A stretch of 48,769 nucleotides of DNA, taken from UHGV virus genome UHGV-0110022; one strand, given 5' to 3'. The stretch comes from a virus. Shown here one piece after another: positions 1-48,769 of this stretch (positions are counted from its first letter, which is position 1; each line of letters begins with the position of its first letter). The position numbers and the translations under genes are program-made. The notes under the pieces were generated by a model. The model had not been told where the DNA came from, searched no databases, and worked only from the letters and a program-made list of their open reading frames with translations.

Positions 1-50
1 ATACGCTCTTTAATTTCTTTAATCAGTTCTTTGTCGGTAAAAGTGGTCAT
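1..50 (-). CDS. hypothetical protein, 5' end only (gene runs off the left edge)
   Basis: Minus-strand ATG at 48-50 overlaps the stop of the next gene (TAATG coupling); reads MTTFTDKELIKEIKER leftwards. Confidence 0.3.
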   Translation of the reverse strand, partial: MTTFTDKELIKEIKER

Positions 51-412
51 TATGCTCCAGCCTCCGGTGCTTTTGGCATTACTGCCCAGTGAGTGATATT
101 GACGTTTTCAAGGTCCCCGACCTGAAATGTCCACTGCCATTCTCCGGTTTCTTTTTGTCCCCAGGTGTACCAGAGAGAACGCCAGCCAATTAGCCAGCCT
201 TCTCCATTAGCATCGAATAACAAAACACTTTCATTTGCTGGTGGCAGTTCAGTTGACACTGGTATTACTTTGTTTTCCTGTGCTGCACATTTAGCTTCAA
301 GCGCATCGAATTTACGCACCAGGTATTCAGCATCTGTTTCATTTACTTTCAGATCTCGCGGTACACATCTCCCACGAAGAAACCCTTCCATTTCGAAAAC
401 ATTCATGCGCAT
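50..412 (-). CDS. yfdS: YfdS-like prophage protein (120 aa)
   Basis: 120-aa ORF in the position and size expected after YfdR/YfdQ/YfdP as in prophage CPS-53; overlaps yfdR stop. Confidence 0.5.
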   Translation of the reverse strand: MRMNVFEMEGFLRGRCVPRDLKVNETDAEYLVRKFDALEAKCAAQENKVIPVSTELPPANESVLLFDANGEGWLIGWRSLWYTWGQKETGEWQWTFQVGDLENVNITHWAVMPKAPEAGA

Positions 413-939
413 TTGCGTAACTCCGATAACTCGTTAAAGCGTTCCATAAACATCCCGTAGGCATGGCCCGGTGCCAGTGGAATCACGTTGAACATCTCTG
501 TTGCCGGGATACCTTCCAGTACAGGCCAGAAAGAGCCATCATCAAGCCCGAGATCGCGGCGTTCGGTTGCCAGCATGATGAGATCGGCATATTTCACGGG
601 CGTACTCATAACTGGGGGTAACCCGTATTTCTCACGGATTACGGCGTCTATTTTTTCTTCCATTTGTTTATAGTCAGGAAGAAGGCGTTTCAGTGGTGCG
701 GGAATGTCCTGGCAATACGCTTCTGTTGCATCATGCATTAACGCTTCAAAAGCAAATTCCTGCGGCACCAGCTGGCTGCAAAGAACCGCATGTTGGGCGA
801 CGCTGTAGAAGTGCGAAAGATGACCGGCAAAGCGACAGATATTTGAAAGGGAAACCGCGATATCGTTAATATCGATGTCGTCTTTATTTATCCTGTCATA
901 ATAAAAATGCTTCCCGGAAAAAGTTTTAATAAATGACAT
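403..939 (-). CDS. yfdR: HD-domain 5'-deoxynucleotidase-like protein YfdR (178 aa from MSFIKTF)
   Basis: Sequence recalled as near-identical to E. coli YfdR; HD motif (..HD..E..); GGAGAA RBS 5 nt before ATG at 939, so the ORF-track start at 966 is probably upstream of the true start. Confidence 0.8.
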   Translation of the reverse strand: MSFIKTFSGKHFYYDRINKDDIDINDIAVSLSNICRFAGHLSHFYSVAQHAVLCSQLVPQEFAFEALMHDATEAYCQDIPAPLKRLLPDYKQMEEKIDAVIREKYGLPPVMSTPVKYADLIMLATERRDLGLDDGSFWPVLEGIPATEMFNVIPLAPGHAYGMFMERFNELSELRKCA

Positions 940-1066
940 TTTGTTCTCCACGTATATGCGCTGCACCGCGCTGAATTCTGGTAAAAAGAATCCCTCACCA
1001 TCCGGTGATTATTGAGTAAATTACGTTTCCATAAATGCCCCCGCAGGGGCATTTGCAGTAATGAAA

Positions 1067-1891
1067 TCAGGCGGTGAAAGTACCAATAAAGGTTTCTACT
1101 TTGCTGTCCTTGAATTTCTCAACAAGCAGATCACGAAATTCGTTAGCCATTTCTTCCTGCACCGCCTCCAGCTGAATAATGCGCAGAACCAGTACAGGAC
1201 GATCTCCAGTGATAATACTGAGGCGTAATTTAAACGGACGTTCTTTCAGACCTTCAAACGGAACGCATTTAAATTCAAATGCCACTGGCATAATGTCTTT
1301 GGTCTTCGCTTCGACAGACTCCATCAGGGAGCGTTTGCCGCTGAAGTCATTATCTTCAAAATCAGCGGTCTGGTTTGCTTCAATCGTGATTTTACGGACA
1401 GCCGCAGCCGCTTTTGTTGCCTGAATAGCGTCACCATTAGCATCAAAGCCCACAAGATAGTCGGCCCAGTCTTCAATCCATTCTGCCAGTGACTTCTGGG
1501 AGTTACGCTCGCCGTTAACAGACAACAGAGCAGAGAACGGTGCTGTCTTTTTCAGTTTGAGTGTGGCGGTGTTATCTGCGTGACCTGGTTCATCAATAGT
1601 ACCCAGGTTAAGCACACTGACGGCACGCATATTATCAGCATCGATAAAGCAGCGGGTGCCTTCATCTGCAAGATCTTTAGAATAACGGGTAAAGTCATCG
1701 ATGCTGGCAGTGGAAAGCGCACCACGGAAACGGAAGCGATTTAAATTAAATTTTTCCAGATCATGAATGCGGAAATTCTCAGGCAATGCCACAGCATCGG
1801 CACCAATCTTACTGATAATTTCATTAACACCCTGAGCAGAAATAAGGGCATGGATTTGATTAATTGCGGTTGCGTCTAAGTTCTGAGACAT
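1067..1891 (-). CDS. yfdQ: YfdQ-like DUF2303 prophage protein (274 aa)
   Basis: Length and order match the yfdP-yfdQ-yfdR-yfdS block; GAGGA RBS upstream of ATG. Confidence 0.65.
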
Positions 1892-1956
1892 AATAAGTCC
1901 TCACTATATAAAGATATTCAGTGATGAGATAAATAATCAGTTAATTAAAAACGATA

Positions 1957-2319
1957 TTAACGACCTGCTGCGCGGAGTTTTCCGTCAGGTTCACCGGCAA
2001 GAGTCAGTAACTGTCCCTGGTCTTCCTGCAGAATAGTCAGGCGACCACCGCGATTGACATACATCGGCGTTTCGGTGGTGTCTTCTTCGGAAATTTTCCC
2101 GCGGTTAGTCGGGCGAACATATGAGAGTTTGTGTTTGATTTTCACACGGTTCTCATCAAATGGTTCGATTTCCAGGTTGAGTGAGACCTTACCTTTGGTT
2201 TTCGTGTTCATCACACCGGAAGCGACTTCACTGAGAACTGCGCCGATTTTGGTTTCAAATACGCCGCCGTCCAGCTCCCCGATAAATGCCTGCACATCAG
2301 TACTGCGTTCGCTAGCCAT
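1957..2319 (-). CDS. yfdP: YfdP-like prophage protein (120 aa from MASERSTD)
   Basis: GAGGAGCAGCAAA-ATG RBS at internal Met of the 226-aa ORF; upstream 106 codons are GC-rich and lack coding character. Confidence 0.5.
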   Translation of the reverse strand: MASERSTDVQAFIGELDGGVFETKIGAVLSEVASGVMNTKTKGKVSLNLEIEPFDENRVKIKHKLSYVRPTNRGKISEEDTTETPMYVNRGGRLTILQEDQGQLLTLAGEPDGKLRAAGR

Positions 2320-2756
2320 TTTGCTGCTCCTCATCATATCGACCCTGCAAGGCCGATTAGTTTCTCCACAAAACAGAGAAGAACACCTGCGGTGGCAGCC
2401 GCTCGGATGGATTGGGTTATGAGCCCGTCGTCCGGTGATGCTCTTCTCTGTTTTGTAAAAAGGACGGTACCAGCCGGAAGCAAGGGTACAAGCTGGTACC
2501 GCCAGGACTACACACAGCATAAAGTTGTGGTGCCGGGTGCCTCCCGGTGCCTGGCGAAGGTTGCACACCAGGCGGGTGGGTATCCACAGAAGGTCGACTG
2601 TCAGCCTCAACCTTAACCCGCGTGCGCTGAGCCGCATTCACCACAACGCTAAGGATTCTCTTTGGTTGAAAATACTTAGCTGTTATGTGCCTGTCTTTTC
2701 ACCACTTCAGGCTCGGTGGTATCCTTTTAAGCCCGTATACATAAAAGGAAAATCAA

Positions 2757-3002
2757 ATGACTTTTGATGAAAAAGAACTTGATAATGCAATTAATAAAAT
2801 CATCGTAACGTCGCTCTTTTCCTGTCTCAGCGACACTCAGCAGAAACAGTTCTACGAATCGGCTTTCAACATGATCGAGCGTTGTTGTTTCTGCGATGCC
2901 GACGAGTTACCTGAAAAAATCAGGAAACAGTTGGCTGATGCTCTTCGAGTGCGACTTTCTGACCAATTTTCTGAAATGTGCTCTCCGAATTTGGACAAAT
3001 AG
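2757..3002 (+). CDS. hypothetical protein (81 aa)
   Basis: AAAAGGAAAA RBS 4 nt before ATG; 3' end overlaps the convergent ORF 2920-3195. Confidence 0.4.
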   Translation: MTFDEKELDNAINKIIVTSLFSCLSDTQQKQFYESAFNMIERCCFCDADELPEKIRKQLADALRVRLSDQFSEMCSPNLDK

Positions 3003-3195
3003 AAAAAGGCCATTTCCATTCAGGGTCTGATGGAAATACTTCAGCCTGTTCCAAAGCACGGCGTAAAGAGAACACAACTCCAGCCATAATCTGATGTTTC
3101 CCATTGGTCCAGCTATCGCCGCTCTGATCTACAGGGGCGGCTATGTCGTATGACCAAACGACTTCACAGTTATTGTTTAAAATCTGGACTTTCAT
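2920..3195 (-). CDS. hypothetical protein (about 91 aa from MKVQILNN)
   Basis: AGGTG RBS before internal ATG; convergent overlap with 2757-3002, so one of the two may be spurious. Confidence 0.35.
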   Translation of the reverse strand: MKVQILNNNCEVVWSYDIAAPVDQSGDSWTNGKHQIMAGVVFSLRRALEQAEVFPSDPEWKWPFSICPNSESTFQKIGQKVALEEHQPTVS

Positions 3196-3401
3196 TTCAT
3201 ACACCTGCTTTAACATGAGTGCCTAGTGGCACAACATGACTCAACGAATCATCCTGGACTTCATATGCCCCAGGCGGCTACTTCGTGGGCGTCCTGCCTG
3301 TTCGTTATCTTTGATATAAAATCTAACTTAACTTAGTTATTATGGCAAGAGAAAACACCAAACTTTTCTTAGTTCGGTGCCTTAGTTAGAGAAGAGAGGT
3401 C

Positions 3402-4028
3402 TTAGAGTTCGTATTGAACTCCTTTGACTACACCAATGATAAGGCAATTACCATTGATAGGGATGTTGGGATACCGAGGATTTAATGGCACTAAAAACTT
3501 TTGAGGGCCATCGATGACTAATTTTTTTACTGTAGCTTCGTTTGTTCCATCAAGTCGAGCGATGACTATTTTTCCATGACGAGGTTCTGCATCTGGATCT
3601 ACAATCACTGTTGCGCCTTCTGGTATTGTTGGGAGGCCATTAGGGTTAGTCATGGAGTCACCTTTAACCTCTAATGCAAATGAGTTATCACCAATCTTTA
3701 ATGATGTATCTACCCACTTGTCCACTTCACTAAACACTTCTGCTGCCCTGCACTCAGTAAACTGCCCAGCCTGAACCCACGATATTACAGGAACTCTGCG
3801 CATGTTTGTGACGAGTTTGCCTTCAAACTCAGCACCATAAAGAATGTAATCTATTGACGTATTGAAGAACTTCGCTAATTTCGAAAGTGCCTCCCCACCA
3901 GGGGTATTGATGTCTTTCTCCCAGTACCCCACAGCAACGTCGCTTACTCCACAAAATTTACCCAATTCTTTCTGGGACGTTCCGGTAACTCTTCTCAGAG
4001 CTTTTATACGCTGACCAACCGTTTCCAT
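3402..4028 (-). CDS. CI-like prophage repressor (HTH-XRE N-terminus plus S24 LexA-like peptidase C-terminus)
   Basis: N-terminal HTH (QKELGKFCGVSDVAVGYWE), C-terminal S24 signature (GDSM...KLV); divergent from a cro-like gene. Confidence 0.85.
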   Translation of the reverse strand: METVGQRIKALRRVTGTSQKELGKFCGVSDVAVGYWEKDINTPGGEALSKLAKFFNTSIDYILYGAEFEGKLVTNMRRVPVISWVQAGQFTECRAAEVFSEVDKWVDTSLKIGDNSFALEVKGDSMTNPNGLPTIPEGATVIVDPDAEPRHGKIVIARLDGTNEATVKKLVIDGPQKFLVPLNPRYPNIPINGNCLIIGVVKGVQYEL

Positions 4029-4046
4029 AGGAGCACCATTTCTTGA

Positions 4047-4115
4047 ATTGCTAAGTAATCTTAGTTTTTATTGACCAAAGATAGATTTGTAATTAGCATC
4101 TAATAAAACTTAGTT
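4047..4115. promoter_or_regulatory. immunity-region operators and PR-like promoter
   Basis: Palindrome CTAAGtaatCTTAG at 4051-4064, second CTTAGTT at 4109-4115, TTGACC(4071-4076)-17 nt-TAGCAT(4094-4099) directed at cro. Confidence 0.45.
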
Positions 4116-4125
4116 TGGAGGGCGT

Positions 4126-4326
4126 ATGACAACTGACGATATCGAAAGCTACTTCGGCAGTATTGAGAAAGTTGCTGCTTTTTTCGGCATAACAACTGAA
4201 GCCGTTTATCAGTGGCGAAACCGTCCGGGCCAGTTAATTCCAAAAGGACGTGCAGCAGAAGCTGCATATAGAACTTGCGGACGGTTGCCATTTAAACCTG
4301 AGCTTTATGAAAAATCTAATGGATAA
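4126..4326 (+). CDS. Cro/YdaS-like small HTH regulator (66 aa)
   Basis: GGAGGG RBS; small HTH protein divergent from the repressor. Confidence 0.6.
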   Translation: MTTDDIESYFGSIEKVAAFFGITTEAVYQWRNRPGQLIPKGRAAEAAYRTCGRLPFKPELYEKSNG

Positions 4327-4915
4327 ATCGATTAACAGAAACCACAGAACGATGAGGCTAACCGTGGGTAAGCATCACTGGAAAGTAGAAAAACAGCCTG
4401 AGTGGTACGTGAAAGCTGTCAGAAAAACTATCGCAGCGTTGCCGGGTGGTTACGCTGAAGCAGCTGACTGGCTGGATGTAACAGAAAACGCATTATTTAA
4501 CCGCCTTCGTGCCGATGGCGATCAGATTTTCCCGCTGGGATGGGCAATGATTTTGCAACGTGCTGGTGGAACTCACTTCATTGCTGACGCTGTGGCGCAG
4601 TCTGCAAATGGCGTCTTTGTGTCTCTTCCTGACGTCGAGGATGTGGACAACGCCGATATTAACCAGCGCCTGCTGGAAGTCATTGAACAGATTGGCAGTT
4701 ATTCCAGACAGATTCGTTCGGCAATCGAAGATGGTGTGGTGGAACCGCATGAGAAGACAGCAATTAACGACGAGCTGTATCTCTCAATTTCGAAGCTGCA
4801 GGAGCATGCAGCACTGGTCTACAAAATCTTTTGCATTTCAGAAAGTAATGACGCCCGCGAGTGTGCAGCTCCGGGCGCCGTGGCGTGTCGTGACTGTGGA
4901 GAAACTAACGCATGA
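4307..4915 (+). CDS. early regulatory protein, CII/YdaT-like (putative)
   Basis: Position immediately after cro; start chosen at internal Met MKNLMDKS (4307), start uncertain. Confidence 0.4.
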
Positions 4916-5090
4916 ACAGTTTAACAACACACTACCGTCGCTCGCAACTGATTGCGCTTCCTGTACCGGGTGGAAAAGCGAAGGTGGAGTATTGCTATGC
5001 AGTTAATGTACCAGGTGACAGGGAAATTGTAACCCACAGCTTTGCTGAGTGGGCTGTGGGTGATTTCAACCGGCAGAAGGAGACAGTCCT

Positions 5091-5270
5091 TTGCGACAAG
5101 TTAACCGCTGGTTCAAAGATCACTACGGAGTGCCCGTCAGAGTCATTCGTTGGGAGCCGGAAACACAACGAGTTATCTACCTCCGCGAAGGCTATGAGCA
5201 TGAGTGCTTCAGCCCGCTCGAACAGTTTCGTCGTAAATTCAGGGAAATAGAGGTCGGTCATGAGCACTAA
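5091..5270 (+). CDS. small hypothetical protein (59 aa, TTG start), not in the ORF track
   Basis: AAGGAG at 5077-5082, 8-nt spacer, TTG at 5091; translation [40 protein letters not shown]... has no internal stop; overlaps the next gene start. Confidence 0.35.
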
Positions 5271-6201
5271 ATTAACCGGCTATGTATGGGATGGTTGCGC
5301 TGCATCAGGCATGAAATTATCCAGCGTGGCAATTATGGCCCGCCTGGCTGATTTCAGTAATGACGAAGGTGTGTGCTGGCCATCAATTGAAACTATTGCC
5401 CGTCAGATTGGCGCGGGGATGAGTACCGTCAGGACGGCTATCGCACGGCTGGAAGCAGAAGGCTGGTTAACGCGTAAGGCGCGTCGCCAGGGTAACCGCA
5501 ATGCGTCGAATGTTTATCAGCTTAACGTTGCGAAGCTTCAGGCAGCGGCATTTTCTCAACTGTCAGATTCTGACCCGTCAAAATCTGACGCATCAAAATC
5601 TGACCCGTCAAAATTTGATGCGTCGAAATCTGGCAAAAAAGCGGGTTTTCACCCGTCAGAATCTGGCGGGGATCCGTCAGTAAAATCAAAACATGATCCG
5701 TCAGATAAAAAACCTTCTCGTCCGGACGCTTCGCAACCGGACACGCAGACGGATGAACAGGATTTTTTAACTCGCCATCCTGATGCGGTTGTATTCAGCC
5801 CTAAAAAGCGCCAGTGGGGAACGCAGGATGATTTGACCTGCGCACAGTGGCTCTGGAAAAAAATCATCGCCCTGTACGAGCAAGCCGCCGAATGTGACGG
5901 CGAGGTGGTTCGTCCCAAAGAACCGAACTGGACAGCCTGGGCAAACGAAATTCGCCTGATGTGTGTGCAGGATGGTCGTACTCACAAACAAATCTGCGAG
6001 ATGTACAGCCGCGTCAGCCGCGATCCGTTCTGGTGCCGTAACGTGCTCAGCCCGTCGAAGTTGCGGGAAAAATGGGATGAGCTTTCCCTGCGCTTATCAC
6101 CGTCCGTCAGCACGTACACCGAAAAACGCGAAGACCCGTACTTCAAATCCAGTTACGACAACGTGGACTACAGCCAGATCCCGGCAGGATTCAGGGGGTG
6201 A
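5260..6201 (+). CDS. replication initiation protein (O-like; N-terminal winged HTH, central repeat linker)
   Basis: N-terminal HTH domain (IARQIGAGMSTVRTAIARLEAEGWL); central pentapeptide repeats encoded by iteron-like DNA repeats. Confidence 0.5.
   Translation: MSTKLTGYVWDGCAASGMKLSSVAIMARLADFSNDEGVCWPSIETIARQIGAGMSTVRTAIARLEAEGWLTRKARRQGNRNASNVYQLNVAKLQAAAFSQLSDSDPSKSDASKSDPSKFDASKSGKKAGFHPSESGGDPSVKSKHDPSDKKPSRPDASQPDTQTDEQDFLTRHPDAVVFSPKKRQWGTQDDLTCAQWLWKKIIALYEQAAECDGEVVRPKEPNWTAWANEIRLMCVQDGRTHKQICEMYSRVSRDPFWCRNVLSPSKLREKWDELSLRLSPSVSTYTEKREDPYFKSSYDNVDYSQIPAGFRG
5563..5710. repeat. iteron-like tandem 15-bp repeats (putative ori) inside the replication gene
   Basis: Five contiguous copies of TCA(A/G)AATCTGAC(C/G)C(G/A) at 5563-5637, further copy at 5656-5670, followed by A-rich stretch. 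Confidence 0.5.
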
Positions 6202-6203
6202 TC

Positions 6204-6692
6204 ATGAGTCTTTTGAATGAAGTTCAGAAATTCATTGAAGCCCATCCGGGATGTACTTCCGGAGACATTGCGGATGCTTTTGCAGGTTACTCACGGCAGC
6301 GCGTTCTGCAGTCAGCAAGCAAGTTACGTCAGAGTGGGCGTGTGGCTCACCGTTGTGAAGGAGATACACGCAGACATTTCCCGCGCCTGACTGAGAGAGC
6401 GCAGGAACCGGAACCACAACCAGTTCGAGAAACCAGACCTGTGCGCAATTTCTATGTCGGCACTAACGATCCACGGGTGATTTTGTACCTGACCCGCCAG
6501 GCTGAAGAACTGGAGTCCAGGGGCTTATACCGTCGTGCTGCAACCGTGTGGATGGCGGCATTCCGTGAAAGCCACTCCCAGCCAGAACGAAACAATTTTC
6601 TGGCGCGTCGTGAGCGGTGCTTACGGAAAAGCAGCAAGCGCGCTGCATCGGGTGAAGAGTGGTATCTGTCAGGGAATTACGTGGGGGCTTAA
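6204..6692 (+). CDS. PerC/ANR-like transcriptional regulator (putative)
   Basis: Motif LESRGLYRRAATVWMAAF resembles PerC-family regulators of enterobacterial prophages; ATG 6204 just after upstream stop. Confidence 0.4.
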   Translation: MSLLNEVQKFIEAHPGCTSGDIADAFAGYSRQRVLQSASKLRQSGRVAHRCEGDTRRHFPRLTERAQEPEPQPVRETRPVRNFYVGTNDPRVILYLTRQAEELESRGLYRRAATVWMAAFRESHSQPERNNFLARRERCLRKSSKRAASGEEWYLSGNYVGA

Positions 6693-7345
6693 TGAGTAAT
6701 AAATATTGCCAGGCGCTGGTGGAACTGCGGAACAAACCAGCCCATGAACTGAAGGAAGTGGGCGATCAGTGGCGCACGCCGGACAACATTTTCTGGGGAA
6801 TTAACACCCTGTTTGGCCCGTTTGTTCTGGATCTGTTTACTGACGGTGATAACGCCAAATGTGCCGCGTATTACACGGCAGAAGATAACGCGCTGGCGCA
6901 TGACTGGTCAGAACGTCTTGCGGAGCTTAAAGGTGCTGCCTTTGGTAATCCCCCATACAGCCGCGCCAGTCAGCATGAGGGGCAATACATCACCGGCATG
7001 CGTTACATCATGAAACATGCCAGTGCCATGCGTGATAAGGGCGGGCGCTATGTTTTCCTGATCAAAGCTGCCACCAGCGAAGTGTGGTGGCCGGAAGAGG
7101 CGGACCATATTGCTTTTATTCGCGGGCGTATTGGTTTTGAACTGCCTGCCTGGTTTATCCCGAAGGATGAGAAGCAGGTGCCGACAGGCGCTTTCTTCGC
7201 TGGTGCTATTGCTGTTTTCGACAAGACCTGGAAGGGACCGGCAATCAGCTACATCGGGCGCGATGAACTTGAGGCATGTGGTGAAGCCTTTCTGGTGCAG
7301 GTTCGCCAGCAGGCGGAAAAACTGGTCAGGGAGATGGCGGCATGA
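6692..7345 (+). CDS. phage DNA N6-adenine methyltransferase (Dam family)
   Basis: NPPY catalytic motif (GNPPYS); TAATG coupling with upstream gene. Confidence 0.7.
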   Translation: MSNKYCQALVELRNKPAHELKEVGDQWRTPDNIFWGINTLFGPFVLDLFTDGDNAKCAAYYTAEDNALAHDWSERLAELKGAAFGNPPYSRASQHEGQYITGMRYIMKHASAMRDKGGRYVFLIKAATSEVWWPEEADHIAFIRGRIGFELPAWFIPKDEKQVPTGAFFAGAIAVFDKTWKGPAISYIGRDELEACGEAFLVQVRQQAEKLVREMAA

Positions 7346-7668
7346 CGACGTTAACTCAATGCCAGCAGCAGGTGCTGGATATGCTGATTTCTTACCAGAA
7401 AGAGCGTGGCTTTCCGCCAACCAATCAGGAGGTGGCAACCATGCTGGGATACCGTTCAGTGAATGCAGCGGTGGAGCATCTTCGCGCACTGGAGAAAAAA
7501 GGCGTCATCACGATAAAGCGTGGCGTGGCCCGGGGAATAACGCTTCATACCGCGGTGAAGGACGACGACAGCGAGGCGGTCGGGATTATCCGCTCACTGC
7601 TTGCCGGTGAGGAAAACGCCAGGCTGCGTGCAGCCCACTGGTTACATGAGAGGGAGCTGAAAGTATGA
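7342..7668 (+). CDS. LexA N-terminal DNA-binding-domain protein (no peptidase domain)
   Basis: Resembles LexA residues 1-70 (QQQVLDMLISYQKERGFPPTNQEVATMLGYRSVNAAVEHLRALEKKGVI); only 108 aa. Confidence 0.6.
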   Translation: MTTLTQCQQQVLDMLISYQKERGFPPTNQEVATMLGYRSVNAAVEHLRALEKKGVITIKRGVARGITLHTAVKDDDSEAVGIIRSLLAGEENARLRAAHWLHERELKV

Positions 7669-8054
7669 AGCTAATACTGCCTTTTCCGCCCAGCGTGAAC
7701 ACGTACTGGCGACACCCCAACAAAGGGGCGTTTGCTGGTAAGAGCCTGATAAGCGCGGCGGGGCGAAAATTCCAGAGCGCGGCGAGCGCAGCAATAGTTG
7801 AGCAGTTACGTCGTCTGCCGAAACCAACGTCGGCACCTGCTTCAGTGGAGATCGTGTTGTTTCCTCCGGATAACCGGATCCGCGATCTGGACAACTATAA
7901 CAAGGCGCTGTTTGACGCCCTGACCCACGCGGGTGTGTGGGAAGACGACAGCCAGGTGAAAAGAATGCTGGTGGAGTGGGGACCGGTTATCCCGGAAGGG
8001 AAGGTCGAGATCACTATCAGTAAGTACGAGAAAACGGCGGGTGCAGCCGCCTGA
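7665..8054 (+). CDS. rusA: Holliday junction resolvase RusA
   Basis: RusA motifs LPFPPSVNTYWRH and RIRDLDNYNKALFDALTHAGVWEDDSQV. Confidence 0.85.
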   Translation: MKLILPFPPSVNTYWRHPNKGAFAGKSLISAAGRKFQSAASAAIVEQLRRLPKPTSAPASVEIVLFPPDNRIRDLDNYNKALFDALTHAGVWEDDSQVKRMLVEWGPVIPEGKVEITISKYEKTAGAAA

Positions 8055-8073
8055 TTAAGAGGAGAAACGAAGT

Positions 8074-8883
8074 ATGAATAATCTGATGGTCATTGATGGT
8101 ATTGAAGTTCGTCGTGATGCTTATGGGCGTTACAGCCTGAACGATCTGCATCGCGCAGCAGTAGCATCTGGTGCAAATGCCAGAACCAAGGAGCCAGGAA
8201 AGTTTCTTTCCAGCCAACAAACTGTTGAGCTTGTTCATGAATTGACCAACACCCAGAATTTGGGTGTTGACCCGGTGAGTGTGATTCATGGGGGAAATGA
8301 ACGGGGAACGTATGTCTGCAAAGAACTGGTGTATGCCTATGCAATGTGGATCAGCCCGTCATTCCATCTGAAGGTGATCCGTACTTTCGATATGGTAACC
8401 AGCACACCGGAAAAATTATCCGGGCAGGCTGCAGACAAGATGCAGGCTGGCGTGATCCTGCTGGACTTTATGCGCCGGGAATTAAACCTGTCTAACTCAT
8501 CAGTGCTTGGAGCCTGTCAGAAGCTTCAGGAGGCTGTTGGCTTACCGAATCTGGCACCGCGCTATGCCATTGATGCTCCTGCTGACGCGCCCGATGGCTC
8601 AAGTCGCCCCACGCTGTCGCTGAGTGCACTGCTGAAACAGTATGGTATCCGCCTGACGGCTAATCAGGCATATCACCAGATGGTGAAGCTGGGGATCGTT
8701 GAACAACGCGAACGATACAGCCGTACCGCGATTAACAACATCAAAAAATTCTGGTCGCTGACGGCGAAAGGCTGCATGTTCGGCAAGAACATCACCAGTC
8801 CTGCAAATCCACGCGAGACGCAGCCGCATTTCTTCGAATCCCGATTCCCTGAGCTGTTAAAGCTGCTCGATACCGTTCATTGA
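8074..8883 (+). CDS. KilA-N domain protein (antirepressor-like)
   Basis: N-terminal KilA-N signature (YSLNDLHRA...YVCKELVYAYAMWISP); GAGGAG RBS. Confidence 0.7.
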   Translation: MNNLMVIDGIEVRRDAYGRYSLNDLHRAAVASGANARTKEPGKFLSSQQTVELVHELTNTQNLGVDPVSVIHGGNERGTYVCKELVYAYAMWISPSFHLKVIRTFDMVTSTPEKLSGQAADKMQAGVILLDFMRRELNLSNSSVLGACQKLQEAVGLPNLAPRYAIDAPADAPDGSSRPTLSLSALLKQYGIRLTANQAYHQMVKLGIVEQRERYSRTAINNIKKFWSLTAKGCMFGKNITSPANPRETQPHFFESRFPELLKLLDTVH

Positions 8884-8884
8884 G

Positions 8885-9880
8885 GTGACCGTGAGAGCAC
8901 TACTGACCCCTGAAATTGCCCCGCGTATGGGGATCGTATTGTTCAGACCAGGTTCAGAGCTGATGCCCCTGTTTATGCAGGGGCGTGTCCTGCTGGAGCC
9001 TGAGCCAGAACGTTATTCATCTTTCGCCAGTGGTGCCGTTCCGGCGGCATCACAACCGCTGGCGGATGATCCTGCCGTTCGGGCCGTGTTCCGCAATGAG
9101 GCAGTGATCCGTCGTGCTGGTGGCGTGGAATGTCTTGAAAGCTGTTTACTTCGTGAAAAAGGCTGCCAGTGGCCTTATTCCGACTGGCACAGCGAGAACA
9201 TGACCACAATGCGACACGCGCCGGGCGCAATCCGTCTGTGCTGGCACTGCGATAACCAGCTGCGCGATCAGTTCACGGAACGGCTGGAATCAATGGCAAC
9301 GGATAACTGTGCCCGCTGGGTGTTGTCTGTTGTGCGTCGGGATCTCGGTTTTGATGACAGTCACGTTGTGACAATGCCGGAACTGTGCTGGTGGCTGATT
9401 CGTAATGATCTGGCGGATGCCTTACCGGAAAGTGCAGCCCGTAAGGCACTGAGATTACCGAAGCCTGTTGTGCCGTCTGTCACCCGGGAAAGTGACCTTG
9501 TGCCTTCGGTTCCTGCCACCAGCATCATCCAGGATAAGGCGAAAAAGGTGCTGGCGCTGAAAGTGGATCCGGAGTCGCCGGAGTCTTTTATGTTACGCCC
9601 AAAACGTCGCCGCTGGGTTAATGAAAAGTACACGCGCTGGGTTAAGACACAGCCGTGTGCATGTTGTGGAAAGCCCGCTGATGATCCCCACCACCTGATA
9701 GGTCACGGTCAGAGGGGAATGGGTACAAAAGCGCATGACCTCTTTGTGTTGCCTTTGTGCAGAAAGCATCACGACGAGCTGCATGCGGATACCGTGGCAT
9801 TTGAAGAGAAGTATGGCTCCCAGCTGGAGCTGATATTTCGTTTTATCGATCGTGCGCTGGCAATAGGAGTACTGGCGTAA
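8885..9880 (+). CDS. DUF968 (YdfU-like) prophage protein
   Basis: C-terminal Cys/His-rich region (CACCGKPADDPHH...HHDELH); sits directly upstream of Q as ydfU does in prophage Qin; GTG start. Confidence 0.55.
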   Translation: MTVRALLTPEIAPRMGIVLFRPGSELMPLFMQGRVLLEPEPERYSSFASGAVPAASQPLADDPAVRAVFRNEAVIRRAGGVECLESCLLREKGCQWPYSDWHSENMTTMRHAPGAIRLCWHCDNQLRDQFTERLESMATDNCARWVLSVVRRDLGFDDSHVVTMPELCWWLIRNDLADALPESAARKALRLPKPVVPSVTRESDLVPSVPATSIIQDKAKKVLALKVDPESPESFMLRPKRRRWVNEKYTRWVKTQPCACCGKPADDPHHLIGHGQRGMGTKAHDLFVLPLCRKHHDELHADTVAFEEKYGSQLELIFRFIDRALAIGVLA

Positions 9881-9893
9881 GTGGAGAACGAGC

Positions 9894-10646
9894 ATGAACC
9901 TTGAAGCTTTACCAAAATATTACTCCCCAAAATCTCCAAAATTGAGTGATGACGCACCGGCGACAGGCTCGGGTGGTTTAACAATTACAGATGTGATGGC
10001 TGCGCAGGGGATGGTGCAGTCGAAAGCACCGCTTGGGTTTGCCTTATTCCTGGCAAAAGTTGGTGTTCAGGATCCTCAGTTTGCGATTGAAGGTCTGCTC
10101 AATTACGCGATGGCACTGGATAACCCGACATTGAACAAATTGAGTGAAGAAACCCGGCTACAGATCATTCCTTACCTTGTGAATTTTGCCTTTGCTGATT
10201 ATTCCAGGTCTGCGGCAAGTAAGGCTCGCTGTGAGCGTTGTGCTGGTACTGGATTTCATAATGTATTGCGCGAAGTGGTGAAACACTCCAGAAGCGGGGA
10301 GTCTGTTATCAAAGAAGAGTGGGTGAAGGAACTATGTCAGCATTGTCATGGTAAGGGAGAAGTCAGCACAGCGTGCAGAGGGTGTAAGGGTAAAGGTATT
10401 GTCCTGGATGAAAAAAGAACCCGGCTTCATGGCACGCCTGTTTATAAGATTTGTGGGCGTTGCAATGGAAACCGGTTTAGCCGTTTACCAACCACACTGG
10501 CGCGGCTTCATGTCAAGAAGCTGGTACCAGACCTGACGGATTATCAGTGGTACAAAGGATATGCAGATGTCATTGATAAACTGATTACAAAGTGCTGGCA
10601 GGAAGAGGCATATGCTGAGATGCAATTGAGAAAAGTGACGAAATAA
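9894..10646 (+). CDS. late-gene antiterminator Q-like protein (250 aa) with four CxxCxGxG zinc-finger repeats
   Basis: Position immediately upstream of a late-promoter-like region and the lysis cassette; size matches QuuQ-type Q proteins. Confidence 0.55.
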   Translation: MNLEALPKYYSPKSPKLSDDAPATGSGGLTITDVMAAQGMVQSKAPLGFALFLAKVGVQDPQFAIEGLLNYAMALDNPTLNKLSEETRLQIIPYLVNFAFADYSRSAASKARCERCAGTGFHNVLREVVKHSRSGESVIKEEWVKELCQHCHGKGEVSTACRGCKGKGIVLDEKRTRLHGTPVYKICGRCNGNRFSRLPTTLARLHVKKLVPDLTDYQWYKGYADVIDKLITKCWQEEAYAEMQLRKVTK

Positions 10647-10677
10647 ATGATTTTCACCGAAGATGGCGACATGATGC

Positions 10678-10706
10678 TTGCATTTTTCAAAAAATCTGGT
10701 TAGGAT
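10678..10706 (+). promoter_or_regulatory. late promoter candidate (PR'-like)
   Basis: TTGCAT(10678-10683)-17 nt-TAGGAT(10701-10706) directly downstream of Q. Confidence 0.4.
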
Positions 10707-10754
10707 TTTTTCAATGATGGGCTTTGTCTGTTTACCATTAAATCGCCTAAGAAA

Positions 10755-10780
10755 TCCGCAATGATGCGGGTTTCTTGTTT
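10755..10780 (+). terminator. short hairpin plus T-rich tract (tR'-like)
   Basis: CCGCA-atga-TGCGG followed by GTTTCTTGTTT. Confidence 0.35.
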
Positions 10781-10791
10781 GTAGCAAGTGC

Positions 10792-12045
10792 ATGATGATA
10801 TTGTTTATGCAGGTTGTTACATGTATGGGCGGAAAAATGGATATCTTTGAGTCGTTTAAAGCAGAGAAGCAGAAAAACCATAAAGTTAATATTTACTATA
10901 CTCCTTCGAAACCAGTTTCTTCACCTTCGAATTTGAGAGGGAGGAATGAAGAAATACAGAAGATTTTAGCAGCATTAACAACCCCTGGTCGCCATTGTAT
11001 GATCTATGGTGATCGTGGTATCGGCAAAAGTTCCCTTGCTCTATCTACTCTTGAGGGAGGAAAAGAGCATGAGATTTTACCAGAAATAGTTTTTCAATAT
11101 CGCTGTATAAAAAATACAACGTTTAAAGACATTATTGAAAAAGCTGCTATTTTTATCGATGAAGCCTATAAACATGATAAAGTTGAAACTACTAAGAAGT
11201 ATGGTGCTAGAGCTCGTTTTTTAGATTTATTCAGCTTGGAAGGCTCTAGGGAAGAAAAAATTACTATTGAAAAAGAAGAGTTGACGGCAAATAAAGCTGC
11301 TTCTGTTTTACATCACCTCGAGTCTGTACTTCTTATTGATGAATTTGATGTTGTCAAAGAAGAAGTAAAGCATGAAGTAGCAGAGTTTGTAAAGCAACTT
11401 AGCGATGCTGGAAGTCCATTTAAAGTTTTGATAGTTGGCATAGGTTCTGATGGTGCAGCTTTAATGGCTGGGCATCAGTCAGTAATACGTTGTATGCATG
11501 AAATAAAGTTGCCGCGTGTTGAAGATAAATATCTATCAGAGATAATCGAAAGCGGTGAAAATGGATTGGGTTTGACTTTTTCGCAGCCAATAAAAAAATC
11601 TATTATCGAGATTAGCAGCGGATTCCCTTATTTTACTCATTTATTATGTAAGGAATGTGCAGAAGAGGCTATCCGCCAGTCAAAAACTATTATTGATAGA
11701 AGTATTTTTGAACAAGCCTTGATCGTTGCAGTGAAAAATACTGAAGGTCAATTAAAACGTTGTTACGATCTCGCCGTAACATCTTCTAGAACCGACATGT
11801 ATCCCAAGATCCTTTTATCTGCGGCAAAATTTAAAAATGAACAATTTAGCGTCAAAAATTGGATAGAGCAAATTGCTGAAGATCATGGCTTAGAGCTTAC
11901 ATATGGAAGTATGAATAATTATACTGGTAAGTTAATAAAAGCTGAGCGAGGAGAAATTCTTCAGTTAGTTAGAAGAGGGGTATATAAAATCACGGATCCA
12001 AGAATGCCAAGTTATATTCTTATGTGCCACAATGCGATCCCTTAA
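10792..12045 (+). CDS. stand-alone AAA+-type P-loop ATPase (cargo gene)
   Basis: Walker A GDRGIGKSS, Walker B LLIDEFD; strongly AT-rich relative to flanks; start uncertain (ATG at 10792, 10825 or 10837). Confidence 0.6.
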   Translation: MMILFMQVVTCMGGKMDIFESFKAEKQKNHKVNIYYTPSKPVSSPSNLRGRNEEIQKILAALTTPGRHCMIYGDRGIGKSSLALSTLEGGKEHEILPEIVFQYRCIKNTTFKDIIEKAAIFIDEAYKHDKVETTKKYGARARFLDLFSLEGSREEKITIEKEELTANKAASVLHHLESVLLIDEFDVVKEEVKHEVAEFVKQLSDAGSPFKVLIVGIGSDGAALMAGHQSVIRCMHEIKLPRVEDKYLSEIIESGENGLGLTFSQPIKKSIIEISSGFPYFTHLLCKECAEEAIRQSKTIIDRSIFEQALIVAVKNTEGQLKRCYDLAVTSSRTDMYPKILLSAAKFKNEQFSVKNWIEQIAEDHGLELTYGSMNNYTGKLIKAERGEILQLVRRGVYKITDPRMPSYILMCHNAIP

Positions 12046-12085
12046 TTTTCTATTCATAATCACAAATATTTAATTATTCTTTTAA

Positions 12086-12112
12086 ACAGGCTCCCTTTAG
12101 GGGCCTGTTTTT
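12086..12112 (+). terminator. rho-independent terminator after the ATPase gene
   Basis: ACAGGCTCCC-ttta-GGGGCCTGT hairpin followed by TTTTT. Confidence 0.6.
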
Positions 12113-12211
12113 ACTTATATGGGTGGTATTGTTTCTATGACTAGTTAGCAAATCCTCCATTAAATATTTTACTTTCATTATATGTCCTGACTTTCTGTAG
12201 GCGGCGAAACC

Positions 12212-12529
12212 GTGGCTATTCATATGCACGAAAAAGAGAGCCTTGCCGGAGCGTTCTGGCTCGTTTTGCTGATCATCGCAGGTTGGGGCGGTCTGGTCCG
12301 CTACCTGATAGATGTGAAGCAGAGTAAAGCAACGTGGAGTTGGATAAATGCTCTGGCTCAGATAGTGGTATCAGGATTCACCGGTGTTATTGGTGGCCTG
12401 ATCAGCATCGAAAGTGGATTCAGTATTTACATGATTCTCGCGACAGCGGGGATTAGTGGTGCAATGGGTTCGGTTGCACTGACGTACTTCTGGGAACGAC
12501 TGACAGGGGTGAAAAATGCAAAATCTTAA
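12212..12529 (+). CDS. holin (lambda S-like, class I, possible dual start)
   Basis: Three hydrophobic segments, charged C-terminus, directly upstream of endolysin; GTG 12212 and ATG 12224 four codons apart. Confidence 0.7.
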   Translation: MAIHMHEKESLAGAFWLVLLIIAGWGGLVRYLIDVKQSKATWSWINALAQIVVSGFTGVIGGLISIESGFSIYMILATAGISGAMGSVALTYFWERLTGVKNAKS

Positions 12530-12992
12530 TCCTCAGCGTAAAGCTTTCCTCGATATGGTGGCATGGTCAGAAGGAACGGATAACGGACGGCAGAAAACCA
12601 GAAATCATGGTTATGACGTCATTGTAGGCGGAGAGCTATTTACTGATTACTCCGATCACCCTCGCAAACTTGTCACGCTAAACCCAAAACTCAAATCAAC
12701 AGCAGCCGGGCGCTACCAGCTTCTTTCCCGTTGGTGGGATTCCTATCGTAAGCAGCTTGGCCTGAAAGACTTCTCTCCGAAAAGCCAGGACGCTGTGGCA
12801 TTGCAGCAGATTAAAGAGCGTGGCGCTTTACCGATGATTGATCGCGGTGATATCCGTCAGGCTATCGATCGTTGCAGCAATATCTGGGCGTCGTTACCTG
12901 GTGCAGGTTACGGTCAGTATGAACATAAAATTGGCGACCTGATTTCCCGGTTTAAAGAGGCTGGTGGGGTAGTAAATGAAGCTGAGATATAA
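12516..12992 (+). CDS. R: endolysin, lytic transglycosylase (lambda R)
   Basis: Near-identical to lambda R as recalled (QRKAFLDMVAWSEGTDNGRQKTRNHGYDVIVGGELFTDYSDHPRKLVTLNPKLKST). Confidence 0.9.
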   Translation: MQNLNPQRKAFLDMVAWSEGTDNGRQKTRNHGYDVIVGGELFTDYSDHPRKLVTLNPKLKSTAAGRYQLLSRWWDSYRKQLGLKDFSPKSQDAVALQQIKERGALPMIDRGDIRQAIDRCSNIWASLPGAGYGQYEHKIGDLISRFKEAGGVVNEAEI

Positions 12993-13368
12993 GCTGGTTA
13001 TTGTTGCCTTCTTTGTTACCGTCATTGGTTCCTTCATCTGGTCTGCCGGGCATTACTACAGCAAATATCTGCACGAAAAGGAGCGTGTTGATGAGGCTAT
13101 ACGAAATGCTGAATCAGCAACTGCCATTACCCGTAACGTTCTGCAATCACTGCAAATCATCAATACAGTTATAGAGGCTAACCAGCATGCAAAACAGCAG
13201 ATTGCACTGGAGTCACAGAGAACCCAGGAAGATATCAAAGTGGCTGTTGCGGATGATGATTGTGCTTCACGTCCTGTGCCTGCTGCCGCTGCTGACCGGT
13301 TGCGGAAGTACGCGGACAGTTTACGTGAACACTCCGGCGGTACCACTGCCAGCCAGCCTGACTTCTGA
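12976..13368 (+). CDS. Rz: i-spanin (Rz-like)
   Basis: N-terminal TM helix then coiled-coil-like region; directly after R. Confidence 0.65.
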   Translation: MKLRYKLVIVAFFVTVIGSFIWSAGHYYSKYLHEKERVDEAIRNAESATAITRNVLQSLQIINTVIEANQHAKQQIALESQRTQEDIKVAVADDDCASRPVPAAAADRLRKYADSLREHSGGTTASQPDF

Positions 13369-13504
13369 AACACCGATTCCAGTTGTACCTAGTCCACTGA
13401 CATATGGTGCTAGCCTGGAACTGAATGCGAGTTTGTTATCTGCATTAGCGCAATGCAATAGAGATAAAAAGGATATTCTAAAAATAGGATATCAAAATGA
13501 ATAA
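13253..13504 (+). CDS. Rz1: o-spanin lipoprotein (Rz1-like), +1 frame overlapping and extending beyond Rz
   Basis: Signal peptide with lipobox LLTGC, proline-rich mature part; begins inside Rz in another frame. Confidence 0.55.
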   Translation: MMIVLHVLCLLPLLTGCGSTRTVYVNTPAVPLPASLTSETPIPVVPSPLTYGASLELNASLLSALAQCNRDKKDILKIGYQNE

Positions 13505-13570
13505 ATATTTTCCGGAAAATGATTGTAACTGTGCTATAAATATAATCATCAAATAATATAAAGGTGAGTT

Positions 13571-14080
13571 ATGGAAAGGTTTATAAAATCAATTGAATCT
13601 TCAATTGAAAGTGAGAATTGGTTAGCGGCATTGTTTATGGCTCTTGCTATGCCTGATATTTGCAGGAGCGTTGAACGTCCCAAAATAGGTAAGGGTGAAA
13701 CAGGGAAATGGTATAAAGATTGGGTTTCTCGTTATCTTGAAAATAAATATACATCCGGTACACATGAACAGTGTCGATTTTATGCGGATGATTTTTGGCT
13801 GTATCGTTGTTCTTGTTTACATGCTGGACAGGATCCAGAGAACAGGAAAAGAATGATGCAGTTTAATTTTACACCACCACCTAGGCCAAATTGCCAAGTG
13901 CATTTAAATCACTTAAATGGCAAACTTCAGTTGCAAATAGATGTGTTTTGTCGAGATATGATTGAGGCAGTCAATCAATGGCGTACTGAGGTCGAGGATA
14001 CGCCAGAAATTAAGGCTCGTATGGATTCTCTGATAAATATATCATTAGCATCTTTTGGAACATTCATTGTATTTGGTTAA
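13571..14080 (+). CDS. hypothetical protein (169 aa), AT-rich cargo gene
   Basis: AAGGTGAG RBS; AT-rich; inserted between spanins and HNH; no recognisable motif. Confidence 0.55.
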   Translation: MERFIKSIESSIESENWLAALFMALAMPDICRSVERPKIGKGETGKWYKDWVSRYLENKYTSGTHEQCRFYADDFWLYRCSCLHAGQDPENRKRMMQFNFTPPPRPNCQVHLNHLNGKLQLQIDVFCRDMIEAVNQWRTEVEDTPEIKARMDSLINISLASFGTFIVFG

Positions 14081-14187
14081 ATATTAATGAAGTGAATTTT
14101 ACAGTGGGTACTAAAAGGTTCACTTCATTTAATGATTTCCCTAACACAAATTAGTTTTTAGAGAGGAAACTATTTAGGACATTAATA

Positions 14188-14538
14188 ATGCCCCCTCGAA
14201 CCCCAAAAGCCTGCCGTGTTCGCGGCTGCCGCTCTACAACCACAGACCCGTCAGGCTACTGCGAAAGCCACAAAAGCGAAGGCTGGAAGCAATACAAACC
14301 AGGACAATCCCGTCATCAGCGCGGCTACGGTTCGAAGTGGGACAGTATCCGCGCGCGTGTCCTGAAGCGTGACAAAGGCCTGTGTCAGTTATGTCTGCGC
14401 GCTGGTGTGGTGCGTGAGGCGAAAACTGTTGACCACATCATCCCTAAAGCGCATGGCGGCACTGATGCCGACTGTAATCTGCAGAGTCTGTGCTGGCCGT
14501 GTCATAAGGCGAAGACGGCCCGTGAACGGTTTAAGTGA
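14188..14538 (+). CDS. HNH endonuclease (terminase-associated)
   Basis: HNH motif (VDHIIPKAHGGTDADCNLQSLCWPCHKAKT); adjacent to small terminase. Confidence 0.85.
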   Translation: MPPRTPKACRVRGCRSTTTDPSGYCESHKSEGWKQYKPGQSRHQRGYGSKWDSIRARVLKRDKGLCQLCLRAGVVREAKTVDHIIPKAHGGTDADCNLQSLCWPCHKAKTARERFK

Positions 14539-14564
14539 TAATAATTCTCAACTGTCTGAGGGGA

Positions 14565-14626
14565 GGGGCGGGTCAAATCTCTGCGGCCTGACGTCTTCCG
14601 GACTGCCCGCCCCATCGTTTTTTTAT
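14565..14626 (+). terminator. long stem-loop plus T8 tract between HNH and terminase (terminator-like, possibly cos-proximal)
   Basis: GGGGCGGG(14565-14572)...CCCGCCCC(14606-14613) followed by TTTTTTTT. Confidence 0.35.
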
Positions 14627-14663
14627 ACCCGCGAAAAATGAAATTTAACCAGGAGTGCCGCAT

Positions 14664-15158
14664 ATGGCTGGAACGGCGGGGCGTTCCGGGCGTCGCCCCA
14701 AGCCAACGGCGCGCAAGGCGCTGGCCGGAAACCCCGGCAAGCGAGCCCTGAATAAAGATGAACCTGTTTTTACGCCCATCAAAGGTGTTGAGCCACCGGA
14801 GTGGTTCGCAGAAGAAAATCTCCCTCTCGCCACGATCATGTGGCAACTGACAACCAAAGAACTCTGCGGTCAGGGCCTGTTGTGCGTGACTGACCTCGCG
14901 GTGCTTGAGCGGTGGTGCGTGGCCTATGAGTTCTGGCGACGTGCCGTGAAAAATATTGCCATACAGGGCAACACCATCACCGGTGCAATGGGCGGCAGGG
15001 TCAAAAATCCGGAGCTGACCGCCAAAAAAGAACAGGAGTCCGAGATGAGCAGCACGGGGGCAATGCTCGGACTCGACCCCAGCAGCCGCCAGCGTCTGAT
15101 TGGCCTGGCGGGGCAGAAGAAAGCCACTAACCCGTTTCTGAAAATCATCGAGTCATGA
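14664..15158 (+). CDS. terminase small subunit (P27 family)
   Basis: AGGAG RBS 8 nt before ATG 14664; basic N-terminus; precedes large terminase. Confidence 0.8.
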
Positions 15159-16888
15159 GCCGGAAATCTTACCCCAACGTAAATGCTGCCAATCAGTATG
15201 CCCGTGATGTTGTGCGCGGAAAGATTGTGGCCTGCCAGTTTGTGATTCAGGCCTGCCAGCGCCATCTTGATGACCTGATGGCGGAAAAAAGTAAGTCGTT
15301 TCGTTACCGCTTCGACAAGGACCTGGCTGAACGGGCCGCCAAATTTATTCAGCTGTTGCCGCACACCAAGGGTGAGTGGGCATTCAAGAGGATGCCCATC
15401 ACGCTGGAGCCGTGGCAGCTATTTGTGGTCTGCTGTGCGTTTGGCTGGGTCAATAAAGGGTCCCGGCTGCGCCGCTTCCGGGAGGTGTATACCGAAATCC
15501 CCCGTAAGAACGGCAAATCGGCAATCTCTGCCGGTGTTGCCCTGTATTGTTTTGCCTGTGATAACGAGTTTGGCGCGGAAGTGTATTCCGGTGCCACGAC
15601 AGAGAAACAGGCGTGGGAAGTCTTTCGCCCGGCGCGACTGATGTGTAAACGCACACCCATGCTGACGGAAGCGTTCGGGATTGAGGTTAACGCCTCAAAC
15701 ATGAATCGTCCGGAGGATGGCGCGCGGTTTGAACCGCTGATCGGTAACCCCGGTGATGGTTCATCACCCCACTGTGCGGTGGTGGATGAATATCACGAGC
15801 ACGCCACCGATGCGCTTTACACCACGATGCTTACCGGGATGGGGGCGCGACGTCAGCCACTGATGTGGGCCATTACTACTGCCGGGTACAACATTGAGGG
15901 GCCGTGCTACGACAAGCGACGGGAAGTTATCGAGATGCTCAACGGGTCGGTACCCAACGATGAACTGTTCGGGATCATCTATACCGTTGACGAAGGCGAT
16001 GACTGGACCGACCCGCAGGTGCTGGAAAAAGCTAACCCGAATATTGGCGTGTCGGTTTATCGCGAATTTTTGTTAAGTCAGCAGCAGCGTGCGAAAAATA
16101 ACGCCCGTCTGGCAAACGTCTTTAAAACAAAACACCTCAATATCTGGGTGTCGGCGCGTTCGGCGTATTTCAACCTGGTGAGCTGGCAGAGCTGCGAGGA
16201 TAAATCACTGACCCTTGAGCAGTTCGAGGGGCAGCCGTGCATTCTGGCCTTTGACCTGGCCCGTAAGCTGGATATGAACAGCATGGCGCGACTTTATACC
16301 CGCGAGATTGACGGTAAAACGCATTACTACAGTGTGGCCCCGCGTTTCTGGGTACCGTATGACACGGTGTACAGCGTCGAGAAAAATGAAGATCGCCGGA
16401 CAGCCGAACGCTTTCAGAAATGGGTGGAAATGGGCGTCCTGACCGTTACCGATGGTGCAGAGGTGGATTATCGCTACATCCTCGAAGAGGCCAAAGCGGC
16501 GAACAAAATCAGCCCGGTCAGCGAGTCACCCATCGACCCCTTCGGGGCGACCGGGCTGTCACATGACCTTGCTGATGAAGACCTGAATCCCATCACCATC
16601 ATTCAGAACTACACCAACATGTCCGACCCGATGAAAGAGCTGGAAGCGGCAATTGAATCGGGGCGCTTTCATCATGATGGCAATCCCATCATGACCTGGT
16701 GTATCGGCAACGTGGTCGGCAAAACCATTCCGGGTAACGATGATGTGGTGAAGCCCGTCAAAGAGCAGGCGGAAAACAAAATCGATGGTGCAGTTGCGCT
16801 GATTATGGCGGTTGGCAGAGCCATGCTGTACGAGAAAGAAGACACGCTGTCTGACCACATTGAGTCCTATGGGATCCGCTCGCTTTAA
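15155..16888 (+). CDS. terminase large subunit
   Basis: 577 aa with ATPase and nuclease regions; ATGA overlap with small subunit. Confidence 0.9.
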
Positions 16889-16899
16889 CTGAGGTAATT

Positions 16900-17082
16900 A
16901 TGATCATGCTGATTCTCGCGCCTCTGGTGGGCGTGCTGGGGGCGCTTTTGCTGGCGTATGGTGCCTGGCTGATTTATCCCCCGGCGGGGTTTGTTGTTGC
17001 CGGGGCGTTGTGCCTGTTCTGGTCGTGGCTGGTGGCGCGATATCTCGACCGTACACAGTCGTCTGTCGGCGGAGGTAAATAG
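16900..17082 (+). CDS. small hydrophobic protein (60 aa) between terminase and portal
   Basis: GAGG RBS; two predicted TM segments. Confidence 0.4.
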
Positions 17083-18323
17083 TGTTCTTTTCGGGATTAT
17101 TTCAACGAAAAAGTGACGCACCGGTGACCACGCCAGCAGAGCTGGCGGATGCTATCGGGTTGTCCTACGACACCTATACCGGAAAGCAGATCAGCAGCCA
17201 GCGGGCCATGCGACTGACGGCGGTTTTTTCCTGTGTCAGGGTGCTGGCGGAGTCGGTCGGGATGTTGCCCTGCAACCTGTATCACCTGAACGGCAGCCTG
17301 AAGCAGAGAGCCACTGGCGAACGTCTGCATAAGCTGATCTCCACGCATCCCAATGGCTATATGACGCCGCAGGAGTTCTGGGAGCTGGTGGTCACCTGTC
17401 TGTGCCTGCGGGGAAACTTTTACGCCTACAAAGTGAAAGCATTTGGCGAAGTGGCTGAACTGCTGCCCGTCGATCCCGGCAGTGTGGTACCGAAGCTTAA
17501 CAGTAGCTGGGAGCCGGTCTATCAGGTCACATTCCCGGATGGCTCCACGGATGTACTGAGCCAGGAGGATATCTGGCATGTGCGCACGCTGACGCTGGAC
17601 GGACTGGTGGGGCTGAATCCCATCGCCTATGCCCGCGAGGCAATATCGCTGGCGGCAGCGACCGAAGAGCACGGGGCCAGACTGTTCAGCAATGGCGCGG
17701 TGACGTCGGGTGTGTTGCGTACAGAGCAGACGCTGTCAGATCAGGCTTATGAGCGCCTGAAGAAAGATTTTGAGGAGCGTCACACCGGGCTTGGCAATGC
17801 TCACCGCCCGATGATCCTTGAGATGGGGCTGGACTGGAAGTCGATGGCGCTGAACGCCGAGGACAGCCAGTTCCTGGAAACCCGCAAGTTTCAGCTTGAA
17901 GAAATCTGTCGTCTGTTCCGGGTGCCGTTGCACATGGTGCAGAACACCGATCGCGCCACCTTCAACAATATCGAAGAGCTGGGGCTGGGATTTATCAACT
18001 ATTCACTGGTGCCGTATCTGACCCGCATCGAACAGCGGATCAACACCGGACTGGTACGAAAAAGTAAGCAGGGCGTTTATTACGCCAAATTTAACGCCGG
18101 GGCGTTACTGCGCGGGGATATGAAGTCCCGTTTTGAAGCCTACGCCACCGGGATCAACTGGGGAATTTACTCTCCCAATGACTGCCGCGACCTGGAAGAT
18201 ATGAATCCGCGTCCCGGTGGTGATGTCTATCTCACACCGATGAACATGACCACGAAACCCTCCGATGGTAGTAAAGCCGGTAAGCAGAAGGATAACTCCA
18301 ATGCAGACGAAACAACGTCTTGA
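17082..18323 (+). CDS. portal protein (HK97 family)
   Basis: GGAGG RBS 6 nt before GTG start; size and position. Confidence 0.85.
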   Translation: MFFSGLFQRKSDAPVTTPAELADAIGLSYDTYTGKQISSQRAMRLTAVFSCVRVLAESVGMLPCNLYHLNGSLKQRATGERLHKLISTHPNGYMTPQEFWELVVTCLCLRGNFYAYKVKAFGEVAELLPVDPGSVVPKLNSSWEPVYQVTFPDGSTDVLSQEDIWHVRTLTLDGLVGLNPIAYAREAISLAAATEEHGARLFSNGAVTSGVLRTEQTLSDQAYERLKKDFEERHTGLGNAHRPMILEMGLDWKSMALNAEDSQFLETRKFQLEEICRLFRVPLHMVQNTDRATFNNIEELGLGFINYSLVPYLTRIEQRINTGLVRKSKQGVYYAKFNAGALLRGDMKSRFEAYATGINWGIYSPNDCRDLEDMNPRPGGDVYLTPMNMTTKPSDGSKAGKQKDNSNADETTS

Positions 18324-18951
18324 TGTACCGCTGAGTCTGAAATCTGTCAGTGACTCCGGTGAGTTTGAAGGGTATGGCTCCGTCTTTGGTGTAAAGGACA
18401 GCCACGATGATGTGGTGATGTCCGGGGCATTTGCTGCTTCCCTGCGGGCGTGGAGTGACAGAAAAGCGTTACCTGCGCTGCTCTGGCAGCACCGCATGGA
18501 TGAACCCATCGGTGTTTACACCGAAATGAAGGAAGACGATGTCGGGCTTTACGTCAGGGGACGGTTGCTTATTGATGATGATCCCCTCGCAAAACGCGCA
18601 CATGCACACATGAAGGCCGGTTCGTTAACCGGCCTTTCTATTGGGTACGTCCTGAAAGACTGGGAATACGACCGGAGCAAAGAAGCCTTTCTGCTGAAAG
18701 AAATCGACCTCTGGGAAGTCAGCCTGGTGACGTTCCCGTCTAACGACGAGGCGCGGATCAGCGACGTCAAGAACGCACTGGCCCGCGGGGAAATCCCCGA
18801 ACAGAAAAAAATCGAAAGAGTCCTGCGTGATGTCGGACTCTCCCGTACCCAGGCCAAAGCATTCATGGCCGGGGGCTATGGCGCACTGTCCCTGCGCGAC
18901 GCTGAGGATGTGGGCTCTGCACTGAATGCACTGAAAAATCTGAACTTCTAA
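18301..18951 (+). CDS. prohead protease (HK97 family)
   Basis: AAGGA RBS before ATG 18301; between portal and major capsid. Confidence 0.8.
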   Translation: MQTKQRLDVPLSLKSVSDSGEFEGYGSVFGVKDSHDDVVMSGAFAASLRAWSDRKALPALLWQHRMDEPIGVYTEMKEDDVGLYVRGRLLIDDDPLAKRAHAHMKAGSLTGLSIGYVLKDWEYDRSKEAFLLKEIDLWEVSLVTFPSNDEARISDVKNALARGEIPEQKKIERVLRDVGLSRTQAKAFMAGGYGALSLRDAEDVGSALNALKNLNF

Positions 18952-18965
18952 TCAGGAGAAATACG

Positions 18966-20171
18966 ATGGCGGTTGATATTAAAGATGTCGAACAGGTCGC
19001 GCAGGAGCTGCAGCAGAAGTTTGACGACTTCAAAGCAAAGAACGACAAGCGCGTTGAGGCGATTGAGCAGGAAAAAGGCAAACTTGCCGGGCAGGTGGAA
19101 ACCCTGAACGGAAAACTCAGCGAGCTGGAAAATCTCAAAAGCGACCTTGAAAAAGAGCTGCTTGAGCTGAAACGTCCGGCAGGTGGAGCGCAAAATAAAC
19201 TGGCCACCGAGCATAAAGAGGCGTTTGTGGGCTTCCTGCGTAAAGGCCGTGAAGACGGTCTGCGCGATCTGGAGCGTAAGGCATTGCAGGTGGGCACCGA
19301 TGAAGACGGTGGCTACGCCGTGCCGGAAGAACTGGATCGCAACATTCTTAACCTGCTGAAAGATGAAGTGGTGATGCGTCAGGAAGCCACGGTGATCACC
19401 GTTGGCGGTTCCGACTACAAAAAACTGGTGAATCTGGGCGGTACGGCTTCCGGATGGGTGGGGGAAACGGATACGCGATCCCAGACTGCCACCTCCAGAC
19501 TGGAGCTGATTGAACCTCTCATGGGGGAAATCTACGGCAACCCGCAGGCTACCCAGAAAATGCTGGACGATGCCTTCTTCAACGTGGAGGCCTGGATCAA
19601 CAGCGAGCTGGCAACCGAATTTGCCGAACAGGAAGAAATTGCCTTTACCTCCGGCGATGGCACCAAGAAGCCGAAAGGGTTCCTGGCGTATGAGTCCACT
19701 GATGAAACCGATAAGGTCCGGGCGTTCGGCAAACTTCAGCATATTGTATCCGGCGACGCGACTGCGGTGACCGCAGACGCCATTATCAAACTGATTTACA
19801 CGCTGCGAAAGGCACACCGCACTGGCGCGAAGTTCATGATGAACAACAACAGCCTGTTTGCCATCCGTCTGCTGAAAGACACCGAGGGTAACTATCTGTG
19901 GCGTCCGGGGCTGGAACTGGGGCAGCCGTCCTCTCTGGCGGGTTACGGTATCGCTGAAAACGAACAGATGCCGGATATCGCCGCTGATGCGAAAGCCATT
20001 GCATTTGGTAACTTCAAACGGGGTTACACCATCGTTGACCGTATCGGCACCCGCATTCTGCGTGACCCGTACACCAATAAACCGTTTGTCGGTTTTTATA
20101 CCACCAAGCGCACCGGCGGGATGCTGGTCGATTCGCAGGCCATCAAACTGCTGAAGATTGCAGCGGCGTAA
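18966..20171 (+). CDS. major capsid protein (HK97 family)
   Basis: AGGAG RBS; N-terminal coiled-coil delta domain then capsid region; 401 aa. Confidence 0.9.
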   Translation: MAVDIKDVEQVAQELQQKFDDFKAKNDKRVEAIEQEKGKLAGQVETLNGKLSELENLKSDLEKELLELKRPAGGAQNKLATEHKEAFVGFLRKGREDGLRDLERKALQVGTDEDGGYAVPEELDRNILNLLKDEVVMRQEATVITVGGSDYKKLVNLGGTASGWVGETDTRSQTATSRLELIEPLMGEIYGNPQATQKMLDDAFFNVEAWINSELATEFAEQEEIAFTSGDGTKKPKGFLAYESTDETDKVRAFGKLQHIVSGDATAVTADAIIKLIYTLRKAHRTGAKFMMNNNSLFAIRLLKDTEGNYLWRPGLELGQPSSLAGYGIAENEQMPDIAADAKAIAFGNFKRGYTIVDRIGTRILRDPYTNKPFVGFYTTKRTGGMLVDSQAIKLLKIAAA

Positions 20172-20178
20172 TCATTCA

Positions 20179-20198
20179 GGGGCGCGGAACCGCGCCCC
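20179..20198 (+). terminator. GC-rich hairpin after major capsid gene (attenuator-like)
   Basis: GGGGCGCG-gaac-CGCGCCCC; weak U-tract. Confidence 0.35.
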
Positions 20199-20220
20199 CT
20201 GTTCTGACGGGTGAAGAATC

Positions 20221-20421
20221 ATGATCCTGAAACAAGATCTGAAATGGTCACCGGACGGTATGCGTGTTGAGGTCATTCGGGCCGGTGAGTATGACGACGG
20301 GACGCTTCCTGCCCGGGTGCAGGAGATTGCACTTCAGGCCGGGTTAGCAGAGCGCGGAACCAGTACAAAAAGCAGTAAAGCAGCAAAAGAGAAAAAAGCC
20401 ACGACCAGTAAAGAGGGCTGA
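20221..20421 (+). CDS. hypothetical protein (66 aa)
   Basis: ORF between capsid and connector genes; Lys-rich C-terminus. Confidence 0.4.
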   Translation: MILKQDLKWSPDGMRVEVIRAGEYDDGTLPARVQEIALQAGLAERGTSTKSSKAAKEKKATTSKEG

Positions 20422-20423
20422 GT

Positions 20424-20747
20424 ATGCTTCTGACAATGGAAGAGATTAAAGCCCAACTCCGGCTGGATGAGGATTTCGATGCTGATGACCGCCATCTGCA
20501 ACTGCTGGCCTGTGCGGCGCAAAAGCGGACGGAAACGTATCTGAACCGGAAGCTCTATGCACCGGATGAAACCATTCCGGACAGCGATCCGGACGGGCTG
20601 CACCTGCCGGATGATATTCGTCTGGGGATGCTGATGCTTATCAGCCATTTTTACGAAAATCGCTCGTCGGTTACAGACGTTGAGAAAATGGAGTTGCCAA
20701 TGAGCTTTAACTGGCTTGTCGGCCCGTACAGGTATTTCCCGCAATGA
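20424..20747 (+). CDS. head-tail connector protein (gp6-like)
   Basis: Position and size in HK97-type head module. Confidence 0.6.
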   Translation: MLLTMEEIKAQLRLDEDFDADDRHLQLLACAAQKRTETYLNRKLYAPDETIPDSDPDGLHLPDDIRLGMLMLISHFYENRSSVTDVEKMELPMSFNWLVGPYRYFPQ

Positions 20748-21154
20748 AAATTCGTCAGGCGCAGACCAGCGCAACCTACATTCTGCCGGACCCCGGTGAA
20801 CTGAATAAACGCGTCCTGATCCGCCAGCGGGTGGATATGCCCGCGGATAACTTTGGCGTGGAGCCTCAATACCCGGTTGCGTTCCGGACATGGGCGAAGG
20901 TTGTCCAGACCAGTGCCACCACTTGGCAGGAAACCGCGCAGACCGGGGACGCCATCACCCATTACATCACCATTCGTTACCGCCGGGGGATCACCGCTGA
21001 TTATGAGGTGGTCTGCGGTGACAGTGTGTACCGGGTGAAACGTCAGCGCGATCTGAACGGGGCGCGGCGCTTTCTGCTGCTGGAGTGTACGGAGCTGGGC
21101 GAATGTAGGCAGAGTCACGGAGGCAACAATGACGACTTCCTTTTTGCACGTTGA
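20744..21154 (+). CDS. head closure / head-tail adaptor protein
   Basis: Position and size; ATGA overlap. Confidence 0.6.
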   Translation: MKIRQAQTSATYILPDPGELNKRVLIRQRVDMPADNFGVEPQYPVAFRTWAKVVQTSATTWQETAQTGDAITHYITIRYRRGITADYEVVCGDSVYRVKRQRDLNGARRFLLLECTELGECRQSHGGNNDDFLFAR

Positions 21155-21635
21155 TTTTCAGCAGCCCGCGGAGATGCGCTTTAACCGCGCCCGTGTCCGG
21201 CGGGCGTTTGTCACGATTGGTCAGCGTCATATGCGTGATGCCCGTCGGCTGGTGATGCGCCGTGCGCGGTCGGCACCGGGTGAAAACCCCGGTTATCAGA
21301 CCGGACGCCTGGCACGTTCGATTGGTTACATGGTACCCAGAGCCAGTAAACATCGCCCTGGTTTTATGGCACGTATAGCCCCTAACCAGCGTAATGGAGA
21401 GGGAAACCGCCGTATCACCGGTGATTTTTATCCGGCTTTTTTGTTCTATGGCGTGAGGCGAGGGGCAAAGCGTCGTCGCAGCCATCATCGTGGTGCATCC
21501 GGTGGCAGCGGCTGGCGACTGGCTCCACGTAATAACTTCATGGTGGAAACGCTTGAAAAGAACCGCAGCTGGACACGCTATTTTCTGGCGCGGGAATTGC
21601 GTAAATCACTGAAGCCGGAGCGACGACGCAGATGA
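21129..21635 (+). CDS. HK97 gp10-like tail-completion protein
   Basis: Arg-rich 168-aa protein at the expected position. Confidence 0.55.
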   Translation: MTTSFLHVDFQQPAEMRFNRARVRRAFVTIGQRHMRDARRLVMRRARSAPGENPGYQTGRLARSIGYMVPRASKHRPGFMARIAPNQRNGEGNRRITGDFYPAFLFYGVRRGAKRRRSHHRGASGGSGWRLAPRNNFMVETLEKNRSWTRYFLARELRKSLKPERRRR

Positions 21636-22192
21636 AACTGACGCCTGTTATTGCTGCGCTGCGTGCCCGCTGCCCGTATTTTGAAAACCGGGTGGCAGGC
21701 GCGGCACAGTTCAAAAATCTGCCGGAGGTCGGAAAGTTGAGACTCCCGGCGGCGTATGTGGTACCGGGTGATGACTCTCCGGGAGAAAACAAAAGCCAGA
21801 CCGACTACTGGCAGGAGCTGAAAGAGGGCTTCTCCGTGGTTGTCATACTGAGTAACGGGCGTGATGAGCGCGGTCAGTTTGCCTCGTATGATGTGGTGGA
21901 CGATGTCCGGCAGATGCTCTTTAAGGCCCTGCTGGGCTGGAACCCGGAAGCGTGCGGTAACCCGATTACCTATGACGGCGGCACGCTGCTGGATCTGAAT
22001 CGTCATGAGCTGATTTATCAGTTCGATTTTTCGGTCATCAGCGAGCTGACCGAAGACGATACCCGCCAGCAGGATGAGCTGAACAGTCTGGATGAACTGC
22101 GAACGCTGGCGATTGATGTTGATTATCTCGATCCCGGTAACGGGCCTGACGGCGATATCGAACATCACACCGAAATAACCCTTCCTTCCTGA
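21632..22192 (+). CDS. tail terminator-like protein (Mu-like gp37 position)
   Basis: Position upstream of the sheath gene. Confidence 0.45.
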   Translation: MKLTPVIAALRARCPYFENRVAGAAQFKNLPEVGKLRLPAAYVVPGDDSPGENKSQTDYWQELKEGFSVVVILSNGRDERGQFASYDVVDDVRQMLFKALLGWNPEACGNPITYDGGTLLDLNRHELIYQFDFSVISELTEDDTRQQDELNSLDELRTLAIDVDYLDPGNGPDGDIEHHTEITLPS

Positions 22193-22200
22193 GAATCTTC

Positions 22201-22371
22201 ATGTTTGTGAAACCTGTTAAAGGGCGGTCAGTGCCTGACCCTGCCCGCGGTGACCTTTTGCCCGCCGAAGGGCGAAATGTTGACGAGAACAACTACTGGC
22301 TGCGCCGTGAAGCAGCGGGTGATATCCGGCGCGTGAATAAAAAGGTGAACACCGATGACGATAAGCTTTAA
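22201..22371 (+). CDS. small protein (56 aa), DUF2635-like, not in the ORF track
   Basis: ATG 22201, translation MFVKPVKGRSVPDPARGDLLPAEGRNVDENNYWLRREAAG...; overlaps sheath start as in Mu-like tail operons. Confidence 0.45.
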   Translation: MFVKPVKGRSVPDPARGDLLPAEGRNVDENNYWLRREAAGDIRRVNKKVNTDDDKL

Positions 22372-23851
22372 CACCATTCCGTCGAATACGCTGGTTCCGC
22401 TGTTTTATGCGGAAATGGATAACTCGGCGGCGAATACTGCACAGGACAGCGGGGCATCGTTGCTGATTGGTCACGCCAATAACGGTGCAGAGATTGTTGC
22501 CAACAGTCTGGTGCTGATGCCGTCGGCAGACTATGCACGCCAGATTTGTGGTGCGGGAAGTCAGCTGGCGCGTATGGTCGAGGCTTATCGCCAGACCGAC
22601 CCGTTTGGCGAGCTGTATGTGATTGCCGTTCCGGAAGCCACAGGCGCGGCGGCAACGGTTACGCTGACGGTGACCGGAGCAGCAACCGAAACCGGCACGG
22701 TGAATGTGTATGTGGGACGTACCCGCGTGCAGGCACCGGTGACCAACGGCGATAACGTCACGACGATTGCCAGCAGTATCAAAGATGCCATCAATGCCGT
22801 TCCGGCCCTTCCGTTTACGGCCTCATCTTCGGCAGGCGTGGTCACACTGACCGCGCGTCATAAGGGGCTTTGCGGGAATGAAATTCCTGTCAGCCTCAAT
22901 TACTACGGCTTTGGTGGGGGCGAAGTGCTGCCAGCGGGTGTACAGATTGCCGTGGCGACGGGGACCGCCGGAACGGGCGCTCCGGTTCTCACCGGTGCGG
23001 TGGCTGCAATGGCGGATGAGCCGTTTGATTATATCGGTCTGCCGTTCAACGACACGGCCTCCGTTAACACGCTGGTGACCGAGATGAACGATACCAGCGG
23101 TCGCTGGAGCTATGCGCGTCAGCTGTATGGTCATGTGTATACGGCAAAGATCGGCACGCTGTCAGAACTGGTGACCGCAGGTGACCAGTTTAACCAGCAG
23201 CACATCACCCTGGCGGGGTACGAAAAAGAGACCCAGACGCCTGCCGACGAGCTGGCGGCAAGCCGTACCGCCCGCGCAGCGGTGTTTATCCGCAACGATC
23301 CGGCACGTCCCACGCAGACCGGTGAGCTGGTGGGTATGCTGCCTGCGCCGAAGGGGAAACGGTTCACGATGACCGAGCAGCAGACCCTGCTGTCTCATGG
23401 CGTGGCAACGGCGTATGTCGAAAGCGGGGTGCTGCGCATTCAGCGTGATGTCACCACGTACAGGAAAAATGCTTACGGGGTTGCGGATAACAGCTACCTC
23501 GACAGCGAGACGCTGCATACCAGTGCGTATGTACTGCGCAAACTGAAATCCGTCATTACCAGTAAGTACGGGCGTCACAAGCTTGCCTGTGACGGTACCC
23601 GCTTTGGTCCCGGTCAGGCGATTGTCACCCCGGCGGTGATCAAAGGGGAACTGCTGGCAACCTACCGTCAGCTCGAGCGTGCGGGGATCGTGGAAAACTA
23701 CGAACTGTTCAAGCAGTACCTGGTTGTGGAGCGTGATGCCAGCGATCCGAACCGCCTGAACACGCTGTTCCCGCCTGACTATGTTAACCAGTTGCGTGTC
23801 TTTGCCGTGGTTAACCAGTTCCGTCTTCAGTATTCAGAGGAGTCTGCATAA
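22355..23851 (+). CDS. contractile tail sheath protein
   Basis: 498 aa at the expected position before the tube gene. Confidence 0.85.
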   Translation: MTISFNTIPSNTLVPLFYAEMDNSAANTAQDSGASLLIGHANNGAEIVANSLVLMPSADYARQICGAGSQLARMVEAYRQTDPFGELYVIAVPEATGAAATVTLTVTGAATETGTVNVYVGRTRVQAPVTNGDNVTTIASSIKDAINAVPALPFTASSSAGVVTLTARHKGLCGNEIPVSLNYYGFGGGEVLPAGVQIAVATGTAGTGAPVLTGAVAAMADEPFDYIGLPFNDTASVNTLVTEMNDTSGRWSYARQLYGHVYTAKIGTLSELVTAGDQFNQQHITLAGYEKETQTPADELAASRTARAAVFIRNDPARPTQTGELVGMLPAPKGKRFTMTEQQTLLSHGVATAYVESGVLRIQRDVTTYRKNAYGVADNSYLDSETLHTSAYVLRKLKSVITSKYGRHKLACDGTRFGPGQAIVTPAVIKGELLATYRQLERAGIVENYELFKQYLVVERDASDPNRLNTLFPPDYVNQLRVFAVVNQFRLQYSEESA

Positions 23852-24207
23852 TGGCCCGTATCGGGGGAACCTGTTATTTCAAAATTGACGGTCAGCAGCT
23901 ATCGCTGACCGGCGGCATTGAGGTGCCCATGAACAGGACGGTCAATGATGACATCATCGGCCTGGACGGTTCAGTGGACCGCAAGGAAACTCACCGTGCG
24001 CCTTATGTCAAAGGGACCTTCAAGGTGCCGAAGAATTTTCCGGTGAGCAAAATCACCTCGTCTGATGAGATGACCATCACTGCCGAGCTGGCGAACGGTC
24101 AGGTCTATGTACTGTCGTCTGCCTGGCTGCACGGCGAAGCGAACCATAATGCCGAAGAAGGCACGGTCGATCTTGAGTTCCACGGTGAAGAAGGGGATTA
24201 CCAGTAA
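23851..24207 (+). CDS. tail tube protein
   Basis: 118 aa immediately after sheath; GAGGA RBS. Confidence 0.8.
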   Translation: MARIGGTCYFKIDGQQLSLTGGIEVPMNRTVNDDIIGLDGSVDRKETHRAPYVKGTFKVPKNFPVSKITSSDEMTITAELANGQVYVLSSAWLHGEANHNAEEGTVDLEFHGEEGDYQ

Positions 24208-24476
24208 TGAAAGAGCTTGAGTTAAAGAAACCGATTACCGCTCATGGCGAGACACTCTCCGTACTGGAGTTTGATGAGCCCACCGGGAAAGATGTCCGCG
24301 AGCTGGGGTATCCCTACCAGATGAATCAGGATGAGTCCGTCAGACTTCTGGCGCATGTGGTATCGAAATATATTGTGCGGCTGGCGAAAGTGCCGCAAAG
24401 CTCTGTCGACCAGATGTCTCCGGCAGACCTGAATGCAGCGGCGTGGCTTGTGGCTGGTTTTTTCCTCCAGGCCTGA
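24207..24476 (+). CDS. tail assembly chaperone (short form)
   Basis: Small acidic protein directly upstream of tape measure; TAATG coupling. Confidence 0.65.
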   Translation: MKELELKKPITAHGETLSVLEFDEPTGKDVRELGYPYQMNQDESVRLLAHVVSKYIVRLAKVPQSSVDQMSPADLNAAAWLVAGFFLQA

Positions 24477-24625
24477 CGGCTGAATACCTTACTGATCGCT
24501 TCTTTGATTGCGCCAGCTACTGGCGCATTAATCCCTTCGAATTGCTGAATATGCCGATCAGTGAAATTCCCTTGCTGGTCAGTCAGGCAAACAGGATAGA
24601 GCAGGAGAAACGCACACATGGCTGA
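24207..24625 (+). CDS. tail assembly chaperone, long form via programmed -1 frameshift at T_TTT_TTC (24458-24464)
   Basis: Slippery heptamer in the 0 frame 12 nt before the stop; the -1 frame continues open to 24625, overlapping the tape-measure start. Confidence 0.5.
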
Positions 24626-26450
24626 ATTTGAGCTTAAGGCGTTGATCACCGGTGTCGACAGGCTTTCTCCCGCGCTGTCGAAAATGCAAAAGAAAATCCG
24701 GGGATTTAAACGCCAGGCGGAAGAAGCGTCACAGGGTGGGCTGGCGCTTGGTGGCGGACTGGCAGCGGGTCTGACGCTTTCCCTGAAATCTTATGCCGAT
24801 CAGGAAAACGCCGCCACCGGGCTGAAAGTCGCCATGATGGATGCGAATGGCGAGGTTGGAAAGAGCTTTCAGGACATCAATAAACTGGCTATTGGCCTGG
24901 GTAACCAGCTACCCGGTACAACGGCTGATTTCCAGAACATGATGCAGATGCTGGTGCGTCAGGGGATCCCGGCAGAAAACATTCTTGGCGGTGTGGGTAA
25001 AGCGACAGCTTATCTTGCGGTACAACTGAAAAAAACACCGGAAGCGGCTGCTGAGTTTGCTGCAAAGATGCAGGATGCTACCGGAACGGCGTCAGAAGAC
25101 ATGATGGGGCTGTTCGACACTATCCAGAAGGCGTTTTATCTGGGCGTTGACGATACCAACATGTTGTCCTTCTTCACTAAAACCAGTTCTGTTCTGAAGA
25201 TGGTGAACAAGGACGGTCTTCAGGCTGCACAGAGCCTTGCCCCCATCAGCGTCATGATGGATCAGATGGGGATGAACGGGGAGTCGGCAGGTAATGCCCT
25301 GCGAAAAGTTATCCAGTCCGGATTAAGCGTTAAGAAAATCAGGGACGTCAATAAAATCATGGCCCGCCAGAAACTCGGGGTACAGCTCGATTTTACTGAC
25401 GGCAAAGGAAGTTTTGGCGGTCTTGATAACATGTTCAGGCAACTGGCAAAGCTGCGAAAACTGACCGACGTTAAGCGAACAGGTGTACTTAAGGCAATAT
25501 TTGGTGATGATGCCGAAACCCTTCAGGTGGTTAATGCACTAATCGATAAAGGAAAGGATGGCTACGATCAGATCCAGCAGAAGATGAATAAACAGGCCAG
25601 CCTGAATAAACGTGTTCAGGCCCAGCTTGGTACGCTGTCCAACCTGTGGGAGGCAATGACGGGGACCGCAACTAACGGCCTTGCGGCTATTGGCGGCGCA
25701 TTTTCTGGTGACGCCAAAAATATCACGCAATGGCTGGGGGAGTTGGGGGAGAAATTCACGAAGTTTGCGGATGAAAATCCCCGGGTTATTCGCGGCGTCG
25801 TCGGGCTTGCTGCCGGTCTTGCGATTCTGAAACTGGGATTGATGGGCGTGGGCAGTGCCATCAGTATCGTCAGCAGGATCATGTCGATGACGCCGATTGG
25901 CATGATTGCGACGGCGATTGCCCTGGCTGCGGGATTAATTATCACTAACTGGGATGTTGTCGGACCTTATTTTAAGAAACTCTGGGAAACCATTAGTCCT
26001 TATTTTGAGGCTGGCTGGGAACTTCTGAAGAAGGTTTTTGCCTGGTCGCCGCTGGGGATGGTGATCAATAACTGGGGACCGGTTGTTAAGTGGTTTCAGG
26101 ATATGTGGGATAAGCTGAAGCCGATTATTGAATGGTTTACCGACAGTTCCGGTGACACGGTCGATGCCATTAACTCGGCGCAGTGGGGCGCGGGTGCTTA
26201 TGATGCTTATGGGACGGGAATACCGGCACGGGGATACACTCCTTATCCGGCGGTGGATCCGGCTCAGGCAAACAACGCCTCCGATGCCACAGGCTCGAAT
26301 CCCTTCATGATTAATAAAGCTACCGCGCCAAAAGTTGATGGTGAGATCAAGGTATCATTTATAAATATGCCACCAGATATGCGGGTTACGGAAACACGCT
26401 CCAGTGGCATTGATATAAATCACGATGTTGGCTATACCCGATTTTGGTAG
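24618..26450 (+). CDS. tail tape measure protein
   Basis: 610 aa, helical N-terminal region, Gly/hydrophobic central segment; AGGAG RBS. Confidence 0.85.
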   Translation: MAEFELKALITGVDRLSPALSKMQKKIRGFKRQAEEASQGGLALGGGLAAGLTLSLKSYADQENAATGLKVAMMDANGEVGKSFQDINKLAIGLGNQLPGTTADFQNMMQMLVRQGIPAENILGGVGKATAYLAVQLKKTPEAAAEFAAKMQDATGTASEDMMGLFDTIQKAFYLGVDDTNMLSFFTKTSSVLKMVNKDGLQAAQSLAPISVMMDQMGMNGESAGNALRKVIQSGLSVKKIRDVNKIMARQKLGVQLDFTDGKGSFGGLDNMFRQLAKLRKLTDVKRTGVLKAIFGDDAETLQVVNALIDKGKDGYDQIQQKMNKQASLNKRVQAQLGTLSNLWEAMTGTATNGLAAIGGAFSGDAKNITQWLGELGEKFTKFADENPRVIRGVVGLAAGLAILKLGLMGVGSAISIVSRIMSMTPIGMIATAIALAAGLIITNWDVVGPYFKKLWETISPYFEAGWELLKKVFAWSPLGMVINNWGPVVKWFQDMWDKLKPIIEWFTDSSGDTVDAINSAQWGAGAYDAYGTGIPARGYTPYPAVDPAQANNASDATGSNPFMINKATAPKVDGEIKVSFINMPPDMRVTETRSSGIDINHDVGYTRFW

Positions 26451-26478
26451 CCAGGATTCCCCTCACAGGTATTGCTGG

Positions 26479-26506
26479 TTGTAAGTCATAAATAGAGTGA
26501 TAGAAT
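26479..26506 (+). promoter_or_regulatory. sigma70-like promoter for cargo gene
   Basis: TTGTAA(26479-26484)-16 nt-TAGAAT(26501-26506). Confidence 0.4.
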
Positions 26507-26541
26507 TAATGCACATTTAGAAAAATGTTAATAGGCGAAAA

Positions 26542-27072
26542 ATGAAAGGCTATATCACAGCAAGTGTAATTCTTGGAGCAGCGGCTATTTTTTCATCTCT
26601 CATAATCTCTGGCAACATCTCCTTTAAAGATGAACATATTATTCAGTTATCTGGAGGAGCCATAAAACTTGGTGATGTTTATAAAGAAAATAAATTGATA
26701 AGTGCAAAGATTATTTTTCCAGATAATCAGGGTGAACAGATTCTTGTTGTCGACGGCAATCCTGAAAACTTTAAGGAGGATTTTCAGGAGAAATTAAATA
26801 AAGTAATAAAAACTTTAAATGCGTCAAAGAAAAAAGATGAAGAGAAAGTTAGCCTGGATAATTTAAGTGTTATTGAAGAGTCTAAACTAGAGCTCGTTTC
26901 TGCGGTGCGTTACTCTGCTCAGTATGTTCCTATGTTTACTCTGACGCTGGACAAAAAAGAAATTACCATGCCTAAAAATACGGTAATATTTCCATTTGCC
27001 AGCGATGAAACAGCTAAGTATTTAAATGAACAACAGCAAAAGTATAAAGATTCGTTGTTTCTGACTCGCTAA
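26542..27072 (+). CDS. membrane-anchored hypothetical protein (176 aa), AT-rich cargo gene within the tail operon
   Basis: N-terminal hydrophobic anchor (ITASVILGAAAIFSSLIISG); AT-rich; own promoter and terminator. Confidence 0.6.
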   Translation: MKGYITASVILGAAAIFSSLIISGNISFKDEHIIQLSGGAIKLGDVYKENKLISAKIIFPDNQGEQILVVDGNPENFKEDFQEKLNKVIKTLNASKKKDEEKVSLDNLSVIEESKLELVSAVRYSAQYVPMFTLTLDKKEITMPKNTVIFPFASDETAKYLNEQQQKYKDSLFLTR

Positions 27073-27092
27073 TTAATAAAATTCATTACAAG

Positions 27093-27123
27093 GCCACCTT
27101 CTAATAGGTGGCTTTTTTATTTT
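27093..27123 (+). terminator. rho-independent terminator
   Basis: GCCACCT-tctaat-AGGTGGC followed by TTTTTTATTTT. Confidence 0.7.
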
Positions 27124-27133
27124 CGGAGTGTAT

Positions 27134-28462
27134 ATGACGTGGAAAGACAGGCTTCAGGATGCGTCATTTCGAGGTGTGCCGTTTAAGGTTGAAGAAGAAA
27201 GTGCGGGAACCGGTCGCCGTGTGGAAACACATGAATACCCGAACCGCGACAAGCCCTATACCGAAGATCTGGGAAAAGTCACTTTCCGCCCGTCCATCAC
27301 AGCTTATGTGGTGGGAGATGACTGCTTTGACCAGCGCGATCGCCTGATTGAAGCGCTGAATAAACCAGGTCCCGGCACGCTTGTCCACCCGACATATGGT
27401 GAGCTGAAAGTCTGTGTTGACGGGGAAGTTCGGGTCAGCACATCGAAAAGTGAAGGGCGTATTGTCCGCTTTGACCTGAAGTTTGTCGAAGCAGGAGAAC
27501 TCTCTTACCCCACATCAGGTGCGGCGACGGCGCAGACGCTGATGTCATCCTGTTCTGCACTGGATGACTGCATCAGTGACAGCTTCAGCGGTTTCAGTAT
27601 CGATGGTGTGGCGGATTTCGTGCAGAACGACGTTATCGGTAATGCCAGCATAATGCTGGGGTATGTTTCTGATGCGATGAAAGTGGTGGATTCTGCCGTA
27701 TCGGATGCCGCCAGGCTGTTGCAGGGGGATATCTCGGTACTTCTGCCGCCGCCATCGTCAGGCAAAAATTTCGTTGAGCAGGTGCAGAAAATGTGGCGTA
27801 CCGGGAAACGCCTTTATGGTAACGCCAGCGACCTGGTCACCATGATCAAAACGCTTTCTGGTGTCAGCCTCGGCAGCGATTTGCAACCGCGCGGCGTCTG
27901 GAAAACGGACAGTAAAACCACCGCCACAGCGACGCAGCAGCGTAACATGGTTGCCAGCACCCTTCGTACGACTGCAATCAGCGAAGCGGCGTATGCCGTT
28001 ACCCGATTGCCTGCGCCAACAACTTCTGCGGTGATGCAGAATGCCGCAGTGGGGCAGTCAACAACACCCGCGCAGAGCTCCGGCTGGCCTGCCGTCACGC
28101 ATCCGGTGCTGAACAATGCACCGGCGGTGAAAAACACGGTTGACCTGCCAACGTGGGAAGAACTGACCGACATTCGCGACACACTGAATACGGCAATTGA
28201 TAAGGAGTTGTCCCGTACAACTAGTGATGCGCTGTTTCTGGCTCTGCGCCGGGTGAAAGCAGATCTGAATGCGGATATCAACACGCGCCTTGAACAGTCT
28301 GCTCGGATCATTCAGCGCACGCCGGATGAGGTTTTACCCGCGCTGGTGCTGGCGGCGACCTGGTTTGATAACGCGGCGCGTGACGCGGACATTATCCGGC
28401 GTAATGCCATTACGCATCCCGGCTTTGTGCCGGTGATCCCTCTGAAGGTGCCAGTGCAATGA
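27134..28462 (+). CDS. DNA circulation protein (Mu gpN-like)
   Basis: N-terminal motif MTWKDRLQDASFRGVPFKVEEE; GGAG RBS. Confidence 0.8.
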   Translation: MTWKDRLQDASFRGVPFKVEEESAGTGRRVETHEYPNRDKPYTEDLGKVTFRPSITAYVVGDDCFDQRDRLIEALNKPGPGTLVHPTYGELKVCVDGEVRVSTSKSEGRIVRFDLKFVEAGELSYPTSGAATAQTLMSSCSALDDCISDSFSGFSIDGVADFVQNDVIGNASIMLGYVSDAMKVVDSAVSDAARLLQGDISVLLPPPSSGKNFVEQVQKMWRTGKRLYGNASDLVTMIKTLSGVSLGSDLQPRGVWKTDSKTTATATQQRNMVASTLRTTAISEAAYAVTRLPAPTTSAVMQNAAVGQSTTPAQSSGWPAVTHPVLNNAPAVKNTVDLPTWEELTDIRDTLNTAIDKELSRTTSDALFLALRRVKADLNADINTRLEQSARIIQRTPDEVLPALVLAATWFDNAARDADIIRRNAITHPGFVPVIPLKVPVQ

Positions 28463-29538
28463 ACGACAATGTCACGCTACGGGTAAATGGCCGGGAGTGG
28501 AATGGCTGGACATCGGTGCGCATCGGTGCCGGTATTGAACGGCTGGCGCGGGATTTCAGCGTGGAGATCACCCGCCAGTGGCCGGGAGATGAGGGTATCA
28601 CCACGCTTCAGCCGCGCATTAAAAATGGTTCAAAAGTGGAAGTGCTGATTGGTGATGAGCTGGTGATCACCGGCTGGGTGGAGGCGACCCCCGTTCGTTA
28701 CGATGCCCGTTCGGTCAGCACCGGTATTGCCGGACGTAGTCTGACTGCTGACCTGATTGACTGTGCAGCCGAACCGACACAGTTTAACGGACGATCGCTG
28801 GTACAGATTGCGCAGGCGCTTGCTGCGCCTTTCGGCATTGAGGTGGTGAACAGCGATGCGCCGTCGGGTGTTATTCCGGATGTCCAGCCTGATCACGGTG
28901 AAACGGTGATCGAGGTGATCAACAAAATACTCGGTCAGCAGCAGGCGCTGGCTTATGACGACCCGCACGGCAGGCTGGTGATTGGTGGTATTGGCTCAAC
29001 GCGGGCACATACCGCGCTGGTACTTGGGGAAAACATCCTTTCCTGTGATACGGAGAAGAGTATCCGGGAGCGGTTTTCAGTTTACCAGGTGGCGGGGCAG
29101 CGTGCCGGAAACGACGATGATTTCGGTGAGGCCACCACCACCGCGCTGCGGGCCCGCACAGAGGATGCATTTATTGCCCGTTACCGTCCGATGTATATCA
29201 GGCAGACAGGGCAGGCTACGGGGGCAGGCTGTATTGCGCGTGCTGACTTTGAAGCCCGACAACGGGCGGCGCGGACGGATGAAACCACCTATGTGGTGCA
29301 GGGCTGGCGACAGGGTAACGGTACGCTGTGGCAGCCCAACCAGCGGGTGATTGTCTTCGATCCGGTCTGTGGTTTCGACAATACCGAACTGCTTGTCTCG
29401 GAAGTCACGTTTACTCAGGACCAGAATGGCACCCTGACGGAAATCCGTGTCGGCCCACCTGATGCTTATCTGCCTGAACCCGAAGCCCCCGGCGCGCGGA
29501 AAAAGAAAAAAGCCAGAGTACAGGAGGACCCGTTCTGA
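28459..29538 (+). CDS. baseplate hub protein (Mu gpP-like)
   Basis: Position and size in Mu-like baseplate cluster. Confidence 0.65.
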   Translation: MNDNVTLRVNGREWNGWTSVRIGAGIERLARDFSVEITRQWPGDEGITTLQPRIKNGSKVEVLIGDELVITGWVEATPVRYDARSVSTGIAGRSLTADLIDCAAEPTQFNGRSLVQIAQALAAPFGIEVVNSDAPSGVIPDVQPDHGETVIEVINKILGQQQALAYDDPHGRLVIGGIGSTRAHTALVLGENILSCDTEKSIRERFSVYQVAGQRAGNDDDFGEATTTALRARTEDAFIARYRPMYIRQTGQATGAGCIARADFEARQRAARTDETTYVVQGWRQGNGTLWQPNQRVIVFDPVCGFDNTELLVSEVTFTQDQNGTLTEIRVGPPDAYLPEPEAPGARKKKKARVQEDPF

Positions 29539-30086
29539 TGAAGGCGATTGAAACCATACAGCGACAACTCCTCGGCCTGATTGGGCGGGCGGTGGTGAAA
29601 AGCATCAGTGCCGCCACGAAATGTCAGACCGTGGATGTGTCCCTGATTGCCGGTGAACCCAAAGCCGGGGTTGAACATCTTGAACCCTACGGTTTTACCG
29701 CAAGGGCAAACAGCGGTGCGGAAGCGGTGGTGTTGTTTCCGGATGGTGACCGTTCTCATGCGGTGGTTGTTACGGTGTCGGACCGGCGCTACCGCCTGAA
29801 AGGGCTGCAGACGGGTGAGGTGGCTGTCTATGACGATCAGGGGCAGTCCGTGACGCTGACCCGGGCGGGGATCGTGGTGGACGGTGCAGGTAAAACGATC
29901 ACGTTTCGCAATGCGCCTAAGGCTCGTTTTGAAATGGACCTGGAAGTGACCGGACAGGTGAAAGACCTGTGCGACTCCAGCGGCACCACCATGTCAGCGA
30001 TGCGGCTTGCCTATAACGGGCATCGTCACAGAGAGAACGGTCAGGGCAGTAACACCGACAAACCTGATAAAGCGATGGAGGCATGA
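29538..30086 (+). CDS. baseplate assembly protein V (spike)
   Basis: gpV-like 182-aa protein; ATGA overlap. Confidence 0.75.
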   Translation: MKAIETIQRQLLGLIGRAVVKSISAATKCQTVDVSLIAGEPKAGVEHLEPYGFTARANSGAEAVVLFPDGDRSHAVVVTVSDRRYRLKGLQTGEVAVYDDQGQSVTLTRAGIVVDGAGKTITFRNAPKARFEMDLEVTGQVKDLCDSSGTTMSAMRLAYNGHRHRENGQGSNTDKPDKAMEA

Positions 30087-30511
30087 TGGAACTGTGGCTG
30101 ACGGTGAACGGTAAACGCACCTGCGCCAGCGCACCGATGGATCCGCTGACCCGTGCCGTGGTGATTTCCCTGTTCACCTGGCGGCGGGCTGAACCTGATG
30201 ACAATGCCGACGTCCCGATGGGATGGTGGGGGGATACCTGGCCTGCGGTACAGAATGACCGTTACGGCTCCCGACTGTGGCTGCTTCAGCGCAGCAAACT
30301 GACCAATCAGCTGGTGCAGACGGTAAGGGGGTATATCCGCGAATGCCTGCAATGGATGATTGATGACGGCGTGGTGTCCCGTATTGATCTGGATATCCGC
30401 CGCACCGGGATTAATGAACTGGGTAACAGTATCACTCTCTGGCGTCGTGACGGACCGGTAATGATTTCTTTTGATGATCTGTGGAGTGCGATAACGCATG
30501 GCGGACAGTGA
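30083..30511 (+). CDS. GP46-family baseplate protein
   Basis: Position between V and J-like genes. Confidence 0.6.
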   Translation: MMELWLTVNGKRTCASAPMDPLTRAVVISLFTWRRAEPDDNADVPMGWWGDTWPAVQNDRYGSRLWLLQRSKLTNQLVQTVRGYIRECLQWMIDDGVVSRIDLDIRRTGINELGNSITLWRRDGPVMISFDDLWSAITHGGQ

Positions 30512-31556
30512 ATTTCAGCGCCCGACGCTGGCAGAAAATATCAGTATGCTCCGTAACGATTTATTCGCCAGGCTGGACGTCAGCGACACGCTCCGGCGCA
30601 TGGATGAAGACGTGCGGGCAAAGGTGTATGCGGCGGCGCTGCATACGGTTTACGGTTACATCGATTATCTGGCAATGAACATGCTGCCTGACCTGTGCGA
30701 TGAGTCCTGGCTGGCGCGACATGCTGCGATGAAACGGTGTCCGCGCAAGGGAGCCACGGCTGCCAGTGGGTATATGCGCTGGGAAGGTGTCAGCGATGGC
30801 CTGAAGGTGACCGCCGGGAGTGTTATTCAGCGCGATGACCTGGTGCAGTACACGACAACTGACGATGCAACCAGCTCCGGTGGTGTCCTGCGCGTGCCGA
30901 TCGCCTGCTCAAGTGCAGGTGCGGTCGGTAACGCTGACGACGGTACGGCATTAATCCTGGTCACGCCGGTGAATGGTCTGCCGTCTTCCGGTGTGGCTGA
31001 CACCCTGACAGGCGGATTTGATACTGAAGAGCTGGAAACGTGGCGCGCCCGCGTCATTGAGCGGTATTACTGGACGCCGCAGGGCGGGGCTGACGGGGAC
31101 TATGTTGTCTGGGCTAAAGAAGTGCCCGGCATTACCCGCGCATGGACATACCGTCACTGGATGGGAACGGGAACTGTCGGTGTGATGATTGCCAGCAGTG
31201 ACCTGATTAATCCCATTCCGGAAGAATCAACGGAAACGGCGGCAAGACAACATATCGAGCCACTGGCCCCGGTGGCAGGCTCTGATTTGTATGTGTTCAG
31301 GCCGGTGGCACATACGGTGGATTTTCATATCCGTGTGACGCCGGACACACCGGAAATACGGGCTGCCATCACCGCGGAGTTGCGTTCGTTCCTGCTGCGT
31401 GATGGTTATCCGCAGGGAGAACTGAAGGTATCGCGTATCAGTGAGGCGATTTCCGGTGCGAACGGGGAATACAGCCATCAGTTGCTTGCACCGGCAGACA
31501 ATATCTCCATTGCAAAAAATGAACTGGCGGTACTGGGGACGATTTCATGGACGTGA
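30498..31556 (+). CDS. baseplate J-like protein
   Basis: 352 aa at the expected position. Confidence 0.8.
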
Positions 31557-32131
31557 CAAACGATGATTACATCCGTCTGTTGTCGGCACTGTTGCCCCTC
31601 GGTCCGGCGTGGTCAGCCAGCGATCCGGCGATTGCCGGTGCGGCACCGTCATTAACCCGCGTTCATCAGCGTGCGGATGCCCTGATGCGGGAGCTGGATC
31701 CGCGCACCACCACTGAACTGATAAACCGCTGGGAGCGTCTGTGCGGTCTGCCGGATGAATGTATTCCCGCAGGGACACAGACCCTTCGCCAGCGTCAGCA
31801 ACGGCTGGATGCGAAGGTTAACCTGGCGGGCGGCATCAACGAGGATTTTTACCTTGCACAGCTTGCTGCCCTGGGCAGACCAGATGCCACCATCACGCGA
31901 TACGACAAAAGCACGTTCACCTGCTCATCGGCCTGTACTGACGCGGTGAATGCGCCGGAATGGCGGTATTACTGGCAGGTCAACATGCCAGCCGCCACCA
32001 ACACCACCTGGATGACATGTGGCGATCCCTGTGATTCCGCACTGCGTATCTGGGGGGACACCATTGTCGAGTGCGTGCTTAACAAACTCTGTCCGTCTCA
32101 TACCTACGTAATTTTTAAATATCCGGAGTAA
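31547..32131 (+). CDS. tail protein YmfQ-like (DUF2313, gp48 family)
   Basis: 194 aa, same size and position as e14 YmfQ upstream of the tail fibre. Confidence 0.6.
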
Positions 32132-32134
32132 TCC

Positions 32135-32884
32135 ATGCATCGCATAGACACGAAAACCGCGCAGAAGGATAAGTTCGGCGCGGGTAAGAACGGTTTTACC
32201 CGTGGTAACCCCCAGACCGGCACGCCTGCCACCGATCTGGATGATGACTACTTTGACATGTTGCAGGAAGAGCTTTGCAGCGTGGTGGAGGCATCCGGTG
32301 CCAGTCTGGAGAAGGGGCGGCACGACCAGTTGCTTACCGCGCTTCGTGCGCTGCTGTTAAGCCGCAAGAATCCGTTTGGCGATATCAAATCGGATGGCTC
32401 AGTGAAAACGGCTCTCGAAAACCTTGGTTTGGGAGAAGGCTCTGCATTACCTGTTGGTGTGCCTGTTCCATGGCCTTCAGCCACACCGCCAACAGGCTGG
32501 CTGAAATGCAACGGTGCGGCATTTTCTGCTGAAGAATACCCGGAACTGGCAAAGGCTTACCCGACAAATAAATTGCCTGATTTACGTGGTGAGTTCATTC
32601 GTGGCTGGGATGACGGAAGAGGAATAGATACTAACCGTAGCTTGCTTTCATCACAGGGCGATGCCATTCGAAATATAATTGGTGCATTAGTGGATGTCAG
32701 GTTTAATAACTACCCTTCTGATTCTGGCGTTTTTACAACCAGCGTCATCGGAGATGCTTCATCTGATTCAATTAAAGGTGGTTATGCAAAGCGAGTAACA
32801 TTCGATGCTTCCAGAGTTGTTCCAACTGCAAACGAAAACCGACCTCGTAACATTTCCTTTAATTATATCGTGAGGGCTGCCTGA
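32135..32884 (+). CDS. tail fibre protein (constant N-terminus plus currently expressed variable C-terminus)
   Basis: Conserved tail-fibre N-terminus ([40 protein letters not shown]); contains inversion crossover site at 32412-32437. Confidence 0.8.
32412..32437. repeat. Pin recombination site (left inverted repeat, gix/hix-like)
   Basis: CTCGAAAACCTTGGTTTGGGAGAA; inverted match to 34237-34262 (shared TTGGTTTGGGAGAAG). Confidence 0.65.
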
Positions 32885-33486
32885 TGAATAAAGTTGTCTT
32901 AAATAACGAACTCATTGCCATAAAAGCGGGAGACATAACCGTTTATAATTATGATGGTGAAACGCGGGAATATATTTCCACATCAACAGAATATCTTGCC
33001 ATTGGTGTCGGCATTCCGGCATGTTCCTGTTTAGATGCCCCTAGCCCATACAAAACTGGTTATGCAATTTGCCGTTCTGAAGATTTTAACTCGTGGATAT
33101 ATGTGCCAGACCATCGTGGTGAAATTGTCTATAGCACTGAAACAGGAGAATCAAAAGAAATCACAGCTCCGGGTGATTATCCTGAAAATACAACCACTAT
33201 CGTCCCATTAACGCCATACGATAAATGGGATGGTGAGAAATGGGTGACAGATACTGAGGCACAATATGGTGCCGCAGTAAAAGCGGCAGAAGTACAGCGA
33301 CAGTCACTAATTGATACTGCAATGGCTTCCATTAGTCTGATTCAACTGAAATTGCAGGCCGGGAGGAAGCTGACGCAGACAGAAACCACCCGACTAAACG
33401 CTGTGCTGGATTACATTGACGCGGTGACGGCAACGGATACCAGCACCGCGCCGGATGTCATCTGGCCTGAACTGCCGGAGGAGTAG
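32884..33486 (+). CDS. tail fibre assembly protein (currently expressed orientation)
   Basis: C-terminal Tfa motif LDYIDAVTATDTSTAPDVIWPELP. Confidence 0.8.
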   Translation: MNKVVLNNELIAIKAGDITVYNYDGETREYISTSTEYLAIGVGIPACSCLDAPSPYKTGYAICRSEDFNSWIYVPDHRGEIVYSTETGESKEITAPGDYPENTTTIVPLTPYDKWDGEKWVTDTEAQYGAAVKAAEVQRQSLIDTAMASISLIQLKLQAGRKLTQTETTRLNAVLDYIDAVTATDTSTAPDVIWPELPEE

Positions 33487-33889
33487 GCCATTCAATATCT
33501 GGCGCACCAGAAGTATCGACCAGTTCCAGTGCGTCCAGATAATCCAGCCACAAATTATATTGCGCCAGTTCCTCACCTTTCAGACGACCAATCGCCGCTT
33601 TACCAGGCCATTGTTTACTGTTCATGTATTCGTTGGCCTGATTAACTAATCGCTGTTTATTTGATTCAGCGATTGAGATTAATTCTTCGCTGGTAAGTGG
33701 TGGCGCATCCTGCCATGCTGGAAAACCATTTTTATCTGAACCAAGTATTTTACCATCAGGCCATGCAACTCCTGCGAACTCAGAATAAATAGTAAAGTTT
33801 ATTTTCGTAGCGTTCTCAGGAATGGTTTGGCTATCTGGTGAAATATAAAATCCCGAATCAGAGGGATTAAAATAATATGTCTTTTCCAT
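33458..33889 (-). CDS. alternative tail fibre assembly protein
   Basis: C-terminal Tfa motif LDYLDALELVDTSGAPDIEWPTPP; convergent with the plus-strand tfa. Confidence 0.75.
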   Translation of the reverse strand: MEKTYYFNPSDSGFYISPDSQTIPENATKINFTIYSEFAGVAWPDGKILGSDKNGFPAWQDAPPLTSEELISIAESNKQRLVNQANEYMNSKQWPGKAAIGRLKGEELAQYNLWLDYLDALELVDTSGAPDIEWPTPPAVQAR

Positions 33890-33891
33890 AG

Positions 33892-34262
33892 TTAATACCC
33901 CACTGCCATCCAGTAAATTGAATTTGTTGTAGCAGAAGTGTAAGTAAATCTGATTTTAGTTCTGTTGGTACTTCCAATATCAAAGCCCACAGAACGGGCA
34001 GAAGGATCATTAGTTGAAATAAGAGCGTTTACCGAACGACAAGCAGCAGGGAAAGCTACAGGTAATGTTATATCAACTGTTCCAACACTTCCTCCGGTTG
34101 GTGAGACAGAAAAACTCCCCCATTGAATAATCATCCCCCCAGGTAATTTCTGGTATCCATTGGCGGTCAATGAGTTACCAAAGTTGTTCATATCCGGTAC
34201 CTGATTTTCTCCTGTCCCCACATTCCGTTTTGCCGCTTCTCCCAAACCAACGTTTATGAAAA
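33892..34262 (-). CDS. promoterless alternative tail-fibre C-terminal segment
   Basis: Open frame runs through the right recombination site (..INVGLGEAAK..) matching ..[10 protein letters not shown].. at the left site, so inversion would fuse it to the constant N-terminus. Confidence 0.55.
34237..34262. repeat. Pin recombination site (right inverted repeat)
   Basis: TTCTCCCAAACCAACGTTTATGAAAA; internal dyad symmetry typical of Hin/Gin-family sites. Confidence 0.65.
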
Positions 34263-34316
34263 TGCAGAAATAACGAGCAAATGGCATCATTCCTGCTTTT
34301 GTCAGAGGGATCCACT

Positions 34317-34871
34317 ATGCTTATTGGCTATGTACGCGTATCAACAAATGACCAGAACACCGATCTACAACGTAATGCGTTGAACTGTGCAGGATGCGAG
34401 CTGATTTTTGAAGACAAGATAAGCGGCACAAAGTCCGAAAGACCAGGATTGAAAAAACTGCTAAGGACATTATCGGCAGGTGACACACTGGTTGTCTGGA
34501 AGCTGGATCGGCTGGGGCGTAGTATGCGGCATCTGGTCATTCTGGTTGAGGAGTTGCGCGAACGTGGCGTTAATTTTCGCAGCCTGACGGATGCTATTGA
34601 TACCAGCACACCGATGGGGCGTTTTTTCTTTCATGTGATGGGTGCCCTGGCTGAAATGGAACGAGAACTGATTGTTGAACGAACAAAAGCTGGACTGGAA
34701 GCTGCTCGCGCACAGGGACGAATTGGGGGACGTCGTCCCAAACTTACACCAGAACAATGGGCGCAGGCCGGACGATTAATTGCAGCAGGAATTCCTCGCC
34801 AGAAGGTGGCGATCATCTATGATGTTGGTGTATCGACACTGTATAAGAAGTTTCCGGTCGGAGATAAATGA
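34317..34871 (+). CDS. pin: serine DNA invertase (Pin/Gin/Hin family)
   Basis: N-terminal MLIGYVRVSTNDQNTDLQ with catalytic Ser, C-terminal HTH; 184 aa. Confidence 0.85.
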   Translation: MLIGYVRVSTNDQNTDLQRNALNCAGCELIFEDKISGTKSERPGLKKLLRTLSAGDTLVVWKLDRLGRSMRHLVILVEELRERGVNFRSLTDAIDTSTPMGRFFFHVMGALAEMERELIVERTKAGLEAARAQGRIGGRRPKLTPEQWAQAGRLIAAGIPRQKVAIIYDVGVSTLYKKFPVGDK

Positions 34872-35197
34872 AACCGCAGGCTCGTCGTATGCAAGAAAGT
34901 GCTGCGGCTGGCTGGCCAGCTTCTGATAGTGCGAATATTGAATGATTTCTATCTGTTATAGATTTTACCGTATTTCGGCATGAATGAAACTGAATATCCT
35001 CCCACCGATTCTTCATGACTTTACGCCACTGTCTCTAGGGCTGCTATGTGCCAAAAGCAGACTGACTAACTCAATAGTGGGTCAGTCAAAATGAGGGATA
35101 CGTCGACTCCTGTTACTGTTATCAATTATATTGTAGAATCAGAAAGCAGGCGTCAAAGACCTTAAATATTATTCGATACCTTAGGGATGTAAGTGAT

Positions 35198-35680
35198 ATG
35201 CTCGACAATATGAATGAATATGAGGAATTCTTGTTCCATAGGATTGATGATTCGGATTTATTGACAGGATTTGTTATTGGCCATTTAGTGATTGAACATC
35301 TTCTTGAAGAGATAATTCTAGGCTATGACATCAAGCTCAGAAAACATTTTCTTACATTGAGTCATAGTAAAAAAATAAACTTCATAAATTCTTTGGAACT
35401 AATACCTGATAACGTAGCAAGTTGTTTGCAAAGTATTAACAAAATAAGAAATAAATTTGCTCATCAATTAGGTTACAAGCCGAATAAAGGTGATTTATTG
35501 AACCTAATTGAGCAATGTATAGATAGTTTTAACGATATGACCGACGGACTTGAACAACTTCATGGTGCTCTAAAACAATGTGATGATCTACTTGAAACAC
35601 AAGAAAAAGACGGAGTTGGGCTAGCTGATCTCTTTATACAAGTGGTCTACGATCTAGAGGGGTACGCCAAAAAATATTGA
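35198..35680 (+). CDS. HEPN-motif protein (160 aa), candidate abortive-infection/RNase-type cargo
   Basis: R-x4-H motif in IRNKFAHQ; AT-rich; lies between invertase and att fragment. Confidence 0.45.
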   Translation: MLDNMNEYEEFLFHRIDDSDLLTGFVIGHLVIEHLLEEIILGYDIKLRKHFLTLSHSKKINFINSLELIPDNVASCLQSINKIRNKFAHQLGYKPNKGDLLNLIEQCIDSFNDMTDGLEQLHGALKQCDDLLETQEKDGVGLADLFIQVVYDLEGYAKKY

Positions 35681-35893
35681 GTCATTATTCTTGGGGTAGC
35701 CCTCCAATTCGGTGACGCATATTTTTGTTAGTTATTGGTATTAACAGGTAACTGCCGCTTCTCGCTCATAGCGAAACTTAAACCTAGTAAACTCGTCAGC
35801 TCCGTGCCAGGATCGGAAGTTGCAAAGTTTCGGCATTTTATGCCAGTGAGTTCCTAATTTCTAATCAACCTCTTCATTATAGGAGTTAGTAAA

Positions 35894-36103
35894 TTGAAAA
35901 TCGATTGGCATAGCTCATTACTGACCAGTAACAATAGCATGGATAAAAACTATAAAAATACACAAAACGTTCGTCTTTTCATGATTAAGGAATGTGGTGA
36001 AGATTTTCGATTCGATCGTGAATTTATGATGTGGATACGTAATGATGATCCGAAAACTTTGGGTGATGTTATCAATGAGTGGAAACGCAGACATTCGTTT
36101 TAA
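35894..36103 (+). CDS. hypothetical protein (69 aa, TTG start)
   Basis: AGGAG RBS 8 nt before TTG; AT-rich. Confidence 0.35.
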   Translation: MKIDWHSSLLTSNNSMDKNYKNTQNVRLFMIKECGEDFRFDREFMMWIRNDDPKTLGDVINEWKRRHSF

Positions 36104-36382
36104 TAAGCCAAGCCCGCTTTTCGCTCATAACAGACATTCACTACAGTTATGGTAGAAGGTATGCATGCTGGGTGGGGAAAGTATGAAGGAAAAGAAGACT
36201 GCTGCGCCGTTTGTCGTCACATTTATCTTCATTGGCTATGCAAGTCGTAATACAAGGTGGGACAAAACTGAGACACATAAGGCCTCGCAATGACTTGCAA
36301 GGCTTTACATGTTTTGATGTGGTGGGACGTGTGAGCGCAGTGTTGATGGGGTAATGCTTTGAATTAGAAGCGGATTCTTATA

Positions 36383-36428
36383 ATTCGTAATGCGAAGGTC
36401 GTAGGTTCGACTCCTATTATCGGCACCA
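36383..36428 (+). tRNA. thrW: tRNA-Thr 3' fragment (anticodon loop to CCA end); prophage att core / attR-like
   Basis: ATTCGTAATGCGAAGGTCGTAGGTTCGACTCCTATTATCGGCACCA matches the 3' part of tRNA-Thr(CGU) as recalled; 5' acceptor strand GCCGATA absent upstream. Confidence 0.65.
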
Positions 36429-37008
36429 TCAACAGAAAATCCCGTAAAAACAGCATTCTTTAGCATGTTTATCTAACGGTTTGTAACTTCTGTTCTAACG
36501 TCTGTTAGCACTGGTAAACGCCTTTGCGTTGTATCGGCTCAAGTATTGTACAACGTACTGGCGGGTAGTTACCAGGCTCAAGCCCGAACAGCATTAGAAA
36601 TTATGCCATCCCTTGAAGCTAAAAGAGTTGCCGGACTCTCTAAACACATCACTTGAACCCTTAGCGATACGTTCCGCGCTTCGTGCGGCGCTCAATGATG
36701 CTACACGTCGAGATGACGTTGCAGAAAATAAACAGGCGTAATGTTGGGAAGACTAACCGGATCGGGAAAGAATCCGGCTCTGCCACGGTTTCGATCACCG
36801 GAGTATAACGATCACCTGATAAGAGAACGTGCTAAGGCTTTATCCTCCCTGCGAAGGGATTACACCCTGCGGAAGCGCTACGCGCCGCCTTTTCTTATGT
36901 GCCCAACACGGCACGTAATGGTCATCCATTATCTGCACCATTGTAACTTTCGTTGTACTGCCTCTCTGATGTACGTTGAGCGCTGGCAGATTCAGCGGAG
37001 GGGATATC

Positions 37009-37167
37009 ATGTCAAAAGCTAACCAAAAAGCAGCCACGAAGCGCAACAACCGTAAGATTCACGCCCGTAAATTCCTGGCAACACCAGAGGGGAAAGCCTG
37101 GCTTGCTAAGAAGCAGGAAGAGCGAGAGGAAATCAAGTTGGCGCGAGCTGCAAACTTGATGTTTTGA
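37009..37167 (+). CDS. small basic protein (52 aa)
   Basis: GGAGGGG RBS 5 nt before ATG. Confidence 0.4.
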   Translation: MSKANQKAATKRNNRKIHARKFLATPEGKAWLAKKQEEREEIKLARAANLMF

Positions 37168-37178
37168 GATGGGGCTAA

Positions 37179-37979
37179 TCAGCCCCTATTGCCCCTATGC
37201 TTTTTTTCGAATCTTGTCACAACTCTATCCAACCATTTGGGTTCTTCTCTAAGATCTGAGTAGTAACAATTTTCTGGAACCGCGTTCCAGAAAGCAGTTA
37301 TTGCGTTAGCAAAATCTACAAATTGATCTTCTGAGACATGTAAATCGTCATGGTTAGGGACAATCTGCGTGCCTCTAACATCGGTGGGGTTTGGGTAATA
37401 CTCAGGATGATCAACTGATAGTGTTTGATGTGCAGGGCCGTCTCCATGCTTGTATACGTTTACCACCAAGTTACAGGCTTTTATCCTTTCTCCGTATTCG
37501 GTTCCATTGATTGTGAGGCCAATCCATTCGAGCAAATCAATTAGCTGATGGAAAGTTAAATTCCAGATCATGGGGGTAATCAATTCTCTTTCACACCAAT
37601 TACTTAGCTCTTTGATAGTATGTTCTCTTAGTTTTTTATCAAACTGATGATACATACCTGCTGTCAACGCCAACAATACGGTATTTTGCATCTCCAGAAG
37701 CGACCATACATAATAAATTCCCTCATGATAGGCTTGCTCGTAGGCCGCCATTGGGTCATCGTTATCTTGATCAAAATACTCAGCAGTAGTCTCCAAAAAC
37801 TGTTGTTCTCTCTTCTCTGCTTCTTGTTCTAAATCACCAAACTGAGAGAGAAGCCGCCGCCTTGCCTCAGAAACGTAAAATTCATGGGGTTCAAGAAAGT
37901 ATGGAAGATCGGCTCTGGCTAACCAGAAGGTGACAAAATTTTCAGTAGACATACATTTCCTCAATGAAGCGATAGACAT
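37179..37979 (-). CDS. hypothetical protein (266 aa)
   Basis: Long ORF; no recognisable motif; start uncertain. Confidence 0.45.
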   Translation of the reverse strand: MSIASLRKCMSTENFVTFWLARADLPYFLEPHEFYVSEARRRLLSQFGDLEQEAEKREQQFLETTAEYFDQDNDDPMAAYEQAYHEGIYYVWSLLEMQNTVLLALTAGMYHQFDKKLREHTIKELSNWCERELITPMIWNLTFHQLIDLLEWIGLTINGTEYGERIKACNLVVNVYKHGDGPAHQTLSVDHPEYYPNPTDVRGTQIVPNHDDLHVSEDQFVDFANAITAFWNAVPENCYYSDLREEPKWLDRVVTRFEKKHRGNRG

Positions 37980-38115
37980 TTTGAGGTTATGTTATCTTCG
38001 GTGAGGGTTAAAATCCTCAACTGATTCAATGGAATTGTCATTTGGTTTGAAATGCGGTAAAAGAATAAAATTCGTAATGTACGCTTTGCAGAAACAATCT
38101 GAAAATGAGGTGGTT

Positions 38116-38343
38116 ATGAGTGAACGTTACGAATTTTTACCCAATTGCTTCCTGAAAGTCTCTATCTCATCGGGTTACTTTACTGCCATCCTTGATGGTT
38201 CGCTTCCTCCTGATACCCCTGGTTCTGTTCATGCTGATAATGCCACGCAAGTCATAATCGTACTCGATTCCTACTTCCAATTGACTGACTTACAGCATCA
38301 AGGAATTGCTAATTATCTTTGCTCTCAAGGGATGGAACTTTGA
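38116..38343 (+). CDS. hypothetical protein (75 aa)
   Basis: GAGG RBS before ATG 38116. Confidence 0.3.
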   Translation: MSERYEFLPNCFLKVSISSGYFTAILDGSLPPDTPGSVHADNATQVIIVLDSYFQLTDLQHQGIANYLCSQGMEL

Positions 38344-38798
38344 TAGATTGGTTGCTTAATGTTGATAATCTGACCATGCTTGCCGCATGGGCTGGGTTTG
38401 CACTATCCATTTTCCAGCTATTAAAATCCAGAACAGATCTACGCCTTTTCTTAGGTTGCGATCAGTATGAAGACAGAATTTATGTTTCCAACAAAAGCGC
38501 CCATGATGTGACGATAAGTTCGGCGGGCATAGTAACCGCCAGCGGACGCCTTAGCGATTGTTCTAACGAACATTGTGATGAATACATGATCAGCCCCATG
38601 TTGCCACGCCGATTAAAAGCCCGTGATGAAATGATCTTAGAAGTACCATTCATCAATAAGGCTCACCATAATAAGGTGCATCATCGCGGAGGGGTGTATG
38701 TTACTACATCTGATGGGAAGCTGTTCAGTGATGTTAGTTGGCTGCGTCGTCGCTGGTGGTGGATATTGTCTCTGATCCTACGTGATTCCAAGCAGTGA
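38319..38798 (+). CDS. hypothetical protein, possibly membrane (start uncertain)
   Basis: ORF with hydrophobic N-terminal segment; no clear RBS. Confidence 0.3.
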   Translation: MLSRDGTLIDWLLNVDNLTMLAAWAGFALSIFQLLKSRTDLRLFLGCDQYEDRIYVSNKSAHDVTISSAGIVTASGRLSDCSNEHCDEYMISPMLPRRLKARDEMILEVPFINKAHHNKVHHRGGVYVTTSDGKLFSDVSWLRRRWWWILSLILRDSKQ

Positions 38799-38856
38799 TT
38801 ACTTATACACCGCACCAGACCACGCTGGTTATCTGCTTGTCTTCCTTCTTCAATCG

Positions 38857-39054
38857 TTACTCCTCTTCAAAGGTCATTGTGTAGCGGCATTGCTGCGACG
38901 GCCTGAGCGTCACTGTCTCCGTAAAGTTGGCGTTGGAATAAACGCAAATCTTCGCGTTGTCTGTCTCCTGTTCGTCACTGAGAATCAGGGTTATCTGTCC
39001 GGCATTCGCCAGGACTGGCATTACTGTCAGCGTCAGCACAAGCAAGCGTTTCAT
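38857..39054 (-). CDS. small secreted protein (65 aa with signal peptide)
   Basis: AGGAG RBS 7 nt before ATG; signal peptide MKRLLVLTLTVMPVLANA; directly downstream of the recombinase. Confidence 0.45.
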   Translation of the reverse strand: MKRLLVLTLTVMPVLANAGQITLILSDEQETDNAKICVYSNANFTETVTLRPSQQCRYTMTFEEE

Positions 39055-39064
39055 GCGTATCTCC

Positions 39065-39697
39065 TTATAAGTCCATCTCATTGATCACACGGCTAACGGC
39101 TTGCTTGTCTAAATCCAGATAGCGCCTGGTGTCAGTGATGTTGCTGTGATTAAGCACGGTCATAGCTAAAGCGATGTTGTTTGCTGAACGCTTGTAGATG
39201 GCATTCCCGCCAGCTTTGCGGAAGCTGTGAGCTGATACAGTGCCATGAATACCGATAGCTTTAGCGGCCTCTGCGATCTGCTTGCTCACTTCTTCGCGTC
39301 GTACAGGCGCTTGCTTGTTCATTGATCGGTTACGCTGGCTTCTGAACACATGCACATCATGCGGATACTCAGCACGGCGACGAGCAATCATCTGCACCAC
39401 TGGAGCAGGGAGAGTGAGGGCTTTACGCTTCCCTGTCTTCTGTTCTTCTATGTCAATCTCACCGTTGATCACTTCGTCGAAGCGTAACGCTACGGCATCC
39501 CCCACACGCAGTACAGCGGCTTGCATCATTAACGTAACGTCAGCTATCAGGCTCTTGTTATGAGCGTTTAGCCACTCCCTGATCGCTTTGGCTTGCTGTT
39601 CGTCTAACACTACTGCTCTGTTCAATTTACCCTCCCATAAAGACACACATCTAAACTCAACGAAACAAATAATATGATCAATTTCAGTAAGTTGCAA
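39065..39697 (-). CDS. small tyrosine recombinase (catalytic domain only, FimB/FimE-size)
   Basis: Catalytic residues in LRVGDAVALRFDEV (Arg), HSFRKAGG (His-x-x-Arg), TDTRRYL (Tyr); possible TTG start at 39625 after GGGAGGG RBS, giving 186 aa. Confidence 0.55.
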   Translation of the reverse strand: MQLTEIDHIICFVEFRCVSLWEGKLNRAVVLDEQQAKAIREWLNAHNKSLIADVTLMMQAAVLRVGDAVALRFDEVINGEIDIEEQKTGKRKALTLPAPVVQMIARRRAEYPHDVHVFRSQRNRSMNKQAPVRREEVSKQIAEAAKAIGIHGTVSAHSFRKAGGNAIYKRSANNIALAMTVLNHSNITDTRRYLDLDKQAVSRVINEMDL

Positions 39698-40384
39698 TAT
39701 AAATGATCAAAAATCGAACTGTCTTGTGTGTGGTAAATGGCGCGATTGCGTCCAGTGCTTAACGACCTCCAGGGCCGCCTCCAGATCGAAAATTTCTTCT
39801 CCTCTAAATATCTTGAACAAAATCATGATGTTGGCATTTATAAACATGTGTTTGAACATTGCCAAATCCTCAACTCTGCACGAAGAACAGCGGCAACAGC
39901 GGAACATCACACTACCAATGCTTGTGTGTGGTTATTGTCTATCTCATTGATTTAAATCTGATAAATGTAAGGTTGTTAGGCGAGGGCGGGGCTAACCTGC
40001 CTGTATGCACAGATTATGCGGAGTTTATGCACTTGAAACTGAGTGTGTAATGAAATGATTAGAATGCTAATCAATTGGTGGATTTTGGCATGAAAAAGAA
40101 ACATCGTTTCATTTTAGAAAACTCGTTCAGCACATTGCACCTGTCATGAAACTCCTCATTGTGGACAATGATCGCTGTGAGCCGCATGGCGCAAGGCTTT
40201 ACGCAAAGTGAGTGATGGTTACTATCTTGCTGACTATGGCAACTTTACCCATGTAACAACGGCAATCTTTACCTGTCATTTAAGATAGGCTTAGCTATGA
40301 TTATCGTGTTGTTTTGATAGGAATAACCTCTCGTTACTCTTAGTGTTGTTGCATGGATGAATCAGAGTTAGTTGGGGGCGTTAT

Positions 40385-40464
40385 ACATCAAAATGATGTA
40401 TAGATGCATGGGATACGCATCAAATTGATGTATGGATCGGCAAACTACACATCAAATTGATGTT
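40385..40464. repeat. three phased palindromic repeats (putative regulator binding sites)
   Basis: CATCAAA(A/T)TGATG at 40386, 40418, 40450 with exact 32-bp spacing. Confidence 0.5.
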
Positions 40465-41014
40465 CTATACAAAGAGATTCTAAAAGCGATCTCTAAAAGA
40501 GAGCTTTTAGAAGATCTTGTTAAAGATTCGCTTTGCTGGCGCGTATCGCCTGGCAAGTGACCTGATTCGCCTTTGGGGGCTACTCGGTCAGCCGCTCACG
40601 ACGCAGCGTAGCGCATCTGTCTGTGATTGTGCCAGGGCTTCGCCCTCGTGAAACGAGGCACAGAAGCTATGCGCCGTGTGCGCAATGTCTTTCAGGATAA
40701 CTTCTGCCTGTCTTCCATGCTCCGCATTCATCCATGCAAAGTTAGCCCACGGCTAAGGATTCACTGGTCGCTGATGGCTCCAGTTCATCCAGCCTCAATC
40801 CAATACCATCACCTACTATCCTGATAACTAACGTTATCCCTCAGTAGTTGTGCTATTGGTTTCGGGAGTAAGTGCCAGAGGGCGGCGGTAACGCAAACGG
40901 AACGCCCCAGACGCGCTGAGAGCGAATTTGAGAGGATAGGGAGGGGATTGCAACTCTCAGGCTTTCAAACCTGTTAGAAAGCGATAGACCGCGTTTTATG
41001 ATGACATGAATGAG

Positions 41015-41094
41015 TTGATCACAACGTGGAAATGCGCTATAATTTGAAAGGGATTGAAATAAGTGTTGACATTTAAATCATTTCATGTTAAAGT
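41015..41094 (+). promoter_or_regulatory. tandem sigma70-like promoters
   Basis: TTGATC-17 nt-TATAAT (41015-41043) and TTGACA-17 nt-TAAAGT (41066-41094). Confidence 0.45.
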
Positions 41095-41189
41095 AAATGA
41101 TGTAGGGTGATGAAAGCATTCATCCCGTCCTCATCTCAGGCATCCAGCCTAACGCAAACAATCCAACTTACACCGCACTATCAGGCAAC

Positions 41190-41438
41190 GTGATTAACGT
41201 TCTCCCTGGATGGTGTTTCTGTGTTTCTAACGCAAGGAGAACCAAAATTAAGTATTTTAATCCAGAACTTGTCTTCGAGGCTTTAAAGGCCGGAAGCCAG
41301 ACGCGAAATGCAATAAACAGCCAGCGAGCAGCCGCACAACGGCAAGGATATTTCGAACACGCTGAAAGATTGCGTAAAGGAATCGAACTTTACGATCAAT
41401 GGAAAGCTGAACAGGCTGAAACCACCACCAACGAATAA
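41190..41438 (+). CDS. hypothetical protein (start uncertain)
   Basis: ORF with internal AAGGAG at 41233 but no in-frame ATG after it. Confidence 0.3.
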   Translation: MINVLPGWCFCVSNARRTKIKYFNPELVFEALKAGSQTRNAINSQRAAAQRQGYFEHAERLRKGIELYDQWKAEQAETTTNE

Positions 41439-41456
41439 ACCAGAAGGAGAAACCAA

Positions 41457-41633
41457 ATGAGCGAAATCCAGAAGAAGAAACCAGCCGGAACATTCGTAAA
41501 ACTGCCGGATGAAGTGTTTAGTACTTTGTTCAAAGAGGCGCGAGCGAGAGGCGTAACAGTGCAGGAGATGTTAATTGACGCTGCAACCACACTTTCCACA
41601 TCAATTAAGAACGGAGAACGTTCTACCAAATAA
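41457..41633 (+). CDS. small DNA-binding-like protein (58 aa, possible ribbon-helix-helix), not in the ORF track
   Basis: AGAAGGAG RBS 7 nt before ATG; translation MSEIQKKKPAGTFVKLPDEVFSTLFKEARARGVTVQEMLIDAATTL... Confidence 0.4.
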   Translation: MSEIQKKKPAGTFVKLPDEVFSTLFKEARARGVTVQEMLIDAATTLSTSIKNGERSTK

Positions 41634-41647
41634 GGATACACCCTAAC

Positions 41648-42388
41648 ATGACTGACATTATAAACAGTAAGGCTTTTAGTTTCACCAACACCGAAGACGC
41701 ATTTAACGAATGCACCAGGATCACCAATCTTAAAACAGGCGTAACAGAGTCCCTGTCTCCTGCTGATAAGCAGTTTTACGTCAGAATGCGCCATCGTTAT
41801 TATCGCTTTGCGATAGAGTTGGGCGGTACTTATTACGATGACATTGATCAACTTGGTGCAAGTATTGGTGTCAGCTCGGCTACGGCAACACGTATTGTTG
41901 CAAAGTTGAAGAAAATCGGACTGATCGCCAGTAATAAGCCAAAGCGCTCTAACCAATGGACTATAACGCCACTCACGCCGCAAAACTTCACCTTTGAACG
42001 TGATCGTAATGCGATGGAACGTGATTCCGCGCCGGAATGGGTAGATTGTCTGAAACATCCCGTGTTTGGCAAAGCTAAAGAAGACGTAGCGCCAGAGGAA
42101 GAAAAACAGCAGTCAGTGCCAGAAGAGGCCAAAGCAGATCCGAAGCCGGAGAAGCCAAAGAAAATGCCTACGAAGAAACCCGCCTCCATTCCAGCTAAAG
42201 ATATTAAGATAGAGCCAGTTAATTTAAACTTTCTTGAGGGTTATCGGGATGAATGGGAGAATCCTGAAAAGAATCTACCAGTTTCACAACATCCGAAAAT
42301 CAGATGGCTACTTATTAACGGATACCTGGACACAGAGAAGAATCCAAAACTTAAACCAATCTACGAGGAAATAGAACATTTATGCTGA
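41648..42388 (+). CDS. HTH-containing protein (246 aa), possible replication/regulatory protein
   Basis: Winged-helix-like segment IGVSSATATRIVAKLKKIGLI; Lys/Pro/Glu-rich linker. Confidence 0.45.
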   Translation: MTDIINSKAFSFTNTEDAFNECTRITNLKTGVTESLSPADKQFYVRMRHRYYRFAIELGGTYYDDIDQLGASIGVSSATATRIVAKLKKIGLIASNKPKRSNQWTITPLTPQNFTFERDRNAMERDSAPEWVDCLKHPVFGKAKEDVAPEEEKQQSVPEEAKADPKPEKPKKMPTKKPASIPAKDIKIEPVNLNFLEGYRDEWENPEKNLPVSQHPKIRWLLINGYLDTEKNPKLKPIYEEIEHLC

Positions 42389-42843
42389 AAACGGTTATAC
42401 CCAAACAATACAACGAACGTGATCTTAACATCATCCATCTTGCCAGTTTATTAAATCCAGAAGTTGAAAGAGGTGTTGCATTCGAACAAGCGCAAGAACT
42501 TGTAGATGTTTACGCTGAGCGAGGTGAATCAAGTTACGCTAATGCTCTTGTTACGCTATTCAATGCAGCGATGAAGCCACCGAAAGAGATAGAATGTAAA
42601 ATGACATCCCCACATCTTCACGATAAGAATCTGTCTCCTTCGGAACGTCTGGTATTAATGCACCTCGAATCACTGCCATCATTAACAAATGTGAAACAGG
42701 AGTCAATAGCGATAGTGTTGGGGATAAGTGTGGCAACTGTATCCAGTGCGATTCGCAAGCTCCGCCGCAATGATTATCTAACTACTACGTTAATCAAACC
42801 TGGTCGCGGTAAAGGATGCGACATTACACTTACGACTAAATAA
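42382..42843 (+). CDS. winged-helix transcriptional regulator-like protein (153 aa)
   Basis: HTH-like segment IAIVLGISVATVSSAIRKLRRNDYL. Confidence 0.4.
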   Translation: MLKTVIPKQYNERDLNIIHLASLLNPEVERGVAFEQAQELVDVYAERGESSYANALVTLFNAAMKPPKEIECKMTSPHLHDKNLSPSERLVLMHLESLPSLTNVKQESIAIVLGISVATVSSAIRKLRRNDYLTTTLIKPGRGKGCDITLTTK

Positions 42844-42947
42844 CAACAATCGGGAAACTTTTATGATTACTGCTTTATGGTGGTTCACCATATTCTATGG
42901 CGTTTACGTTATAACCAGACAAGGAGTTTCCCCTCTACGAGGAATGA

Positions 42948-43331
42948 ATGGGACGAAAAGAACGAAGTAACCTTGTTAGAATCGAAAAAGCCACACGCAT
43001 CAGCAAACGTAAATACACCTCTTCTCTACAAGACCTCGCACGAGAGTCTATTCCTGGTGAGATGGTGACAACTATTAAAGAATATCCCGCAGTAGTACCA
43101 AATGGATTAGAGTTTGAACTATTGCAGGATGTTCTATCGTCAACGGATAACGTTTATTACAAACCACGACGCAGACGCGAATATATTATAGATAGTAGCC
43201 ATCTCAAGAAATGGCAAATAGCAGGATTTGAACATTACGCCGATTATATTGGGTATTGTCAAACCTGGGGGCTATCCCAGCACACACAAGAGTTTGATAT
43301 TCTCTTTGACGACAAGGAAAACAATGAATAA
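42948..43331 (+). CDS. hypothetical protein (start uncertain)
   Basis: ORF only. Confidence 0.25.
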   Translation: MGRKERSNLVRIEKATRISKRKYTSSLQDLARESIPGEMVTTIKEYPAVVPNGLEFELLQDVLSSTDNVYYKPRRRREYIIDSSHLKKWQIAGFEHYADYIGYCQTWGLSQHTQEFDILFDDKENNE

Positions 43332-43662
43332 TAAAACTATGGACACAGTGAACACCCTAATTAACTCTTTCCACGACAACTGGCATTTACCAACCTTACA
43401 GCTTGTTAATGCAGCGTGGCGTGAGAGAACGCCCTCCGCGCTTCTGGAAGCGGTGCAATACACTGAACAGGCAATCACTGCCCTTGAACATCTGCAAACG
43501 TCTGTAGCTCGTTTGGTGCAGCGTGACGGCAGTTCGATCACACCAGAAGAAGCGTGGCGTGTAGCTAATGACCTTGAGGAGCTTGCTTGCTCTCTGCAAT
43601 ACATCACCGTTGAACTCGGAGAGCTTTCCATCCAGATCGCGGAAGAATGCGCCATAACATAA
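43324..43662 (+). CDS. hypothetical protein (112 aa)
   Basis: AAGGAAA RBS before ATG 43324. Confidence 0.35.
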   Translation: MNNKTMDTVNTLINSFHDNWHLPTLQLVNAAWRERTPSALLEAVQYTEQAITALEHLQTSVARLVQRDGSSITPEEAWRVANDLEELACSLQYITVELGELSIQIAEECAIT

Positions 43663-43677
43663 AAGTTACTAAATGTC

Positions 43678-43706
43678 TTGACATTATGTGCTATATGTGT
43701 CATAAT
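43678..43706 (+). promoter_or_regulatory. near-consensus sigma70 promoter
   Basis: TTGACA(43678-43683)-17 nt-CATAAT(43701-43706). Confidence 0.55.
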
Positions 43707-44236
43707 GAGTTATAGGGTAAGTATTCGAATCACTTCACCCTCGTATGTCAATACGCACTCCTTGAGAATGCCGTTCCCATAGCGGCATTCTCTCCCTCTG
43801 AATGCTATTTCTGAAAGTGTTGGTTCTTTGTCTTGTTTGTTCCGAAGGAATGCGCGGGATGTAATATCTCGTTGTGTTGGTATTGCATCGCAATCACCGC
43901 GCATCTCCGACTTTTTCAGAAAGGGCATTCGCTCTTTGCTCATTCATTCCGTTAGGATGAATGTAGTCAGACTGAATAAACGCCGTCAGCGGTAGTTACG
44001 TTCAGGCTGGCAATCTCTTATTACTATTCCAGTGGTGATATTGAGATTCCATTCCCACTTCTCGCCATGACAGAAGGGCTTCTGTTTTGAAGTGGGAGCA
44101 ATGACGGGCGATCCTACTTCTGTTATTCGTAACAGTTGCGCCCTTCATTTTTTCAAGAAGCCATTCTTTAACATCATAATCCTCCGAAACGAAAATGATT
44201 TTAACAGAATGCTTTCTAACAAGGGCATATTCTCCA

Positions 44237-44258
44237 GGGGCTTAATCGCCCCTTTTTA
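44237..44258 (+). terminator. rho-independent terminator at the end of a structured leader
   Basis: GGGGC-ttaatc-GCCCC followed by TTTTT. Confidence 0.55.
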
Positions 44259-44328
44259 ACAATCTGCATGTAACACTTCCGTTATTAATGGAAGGATAAA
44301 CGCAGTTATAACGCGAAGGAACAACACA

Positions 44329-44544
44329 ATGTTCTTAATAAACAATCGCGACCGAATCCTAAAATACAAATCCGAAGTGATTCAAGTTAATCCTGAGTTA
44401 ATAGCTAAAGTGGCTGAAATGGCAGGATGTACCGTTGAAGAAATAGAAAAAGCTGTAGACCAGTATTTCCCTTCTGAGGACACACCTCAACTTAGTATGC
44501 AGGAACGGATCGCAATCAAATCCAAGGAAATCAAACAACAATGA
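44329..44544 (+). CDS. hypothetical protein (71 aa)
   Basis: AAGGAA RBS; first gene of the capsid-like cluster. Confidence 0.4.
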   Translation: MFLINNRDRILKYKSEVIQVNPELIAKVAEMAGCTVEEIEKAVDQYFPSEDTPQLSMQERIAIKSKEIKQQ

Positions 44545-44900
44545 TTGTAGACCTAACCGAACTTTTCCCAATTCGTAAGAGTTTCACTGACGTATTGAGC
44601 TACGCCACTGATTCTTTTGCAGTCGTAGAAGGCCGTGTTTTCGACCTGCCAGCAGATATTGAATGCGGCGATGTTATCGGCGCTGATGGCGCTCTATACA
44701 CCTCCGGCGATGATGCCTTTGTGGTGGTAAGTGATTTCGTGAGTGCTGGCGACGGTAAAACCGTGAATGTCCTACGTGCGCCTAATGTTGGTAGCTTCGT
44801 AGCACTGAAAGCCGACAACCTGCACGCAGCTAATCACGCCGCAGCTATCACCACGCTCGAATCCAAAGGGTTCGTATGCCGTCCATTCTTCACCTCTTAA
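44541..44900 (+). CDS. head decoration protein-like (D-like, putative)
   Basis: 119-aa Gly/Ala/Val-rich protein immediately upstream of an E-like capsid gene; ATGA overlap. Confidence 0.4.
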   Translation: MIVDLTELFPIRKSFTDVLSYATDSFAVVEGRVFDLPADIECGDVIGADGALYTSGDDAFVVVSDFVSAGDGKTVNVLRAPNVGSFVALKADNLHAANHAAAITTLESKGFVCRPFFTS

Positions 44901-44916
44901 TCAAGGAAGATAAATA

Positions 44917-45948
44917 ATGAGTAAAATCGCAATTGGGCGTGAGATGGTCGATTTAGCGCCAATCTTCCAGGCTCTGCCGGAACGTAACTATCTTATGAAT
45001 GCCCTCGACCTATTCGACGGGGTAGGTGTTCAGAATCCGAAAGTGGTGGTGACACAGCTTCTGGATGATAACTACAGCCTGTTTAACACCCCGCAGAGCC
45101 GTTATTCATCAAACCACGACACTACCGCGCGTCAGAATGGCAAAGAATACCTTATCGAGATTCCTTGGTTTGCAAGGGAAGATGAGTTTAAACCTGTAGA
45201 CGTACAAGGCCGCAGAGTGCAGGGAACGGACTACGAGCAAACCGTTACCGACCTGTACACCGAATACACTGGCAAACATAAGATTGCTTATCTGCGTACC
45301 CGTGAGTCTTACCTGGCCCGTGCTCTGTTCAAAGGTGAAGTTTATACGCCTGCAACTGATGACCTACTGATCTCTTATGCTGAACTGTTCGGTGTGGTGC
45401 CAATGACAGCCAGCGTGAGCACAGCGACAGCGGCACAGGATTTTGATGCGATCTTAGACAAAGTTCAGGCTGCCGCAGGTGGATTGGCTGGACAGATTGA
45501 ACGAGTGATCGTATTCGCTAAACCTGCTGCATTTAGCCAGATTCGCTTCTCTGACAGTATGTCTAAGGCGTTCCAGTATGTAGCGCCATATGACGACCGT
45601 AACCTATTCTACCAGCGTCACGAGCTTCTCCCTGGTGTTAGTACGTTTAGCCTACCTGGTGCGCCTATCGACATTGTTAAAGTGACAGATCCGCTGATCC
45701 TTGCACAGATGCCAGATGATGCTGACATGGTGGCGGTTCCGGTGTTCAGTAAAGGCACAAATGCTTATCAGAACATCTACGGCGCTGCCTCTGGTAACTT
45801 TGCGCTGATCGATGCTGCACCTGCTGAATACTACTCTTGGGGCTACCTGAGCGAGCGCGGCGATGCTTACCACGTTATGCACGAAAACAGCGCATTACCA
45901 GTGAACCATGCGTTAGGTATGCAGGTGAAGATCACCATCACTGCTTAA
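44917..45948 (+). CDS. major capsid protein, E-like family (putative)
   Basis: 343 aa, lambda gpE-like size and composition; follows decoration-like gene. Confidence 0.5.
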   Translation: MSKIAIGREMVDLAPIFQALPERNYLMNALDLFDGVGVQNPKVVVTQLLDDNYSLFNTPQSRYSSNHDTTARQNGKEYLIEIPWFAREDEFKPVDVQGRRVQGTDYEQTVTDLYTEYTGKHKIAYLRTRESYLARALFKGEVYTPATDDLLISYAELFGVVPMTASVSTATAAQDFDAILDKVQAAAGGLAGQIERVIVFAKPAAFSQIRFSDSMSKAFQYVAPYDDRNLFYQRHELLPGVSTFSLPGAPIDIVKVTDPLILAQMPDDADMVAVPVFSKGTNAYQNIYGAASGNFALIDAAPAEYYSWGYLSERGDAYHVMHENSALPVNHALGMQVKITITA

Positions 45949-46067
45949 TGAGCAAGCGGGAGCCTGACCCGCTGGAAATAATCAGGCTATTGAATATGGC
46001 GTGTGAACGTTGGGAACATCTCCCCAGTGTTCCCGCCCTTTTTTATTTCCAGAATGAGGAAAGATAA

Positions 46068-46265
46068 ATGCAAGTGATTGTAAAAAGCGCGGGGCTTCAC
46101 CTCGCCGTAAATGCTGAAACAGCAGAAGAGTTATTAAATCTGGCGGGAGTGTGTCGTGTGCTTGAAATAGATCACGGTCATCTACGTCAGTTATTACATC
46201 GTGGGCGTAGTGTATCAGATGCACTTAATTATCTGGTGAGTAAAAAAGGCGGTGGCGATGCTTGA
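46068..46265 (+). CDS. hypothetical protein (65 aa)
   Basis: GAGGAAA RBS. Confidence 0.35.
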   Translation: MQVIVKSAGLHLAVNAETAEELLNLAGVCRVLEIDHGHLRQLLHRGRSVSDALNYLVSKKGGGDA

Positions 46266-48102
46266 GATTAATACAAGTAAGATCGTCAACACCGTAACTT
46301 TCACCGTTGACAAAGGGAGTATTGCAGAGGCTAAGGCCGCAGCGGATAACCTTCAAAAGCACTTCCAGAAAATAGCCGATCCCAAGATTCGCTTCCAGGA
46401 TCTGAAGCAGCGCAGACAGAAAGCCCGTCAACAAGCCGATGATGCACGTTTTAATGATAAGCCTCGTGATACGAAGGAAATGAAAGCCCAACGTGCGGCG
46501 GAGAAGCAGAAAGCCAGGGATGAAAAGGCCAATCTGAAAGCGAAGCAGCAGCTACAGAAGCGCCAAGAGACAGCCGAGCTTAAACTTCGCCATGCAGGGC
46601 TACAAGTGTCAGGAATTAAAGGTAAATACGGGCTTGATCCTAAATCTCAGTATGAAGCGTTACGTTATATTCATCAGCAAAGCGAAGAGTTTGCGAAGGG
46701 GAATATTAGCTCTCAACGTATGAATGCGCTTATACGCGAGCGTGTAACCCTGTTACGCAGAGAAGCCGCACAACAAGCGAAAGTGACACAGGCACAGCGT
46801 ACCCAGTATGCCGCAGCAGCCACTAAGCTAAAGGCTCAGAAGGGCGGGAATGCTCCTATCGTCGGTGGTGGGGTATTAGGAAGCCTTGCGTTAACGGCTG
46901 GCTCCCTCGGAGTGGGGCAGCGAATTGTTGACAAAGGGAATGAAAATCTTGACTTGGTTAGAAAATCGGAACTTGTTAAGACTAATCCTAACGTAGTTAA
47001 AACGATGGTGGCATGGGGGCAGCAACACGGAGTTGATAGCGCCAATGTCGATAAAGTGACGGACAATTTCAAAGATGTACGTGAACGTATCGCTATGACC
47101 CTGAACGATAGCCAGTTTAAAAATGGCGAATGGAAAGGCGGCGATGGTGGTATCACTTCTATTATGAATAAGTTTGGATGGGGCAAAGAACAGATTAAAT
47201 CCTTCCAGGATCGTCCTGCTGATCTACTTCAAGCAGTTACCAATGAAGGGCAACGCCGTGGTATGTCACAGGCTCAGATTGGTACGCTTATAGAGAGTTT
47301 AGGTGATGACCTGATGCACTACACCGATATGTTCATGAACAACGGTGCAGAATATAACAAGACGCTGAAACAGCTTGTCGATAGTGGTCAAACTCTTAAC
47401 GAGGAGCAGATCAAGCAAACTCTTGCATATGGTGATCTGAGTGTAGCGATGGGTAATCTCATGAATGGCGTTGATAACAGCATGTTTACAGGCTTTATGA
47501 AAGGCTTTGCTGATGGTGGTGACGACCTGGTGAAGAACACCAAAGTGATAACAGAATCTGCTGGTATGCTCGGAGAGGGATTAGGCGACCTGGCTAAACA
47601 GGTGACGGGCTTTGTTGGAGAAATCTCCAGCGTAGTGTCTGATCTTAACAGTGCGCTTCGTCAGCGCTTCCCTGAATGGTTTAGCGATACTAAGAAACCT
47701 GCTGTTCAAAATCTTTATGATGGTGCTGTGGGTGGCTCTGCGAATGCTACGGCCGATTGGATTCAGGATAAAACGGGGTTTGATACCCGTTCAGTGGCTC
47801 CGGCTATCATGGATTGGTTGGGCGTTGGTAATCAGCAAGCAGGGACAGCGGCTAATCAATACAGCCTTTCAGGGGAAAATCTCCGTGCTTCGGCAATGTC
47901 GCTCAACAGCAGCAACGCGCCAGCGTACACGTTGAACCCGATATTCAACCTACAAGTGAATCCACAAGTGGGATTGACTCTGCAAAGTGATGTTTCTCGA
48001 TTGTCTGACTATATCGACTGGTCTGCAAAAGCGAGTGCGGATTCATTCACTCGTAGCCTTACGCTATCAGCCTTGAGCGGTCAGTCATCCACAGGGGGAT
48101 GA
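46258..48102 (+). CDS. large virion-associated protein, function unknown (tape-measure-like or scaffold-like composition)
   Basis: N-terminal Lys/Gln/Ala-rich coiled-coil region, Gly-rich central region; start ATG 46258 or GTG 46252. Confidence 0.4.
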   Translation: MLEINTSKIVNTVTFTVDKGSIAEAKAAADNLQKHFQKIADPKIRFQDLKQRRQKARQQADDARFNDKPRDTKEMKAQRAAEKQKARDEKANLKAKQQLQKRQETAELKLRHAGLQVSGIKGKYGLDPKSQYEALRYIHQQSEEFAKGNISSQRMNALIRERVTLLRREAAQQAKVTQAQRTQYAAAATKLKAQKGGNAPIVGGGVLGSLALTAGSLGVGQRIVDKGNENLDLVRKSELVKTNPNVVKTMVAWGQQHGVDSANVDKVTDNFKDVRERIAMTLNDSQFKNGEWKGGDGGITSIMNKFGWGKEQIKSFQDRPADLLQAVTNEGQRRGMSQAQIGTLIESLGDDLMHYTDMFMNNGAEYNKTLKQLVDSGQTLNEEQIKQTLAYGDLSVAMGNLMNGVDNSMFTGFMKGFADGGDDLVKNTKVITESAGMLGEGLGDLAKQVTGFVGEISSVVSDLNSALRQRFPEWFSDTKKPAVQNLYDGAVGGSANATADWIQDKTGFDTRSVAPAIMDWLGVGNQQAGTAANQYSLSGENLRASAMSLNSSNAPAYTLNPIFNLQVNPQVGLTLQSDVSRLSDYIDWSAKASADSFTRSLTLSALSGQSSTGG

Positions 48103-48253
48103 TTGTGATGTAAATCACATGGGAATACCACATATTGCGCTCGCTTTGTAAAGGATGTGTATATGTGGTGTTTTTCTTTGACGCCGCTTCGTTTGTCCCT
48201 TACCCTTAAAAGGGTAAGCAGTTCACTCTTTATCTCCAAGATGAGGTGTTTTT

Positions 48254-48382
48254 ATGGCTAAGAAAACAGTAGTTCGTTCTGCGATAACTGGTCAGTTTGT
48301 TAAGCCCATTGAAGCTAAACGACATCCTGATACTACGATAACTGAAACTATCAAAATCCCTACCAAGAAAGCTAAGAAATAA
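48254..48382 (+). CDS. small basic protein (42 aa), not in the ORF track
   Basis: GAGGTG RBS 5 nt before ATG; translation MAKKTVVRSAITGQFVKPIEAKRHPDTTITETIKIPTKKAKK. Confidence 0.3.
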   Translation: MAKKTVVRSAITGQFVKPIEAKRHPDTTITETIKIPTKKAKK

Positions 48383-48440
48383 AAATATCTCAAAGTGCCC
48401 ATAGCGGCGCTTATTCATTTGAATGTCTGGAGAGAATTAA

Positions 48441-48719
48441 ATGGCAAACAACTTGTTTGTAACCTATGACTTGATCAAAACCAAAGATTATGCTGCTGTG
48501 CATGATGCTATCAAGGCCTTGGGCAACTGGGCAAAAGTTACCGAGTCGAACTGGTACGTAAATTCGAATTATTCGGTTGAAGAGGCTGCCAGAAAAGTTC
48601 GGGCAGCGATGGATAGCGATGATAAGTTGATTGTTGTTGATGCTAAGAATAACTCTGCTTCCTGGTATAACCTTTTGCCAGCAGTTGAGAATCAAATTCA
48701 AAACGAATGGAATAAATGA
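48441..48719 (+). CDS. hypothetical protein (92 aa)
   Basis: ORF followed by hairpin GGGGGAT..ATCCCCCC. Confidence 0.4.
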   Translation: MANNLFVTYDLIKTKDYAAVHDAIKALGNWAKVTESNWYVNSNYSVEEAARKVRAAMDSDDKLIVVDAKNNSASWYNLLPAVENQIQNEWNK

Positions 48720-48769
48720 GTTATCGGGGGATGGATAATCCCCCCTTAATTACTGGACGTTGTAATTTA

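Follow-up and report, generated by a model that had tools for sequence, protein, structure and literature searches.

The right-hand part (36429-48769) of the window, i.e. of the whole 48,769-nt stretch of DNA analysed here (UHGV-0110022), is probably one copy of a 13.7-kb integrative, phage-satellite-like island, which the window end cuts 1.37 kb short. Because this complete-looking island carries its own head-shell genes and a tape measure gene copied from large lytic coliphages of the phi92/phAPEC8 type, and no packaging or portal genes, it is most likely an undescribed kind of phage satellite and not a dying prophage. On its left it adjoins a 46-nt 3' fragment of thrW (tRNA-Thr; 36383..36428, plus strand; longest tRNA suffix match), in agreement with the original prediction; no whole tRNA was found in the window by ARAGORN. 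The fragment serves both as attR of the SfII-like prophage on its left and as attL of the island, and it includes the 19-nt att core (ACTCCTATTATCGGCACCA; 36410-36428), a perfect direct repeat derived from the 3' end of the tRNA. Nine complete E. coli genomes match the region over its full length with 99.8% identity. In E. coli EC361 (locus L001; identity likewise 99.8%), the 13.7-kb element stands alone: it directly follows an intact thrW, no prophage precedes it on the left, and the copies of the att core are 13.7 kb apart. Extending the island rightwards through this genome revealed the second att repeat (attR, 31680-31707 in L001) and, adjoining it, a gene for a 407-aa integrase with DUF6538 and Phage_integrase domains (30322-31545, minus strand), and no terminase, portal, or tail genes there. 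In the window only the last 20 nt of the integrase gene are present (48750..48769, minus strand); most of this gene and attR lie in the ~1.37 kb beyond 48769. The same att core flanks eight loci, with copies 12.0-14.1 kb apart, and the insertion targets of the island family are the 3' ends of tRNA genes, in this copy thrW. The att repeats, the integrase, the capsid fold described below, and the lack of a full prophage on the right support the earlier idea of a tandemly integrated, satellite-like, capsid-forming island.

The predicted change in gene content at 36429 was also confirmed. Positions 12000-36000 are 96-98% identical to SfI/SfII/SfIV-type phages, whereas the sequence to the right is a separate element found elsewhere without that prophage. 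The tandem arrangement of prophage and island at one att site, and the myophage nature of SfII-type phages, which have a tape measure protein, might suggest that the island is a satellite or dependent of its neighbour, as the original prediction had implied. This is extremely improbable, however, because no island protein has a match in positions 1-36400 of the window at E <1e-3, the island occupies thrW without an SfII-like prophage in both EC361 and strain 2313, and its structural homologues point to other phages. Judged by these comparisons, the neighbour is an unrelated SfII-like phage whose only common feature with the island is thrW.

A different helper is suggested by the gene at 46258..48102 (plus strand). 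Previously listed as a 616-aa ORF of the capsid gene set, it has its true start at 46258 and encodes a 614-aa tail tape measure protein (TMP; phrog_16051, 2.5e-99). This corrects the claim that the element has no terminase, portal, or tail genes, which holds for terminase and portal only. The protein is an end-to-end homologue of the TMPs of the Stephanstirmvirinae (such as phi92 and ESCO5), which are 150-kb virulent myophages. In tblastn searches, 134 phage records matched it with 40-41% identity; almost all of these are ~150-kb phages of the phAPEC8/phi92 type (Stephanstirmvirinae), where the homologous tmp follows the sheath, tube, and chaperone genes. It matches the ESCO5 TMP (gp244) over the full length (2e-89) and Phi92_gp134 (5.6e-70), from which it hardly differs at the two termini, and is 45-48 residues, or ~7 nm, shorter than the phi92/ESCO5 proteins. 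Thus, the gene points to phi92/phAPEC8-like virulent myophages as helpers. Other homologues of the phi92/phAPEC8 type are the major capsid protein (MCP; remote), a secreted protein, and, in relatives of the island, a tube initiator and a head-tail adaptor; between ESCO5 and the island, no DNA-level or regulatory link was found beyond the tmp gene.

Even the nearest TMPs of sequenced phages share only 32-41% identity with that of the island, so that the actual helper could be a relative not yet sequenced. The same low identity, an MCP with no close phage relative, and the TMP of the related locus L006, which instead matches other ~140-kb Klebsiella myophages, could also indicate a satellite of an unsequenced temperate or other phage that has phi92-like structural genes, and not of the known virulent Stephanstirmvirinae. 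We regard this as improbable, because the phage matches of the TMP, tube initiator, adaptor, and secreted protein are all to ~140-150-kb virulent myophages. Moreover, the closest TMP relatives, among the at least 120 matches listed, are 80-94% identical, at most 621 aa long, and all chromosomal or contig-borne; none is annotated as phage-borne, and they look like further island copies instead of phage genes. The tube initiator, which is present in 21 family loci (Phi92_gp135, 1.3e-91), reaches 71.5% identity to ESCO5 gp243, implying recent exchange with that phage group. The head-tail adaptor was found in L006 and L050 (Phi92_gp126, 3.2e-29).

The capsid operon contains the predicted set of a 71-aa, a D-like, an E-like, and the 616-aa gene. 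Its first gene (44329..44544, plus strand) codes for a 71-aa acidic protein, conserved in 35 family ORFs, which may be a mini-scaffold as it occupies the scaffold position by the helper gene order scaffold-cement-MCP. For the 119-aa product of the second gene (44541..44900, plus strand), the AlphaFold model (pLDDT 74, core about 90) has a beta-tulip, gpD-like fold. Foldseek ranked the decoration proteins of PhiTE, Sf14, Bas63, and YSD1 first, followed by lambda gpD and P21 SHP, so that the modelled fold is that of a gpD-type cement protein; at the sequence level it has no match to the ESCO5 decoration protein. The third gene (44917..45948, plus strand) encodes the 343-aa MCP of the lambda-E family, which matches Pfam Phage_cap_E over its full length (8.4e-15). 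The MCP model (pLDDT 78.7) retrieved the PhiTE capsid (6.6e-18), the ICP1 MCP, and lambda gpE in Foldseek, so that profile and structure searches agree on a capsid family with HK97 fold, and the formerly tentative D-like and E-like assignments can be retained. The MCP family profile also detects Phi92_gp124 (1.8e-18), and hhalign links the protein to the ESCO5 MCP with 98% probability, at only 18% identity to the capsid protein of the helper. A 65-aa protein (46068..46265, plus strand), whose gene overlaps the tape measure start, is conserved in 35 family ORFs and has no match among the helper tail chaperones.

Upstream of this operon, a near-consensus sigma-70 promoter (43678-43706; 11/12 consensus, extended -10) is followed by a ~600-nt structured leader RNA (43678..44328 with the promoter, plus strand) with a terminal GC hairpin and T-run (44236-44253). 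In the consensus fold of an 11-locus alignment, 95.3% of the cells are paired compared with 38-46% if the partners are slid, and in 34 of 79 pairs both partners have changed in a compensatory manner compared with 5-10, a value reached by none of 500 shuffles. The structured leader RNA in front of the capsid operon is conserved and matches no Rfam family. Two promoter-like sites (10/12) at 41015-41094 face the early operon. The strong promoters of the original prediction therefore exist locally, but the total of 27 promoter-like sites is not above that in shuffles (20.8 +/- 4.7). The early/replication module itself (41190..42843, plus strand) encodes proteins of 82, 58, 246, and 153 aa and is swapped for other replication genes in relatives. 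Its 246-aa protein contains DUF6945 and a winged helix (Pfam), matches a PHROG replication initiation protein (5.2e-10), and appears to be replication-initiator-like; the 153-aa protein carries HTH_36 (Pfam, 1.6e-8), and the HTH proteins expected in the element were thus found. Between this module and the promoter lie two family-specific core genes (127 and 112 aa; 42948..43662, plus strand), found in 35 and 29 of the family loci, respectively, with dN/dS of about 0.22-0.24; they match nothing in Pfam, PHROG, or PDB.

The gene order, intact ORFs, and a size of 12.0-14.1 kb recur in about 40 related loci. These come from more than 10 genera of enterobacteria (Escherichia, Enterobacter, Pseudenterobacter, Kluyvera, Scandinavium, Buttiauxella, Citrobacter, and others), and the MCP is 342-357 aa long in 39 of 41 loci. 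The dN/dS ratios (0.05-0.24 overall, 0.05-0.08 for the capsid and 0.13-0.19 for the tape measure gene) indicate that the island genes are under purifying selection and their function is maintained. The original prediction had also considered a decaying prophage, in this case a conventional one whose terminase, portal, and tail genes have disappeared. The tRNA hotspot does gather prophage debris, as seen from a truncated integrase, IS100, and tail-fibre fragments after the EC361 island, and gene callers report only a 'major capsid protein' and hypothetical proteins. However, decay is very improbable in view of the uniform architecture and intact ORFs across many genera, the purifying selection, the intact att repeats and integrase, the absence of annotated pseudogenes inside the EC361 element, and the homology of the kept genes to a virulent, non-integrating phage group. 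The capsid and tail modules reassort among islands: the window and L027 differ by a dS of 0.13 for the MCP and 0.87 for the TMP, and elements with 99%-identical MCPs differ in their TMPs and have or lack the tube initiator. Clusters at ≥90% identity cover five genera, a sign that the island has spread from genus to genus recently.

Conserved and exchangeable segments alternate in the remainder of the island. The non-coding left arm beside att (36429..37008) is retained at 85-93% DNA identity by 6-12 of the 15 diverged relatives compared, where the neighbouring cargo is not conserved, and is likely an attP arm or regulatory DNA. It is followed by w63 (37009..37167, plus strand; a RefSeq CDS in EC361), a 52-aa basic protein with 73-94% identity in most family loci even where the capsid protein is only 53% identical. 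A first variable cargo slot (37179..38798) contains a 257/266-aa protein on the minus strand (phrog_19541, a PHROG family without known function) and ORFs of 75 and 152 aa; it has a DNA match in none of the 15 relatives, and its proteins match nothing in Pfam or PADLOC. The adjacent gene (38857..39054, minus strand) codes for a small secreted protein with a signal peptide and two Cys (phrog_4641), a homologue of Phapecoctavirus ESCO5 gp105 (family HMM on ESCO5 ORFs, 1.3e-20; pairwise 46%, 2e-19) that occurs in 15 family loci. The small tyrosine recombinase of the original prediction was verified at 39065..39625 (minus strand) as a 186-aa protein that consists of the catalytic domain only (Pfam Phage_integrase, 3.7e-16; profile positions 2-171 of 172), with an Xer-like NCBIfam match under the cut-off. 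It is the second recombinase of the island besides the 407-aa integrase, and is 93-97% identical among loci whose capsid proteins are ~55% identical. The following 1.5 kb without an annotated gene (39626..41189) contain three palindromic 18-mers with 32-nt spacing (40382-40463) and a swappable cassette framed by a perfect 14-nt inverted repeat (40349-40362 / 40726-40739). The flanks of the cassette are conserved and its interior has been exchanged in L017 and L028; none of the loci compared showed an inversion. A second variable cargo slot (48103..48749) encodes a 92-aa protein (phrog_1090) besides a 42-aa ORF. In many relatives this slot holds a phi92-type tube initiator gene, which was not found in the window itself. 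The cargo slots are a satellite-like trait, and in one relative the TMP gene is replaced by a Kiwa defence system.

In the whole element, searches with Pfam, PHROG, and NCBIfam found no terminase, portal, protease, or lysis genes and no tail genes other than that of the TMP; the island contains no sheath, tube, or baseplate genes, and no terminase small subunit, pac site, or cos site was identified in it. Of the ORFs, just three exceed 266 aa, those for MCP, TMP, and integrase. No attP junction was detected in metagenome or viral contig collections; the related contigs are all integrated forms, with none that is free or circular. The missing packaging signal, terminase subunit, and free form would also suit an unpackaged, defence-only island that spreads vertically or otherwise and uses capsid, cement, and TMP as dominant-negative decoys poisoning the assembly of phi92-like phages. 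The helper-like interaction ends kept in the structural homologues would be suited to poisoning, Kiwa replaces the TMP in one relative, and tail-assembly interference systems are known from satellites and PICIs (PMC11364771). Nevertheless, we consider this explanation unlikely. A narrow size range like this one, an integrase with att sites, and a replication module of their own are typically found in packaged satellites; five genera contain nearly identical elements, and a full shell gene pair with dN/dS of 0.05-0.08 exceeds what a decoy requires. Known satellites can, moreover, combine interference with transfer.

For a packaged satellite, the following life cycle may be proposed. Infection by a phi92/phAPEC8-type phage would lead to excision and replication of the island and to expression of the capsid/tape-measure operon, which would otherwise be gated by the terminator-bearing structured leader RNA. 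The MCP and cement protein would form a small shell for about 13 kb on the portal and packaging machinery of the helper; by volume scaling against the T=13, 148-kb phi92 head, a shell size of T=3-4 would fit. The island would resemble cf-PICIs in building its own capsid shell, but those elements bring their own portal whereas the island has none. For this reason, a capsid with 18% identity to that of the helper assembling on a foreign portal and scaffold would, to our knowledge, be unprecedented for satellites. The island TMP, with N- and C-terminal ends matching those of the helper, would be built into otherwise helper-made contractile tails. Vibrio PLEs likewise supply their own TMP, which is 19-41% identical to that of the virulent ICP1, and build chimeric tails (PMC12987554). 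There is thus a good case that these islands, which encode their own capsid shell and tape measure, constitute a new satellite family parasitising phi92-like phages, whose mobilisation we infer: chimeric particles would carry the island onward, probably with interference with the helper.

The DNA to the right of the tRNA fragment is an integrative element whose right end lies just outside the window. The 3′ 46 nt of the tRNA-Thr gene thrW occupy positions 36383-36428, no intact tRNA is found in the window, and the stretch from 36429 to the window end occurs over its full length and with 99.8% identity in nine complete E. coli chromosomes. In E. coli EC361 (locus L001), whose copy differs from the window at 24 of 12341 positions, the island directly follows an intact thrW, with proA upstream and no prophage in between. 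The 3′ end of the EC361 tRNA, GTTCGACTCCTATTATCGGCACCATCAA, is repeated 13,703 nt downstream as GTTACACTCCTATTATCGGCACCATTAA, and a perfect core of 19 nt is common to both. This second att copy is located just past a minus-strand gene for a 407-aa tyrosine integrase with DUF6538, SAM-like, and catalytic domains, and the window stops 20 nt into the 3′ end of this gene. The element thus measures 13.7 kb, of which only the integrase and attR fall outside the window. Eight loci are flanked by the identical thrW core at distances of 12.0-14.1 kb; in a distant branch (L004-L006) a tRNA-Leu takes the place of thrW.

The original prediction, a satellite-like or capsid-forming island at this site, would have been difficult to uphold if a complete conventional prophage had followed downstream. 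Rightward extension in EC361 revealed none: the integrase and attR are followed by the debris of further insertions at thrW (L001 31718-36400), namely a truncated second integrase, an IS100, tail-fibre fragments, and a DNA invertase. The truncated integrase, the IS100, and the prophage debris past attR thus mark thrW as a hotspot of tandem insertion. On the other side, window 1-36428 is an SfI/SfII/SfIV-like temperate myophage that is integrated at thrW and unrelated to the island. Its positions 12000-36000, including the morphogenesis genes, are 96-98% identical to serotype-converting phages of this type, which have genes of their own for terminase, portal, sheath, and tape measure protein (TMP). 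AT-rich ORFs (35198-36103) lie between the DNA invertase of this SfII-like prophage and the att fragment. The prophage was considered as a helper of the island and rejected, because no island protein matches it and the island is also found without it. Identity with the thrW elements of E. coli O157 Sakai was rejected as well, as Sp1 is a degraded lambdoid prophage, Sp2 is a true P4-like element, and neither belongs to the island family. A free or circular form was not found: the 13.7-kb metagenome contigs L004-L006 do not overlap at their termini and end in tRNA-Leu att repeats or an IS, searches of metagenome and viral contigs did not find the exact 33-nt attP junction, and the IMG/VR matches are proviruses predicted within genomes.

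From left to right, the element consists of a conserved non-coding arm, a gene for a 52-aa basic protein, a copy-specific cargo slot with a phrog_19541 protein and two ORFs (37179-38798), a gene for a 65-aa secreted protein of phrog_4641 (38857-39054, minus strand), a gene for a 186-aa tyrosine recombinase comprising the catalytic domain only (39065-39625, minus strand), 1.5 kb without any annotated gene, an early module whose products include a DUF6945/winged-helix protein resembling replication initiators and an HTH_36 protein, two genes specific to the family (127 and 112 aa), a non-coding leader of 650 nt (43678-44328), an operon for proteins of 71, 119, 343, 65, and 614 aa, a second small cargo slot (48254-48719), and the integrase, most of which lies past the window end. 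A weak match of the 127-aa protein to gp095 of phage ESCO5 (hhalign probability 44%) was set aside. The 65-aa protein of the operon was considered as a tail chaperone and rejected, as it does not match the chaperone ORFs of the candidate helper phages.

The 343-aa product of the operon is a lambda gpE-type (Phage_cap_E) HK97-fold major capsid protein (MCP). It aligns with Pfam Phage_cap_E (8.4e-15) over profile positions 2-328 of 329, and its homologues form a small family of 46 clusters, all enterobacterial. An AlphaFold model built on 28 of the 46 clusters (pLDDT 78.7) retrieved, in Foldseek searches, the capsid proteins of PhiTE (6.6e-18), ICP1, Bas63, Sf14, YSD1/Chi, and lambda (gpE, ~2e-10). 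The best solved relative of the family profile is the phi92 MCP gp124 (1.8e-18), and in an hhalign comparison the profile and the Phapecoctavirus ESCO5 MCP align over their full lengths (probability 98%, identity 18%). For the 119-aa protein encoded upstream, no sequence-level relative was found outside the family, the ESCO5 decoration protein and PDB chains included. Its structural model (core pLDDT ~90) has as its five best PDB matches the decoration or cement proteins of PhiTE, Sf14, Bas63, and YSD1 (E 7e-3 to 3e-2, TM ~0.5), followed by lambda gpD and P21 SHP. The capsids that provide these five matches also match the island MCP, and the gene order cement to MCP is common to the island, phi92 (gp123, gp124), and ESCO5. 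The original guess of D-like and E-like capsid genes holds firmly for E by profile and HK97 fold, and probably for D, at the level of fold only.

The accompanying statement that tail genes are missing from this part of the window did not hold, because the 616-aa ORF (true start 46258, 614 aa) encodes a TMP of the type found in Stephanstirmvirinae, the group of ~150-kb virulent myophages that includes phi92, ESCO5, and phAPEC8. The ORF matches phrog_16051 (2.5e-99), and tblastn matched it at 40-41% identity in 134 phage genomes, of which almost all are of the ~150-kb phAPEC8/phi92 type. In ESCO5 and Klebsiella phage 05F01 the homologue is the TMP gene after those for sheath, tube, and chaperone. 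Pairwise alignment with ESCO5 gp244 (662 aa) covers the two proteins from the first residue to the last (E 2e-89), and the sole match in the PDB is Phi92_gp134 (5.6e-70), the confirmed virion TMP of phi92, whose C-terminus resides inside the baseplate (PMC13450770). End-to-end identity to Stephanstirmvirinae TMPs amounts to 32-41% and is unevenly distributed: 19 of the 22 N-terminal residues are identical to phi92, as is the C-terminal SGQSSTGG, and the middle part reaches only 30-40%. With 614 aa the island TMP is smaller than those of the Stephanstirmvirinae (635-662 aa). The deficit of 45-48 residues relative to phi92 and ESCO5 (659-662 aa) corresponds to ~7 nm at 1.5-1.6 Å per residue. RefSeq names this protein (46258-48102) and its homologues in many Enterobacterales “cell envelope integrity protein TolA”; the wrong name stems from the charged coiled coil that makes up the N-terminal third of the TMP.

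When all ORFs of the loci were compared with ESCO5 and 05F01, more shared genes emerged, among them a tube initiator, an adaptor, and a gp105-like gene. The tube initiator (224 aa) follows the TMP in 21 loci, is at most 71.5% identical to ESCO5 gp243, and matches Phi92_gp135 (1.3e-91). All complete elements with a TMP of only 27-31% identity to that of the window have it, and the elements with a window-type TMP, the window included, lack it. A head-tail adaptor similar to Phi92_gp126 (3.2e-29) was detected only in two distant relatives, L006 and L050. For the L006 gene, the precomputed Pfam label Phage_Adaptor_PhiTE was not reproduced by hmmscan, and the PDB search matches the adaptors of Phi92 and PhiTE. 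The gp105-like gene is the one at 38857-39054 (minus strand); its product carries a signal peptide and two conserved cysteines and is 46% identical to ESCO5 gp105 (L019 4946-5155). The protein may act as a periplasmic factor in superinfection exclusion or entry.

The remainder of a virion is missing. In the whole 13.7-kb element, only the 343-aa and 614-aa proteins and the integrase exceed 266 aa. Since no other ORF is of that size, a portal (>300 aa) and a large terminase (>400 aa) are excluded by size and by profile searches. Consistently, a portal or prohead protease gave no Pfam, PHROG, or NCBIfam match in the element. TerL, TerS, and HNH proteins were not detected with the same databases, although one of the ORFs of 58-153 aa without an assigned function might encode a small TerS-like protein. 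A head-tail adaptor or connector is absent from the window by tblastn, and no pac or cos site was found. The original prediction had also offered a decaying prophage as an explanation. The element lacks terminase, portal, and lysis modules as well as tail genes beyond the TMP, no pseudogenes are annotated in it, and its genes are under purifying selection, all of which speaks against a prophage in decay. The preferred reading is a satellite: as the operational definition demands of the element itself, the island has its own integrase and att sites and no full set of virion and lysis genes.

The two cargo slots contain genes for a 257/266-aa phrog_19541 protein and ORFs of 75 and 152 aa (37179-38798), and for a 92-aa phrog_1090 protein (48254-48719). 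None of these has a Pfam, NCBIfam, or PADLOC match, and the copy-specific cargo is a candidate source of new defence or counter-defence genes. In the tRNA-Leu branch, the metagenome contig L004 (9566-11108) carries the Kiwa genes KwaB and KwaA in the TMP position, which fits the right-hand slot being a hotspot for defence or accessory functions. The 186-aa recombinase (39065-39625, minus strand), in which all catalytic residues were read as present, is 93-97% identical among elements whose capsid proteins share only ~55% identity. It may function in multimer resolution, excision control, or inversion.

A near-consensus sigma-70 promoter, TTGACA-17-(TG)TCATAAT (43678-43706), lies between the 112-aa gene and the capsid operon and is followed by a non-coding leader of ~600 nt, whose DNA is at least as conserved as the flanking genes. 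The consensus fold of the leader from 11 loci has 14 helices with 95.3% of cells paired, compared with 38-46% for slid partners. Compensatory double changes support 34 of 79 pairs (5-10 when slid), and none of 500 shuffles reached these values. The last hairpin (44236-44253) is GC-rich, precedes a T-run, and resembles a terminator just upstream of the capsid operon. Rfam contains nothing credible for the leader or the other gene-free regions, and a covariance model of the leader found matches in the closer subfamily only and none in ESCO5. The leader looks like an attenuator, an antitermination switch, or a regulatory RNA that would silence the late operon until a helper arrives. Further upstream, a perfect 14-nt inverted repeat, TTGCATGGATGAAT / ATTCATCCATGCAA, surrounds a 363-nt cassette (40349-40739) that contains three palindromic 18-mers at 32-nt spacing (40382-40463). 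In relatives, the flanks of the cassette are kept and the interior is swapped along with the replication module. An invertible switch operated by the 186-aa recombinase was rejected, as no relative has an inverted cassette and the cassette is replaced together with the replication module; it probably serves the early module as its origin or set of operators.

With the MCP profile as query, 12 loci were retrieved from GTDB genomes and 29 from IMG/VR, along with metagenome contigs, and the gene order is identical in all of them. The MCP measures 342-357 aa in 39 of 41 loci and the TMP 608-640 aa in 31 of 35. The dN/dS ratio amounts to 0.05-0.08 in the MCP, 0.11-0.18 in most comparisons of the cement protein, 0.13-0.19 in the TMP, and 0.22-0.24 in the 127-aa gene. 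Between the window and a related locus, L027, dS is 0.13 for the MCP and 0.87 for the TMP. Moreover, the Logan contigs L053-L056 and the locus in E. coli 2313 (L059 12566-13279) combine an MCP gene 99% identical to that of the window with a 624-aa TMP and a 223-aa Dit-like tube initiator. Such nearly identical MCP genes next to differing tail modules point to recent reassortment of head and tail modules. Relatives of the TMP fall into 1600 or more clusters at 90% identity, most of them singletons, and this gene thus is much more diverse (hypervariable) than the MCP gene. The hosts of the island are E. coli and other Enterobacterales: the exact MCP of the window is present on 189 contigs, and the clusters of MCP and TMP at ≥90% identity have members in Escherichia, Enterobacter, Cronobacter, Citrobacter, and Klebsiella. 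The cement-MCP segment has a DNA match in 339 of 5426 complete E. coli genomes (~6%), always on the chromosome; this frequency is an upper bound because most matches span only a conserved part of the MCP gene. The one match checked, E. coli 2313, has an element of the tube-initiator type alone at thrW.

A parallel to the proposed mechanism is offered by the PLEs of Vibrio cholerae, whose helper is the virulent myophage ICP1. Like the island, PLEs are integrated, belong to a similar size class, and encode a TMP of their own. The PLE TMP is 19-41% identical to that of ICP1, shorter (582 versus 677 aa), and selectively incorporated, resulting in chimeric tails ~10 nm shorter (PMC12987554). Some members of both groups encode a baseplate-hub or tube-initiator component. 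The likeness of the two TMPs may be taken as an analogy of mechanism only. No gene is common to the island and PLEs, and Pfam and PHROG scans of the island gave no PLE-type annotation. The island differs further in its tyrosine integrase at a tRNA site, its enterobacterial hosts, and the lack of a detectable tail assembly chaperone. Whereas PLE redirects the helper capsid protein through the external scaffold TcaP, the island has genes for an MCP and a putative cement protein of its own.

In the latter respect the island resembles cf-PICIs, which are also enterobacterial, tRNA- or att-integrated elements of ~13-15 kb with their own HK97-fold capsid protein and obtain tails from a helper, as the island would. 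The known helpers of cf-PICIs are temperate phages. The definition of cf-PICIs rests on 11 core components, including TerS, TerL, HNH, portal, prohead protease, head-tail adaptor, and connector, and the SatelliteFinder model for this group treats tail genes as “forbidden” (PMC10085698). Putative tmp genes have been reported in “a sampling of cf-PICIs” (PMC12987554, Extended Data Fig. 10). The island lacks TerS, TerL, HNH, portal, and protease, in the window copy also the adaptor, and possesses a tail gene. By reported gene content, Extracellular Prophage-Inducing Particles (EPIPs) of Mycolicibacterium are similar in that their small satellite genome encodes both an MCP and a TMP (PMC12822802). 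Unlike the island, EPIPs have a small terminase, adaptor, stopper, scaffold, and serine integrase, reside in another phylum, and depend on a siphophage helper; a relationship to the island in sequence is not to be expected.

In Stephanstirmvirinae, the corresponding module runs from cement gp123 and MCP gp124 through adaptor gp126 to TMP gp134 and tube initiator gp135. The island family shares the local orders cement-MCP and TMP-tube initiator, and both MCPs belong to Phage_cap_E. These phages are, however, virulent, have genomes of 145-150 kb and T=13 heads, and carry portal, terminase, sheath, tube, and baseplate genes. Of the module, just three to five genes remain in the island, where the MCP is only ~18% identical and the putative cement protein is related at fold level only. 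P4-like satellites, too, are integrative, tRNA-targeting, and enterobacterial; their small genomes (11-13 kb), like that of the island, imply a small capsid, and P4 employs leader-RNA-based operon control. Homologues of Sid, Psu, delta, epsilon, and the alpha primase were not found in any island ORF (Pfam, PHROG), and P4 uses the capsid protein of its helper whereas the island has its own. With classical PICIs the island shares an integrase and a replication-initiator-like protein; AlpA and TerS were not found, and MCP and TMP are present. On the components tested, the island thus falls outside the definitions of cf-PICIs, PLEs, P4-like satellites, and classical PICIs alike.

The island is an integrative element with replication and regulation genes, a pair of capsid shell genes, a helper-type TMP, and no other part of a virion. 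We infer that it acts as a satellite and that its helpers are phi92/phAPEC8-like virulent myophages. In the proposed mechanism, its MCP and cement protein would build a small shell on the portal and packaging motor of the helper, which would have to supply portal, protease, and terminase because the island has none of these. The island TMP would replace that of the helper and give rise to chimeric tails, and some subtypes would also replace the tube initiator or the adaptor. The conserved ends are those through which a TMP touches the baseplate hub and tube initiator and the tail terminator, and subtypes with a more diverged TMP also bring a cognate tube initiator. Late expression would be gated by the family-specific structured leader RNA. 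Apart from the tmp gene, no DNA similarity to ESCO5 indicative of a shared pac site or promoters was found. With volume scaled by T^1.5 from phi92, and with the P4/P2 and PLE/ICP1 ratios as reference points, a genome of ~13.7 kb fits a T=3-4 shell; the phi92 head is T=13 for 148 kb (PMC13450770). The narrow size range of the family (12-14 kb) agrees with a constraint by capsid size.

On the basis of its genes and modelled folds, we rate the island family as what would in effect be a new family within the phage satellites. No description of satellites of phi92, rV5, phAPEC8, or the Stephanstirmvirinae or Phapecoctavirus groups was found in the literature. It is conceivable, if somewhat short of probable, that the islands represent the first satellite family in E. 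coli and other Enterobacterales of large virulent phi92/phAPEC8-group myophages, one that remodels both ends of the virion by placing its own shell on the helper portal and swapping the TMP, is gated by a leader RNA, is widespread, and is invisible to current satellite finders because of its “forbidden” tail gene and its missing terminase and portal. Strains and phages for a direct test of this satellite hypothesis are available. If true, it would extend satellite-helper biology in E. coli to large virulent phages such as those employed in phage therapy (phAPEC8/phi92-like); for satellites of such phages, a detailed model has so far been available only from Vibrio PLE and ICP1. It would also mean that a satellite can own a capsid shell without owning a portal or terminase, and that the replacement of TMP and tube initiator newly found in PLEs (Nature 2026) is a recurrent strategy. 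The islands could then reduce or change how well phi92-type therapeutic phages work, and could carry DNA from one enterobacterial genus to another.

Follow-up and report, generated by a model that had tools for sequence, protein, structure and literature searches.

Small tyrosine recombinase genes that lie next to phased palindromic repeats raise the question of whether the two belong together. The case considered here comes from the viral genome UHGV-0110022, of which one stretch of 48,769 nucleotides (the window) was analysed; between positions 38,857 and 41,014 it holds a small recombinase gene, a short signal-peptide gene and three evenly spaced palindromes. A first-pass annotation, made from the letters alone, had offered two explanations, namely a FimB/FimE-style invertible switch or a small integrative element that brings along an array of binding sites. 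Which protein do the palindromes serve, and what is the recombinase for?

Results

A phased palindrome array abuts an AT-rich element

Three palindromes of the form CATCAAA(A/T)TGATG lie at 40386, 40418 and 40450, exactly 32 bp apart as originally described, and make up a putative initiator-binding array of three iterons (CATCAAAWTGATG; 40382-40463). They are the only exact matches in the 48.8 kb of the window, and with up to two mismatches allowed there are 10 matches, compared with 4.06 +/- 2.02 in shuffled sequence. The half-sites of each palindrome are separated by 1-3 bp. The array is situated ~760 bp from the recombinase gene and ~1.2 kb upstream of the gene for a 246-aa replication-initiator-like protein, hereafter Rep. 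The comparative alignment of homologous loci that had been suggested as a check finds the palindromes conserved in >20 related loci. Relatives with the same Rep N-terminal domain carry four copies, at spacings of about 42, 33 and 32 bp, four copies are also present in E. coli MS6192, and iteron copy number varies in whole 32-bp units.

The inverted repeat noted beyond the palindromes (TTCTAAAAGC at 40478-40487, GCTTTTAGAA at 40503-40512) was found as well. It belongs to an AT-rich element (40464-40517, GC content 0.32) that contains two GATC sites and inverted-repeat arms of 8 bp, a putative DNA-unwinding region that is nearly identical in three iteron types and abuts the last iteron at a fixed distance. 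A consensus scan predicted no promoter inside this element or in or beside the array; two promoters of the rightward replication operon are predicted at 41015-41094 on the plus strand (TTGATC-17-TATAAT and TTGACA-17-TAAAGT, each with 10/12 matches). The intervening DNA includes a conserved, GC-rich, non-coding stretch with hairpins (40520-40960), in which pairing is kept through compensatory changes. RNAalifold applied to 40530-40960 gave similar energies on both strands, 7-8 compensatory pairs and a positive covariation term. Rfam has no match to 40520-40960, and a permissive Rfam scan of 39600-41300 returned one spurious miRNA match, on the AT-rich palindrome. The stretch may function as RNA, provide signals in single-stranded DNA or consist of palindromes to which a protein binds.

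The palindromes follow Rep and not the recombinase

The exact palindrome was missing from the first four related loci examined, and this led to an analysis of co-variation across about 40 related loci. Throughout this set the array sequence changes only with the N-terminal winged-helix domain of Rep, five iteron types pairing with five Rep N-domain types. Ten loci fetched via Rep homologues 82-89% identical all carry CATCAAAWTGATG arrays, even though in two of them the recombinase is only 42% identical to that of the window. The iteron also persists in Klebsiella islands, whose recombinase is 39-42% identical (the value depends on the method) and whose Rep N-domain, at 71-74% identity, has the same recognition helix; these islands have a different Rep C-domain, lack the HTH_36 protein described below, and possess an orf82 that is 34% identical. 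Recombinases 96-99% identical, when found with other replication cassettes, are accompanied by at least four unrelated arrays and the palindrome is absent. Rep types with an altered recognition helix have arrays of ATACGGGAAAAACCCGTAT (type B) or GTGACAAAATGGCAC, with orf58 still 88-91% identical, and a pair of loci (L001 and L007) with the Rep C-domain in common differ in both N-domain and iteron. Other proteins neighbouring Rep were excluded as co-varying with the iterons, and no comparable array was found in three loci with a different cassette (L005, L006 and L008). Because the array tracks the Rep N-domain independently of recombinase type, we assign it to Rep and not to the recombinase.

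Rep resembles the initiators of RepA_N replicons

Rep (41648-42388, plus strand) comprises an N-terminal winged helix (DUF6945), a disordered linker and a small C-domain. Its PHROG matches are phrog_8102, 'replication initiation protein' (5e-10), and phrog_391, 'O-like' (3.7e-5). The best match of the N-domain is PDB 4RO3 both by sequence (profile 1.6e-6) and by fold (E 3e-5, TM 0.67-0.69, rmsd 2.6-2.9), and next come RepA N-domains from S. aureus and a complex of Rep with DNA; by fold, 4PQL, 4PTA, 4PT7 and 5KBJ match at rmsd 2.8-3.9. The entry 4RO3 shows the N-domain of RepA from PLE, a satellite of Vibrio cholerae (PMC7145576). The Pfam family RepA_N (PF06970) does not match Rep, and DUF6945 is reached at 27.9 bits, just below the cut-off of 28. 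A tblastn search of Rep against phages and plasmids gave no match, and single Rep variants were found in ~400-460 indexed blocks of the assembly collection. A second DNA-binding candidate in the replication cassette, a 153-aa HTH_36 protein (42382-42843, plus strand; PF13730, 1.6e-8), appears to be accessory: it is missing from the Klebsiella islands having the same iterons and, by this comparison, is not the iteron binder.

In RepA_N replicons each iteron is a semi-palindrome whose halves converge on a run of A (PMC7145576), and the arrays compared here likewise consist of poly-A-centred semi-palindromes (CATCA-AAA-TGATG, ATACGGG-AAAAA-CCCGTAT, GTGAC-AAAA-TGGCAC). Since the Rep N-domain matches PLE RepA and the sites fit this pattern, we read the palindrome array and AT-rich element as the replication origin of the surrounding island, with a probability of about 0.8. 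The locus displays the hallmarks of an iteron origin, with at least three dyad-symmetric sites, an adjacent AT-rich region and a nearby co-varying initiator. From this architecture, together with conservation, co-variation and fold relationships, we infer that Rep binds the array and that the origin fires.

Alternatively, Rep could be a MarR/ArsR-like repressor of island expression or immunity that binds the array cooperatively as its operator. The fold of the Rep N-domain is indeed also near those of MarR, ArsR and SmtB repressors, Pfam returns weak MarR matches, NCBI names the protein an ArsR-family regulator, and the co-variation of site and protein suits an operator as well as an iteron. 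An operator is, however, expected neither from the promoters, which are predicted ~600 bp away from the array, nor from the constant junction of the array with an AT-rich GATC element common to different specificities. Moreover, the best match by sequence and fold is a proven initiator, the PHROG families are those of replication initiators, and initiators such as lambda O and RepA_N are built in the same way, with a disordered linker between the N-domain and a small C-domain. We therefore regard an operator as unlikely.

A catalytic-domain-only recombinase with its own upstream block

The first-pass description of a tyrosine recombinase consisting of the catalytic domain alone, with its motifs and a length of 186-210 aa, was borne out by a match to Pfam PF00589 (E=3.7e-16, residues 30-199 of the 210-aa ORF) and by the catalytic residues. 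The open reading frame at full extent covers 39065-39697 on the minus strand (210 aa), but the true start is a TTG at 39625, preceded by AAGGAGGG (Shine-Dalgarno) and kept in 9 loci, which gives a 186-aa protein (39065-39625, minus strand) without a core-binding domain; the PGAP annotation contains the identical 186-aa recombinase. R40, K63, H133-x-x-R136 and Y169 are invariant among homologues 22-96% identical, and H160 is replaced by Gln only in the two types that diverge most. The enzyme is catalytically complete, and all activity ascribed to it below is inferred. The gene was found in every island of the family examined.

An AF2 model of the recombinase (pLDDT 89) shows a single catalytic domain that matches those of XerH, XerA and lambda Int at TM 0.70-0.76. 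Top matches in NCBIfam and the PDB are XerA, XerD, XerC and XerH; the PDB comparison by sequence required a profile, phmmer having found no match there. The FimB and FimE models of NCBIfam do not match. Judged by profiles and model, the protein is Xer-like more than specifically FimB-like. Full-length homologues at ~30% identity occur on 827 plasmids and also in plasmid-type prophages, e.g. phiCD38-2, which is maintained as a plasmid; in pBS32, where linkage was inspected, the homologue is not adjacent to the replicon.

The co-oriented 65-aa signal-peptide gene (38857-39054, minus strand) is present as reported, 10 bp past the recombinase stop; it matches phrog_4641 (7e-15) and corresponds to a PGAP CDS of equal length. 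Its homologues come after the recombinase gene in most islands, and the two genes are probably co-transcribed. A promoter of this operon is predicted by consensus scan at 39669-39697 on the minus strand (TTGCAA, 17 nt, TATTAT), and its hexamers are conserved in alignment A1.

Upstream of the recombinase, the 12-bp direct repeats CTTGTGTGTGGT were recovered at 39723 and 39921. Both copies are invariant in nine related loci, and their number is unremarkable (3 matches at up to one mismatch against 1.0 expected, with 9/100 shuffles reaching 3). Within this block, a candidate core recombination site of 11-7-11 geometry, ACATCACACTA-ccaatgc-TTGTGTGTGGT, can be drawn at 39904-39932 on the plus strand; across 9 loci its arms are invariant and the 7-bp spacer occurs in three variants, and an analogous arm/spacer layout exists in a second recombinase type. 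This is a weak candidate, compatible with chance, as ~50% of shuffles gave similar matches when scored for the same geometry of inverted repeat plus recurring arm. A single promoter-proximal TTGTGTGTGGT at 39724-39734 (plus strand), an exact repeat of the arm at 39922-39932, is invariant in 9 loci and missing from islands with divergent recombinases. The motif is thus particular to one recombinase type, and this copy may serve as a half-site for an accessory or autoregulatory role.

Could this block nonetheless be a switch of FimB/FimE type, in which a segment carrying a promoter between inverted repeats is flipped by the recombinase, turning expression toward the origin and replication operon on or off? 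The enzyme is FimB-like in size and in being a catalytic domain only, hhalign relates it to FimB with a probability of 97% at 24% identity, and a short inverted match flanks the predicted recombinase promoter, e.g. ACACACA/TGTGTGT at 39642-39649 and 39724-39734. Inversion would create the junctions CCACACACA joined to TCTAAACTC and CGAACTGTCT joined to TGTGTGTC. The interval 38860-40330 is, however, collinear in every one of the ~40 loci compared, as it is in nine complete E. coli genomes that are nearly identical here, with no inverted allele among them. The inverted match is only 6-7 bp long and resembles a CA repeat, there is one candidate full 11-7-11 site where inversion needs two, the closest relatives of the enzyme are XerA, XerH and XerD, and the palindromes from which the idea arose belong to Rep. 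The switch proposed at first is accordingly not supported by these loci and genomes, and we consider it highly improbable.

The module resides in a satellite-like island

The region is part of a ~13.6-kb island integrated at the E. coli tRNA-Thr gene (thrW), adjoining a prophage. The left end is marked by a 3' tRNA-Thr fragment at 36383-36430 (plus strand), the attachment-site core, which reads ...GGTCGTAGGTTCGACTCCTATTATCGGCACCA; in comparison with nine E. coli genomes, island homology begins at 36383, and strain AR_0128 has an intact tRNA-Thr, with proA adjacent, directly against the island. The opposite boundary is a full-length tyrosine integrase just past the window end. Scanning the whole window for Rfam families and tRNA genes gave no match. 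DNA of the region has no match in phage and plasmid collections in near or distant mode, and relatives of the island were found throughout Enterobacteriaceae. Of the two explanations on offer, the small integrative element survives in so far as the island is integrative; the binding-site array that was assigned to that element is not the recombinase's and co-varies with the initiator N-domain.

The only late-gene homologues in the island are capsid-E-like, tape-measure-like and Dit-like. No helicase or primase gene, no ParA-/ParM-type ATPase and no terminase were recognised, and AlpA, a Bro zone, a primase-type Rep and portal genes are absent. With an integrase and attachment site, small size and an incomplete virion/packaging set, the island looks like a phage satellite, and its dependence on a helper is putative. 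PICIs are organised into Int-AlpA, Bro, primase and late zones (Tommasini et al.); membership of this group was dropped because AlpA, Bro and primase are missing. A literature search for DUF6945 was empty and no paper on this island family was found.

The gene content also bears on whether the array might be a packaging site (cos/pac) or a centromere for partition, with a winged-helix protein as the adaptor. Phased repeats are also recognised by small terminase subunits and by proteins that bind centromeres, and an island with capsid-like genes needs some form of packaging. Against this, we recognised neither a partition ATPase, for which the partition site was dropped, nor a terminase, and the binder matches initiators rather than small terminase subunits, for which the packaging site was dropped; we consider either highly improbable too. 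The idea that the palindromes are att- or res-type recombination or accessory sites of the mini recombinase, suggested by their proximity and dyad symmetry, is practically negligible given the exchange of arrays and recombinases described above and half-sites too close for tyrosine recombinases, whose staggered cleavage needs them 6-8 bp apart.

Discussion

Taken as a whole, the locus is best explained as the maintenance module of a satellite-like island, with an iteron origin and a separate recombinase, an explanation that we consider probable, if a little less secure than the origin itself. Dimers of the RepA_N-like initiator would bind the iterons through the N-terminal winged helix, and the 32-33-bp spacing, about three helical turns, would place them on one face of the DNA. 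The initiator complex would then open the AT-rich GATC element, leading to theta replication of the excised island. The recombinase most likely does not use the palindromes and would find its sites in its own upstream block, with 39904-39932 and 39724-39734 as candidates, where it may recombine one site per replicon copy and so convert island multimers to monomers.

Among known systems, the closest are PLE RepA with its iteron origin and, beyond it, RepA_N theta replicons such as those of pSK41 and pTZ2162, to which the best matches of the Rep N-domain belong (4RO3, then 4PTA, 4PT7 and 5KBJ). As in PLE, the putative origin is non-coding DNA within a satellite that has integrated into the chromosome, and the initiator has a C-domain that varies by lineage and no primase or helicase domain. 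The island differs in that its protein falls in DUF6945 and not in Pfam RepA_N, its hosts are Enterobacteriaceae, its integrase is a tyrosine integrase whereas that of PLE is a large serine integrase, its iterons are spaced by 32-33 bp and run straight into a single conserved AT-rich GATC element, and its replication is putative. At the origin of lambda, dimers of O bind four iterons, each an imperfect inverted repeat, next to an AT-rich region (PMC7466680). The two systems have in common 3-4 imperfect inverted-repeat iterons beside an AT-rich unwinding region containing a palindrome, an initiator built of N-terminal DNA-binding domain, linker and C-domain, and the match of Rep to the 'O-like' PHROG family. 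In lambda, however, the origin is inside the O gene with iterons ~20-24 bp apart, whereas that of the island is intergenic, upstream of rep, with a spacing of 32 bp, and we recognised nothing like the helicase loader P among the island genes.

For the recombinase, FimB/FimE with fimS offer a parallel in the form of a catalytic-domain-only enzyme of ~190-200 aa beside non-coding short repeats, but the similarity to FimB is at family level only (24%), the island gene adjoins a replicon and not a fimbrial operon, and fimS-like paired full inverted sites and an inverted allele are absent from every genome compared. A better parallel may be the multimer-resolution systems P1 Cre/lox, XerCD/cer, Tn4430 TnpI/IRS and F ResD/rfsF, in which the recombinase gene also lies by the origin of a circular replicon. 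Further points in common are one candidate core site whose motif recurs ~170-200 bp away, in the manner of a core with accessory sites, and the abundance of homologues on plasmids and plasmid-prophages; the recombinases of those systems, on the other hand, all have a core-binding domain, which the island protein lacks, and its site is weakly predicted. Single-site resolution of replicon multimers is consequently a tentative assignment, which we hold at well under even odds.

PICIs, cf-PICIs and P4-like satellites resemble the island in a size of 12-14 kb, an integrase with a tRNA attachment site, a replicon of their own, a few captured late-gene homologues and frequent residence beside prophages; the island differs in lacking AlpA, a primase-type Rep, a Bro zone, a terminase and a portal. 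A more speculative proposal, somewhat more doubtful than resolution alone, is that the mini recombinase, iteron origin and RepA_N-like (DUF6945) initiator form the core of an undescribed, Enterobacteriaceae-wide satellite family carrying capsid-, tape-measure- and Dit-like genes. Such a family would repeatedly swap cassettes of initiator N-domain and iteron on a shared unwinding element, and its recombinase, lacking a core-binding domain, might do something not yet described for such proteins, for instance resolve the replicon or switch the island from the integrated to the plasmid state and back.

A recombinase gene beside phased palindromes need not form a switch with them, and comparison of related loci can match binding sites to their protein without experiments. 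The data indicate that PLE-type RepA_N-like initiators, called rare in Gram-negatives in 2019, are common in islands of Enterobacteriaceae, where they are filed as DUF6945 or as an 'ArsR-family regulator'. Modules of iteron and winged helix on a shared unwinding element would constitute natural orthogonal origin-initiator pairs, which could help in studying how satellites achieve specific replication and why some are incompatible. The universally kept mini recombinase, in turn, offers a clean target for understanding catalytic-domain-only tyrosine recombinases on phage, plasmid and satellite replicons.

Island and adjoining prophage

The window is E. coli DNA, and 36383-48769 is collinear in one piece in nine complete genomes at 99.5-99.8% identity, beginning with the 3' part of a tRNA-Thr gene (36383-36430). 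In E. coli AR_0128, which carries a near-identical island of ~13.6 kb, it abuts intact thrW beside proA and ends in a full-length tyrosine integrase of 407 aa. Relatives, retrieved either via the 186-aa catalytic-domain-only "mini" tyrosine recombinase or via Rep, the 246-aa winged-helix replication-initiator-like protein (41648-42388, plus strand), occur in Enterobacter, Klebsiella, Citrobacter, Leclercia, Buttiauxella, and others. Their common gene order starts with the mini recombinase and, in most of them, a small ORF for a signal-peptide protein. Next come a largely or wholly non-coding stretch of 1.5-2 kb, a small ORF (52-60 aa), and the gene of a 241-277-aa winged-helix protein, behind which many islands carry an HTH_36 gene; several small ORFs follow. 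The order ends with a gpD-like ORF, a Phage_cap_E capsid homologue, tape-measure-like and Dit-like genes, and an integrase with a DUF6538 domain. In the window, 44541-48102 holds the gpD-like gene, a major capsid homologue of the lambda-E type, and the tape-measure-like gene (named TolA by PGAP), while the Dit-like distal tail protein is seen in relatives (L011, 13491-14168). No terminase or portal gene is present in the island. As judged from gene content, the island is built like a phage satellite, and we infer that it depends on a helper.

On the far side of the tRNA-Thr 3' fragment, in tandem with the island, window 1-36100 is a myovirus-like prophage with terminase, sheath, baseplate, and tail-fibre genes; at thrW of AR_0128 the two stand in the opposite order. 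Opposed tail-fibre and assembly ORFs adjoin the gene of a Gin/Hin-type serine invertase (34281-34871), and the whole segment (32135-34871) has the appearance of a classical invertible segment through which the prophage would vary its host range. The window's real inversion system is here.

Palindrome array and its probable protein partner

The three phased palindromes described in the first-pass annotation were all found as claimed: CATCAAA(A/T)TGATG at 40386, 40418, and 40450, exactly 32 bp apart, followed by the inverted repeat TTCTAAAAGC/GCTTTTAGAA (40478-40487 and 40503-40512). No other exact match occurs anywhere in the window. Near-identical E. coli islands have three or four sites, the difference being one whole 32-bp unit; in strain MS6192, whose island is otherwise 98.4% identical, the unit equivalent to window 40418-40449 is exactly duplicated, giving four iterons.

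DNA comparison of related loci revealed one conserved block comprising the recombinase and ~0.5-0.7 kb upstream (38860 to ~40130-40330), a second comprising everything from 42842 onward, and between them an exchangeable cassette with the palindromes and two helix-turn-helix genes, those of Rep and of the 153-aa HTH_36 protein (42382-42843, plus strand). Where a recombinase 96-99% identical to the window's accompanies a different cassette, the palindrome is missing and other arrays occupy the same place, namely four copies of TGTGACGTTATGTCACA in locus L001 and four of CCCCTATCA-N4-TGATAC in L007. Conversely, all loci found via Rep homologues 82-89% identical carry four CATCAAAWTGATG sites (spacing 42, 33, and 32 bp), among them L019 and L020 with a recombinase just 42% identical to the window's. 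Klebsiella islands retain ACATCAAAATGATGT in four copies together with a Rep N-domain that is 71-74% identical and has the same recognition helix (SSATATRIVAKL vs SSSTATRIVAKL); their Rep C-domain is different, the HTH_36 gene is absent, orf82 is 34% identical, and the recombinase is 39-42% identical, depending on method. The N-domain recognition helix KYDAASDGIKKL pairs with iteron ATACGGGAAAAACCCGTAT, and SKRTALRCLEDL with GTGACAAAATGGCAC. Islands with these other helices and iterons still encode an orf58 88-91% identical to the window's, and L001 and L007 have the Rep C-domain in common and differ in both N-domain and iteron. Since the array dissociates from the recombinase, the Rep C-domain, HTH_36, orf82, and orf58, these comparisons indicate that it tracks solely the N-terminal winged helix of Rep.

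Relic type C iterons (GGTGTCAATTTGGCAC) just upstream of type A arrays, the window's kind, in L011 (~5640-5675) and L022 (5560-5615) indicate that cassettes replace one another in place. Three loci with a 96-99% identical recombinase (L005, L006, and L008) carry a third kind of replication cassette, and neither a comparable iteron array nor an initiator was found in it (equivalent to window 40200-42840).

A probable replication origin

Rep matches the PHROG families "replication initiation protein" (5e-10) and "replication initiation O-like" (3.7e-5). In its model an N-terminal winged helix, predicted with confidence, is joined to a small helical C-domain by a disordered linker rich in Pro, Lys, and Glu. 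The family profile reaches PDB 4RO3 (1.6e-6), also the top Foldseek match for the N-domain (E 3e-5, TM 0.67-0.69), followed by S. aureus plasmid RepA N-domains and a Rep-DNA complex, interleaved with MarR/ArsR regulators. The 4RO3 structure shows the RepA N-domain from PLE, a Vibrio satellite in which experiments have proven RepA to be the initiator, and RepA_N iterons are semi-palindromes converging on a poly-A tract (PMC7145576), a description that CATCA-AAA-TGATG and its sister iteron types fit exactly.

An AT-rich element, (C)TATACAAAGAGATTCTAAAAGCGATCTCTAAAAGAGAGCTTTTAGAAGATCT (GC 0.32, two GATC sites), adjoins the array and is nearly identical, at a fixed distance from the last site, across three iteron types. 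No promoter is predicted within it, and the predicted operon promoters lie ~600 bp further right (41015-41094). Lambda ori follows the same logic of inverted-repeat iterons beside an AT-rich region, its four imperfect iterons being bound by O dimers (PMC7466680). Because of the shared AT-rich element, the promoter-free site, the initiator homology, and the lambda parallel, we consider 40382-40517 to be the replication origin of the island, with a probability of roughly 0.8. The main rival, an operator array bound by a MarR-like repressor, would account for the co-variation of site and protein equally well, but it leaves the absence of a promoter, the shared AT-rich element, and the initiator homology of Rep unaccounted for, and we rate it improbable.

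Mini recombinase and candidate site

Both the catalytic tyrosine recombinase and the neighbouring 65-aa secreted-peptide gene are present. The recombinase ORF (39065-39697, minus strand) has a catalytic domain of the Phage_integrase family (PF00589, E=3.7e-16); when nine related loci are aligned, its true start is seen to be a TTG at 39625, preceded by AAGGAGGG, which gives the same 186-aa protein as the PGAP annotation in E. coli genomes. The 65-aa ORF that lies 10 bp downstream (38857-39054) encodes a typical signal peptide and matches phrog_4641 (7e-15), a phage family without assigned function. Among island types the recombinase keeps Arg, Lys, His-x-x-Arg, and Tyr without exception down to 22% identity, and the fifth catalytic position, His160, is Gln solely in the two most divergent types; by its sequence, the protein is evidently a genuine enzyme. 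Its model (pLDDT 89) contains the catalytic domain alone and is nearest to XerH, XerA, and lambda Int, and Xer proteins top the NCBIfam and PDB profile rankings. The family of 180-200-aa proteins is large (1,779 cluster representatives below 1e-10 in a profile search), with full-length homologues of ~30% identity in 827 plasmids (Enterococcus, Bacillus, Clostridioides, and others) and 186 phage records, phiCD38-2 included.

A candidate core site of 11-7-11 geometry, ACATCACACTA-ccaatgc-TTGTGTGTGGT, lies at 39904-39932. Across nine loci the arms never change and the spacer takes three variants. The block around the site travels with the window's recombinase type, and with a second recombinase type comes a different motif that is similarly arranged. 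One arm recurs as a lone copy just upstream of the recombinase promoter (39724-39734); the 12-bp direct repeats CTTGTGTGTGGT previously pointed out do exist, at 39723 and 39921, and are arm copies of this site. As half of shuffled sequences give similar inverted repeats in which an arm recurs, we treat the site as hypothetical. In Salmonella (L009, 9800-10300) the recombinase region survives only as a decayed remnant, and one of the deletions there ends exactly at the promoter-proximal motif (window 39724).

Given one candidate full site per element, the origin-adjacent position, and the plasmid relatives, resolution of replicon multimers fits the recombinase best, a role that we suggest tentatively. 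The FimB/FimE-style invertible switch proposed at first is very unlikely, as it requires a second full site and none was seen, no inversion of the recombinase block was seen in any related locus or genome compared, and the likeness to FimB (24% identity) is at family level only.

Other conserved non-coding DNA

Between the origin and the operon promoters, 40520-40960 is GC-rich, non-coding, and kept across cassette types with differing iterons. It contains several hairpins whose pairing is preserved via compensatory substitutions, and a nearly invariant GATAAC-N4-GTTATC palindrome that differs solely in the Klebsiella locus L022; no Rfam family matched the region. The stretch may encode a structured RNA, act as a single-strand initiation signal, or comprise several protein-binding sites. 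The element TTTGGCAAyGTTCAAACA..TGTTTA..TGCCAAC (39803-39870), which has a recombinase-motif copy on either side, is kept whatever the recombinase type, even at 42% recombinase identity, and may be a site for a host factor or island regulator. Further conserved patches in 39975-40330, independent of both recombinase and Rep type, include the palindrome AATGATTAG-AATG-CTAATCAAT and three GCATA(A/C) repeats ~11 bp apart. Insertions are tolerated in the DNA that separates the recombinase from the origin: Klebsiella islands have a Dam methylase gene there (L022, 4826-5494), and Leclercia has an IS3-family element (L002, 7426-8594).

Discussion

No literature on this island family was found, and a search for DUF6945, the Rep N-domain, returned no paper; the parts of the island are of known kinds. 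Of the earlier alternative, a small integrative element with its own binding-site array, the element stands, as an island at tRNA-Thr that carries an array, but the array follows the Rep N-domain and not the recombinase. We read the region as the replicon-maintenance module of a satellite-like island, consisting of an iteron origin, a RepA_N-like initiator, and a separate mini tyrosine recombinase.

Follow-up and report, generated by a model that had tools for sequence, protein, structure and literature searches.

A covarying RNA of about 545 nt between a conserved promoter and terminator precedes the capsid genes of a satellite-like island of Enterobacterales

Directly upstream of the capsid genes in the virus genome UHGV-0110022 lies a stretch of about 545 nt that is, almost beyond doubt, a real structured RNA, with some 20 helices running from a conserved promoter to a conserved terminator and maintained by compensatory change among its homologues (Table 1; all positions are those of the window, the whole stretch of 48,769 nt that was analyzed). 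In what we consider the best reading, this RNA exists as a transcript of its own and also serves the capsid operon as its 5′ leader. That the RNA and its terminator together gate the operon is a proposal to which we give about an even chance, and the start of the transcript, its end, and the efficiency of termination are predictions from the sequence throughout.

The RNA is housed in a tRNA-integrating, satellite-like island of about 13 kb, whose E. coli copies are found at tRNA-Thr (beside proA) or tRNA-Leu and have their integrase, which is convergent, at the far end, and it occupies the position between the replication/regulatory module and the capsid module. An O-like replication initiator and an HTH protein, on which replication of the island relies, are encoded upstream of it. 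The two core genes that immediately precede the RNA promoter encode proteins in which Pfam finds nothing. The 127-aa protein has a basic N-terminus, is kept in the islands of all three RNA classes described below, and has no match in a PDB sequence search; the 112-aa protein is modeled as a generic three-helix bundle (pLDDT 92.6), the best PDB match of this model having an E value of 0.26 and none being to Q proteins. On the downstream side, the capsid-like genes anticipated in a preliminary description of this DNA are indeed present: the major capsid protein matches Phage_cap_E in Pfam, and a Foldseek comparison of the 119-aa model retrieves decoration proteins of phages, including lambda gpD and phage 21 SHP. 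Lambda-E-like capsid genes are known in many Gram-negative PICI satellites, which have a unidirectional Integration-Bro-Replication-Late layout, AlpA, and a primase (PMC10111431). The island differs from this canonical form: its integrase is convergent in related loci, its layout is not unidirectional, and a scan of ten island proteins (41648-48719), like the NCBI annotation of related loci, turned up no AlpA and no primase. An assignment to the canonical Gram-negative PICIs is therefore not supported; a satellite-like island family of Enterobacterales of this kind was not found described in the literature searched.

Table 1. Positions of the structured RNA, its parts, and the neighboring features in the window
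Feature	Position	Strand	Details
Upstream core genes (127-aa and 112-aa proteins)	42948..43662	+	
Sigma-70 promoter	43678..43706	+	−35 TTGACA 43678-43683, 17-nt spacer, CATAAT 43701-43706
Structured RNA body	43713..44257	+	about 545 nt, about 20 helices
5′ hairpin 1	43714..43741	+	begins at about +1
Hairpin 3, GAGAAUGCCG / CGGCAUUCUC	43764..43792	+	92.5% paired; conserved loop UU(U)CCCAUAG
Domain closed by long-range helix GAAUGCUAUUUCUGAAAG / CUUUUUCAGAAAGGGCAUUC	43800..43930	+	8 pairs changed on both sides
Octamer GCUCUUUG	43931..43938	+	GCUCUUUA in many homologues
Four consecutive hairpins	43941-43963, 43966-44011, 44012-44048, 44052-44098	+	77-94% paired
Most conserved core, GGAGCAAUGACGGGCGAUCCUACUU ... 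UGCGCCCUUCAUU	44095..44149	+	helix, internal loop AUCCUACUU, variable tip
3′ domain	44156..44228	+	long hairpin 44156-44217, small hairpin 44209-44228
Intrinsic terminator	44236..44257	+	AGGGGC-UUAAUC-GCCCCU + U5 tract; −11.5 kcal/mol
Hairpin past the terminator, capsid mRNA leader	44264..44305	+	covarying; at least four different sequences among homologues
Conserved 12-mer AACGCGAAGGAA with Shine-Dalgarno, then ATG (44329) of the 71-aa gene	44310..44331	+	
Capsid module	44329..45948	+	71-aa, 119-aa, and major capsid genes
71-aa protein gene	44329-44544	+	first gene of the capsid module
119-aa gpD/SHP-like decoration protein gene	44541-44900	+	AlphaFold2 model and Foldseek
Lambda-E-like major capsid protein gene	44917-45948	+	Pfam PF03864 (Phage_cap_E)

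The + strand of this stretch folds at −195.6 kcal/mol, compared with −137 kcal/mol for shuffles (z −9.45), and the − strand reaches a z of −4.98. Related DNA is present in 14 complete E. coli genomes and, in other collections, in 8 viral contigs, 12 loci from other Enterobacterales genomes, and 32 metagenome contigs, and nhmmer recovers the full-length RNA even where the adjacent capsid protein is only 55-59% identical. Covariation analysis, which the preliminary description had proposed as a check, gives a strong signal. When the fold of the window sequence is imposed on an alignment of 13 sequences (A3), 83.3% of cells are paired and 41 pairs are changed on both sides, compared with 42-48% and 13-28 in slid controls, values that none of 500 shuffles reached; on the larger alignment of 31 distinct homologues (A4), the figures are 86.4% paired (controls 41-47%) and 52 pairs changed on both sides (controls 21-37). 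RNAalifold alone yields 99 pairs, 24 of them with compensatory change. Invariant blocks alternate in the alignments with hairpins whose arms change in step, and relative to the distant locus L003 the RNA retains 85% identity at aligned positions, most flanking genes being 72-76% identical and the 71-aa gene 88%. The three perfect hairpins that had been named are all present within 1-2 nt of where they had been placed and belong to the minimum-energy fold, with arms GAGAATGCCG/CGGCATTCTC at 43764-43773/43783-43792, ATGCGCGG/CCGCGCAT at 43850-43857/43897-43904, and CCCACTTC/GAAGTGGG at 44054-44061/44089-44096. No convincing pseudoknots or additional covarying helices were seen. For comparison, the part of the island's other ORF-poor stretch that was folded, 40480-41060, has a z of about −2.7.

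The RNA matches no family that we searched. Scans of Rfam 15, run at gathering thresholds on the window and six related loci and permissively on 43500-44500, returned tRNAs and chance matches only; ARAGORN reports nothing in the region, none of the known large RNAs (GOLLD, ROOL, HEARO, OLE, raiA, group I/II introns, RNase P, tmRNA, 6S, and others) gives an Rfam match, and the region has no similarity match among phages and plasmids.

Only 1-2 nt at most separate the first paired bases from the predicted transcript start (43712-43714, AGGGUAAG...), and the 3′ end of the RNA is predicted to fall inside the terminator U-tract. In hairpin 1, the stem covaries (AAGU/ACUU versus AAACGU/ACGUUU) around a nearly invariant, T-loop-like loop, UUCGAAUC(AC), at 43724-43733. 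The domain that follows hairpin 3 encloses two sub-hairpins and an invariant internal loop, GCAAUCACC (43890-43898), and the long-range helix that closes it, GAAUGC..CUGAAAG/CUUUUUCAG..GCAUUC, occurs in four different compensated versions among homologues, with GAAUGC/GCAUUC replaced by GAAUAU/AUAUUC and CUGAAA/UUCAG by UUGAAA/UUCAA or CGUAAA/UUUACG. The octamer after this domain, putatively boxA-like, can pair with either of two conserved segments, GGGAGC (44094-44099) or AAGGGC (44221-44226). Each of the four consecutive hairpins then contributes 2-5 pairs changed on both sides; their bases are conserved, and their variable tips are swapped between homologues, including a compensated exchange of the arms CCCACUUC/GAAGUGGG for CCUCAUUU/AAAUGAGG. 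Within the 3′ domain, the small hairpin (AAUGCUUU/AAGGGCAU) is conserved and lies just 5′ of the terminator.

An ORF-less stretch beside capsid genes could also be a DNA-level element, as cos is in lambda, and the core does contain GACGGGCGATCCT, which loosely resembles lambda cosN. A packaging site (cos/pac) or replication origin is nevertheless very improbable here. The folding is strand-asymmetric, which points to G-U pairs, and arms of the RNA are swapped by compensatory change. This includes the core itself, where locus L016 has both arms exchanged (GACGGGCG/CGCCCUUC for CACCCCCG/CGGGGGUU), which indicates a helix constraint and not a DNA recognition site. The island has no lambda-type cosN, no similarity to any phage was found, and iteron-like palindromes and repeats at 40380-40470, 3.3 kb upstream of the RNA, are the likely replication origin instead.

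The absence of a convincing ORF, as originally described, is borne out across homologues, none of the frames being conserved, and NCBI annotation places no gene in the gap in 12 E. coli genomes. The one candidate of interest is a short ORF (MTGDPT...) that starts from an ATG at 44101 in 30 of 31 aligned homologues, with the translation checked in 12 of 13, and that could suggest a decayed gene or a leader peptide whose translation controls the terminator. We find this hardly credible: among close relatives the ORF runs in three different frames to varied ends, its GGAG lies only 2 nt from the ATG and inside a conserved helix, and, in the 13 homologues, substitutions show no codon periodicity (520/489/521 by codon position) and most indels break the frame, 171 of 245 having a length not divisible by 3.

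The promoter had been described as TTGACA and CATAAT 17 nt apart, and this is what is found, with its −35 element starting 16 nt after the stop codon of the 112-aa gene. It is the sole site in the 48.8-kb window with at most one mismatch to TTGACA-N17-TATAAT; since 0.26 such sites are expected by chance and at least one occurs in 25 of 100 shuffles, the match is not significant taken alone. What makes the promoter credible is conservation: every homologue retains the −35 element, the spacing, and the TG-extended −10 element (TG at 43698-43699; TGTCATAAT, 43698-43706). It is followed by a conserved TAGGGT, a TAnnnT-type element at 43713-43718, the same bases of which form the 5′ stem, and a second promoter of the same design in the island, at 41066, is also followed by TAGGG. 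No conserved operator is seen at the promoter among homologues, and a comparison of the promoter region with phages at E values up to 10 gave chance matches only, with no resemblance to a phage late promoter. No terminator was found between the upstream genes and this promoter.

At the other end of the RNA, the hairpin-U terminator claimed for 44237-44258 is present at 44236-44257, with the hairpin itself spanning 44236-44253. The hairpin and its U-rich tail are kept at this position in 31 homologues through three unrelated stems, GGGGC/GCCCC, GGCGAC/GUCGCC, and GGGCUAC/GUAGCCC. The terminator is absent from the list produced by a simple terminator scan, perhaps, we guess, because the A-U pair that extends the stem uses up part of the counted U-run. 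In some homologues the U-tract is interrupted, which may mean that the terminator is just leaky and counts against a gate. Past the terminator, a further covarying hairpin is followed by the conserved ribosome-binding block, whose 12-mer is AACGCGAAGGAA in 27 of 31 sequences and AAUACGAAGGAA in the other four; together, these imply that selection acts on transcripts that read through. In the gap of about 70 nt that separates the terminator from the start codon of the 71-aa gene here, no promoter-like site was detected.

These features suggest how the RNA might work. The near-consensus promoter would fire without an activator, and the transcript, as its covariation shows, folds from its first bases into about 20 helices. 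Most transcripts, including those reading in from the upstream replication/regulatory operon, would then stop at the terminator, and the 71-aa, gpD-like, and capsid proteins would be made only from transcripts that read through it, because there is no space for another promoter. RNA and terminator would thus separate the early from the late genes of the island, much as PR′-6S-tR′ does in lambda. More speculatively, a trans-acting factor of the helper phage or the island may raise read-through via the promoter-proximal region or the invariant loops at 43724-43733, 43774-43782, 43890-43898, and 44111-44119, of which UUCGAAUCAC, UU(U)CCCAUAG, GCAAUCACC, and AUCCUACUU would be candidates for recognition; the factor might be the conserved basic 127-aa protein or a helper-phage product. 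Such factor-dependent antitermination at the terminator is a tentative suggestion that we hold with less than even confidence, and no Q-like or other known antiterminator was found among the upstream proteins. Self-contained refolding of the riboswitch type is less likely than a trans-acting factor. The homologues share no alternative helix that would take up the 5′ arm of the terminator: in transcripts truncated ahead of the 3′ arm, the predicted partner of the 5′ arm is a C/U-rich segment that differs from one homologue to the next and is not homologous between them. A riboswitch or attenuator with a terminator-antiterminator switch is therefore not supported, for want of a conserved antiterminator helix.

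A comparison with known systems places the proposed gate among familiar designs. In the lambda late unit, the PR′ promoter is followed by the 6S leader RNA and the tR′ terminator, which is controlled by the antiterminator Q. The island resembles it in having a strong, presumably constitutive promoter right after the early/replication genes and a terminated untranslated leader, with head genes past the terminator that would depend on read-through; where lambda has its pause-inducing −10-like element, the RNA here has TAGGGT (about +1 to +6), which may be a counterpart. The lambda leader, however, is 194 nt long, compared with 545 nt and about 20 conserved helices here, and no conserved structure is known for it. 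A Q-like protein was not found encoded upstream of the RNA promoter, which has no similarity to phage PR′ regions. The earlier suggestion of a PR′-qut-tR′ arrangement stands for the promoter and terminator before the head genes and fails for a Q-family gene upstream, although a Q might be supplied by a helper.

The second system that had been suggested, HK022 put, is a cis-acting, factor-independent antitermination element of about 70 nt that comprises two promoter-proximal stem-loops. Here, too, structured RNA follows directly after the promoter, before a terminator and in a lambdoid-style layout, the 5′ hairpins carry invariant loops, and no antiterminator protein was found, so that put-like processive antitermination, in which the folded leader would bind the polymerase transcribing it in cis and take it past its own and later terminators, with control exerted at the promoter, deserves mention. 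We nonetheless judge it improbable. Compensatory upkeep of the terminator, which is actively conserved, would be odd if it were always overridden, the promoter at which control would have to act lacks a conserved operator, and put elements are only about one-eighth as long as this RNA. Membership in this group is not supported.

A third comparison is with the immunity leader of the satellite P4, which comprises the PLE promoter, premature termination, the CI RNA, and seqA and seqC (PMC10111431). In the proposed reading, the likeness extends to a satellite with a constitutive promoter, an early-terminating leader, a stable RNA, and an operon that is silent until a helper acts. The RNA here differs in gating capsid genes, whereas the P4 leader concerns replication genes, and in being about eight times the size of CI. 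The Rfam C4/isrK models, which detect RNAs of the P4 CI type, give no match up to E = 10 in 43500-44500 and none at the gathering threshold in the window or six related loci, and conserved internal complementarity of the seqA/B/C type was not found in the RNA. P4 immunity and lambdoid late control are the closest precedents known to us for termination gating of this kind; if the gate is real, a satellite-like island would tie its structural genes to a helper phage by control of termination at the RNA level.

About 20 conserved helices are, however, far more than a gate needs, and suggest an additional or different function. The RNA could be a free-standing, abundant noncoding RNA acting in trans, as a ribonucleoprotein scaffold, as a decoy or sponge that captures a factor of the helper phage or the host, or as a large "ornate" RNA of the kind known from other phages, in which case the terminator would simply be its 3′ end and the capsid genes would be expressed from leakage. 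We consider this rather unlikely, although several unpaired blocks are invariant in excess of what a terminator gate calls for, a strong promoter with a discrete terminator is typical of stable RNAs, and noncoding RNAs of unknown function outnumber all other transcripts in the satellite PLE and in its helper phage ICP1 (PMC7567579). No conserved complementarity to the RNA was seen elsewhere in the window or the island, and when the RNA was compared with the whole window by short-word BLAST, nothing above chance level emerged. In addition, the fixed slot before the capsid operon, which is shared by three unrelated RNA classes, and the covarying hairpin past the terminator each connect the RNA with the mRNA that follows it. 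A role in trans is in any case compatible with a gate and not exclusive of it. The preliminary description had offered a stable noncoding RNA or a terminated leader; the anatomy behind both is in place, and the hairpin past the terminator, together with the mere 20 nt or so between the terminator and the first capsid-module start codon in the most distant islands, makes the evidence lean to the leader.

Two pairings of the RNA with other parts of the island were considered and rejected. A loop, GAAUCAC, could pair with GUGAUUC in the 71-aa gene, a match that is lost in L007, L016, L017, and L023. A 10-nt pairing of AAUGCUUUC with the leader of the replication operon exists with one replication-module type only, and L049 shows no compensating change.

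In islands whose capsid proteins are 42-52% identical, no homologue of the RNA is detectable, and yet the layout is retained: a similar promoter (TTGCAT-17-TATAAT or TTGCAT-17-TGTACAAT) with predicted transcript starts at about AGGGGUAG or AGGUAGGG, an ORF-less RNA of 385-920 nt, a terminator, and the capsid genes 20-70 nt further on. Next to the RNA of the window (class A, about 545 nt), we distinguish class B, an ORF-less RNA of about 920 nt represented by L020, whose + strand folds with a z of −9.2, and class C, of about 385 nt in L022 and L025 (z −3.6 and −3.5). E. coli strains AR_0128, MS6192, and EC361 are among the carriers of class A, and EC18 and K_EC180 among those of class B. In class C, the first start codon of the capsid module follows about 20 nt past the terminator, too short a distance to accommodate a further promoter. 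Across only six class B sequences, 14 pairs are changed on both sides, compared with 0-5 in slid controls, a figure that is indicative only because the structure was derived from the same alignment. Neither nhmmer nor a covariance model of the 3′ domain finds homology between the three classes, which are analogous in position with no demonstrable homology. The recurrence of one layout with non-homologous RNAs counts in favor of the gate.

A terminated leader before late genes is a known logic; an RNA of about 20 helices in that place, and unrelated structured RNAs that replace one another in sister islands, were not found described in the literature searched. It is conceivable, if doubtful, that the RNA is the first representative of a novel group of large structured RNAs, 385-920 nt long and falling into three or more sequence classes without relation to one another, that is a hallmark of this island family, and that the RNA does more than terminate. 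RNAs with comparable traits are GOLLD, ROOL, the ICP1 RNA of about 800 nt, and the PLE IIR transcript (PMC7567579), which, like the RNA here, span several hundred nucleotides, are rich in structure, belong to a mobile or viral element, and have no known function. The RNA here differs from them in its occurrence in Enterobacterales and in its fixed position and orientation before a capsid operon. If it represents such a group, it could sense infection by a helper phage and license capsid expression, or act with the island capsid proteins as a scaffold or multimeric RNA assembly; if it is more than a gate, it would enlarge the short list of large "ornate" RNAs of bacteria. Few of the large structured RNAs that covary clearly, a rare kind in any case, come from a genetically tractable host. 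These RNAs reside in E. coli and close relatives, which makes their function directly testable with reporters, deletions, and phage infection. Class B by itself is carried by about 5% of complete E. coli genomes (282 of 5,426), where it is mostly unannotated.

The island that carries the structured RNA belongs to a family of ~13 kb elements of Enterobacterales that integrate at tRNA genes, and its capsid genes encode its own lambda-E-like capsid protein together with a gpD-like decoration protein. No portal, protease, terminase, AlpA or primase was found among the island proteins that were scanned, nor among the annotated genes of related islands that are complete. The island thus described looks like a satellite, yet one at odds with the canonical layout of Gram-negative PICIs. 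It is directly adjoined by a myovirus-type prophage, whose ORFs include terminase-, portal- and sheath-sized ones; complementarity and similarity between this prophage and the RNA are at chance level only.

Features of the window and of two related island loci (L020, L061)
Feature	Position	Strand	Remarks
Prophage	window 1-34000		myovirus-type
Island	window 36700-48769		extends past the window end
Second ORF-poor stretch	window 39700-41190		
Promoter TTGACA-17-TGTTAAAGT	window 41066		GTAGGG and a 5' hairpin follow
127-aa protein	window 42948-43331	+	Lys/Arg-rich N-terminus (MGRKERSNLVRIEKATRISKRK), KPRxRK motif
616-aa protein	window 46252-48102	+	match to phrog_16051 ('tape measure')
Class B stretch, ~920 nt	L020 4449-5368; L061 9001-9970		strongly structured, z -9.2

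Islands of each of the three RNA classes keep the basic 127-aa protein, at 21-68% identity, and its gene invariably precedes the RNA by one or two genes. A Pfam search assigned it to no family at an E-value cutoff of 0.01, and a sequence search of the PDB returned nothing convincing (best E 0.75). In a sister island at tRNA-Thr, the slot of the RNA is filled by an ORF-less stretch, class B, that is unrelated to the class A RNA of the window and is present in 282 E. coli genomes, ~5% of the complete ones, where its annotation is almost always missing.

Within the class A RNA, the loop of the hairpin at its 5' end (UUCGAAUC, 43724-43733) appears identical to the tRNA T-loop consensus. Further downstream, GCUCUUUG/A (43931-43938), which presumably resembles a boxA core, has two alternative pairing partners, both of which are conserved.

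The promoter in the second ORF-poor stretch, upstream of the RNA, has the same design as the promoter of the RNA itself (43678-43706). The part of this stretch that was tested (40480-41060) folds only modestly better than its shuffles (z about -2.7). The palindrome TACATCAAAnTGATGTA occurs three times at 40380-40470, where it may mark an origin or operators.

Downstream of the capsid genes, the 616-aa protein shares ~40% identity with proteins of Phapecoctavirus and Justusliebigvirus, lytic E. coli myoviruses of ~150 kb. Because this phage-like protein is replaced in a related island (L025) by the Kiwa defence genes KwaA/KwaB, the slot seems to be a variable one for cargo or defence, or else to give a clue to the helper phage.

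A disrupted copy of the RNA and signs of a possible duplication were also seen. In E. coli CFSAN051542 (hit H10, NZ_CP020835.1 3778551-3780070), the RNA gene is interrupted by an IS1 element. Two short contigs of one Enterobacter intestinihominis genome (L014, L019) both start within the RNA, at a point ~20 nt short of its conserved core, which suggests that this genome holds two island copies and that their common sequence broke the assembly.

Follow-up and report, generated by a model that had tools for sequence, protein, structure and literature searches.

Near the right-hand end of UHGV-0110022, a viral stretch of 48,769 nucleotides analysed over its whole length (the window), a very short plus-strand frame encodes a strongly basic product, and the locus raises the question of whether so small a frame is a gene at all and, if it is, what its protein is likely to do. 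The preliminary description had put the frame forward as a possible real gene with a strong ribosome-binding site, and the elements it named were all confirmed in the sequence: GAGGTG at 48243-48248 is followed by five nucleotides (TTTTT, 48249-48253) and then by the ATG at 48254-48256, the frame 48254..48382 (+) closes with TAA at 48380-48382, and its 42-aa translation is the product quoted, MAKKTVVRSAITGQFVKPIEAKRHPDTTITETIKIPTKKAKK. The 4.7-kDa protein is basic, as had been stated (pI 10.5; 11 K+R versus 3 D+E), and ends in the C-terminal tail PTKKAKK. The label 'unlisted' holds for the list of open reading frames that was then at hand but not for RefSeq, where PGAP already calls the CDS a hypothetical protein. 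The existence of the ORF was therefore known from that deposit; what is new here is the breadth of its family, the distinction between single and tandem architectures, the absence of curated models and structural relatives for it, and the conserved place of the gene beside a site of swappable cargo. The gene and its flanking elements are arranged as follows.

48178..48206, plus strand: promoter-like site (TTGACG at 48178-48183, 17-nt spacer, TACCCT at 48201-48206), recognised by eye in the alignment
48199..48218, no strand assigned: perfect palindrome CTTACCCTT-AA-AAGGGTAAG with 9-bp arms, overlapping the -10-like box
48243..48248, plus strand: Shine-Dalgarno sequence GAGGTG; GATGAGGTG is invariant in 7/7 aligned island copies
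48254..48382, plus strand: 42-codon gene (stop included in the interval), with a RefSeq CDS, a family, dN/dS values and an AF2 model behind it
within 48254..48382, plus strand: conserved unit VVRSAITGQFVKPIEAKRHPDTTITETIK (residues 6-34), followed by a Lys-rich tail (residues 35-42)
48393..48412, plus strand: terminator-like GC hairpin beginning 10 nt past the stop, with a T-rich tail behind it; kept in the island family

Across the seven aligned island copies the small gene thus forms a compact cassette composed of a promoter-like site, a Shine-Dalgarno sequence, the ORF and the terminator-like hairpin. How much weight the ribosome-binding site can bear was gauged in the window itself, which contains 170 ATG ORFs of 30-60 aa; a frame of this size is consequently unremarkable by chance, and a 5-mer Shine-Dalgarno core at a suitable distance precedes 5 of the 170 (~3%). 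The site is unusual yet not decisive for the reality of the gene, and because it is suggestive rather than conclusive the case rests on comparative evidence.

By megablast the locus was present in 13 of 5,426 complete E. coli genomes. PGAP has annotated the CDS in E. coli AR_0128 (WP_255201295.1), where the DNA is 99.5% identical to the UHGV-0110022 locus, and in E. coli KL53 (WP_257394210.1), where the identity is about 86%. Conservation of the frame in homologous loci had been named beforehand as the check to be made, and it is found across several genera: frame, start codon and Shine-Dalgarno sequence are kept in E. coli, Citrobacter, Kosakonia, Serratia and two further island lineages. KL53-type loci tolerate a 1-nt indel directly upstream of the ATG; the ORF itself is free of indels. 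In a word-indexed search of 5.8 billion proteins we recovered nine clusters of 64-100% identity from E. coli, Enterobacter, Serratia and metagenomes, which share an unchanging core, VVRSAITG.F..E.K.HP.T..TE, and a C-terminal tail that varies in sequence but stays basic.

Over a 29-codon core, comparison of the UHGV-0110022 copy with that in locus L006 shows 16 synonymous against 11 nonsynonymous changes, and comparison with a copy from Nitrosospira (locus L011) shows 13 against 6, with dN/dS values of 0.07-0.08 in the sense frame in these two cases. Judged from the aligned codons, the frame 48254-48382 has been under purifying selection. The Serratia small gene (locus L003) shows the reverse of this pattern (1 synonymous and 6 nonsynonymous changes), which is consistent with relaxed constraint in a decayed island remnant. 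The view that there is no gene here, either because a chance ORF lies in DNA conserved for regulation or packaging or because the antisense ORF at 48230-48418 is the real gene, can draw on flanking non-coding DNA that among close relatives is as conserved as the ORF and on an antisense frame that is open in the enterobacterial copies, but with changes against distant copies falling mostly at synonymous positions of the sense frame, and with thousands of protein-level homologs in unrelated DNA contexts, it is effectively refuted by family size and substitution pattern together and retains next to no probability. The 62-aa antisense ORF was rejected on its substitution pattern, on its ends being interrupted in L006 and on the absence of any homologs found. 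Frame conservation, dN/dS and family size therefore all support the small ORF that had been proposed from its ribosome-binding site, and that 48254-48382 is a real protein-coding gene we regard as close to certain.

A 34-codon ORF beginning with GTG (48157-48261, plus strand) overlaps the start of the small gene. In the KL53-type loci (L002, L009 and L022) a 1-nt deletion brings the two ORFs into one frame, from which a 76-aa product could arise; the 42-aa form is still PGAP's call in those loci, and the GTG extension is not conserved elsewhere.

Beyond the close relatives, profile matching indicates that the small basic protein is a member of a large, widespread and so far unnamed family. A HMMER profile search of 1.84 billion cluster representatives (50% identity) returned 723 proteins at E<=1e-3 and 47 at E<=1e-10, and a second search of a large database with a broader alignment returned 2,847 clusters at 90% identity; the best profile matches reached E values of 1e-16 to 1e-25. 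The family spans Proteobacteria, Actinomycetota, Acidobacteriota, Elusimicrobiota and CPR bacteria, and its named sources include Enterobacterales, Nitrosospira, Deltaproteobacteria, Actinomycetota, Acidobacteriota, Elusimicrobiota and several CPR lineages. Its members share a conserved unit of ~26 residues, (R)SAxTG(R/Q/K)FV-x5-A-x2-(H/N)P-x-TT(V/I)-x-E; across 44 aligned members R8, G13 and P25 never vary and F15, T27 and T28 hardly do, and the UHGV-0110022 protein carries all six. Three architectures were seen. Single-unit proteins of about 40-60 aa bear a ~12-residue tail that is 43% K/R, and the UHGV-0110022 protein is of this type; tandem proteins of 61-85 aa carry two units and almost no tail (181 among the sampled members); and a few members are fusions to other domains. 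With medians of pI 10.9-11.9 and a net charge of +10 the family is strongly basic, although a few neutral or acidic members occur with a pI as low as 4.5, and Cys is nearly absent (mean 0.03-0.13 per protein). The 42-aa protein fits these bounds of size and composition, namely 40-85 aa, a high pI, no Cys and, in a single-unit member, a K/R tail.

All source names of family members read 'hypothetical protein' except for one evident misannotation. No model in Pfam, NCBIfam, PHROGs or PADLOC matches the 42-aa protein or 54 other members; a DUF4295 match in 1 of 44 members (E 3.5e-4) was attributed to the K-rich tail and set aside. A sequence-profile search revealed no related PDB sequence, just a 10-residue hairpin similarity to a designed beta-trefoil, and a full-text literature search did not find the motif strings of the family. 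No copy was present in 50,697 phage genomes by megablast or tblastn, a pattern-limited scan of viral contigs gave two copies only, and a plasmid search gave one marginal Dietzia match (E 0.5).

To consider what such a unit might look like, an AF2 model of the 42-aa protein was built on the family alignment and gave a mean pLDDT of 89.5; in it residues 2-9 form a strand, the chain turns tightly at T12-G13, F15 makes a bridge, residues 18-23 are helical and residues 28-35 again form a strand, ahead of a low-confidence tail. The model of a tandem member (pLDDT 83) contains the same elements twice. With high confidence, the unit is predicted to be a beta-beta-alpha(-beta) mini-module, consisting of a beta-hairpin, a short helix and a third strand, and this arrangement of hairpin, short helix and strand is seen in the models of both proteins. 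Against the PDB, the 42-aa model had no significant structural neighbour; those listed below significance were beta-beta-alpha finger segments of a nuclease and zinc-finger-like mini-domains.

We considered two groups of known modules as possible relatives. The first comprises beta-beta-alpha fingers, that is, the His-Me/beta-beta-alpha-metal nuclease core such as Sda1, and C2H2-type and other small zinc fingers; the family lacks the ligands of a zinc-finger or beta-beta-alpha-metal site, Cys being almost absent and the sole conserved His, H24, lying at the helix end. The second comprises the Arc/MetJ/CopG ribbon-helix-helix proteins and the swapped-hairpin binders AbrB/MazE/SpoVT, which, like the 42-aa protein, are very small and carried on mobile elements, and which likewise begin with a beta-strand or hairpin followed by a short helix and likely function as dimers. 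The family unit resembles the looped-hinge segment of AbrB/MazE, and TGQFVKPIEAKR of the 42-aa protein locally resembles LGRVVIPIELRR of AbrB. The relation was nevertheless rejected: hhalign probabilities were 0.35% and 0.14%, and in the Pfam scans PF04014 was matched neither by 44 members searched at E<=10 nor by another 10 searched at E<=1. The NCBIfam MazE model matched one fused member only (E 0.025), and no structural similarity to solved SpoVT/AbrB/MazE members was found.

The immediate surroundings place the small gene at the right-hand accessory end of a ~12.4-kb capsid-encoding integrative island, which runs from ~36.4 kb to just past 48769 and in E. coli AR_0128 is inserted at tRNA-Thr next to proA. 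Its main genes are these.

39065-39697, minus strand: short integrase
41648-42388: RepO-like initiator
42382-42843: HTH_36 protein
44917-45948: lambda-E-type major capsid protein (PF03864, E 8.4e-15)
between the capsid and tape-measure-like genes: gene for a 65-aa protein
46252-48102: 616-aa tape-measure-like protein (phrog_16051, E 2.5e-99), named 'TolA' by PGAP
48441..48719, plus strand: 92-aa cargo gene (phrog_1090, function unknown)
downstream of the 92-aa gene, convergent: full-length integrase

To our knowledge, this gene content resembles that of none of the P4, PICI, cfPICI or PLE satellites, and for this reason the island may be an undescribed type of capsid-encoding satellite; a literature search on such capsid-encoding satellites and on thrW returned nothing specific. 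The gene order and the distance of exactly 152 bp to the tape-measure-like gene recur in Citrobacter, Kosakonia and two further island lineages, in which the small protein is 79-83% identical.

Apart from one intervening gene, no more than about 370 bp separate the small gene from the convergent integrase. That intervening gene encodes the 92-aa protein, whose similarity to Cas2 (E 0.075) and to DUF3884 (E 0.011) is weak though it covers nearly the full length. Between island variants the 92-aa protein is 66% identical versus 98% for the 42-aa protein, and this disparity indicates that the two do not co-evolve. In Serratia (L003) an unrelated Cys-rich 156-aa gene has replaced the 92-aa gene, with the junction right at the ribosome-binding site. 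The 92-aa gene is swappable cargo and no conserved partner of the small gene, and the position looks like a cargo-swap hotspot beside the integrase. Flanked by chromosomal genes, the Serratia segment (L003, 7754-8650) is a decayed remnant of the island: of the tape-measure-like gene just the final ~35 codons persist, and after them come the spacer, the small gene and a downstream gene that differs from the island's. At ~48726-48745, between the 92-aa gene and the convergent integrase, there is a GC-rich hairpin (GGGGGAT-GGATA-ATCCCCC) that is probably a bidirectional terminator and is shorter in KL53-type islands.

P4-like satellites have accessory-gene hotspots next to their integrase, and the small gene is placed comparably, between structural or late genes and the integrase and directly upstream of the gene that is swapped. 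Unlike P4-like elements, however, the island has no recognisable P4 hallmark genes and its small gene is conserved rather than variable. The likeness to these hotspots also fails in that neither the small gene nor its neighbours match a defence family; PADLOC-DB returned nothing for the 42-aa protein or eight neighbouring proteins.

Within the cassette, the designation of 48178-48206 as a promoter-like site follows from its conserved boxes, which in the seven-copy alignment read TTGAC(G/C/A) for the -35-like and TAnnCT for the -10-like element; the UHGV-0110022 copy itself scores below the threshold of a consensus scan. The palindrome at 48199-48218 was matched by 0 of 300 shuffles and folds at -10.5 kcal/mol (z -3.0), and could serve as an operator or as a 5' RNA hairpin. 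It is confined to the UHGV-0110022-type island, with one arm changed from CC to TT in KL53, and is absent from L024-type islands and from unrelated family loci. A palindromic operator for autoregulation throughout the family was rejected, since the palindrome is significant only in UHGV-0110022-type loci. The hairpin at 48393-48412 folds in 5 of 5 loci tested (z -1.4 to -3.7), with five core pairs kept and three one-sided C-G/U-G changes, and no double compensatory change. The 151-nt spacer that follows the tape-measure-like gene (48103-48253) is as conserved across genera as coding DNA, and signals that the island uses for regulation or packaging could lie in it. It contains inverted repeats at three places, GTGAT..ATCAC near 48106-48119, ACCACATAT..ATATGTGGT near 48128-48170, and the palindrome itself. 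Rfam contained no RNA family matching within 47800-48769.

The settings of distant family members are varied. The roughly 35 loci compared were drawn with a VRSAITG-type alignment and are biased towards VRSAITG-type members, and within this sample the distant members have no common neighbour and downstream genes that are mutually unrelated. Members were found beside an E1/E2/JAB cassette with an IS110 transposase (L035, 1340-3963), a KAP NTPase (L034, 372-2041), Eco57I and an Mrr-like nuclease (L028, 1-4481), and LlaJI/AAA_5/methylase genes with Tn7 remnants (L031, 3084-8204). In two deltaproteobacterial MAGs that represent one lineage (L018, 5200-6282; L019, 5201-6283), a single-unit member lies 95 bp upstream of a gene for NA37, a 37-kDa nucleoid-associated protein (PF04245, E 2.8e-70). 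These settings show that the family travels mostly on mobile or accessory DNA. That accessory genes turn up in defence islands or mobile elements is to be expected whatever they do. In two CPR MAGs (L017 and L020) the small gene sits between uvrA-like and ddl-like genes, as judged by sequence motifs, and the setting would apparently be an ordinary chromosomal one rather than a mobile element.

Taking these findings together, we infer that a small dimeric nucleic-acid-binding protein is the most likely function of the gene product. Binding of nucleic acid is suggested by the charge, the K/R tail, the beta-beta-alpha-like module and the one NA37 neighbourhood, and as a mechanism we hold it tentatively, at somewhat less than an even chance. 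The homodimer is deduced from domain architecture only, since natural covalent tandems exist and drop the tail. In the mechanism we propose, the single-unit protein would pair as a homodimer that mimics the natural tandem forms and would bind nucleic acid, most likely DNA, through a conserved Arg/His/Ser/Thr face and the basic tail; expressed independently from its own cassette, it would act as a small architectural or regulatory protein carried by mobile elements next to accessory or defence cargo. The full account, of a selected gene with its own signals encoding a homodimeric nucleic-acid binder of mobile elements, is the best explanation we can offer, and we regard it as plausible while still giving it a little under half of our belief. 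Against the nucleic-acid reading stand the lack of a significant sequence or fold relation to any known DNA- or RNA-binding family, the weakness of basic charge alone as evidence when a few members are neutral or acidic, and the facts that the palindromes hinting at autoregulation are not a feature of the family and that the NA37 case is one lineage. Histone-like proteins such as mycobacterial HupB, at its C-terminus, and chlamydial Hc1 have Lys/Ala/Pro-rich basic tails, and like them the 42-aa protein joins a small folded domain to a Lys-rich tail that is predicted to be disordered; its folded part is unrelated to theirs, however, the tail is much shorter, and tandem members have none.

The alternative that survives best, though we consider it unlikely, is that the small protein, carried by mobile elements, binds another protein, for example to inhibit or modulate a factor of the host or of a phage, such as the ribosome, RNA polymerase or a component of defence or anti-defence. 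Its recurrence in defence islands and mobile elements and its position at the accessory end of a satellite-like island would suit such a role, no recognisable DNA-binding fold was found, and R8, S9, T12, G13, H24, P25, T27, T28 and E31 could equally form a protein-recognition surface. Yet no conserved neighbour offers itself as a candidate partner, the extreme positive charge and K/R tail are more typical of binding to polyanions, and members are known too from CPR genomes that show no sign of a mobile element.

Less probable again is that the ORF is mainly a translated leader, in which a ribosome at the stop codon would block the hairpin at 48393-48412 and so couple expression of the cargo to translation of the ORF. 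The hairpin and T-rich tail do lie directly past the stop and are kept in the island family, and the Serratia remnant has retained the cassette and the downstream ribosome-binding site despite its swapped cargo. The conservation of amino acids across phyla and in tandem forms, however, goes far beyond what a leader needs, and distant members have neither such a hairpin arrangement nor a conserved downstream gene. A leader mechanism could coexist with a function of the protein.

We give slightly less credence to a virion-associated or DNA-condensing protein of the island that would be expressed with the structural genes. Such a role would accord with a highly basic product whose gene directly follows the capsid-E and tape-measure-like genes, in their orientation and at a constant distance, but this gene is served by a promoter-like site of its own and set apart by the conserved 151-nt spacer, the phage genomes searched by tblastn contained no copy and the pattern-limited viral-contig scan just the two mentioned above, and most family members do not adjoin structural genes.

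An excisionase (recombination directionality factor) paired with the adjacent tyrosine integrase seems marginally more improbable still. Small size, basic character and proximity to the convergent integrase would fit, as would the homolog in L006/L007 that lies about 1 kb from a short integrase, and one tandem member has weak excisionase/HTH_17 matches (E about 0.07-0.08). These HTH_17/TIGR01764 matches are nevertheless below cut-off and span the repeat junction of a single protein, whereas the 42-aa protein and 44 members show no HTH_17 or excisionase match even at E<=10; moreover, the predicted fold contains neither a winged helix nor a helix-turn-helix, and the linkage to an integrase that marks the island family is absent from most other contexts.

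Finally, one half of a toxin-antitoxin-like pair with the downstream 92-aa gene, to which the short gene closely followed by a gene for 75-92 aa in several loci and the weak, Cas2/VapD-like signal of the 92-aa protein (the nearly full-length Cas2 match) had pointed, is very improbable, and a conserved partnership or type II pair was rejected, because the downstream genes are unrelated between loci, the two proteins change at different rates, the terminator-like hairpin separates both genes, and no PADLOC or toxin-antitoxin family matched.

Returning to the nucleic-acid-binding homodimer, a broader and more speculative reading, which we think doubtful but worth stating, is that the ~26-residue unit may be an undescribed, self-sufficient nucleic-acid-binding mini-domain of beta-beta-alpha-beta form with no solved relative, acting as a homodimer or tandem, carried by mobile elements into most bacterial phyla, the CPR among them, and marking or controlling sites of accessory or defence cargo. 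Should the protein merely be another small basic protein of mobile genetic elements, the finding would be an ordinary one. The 42-mer is short enough for chemical synthesis, so that its binding, oligomeric state and structure could soon be determined. If the mini-domain reading is true, E. coli would offer in the small gene a tractable member of a new domain family that is among the smallest known, and with the family's help accessory hotspots of satellites and defence islands might be easier to delimit. Thousands of orphan small genes would likewise become easier to annotate if the family proved to be a DNA- or RNA-binding mini-domain of a new kind at mobile cargo sites.
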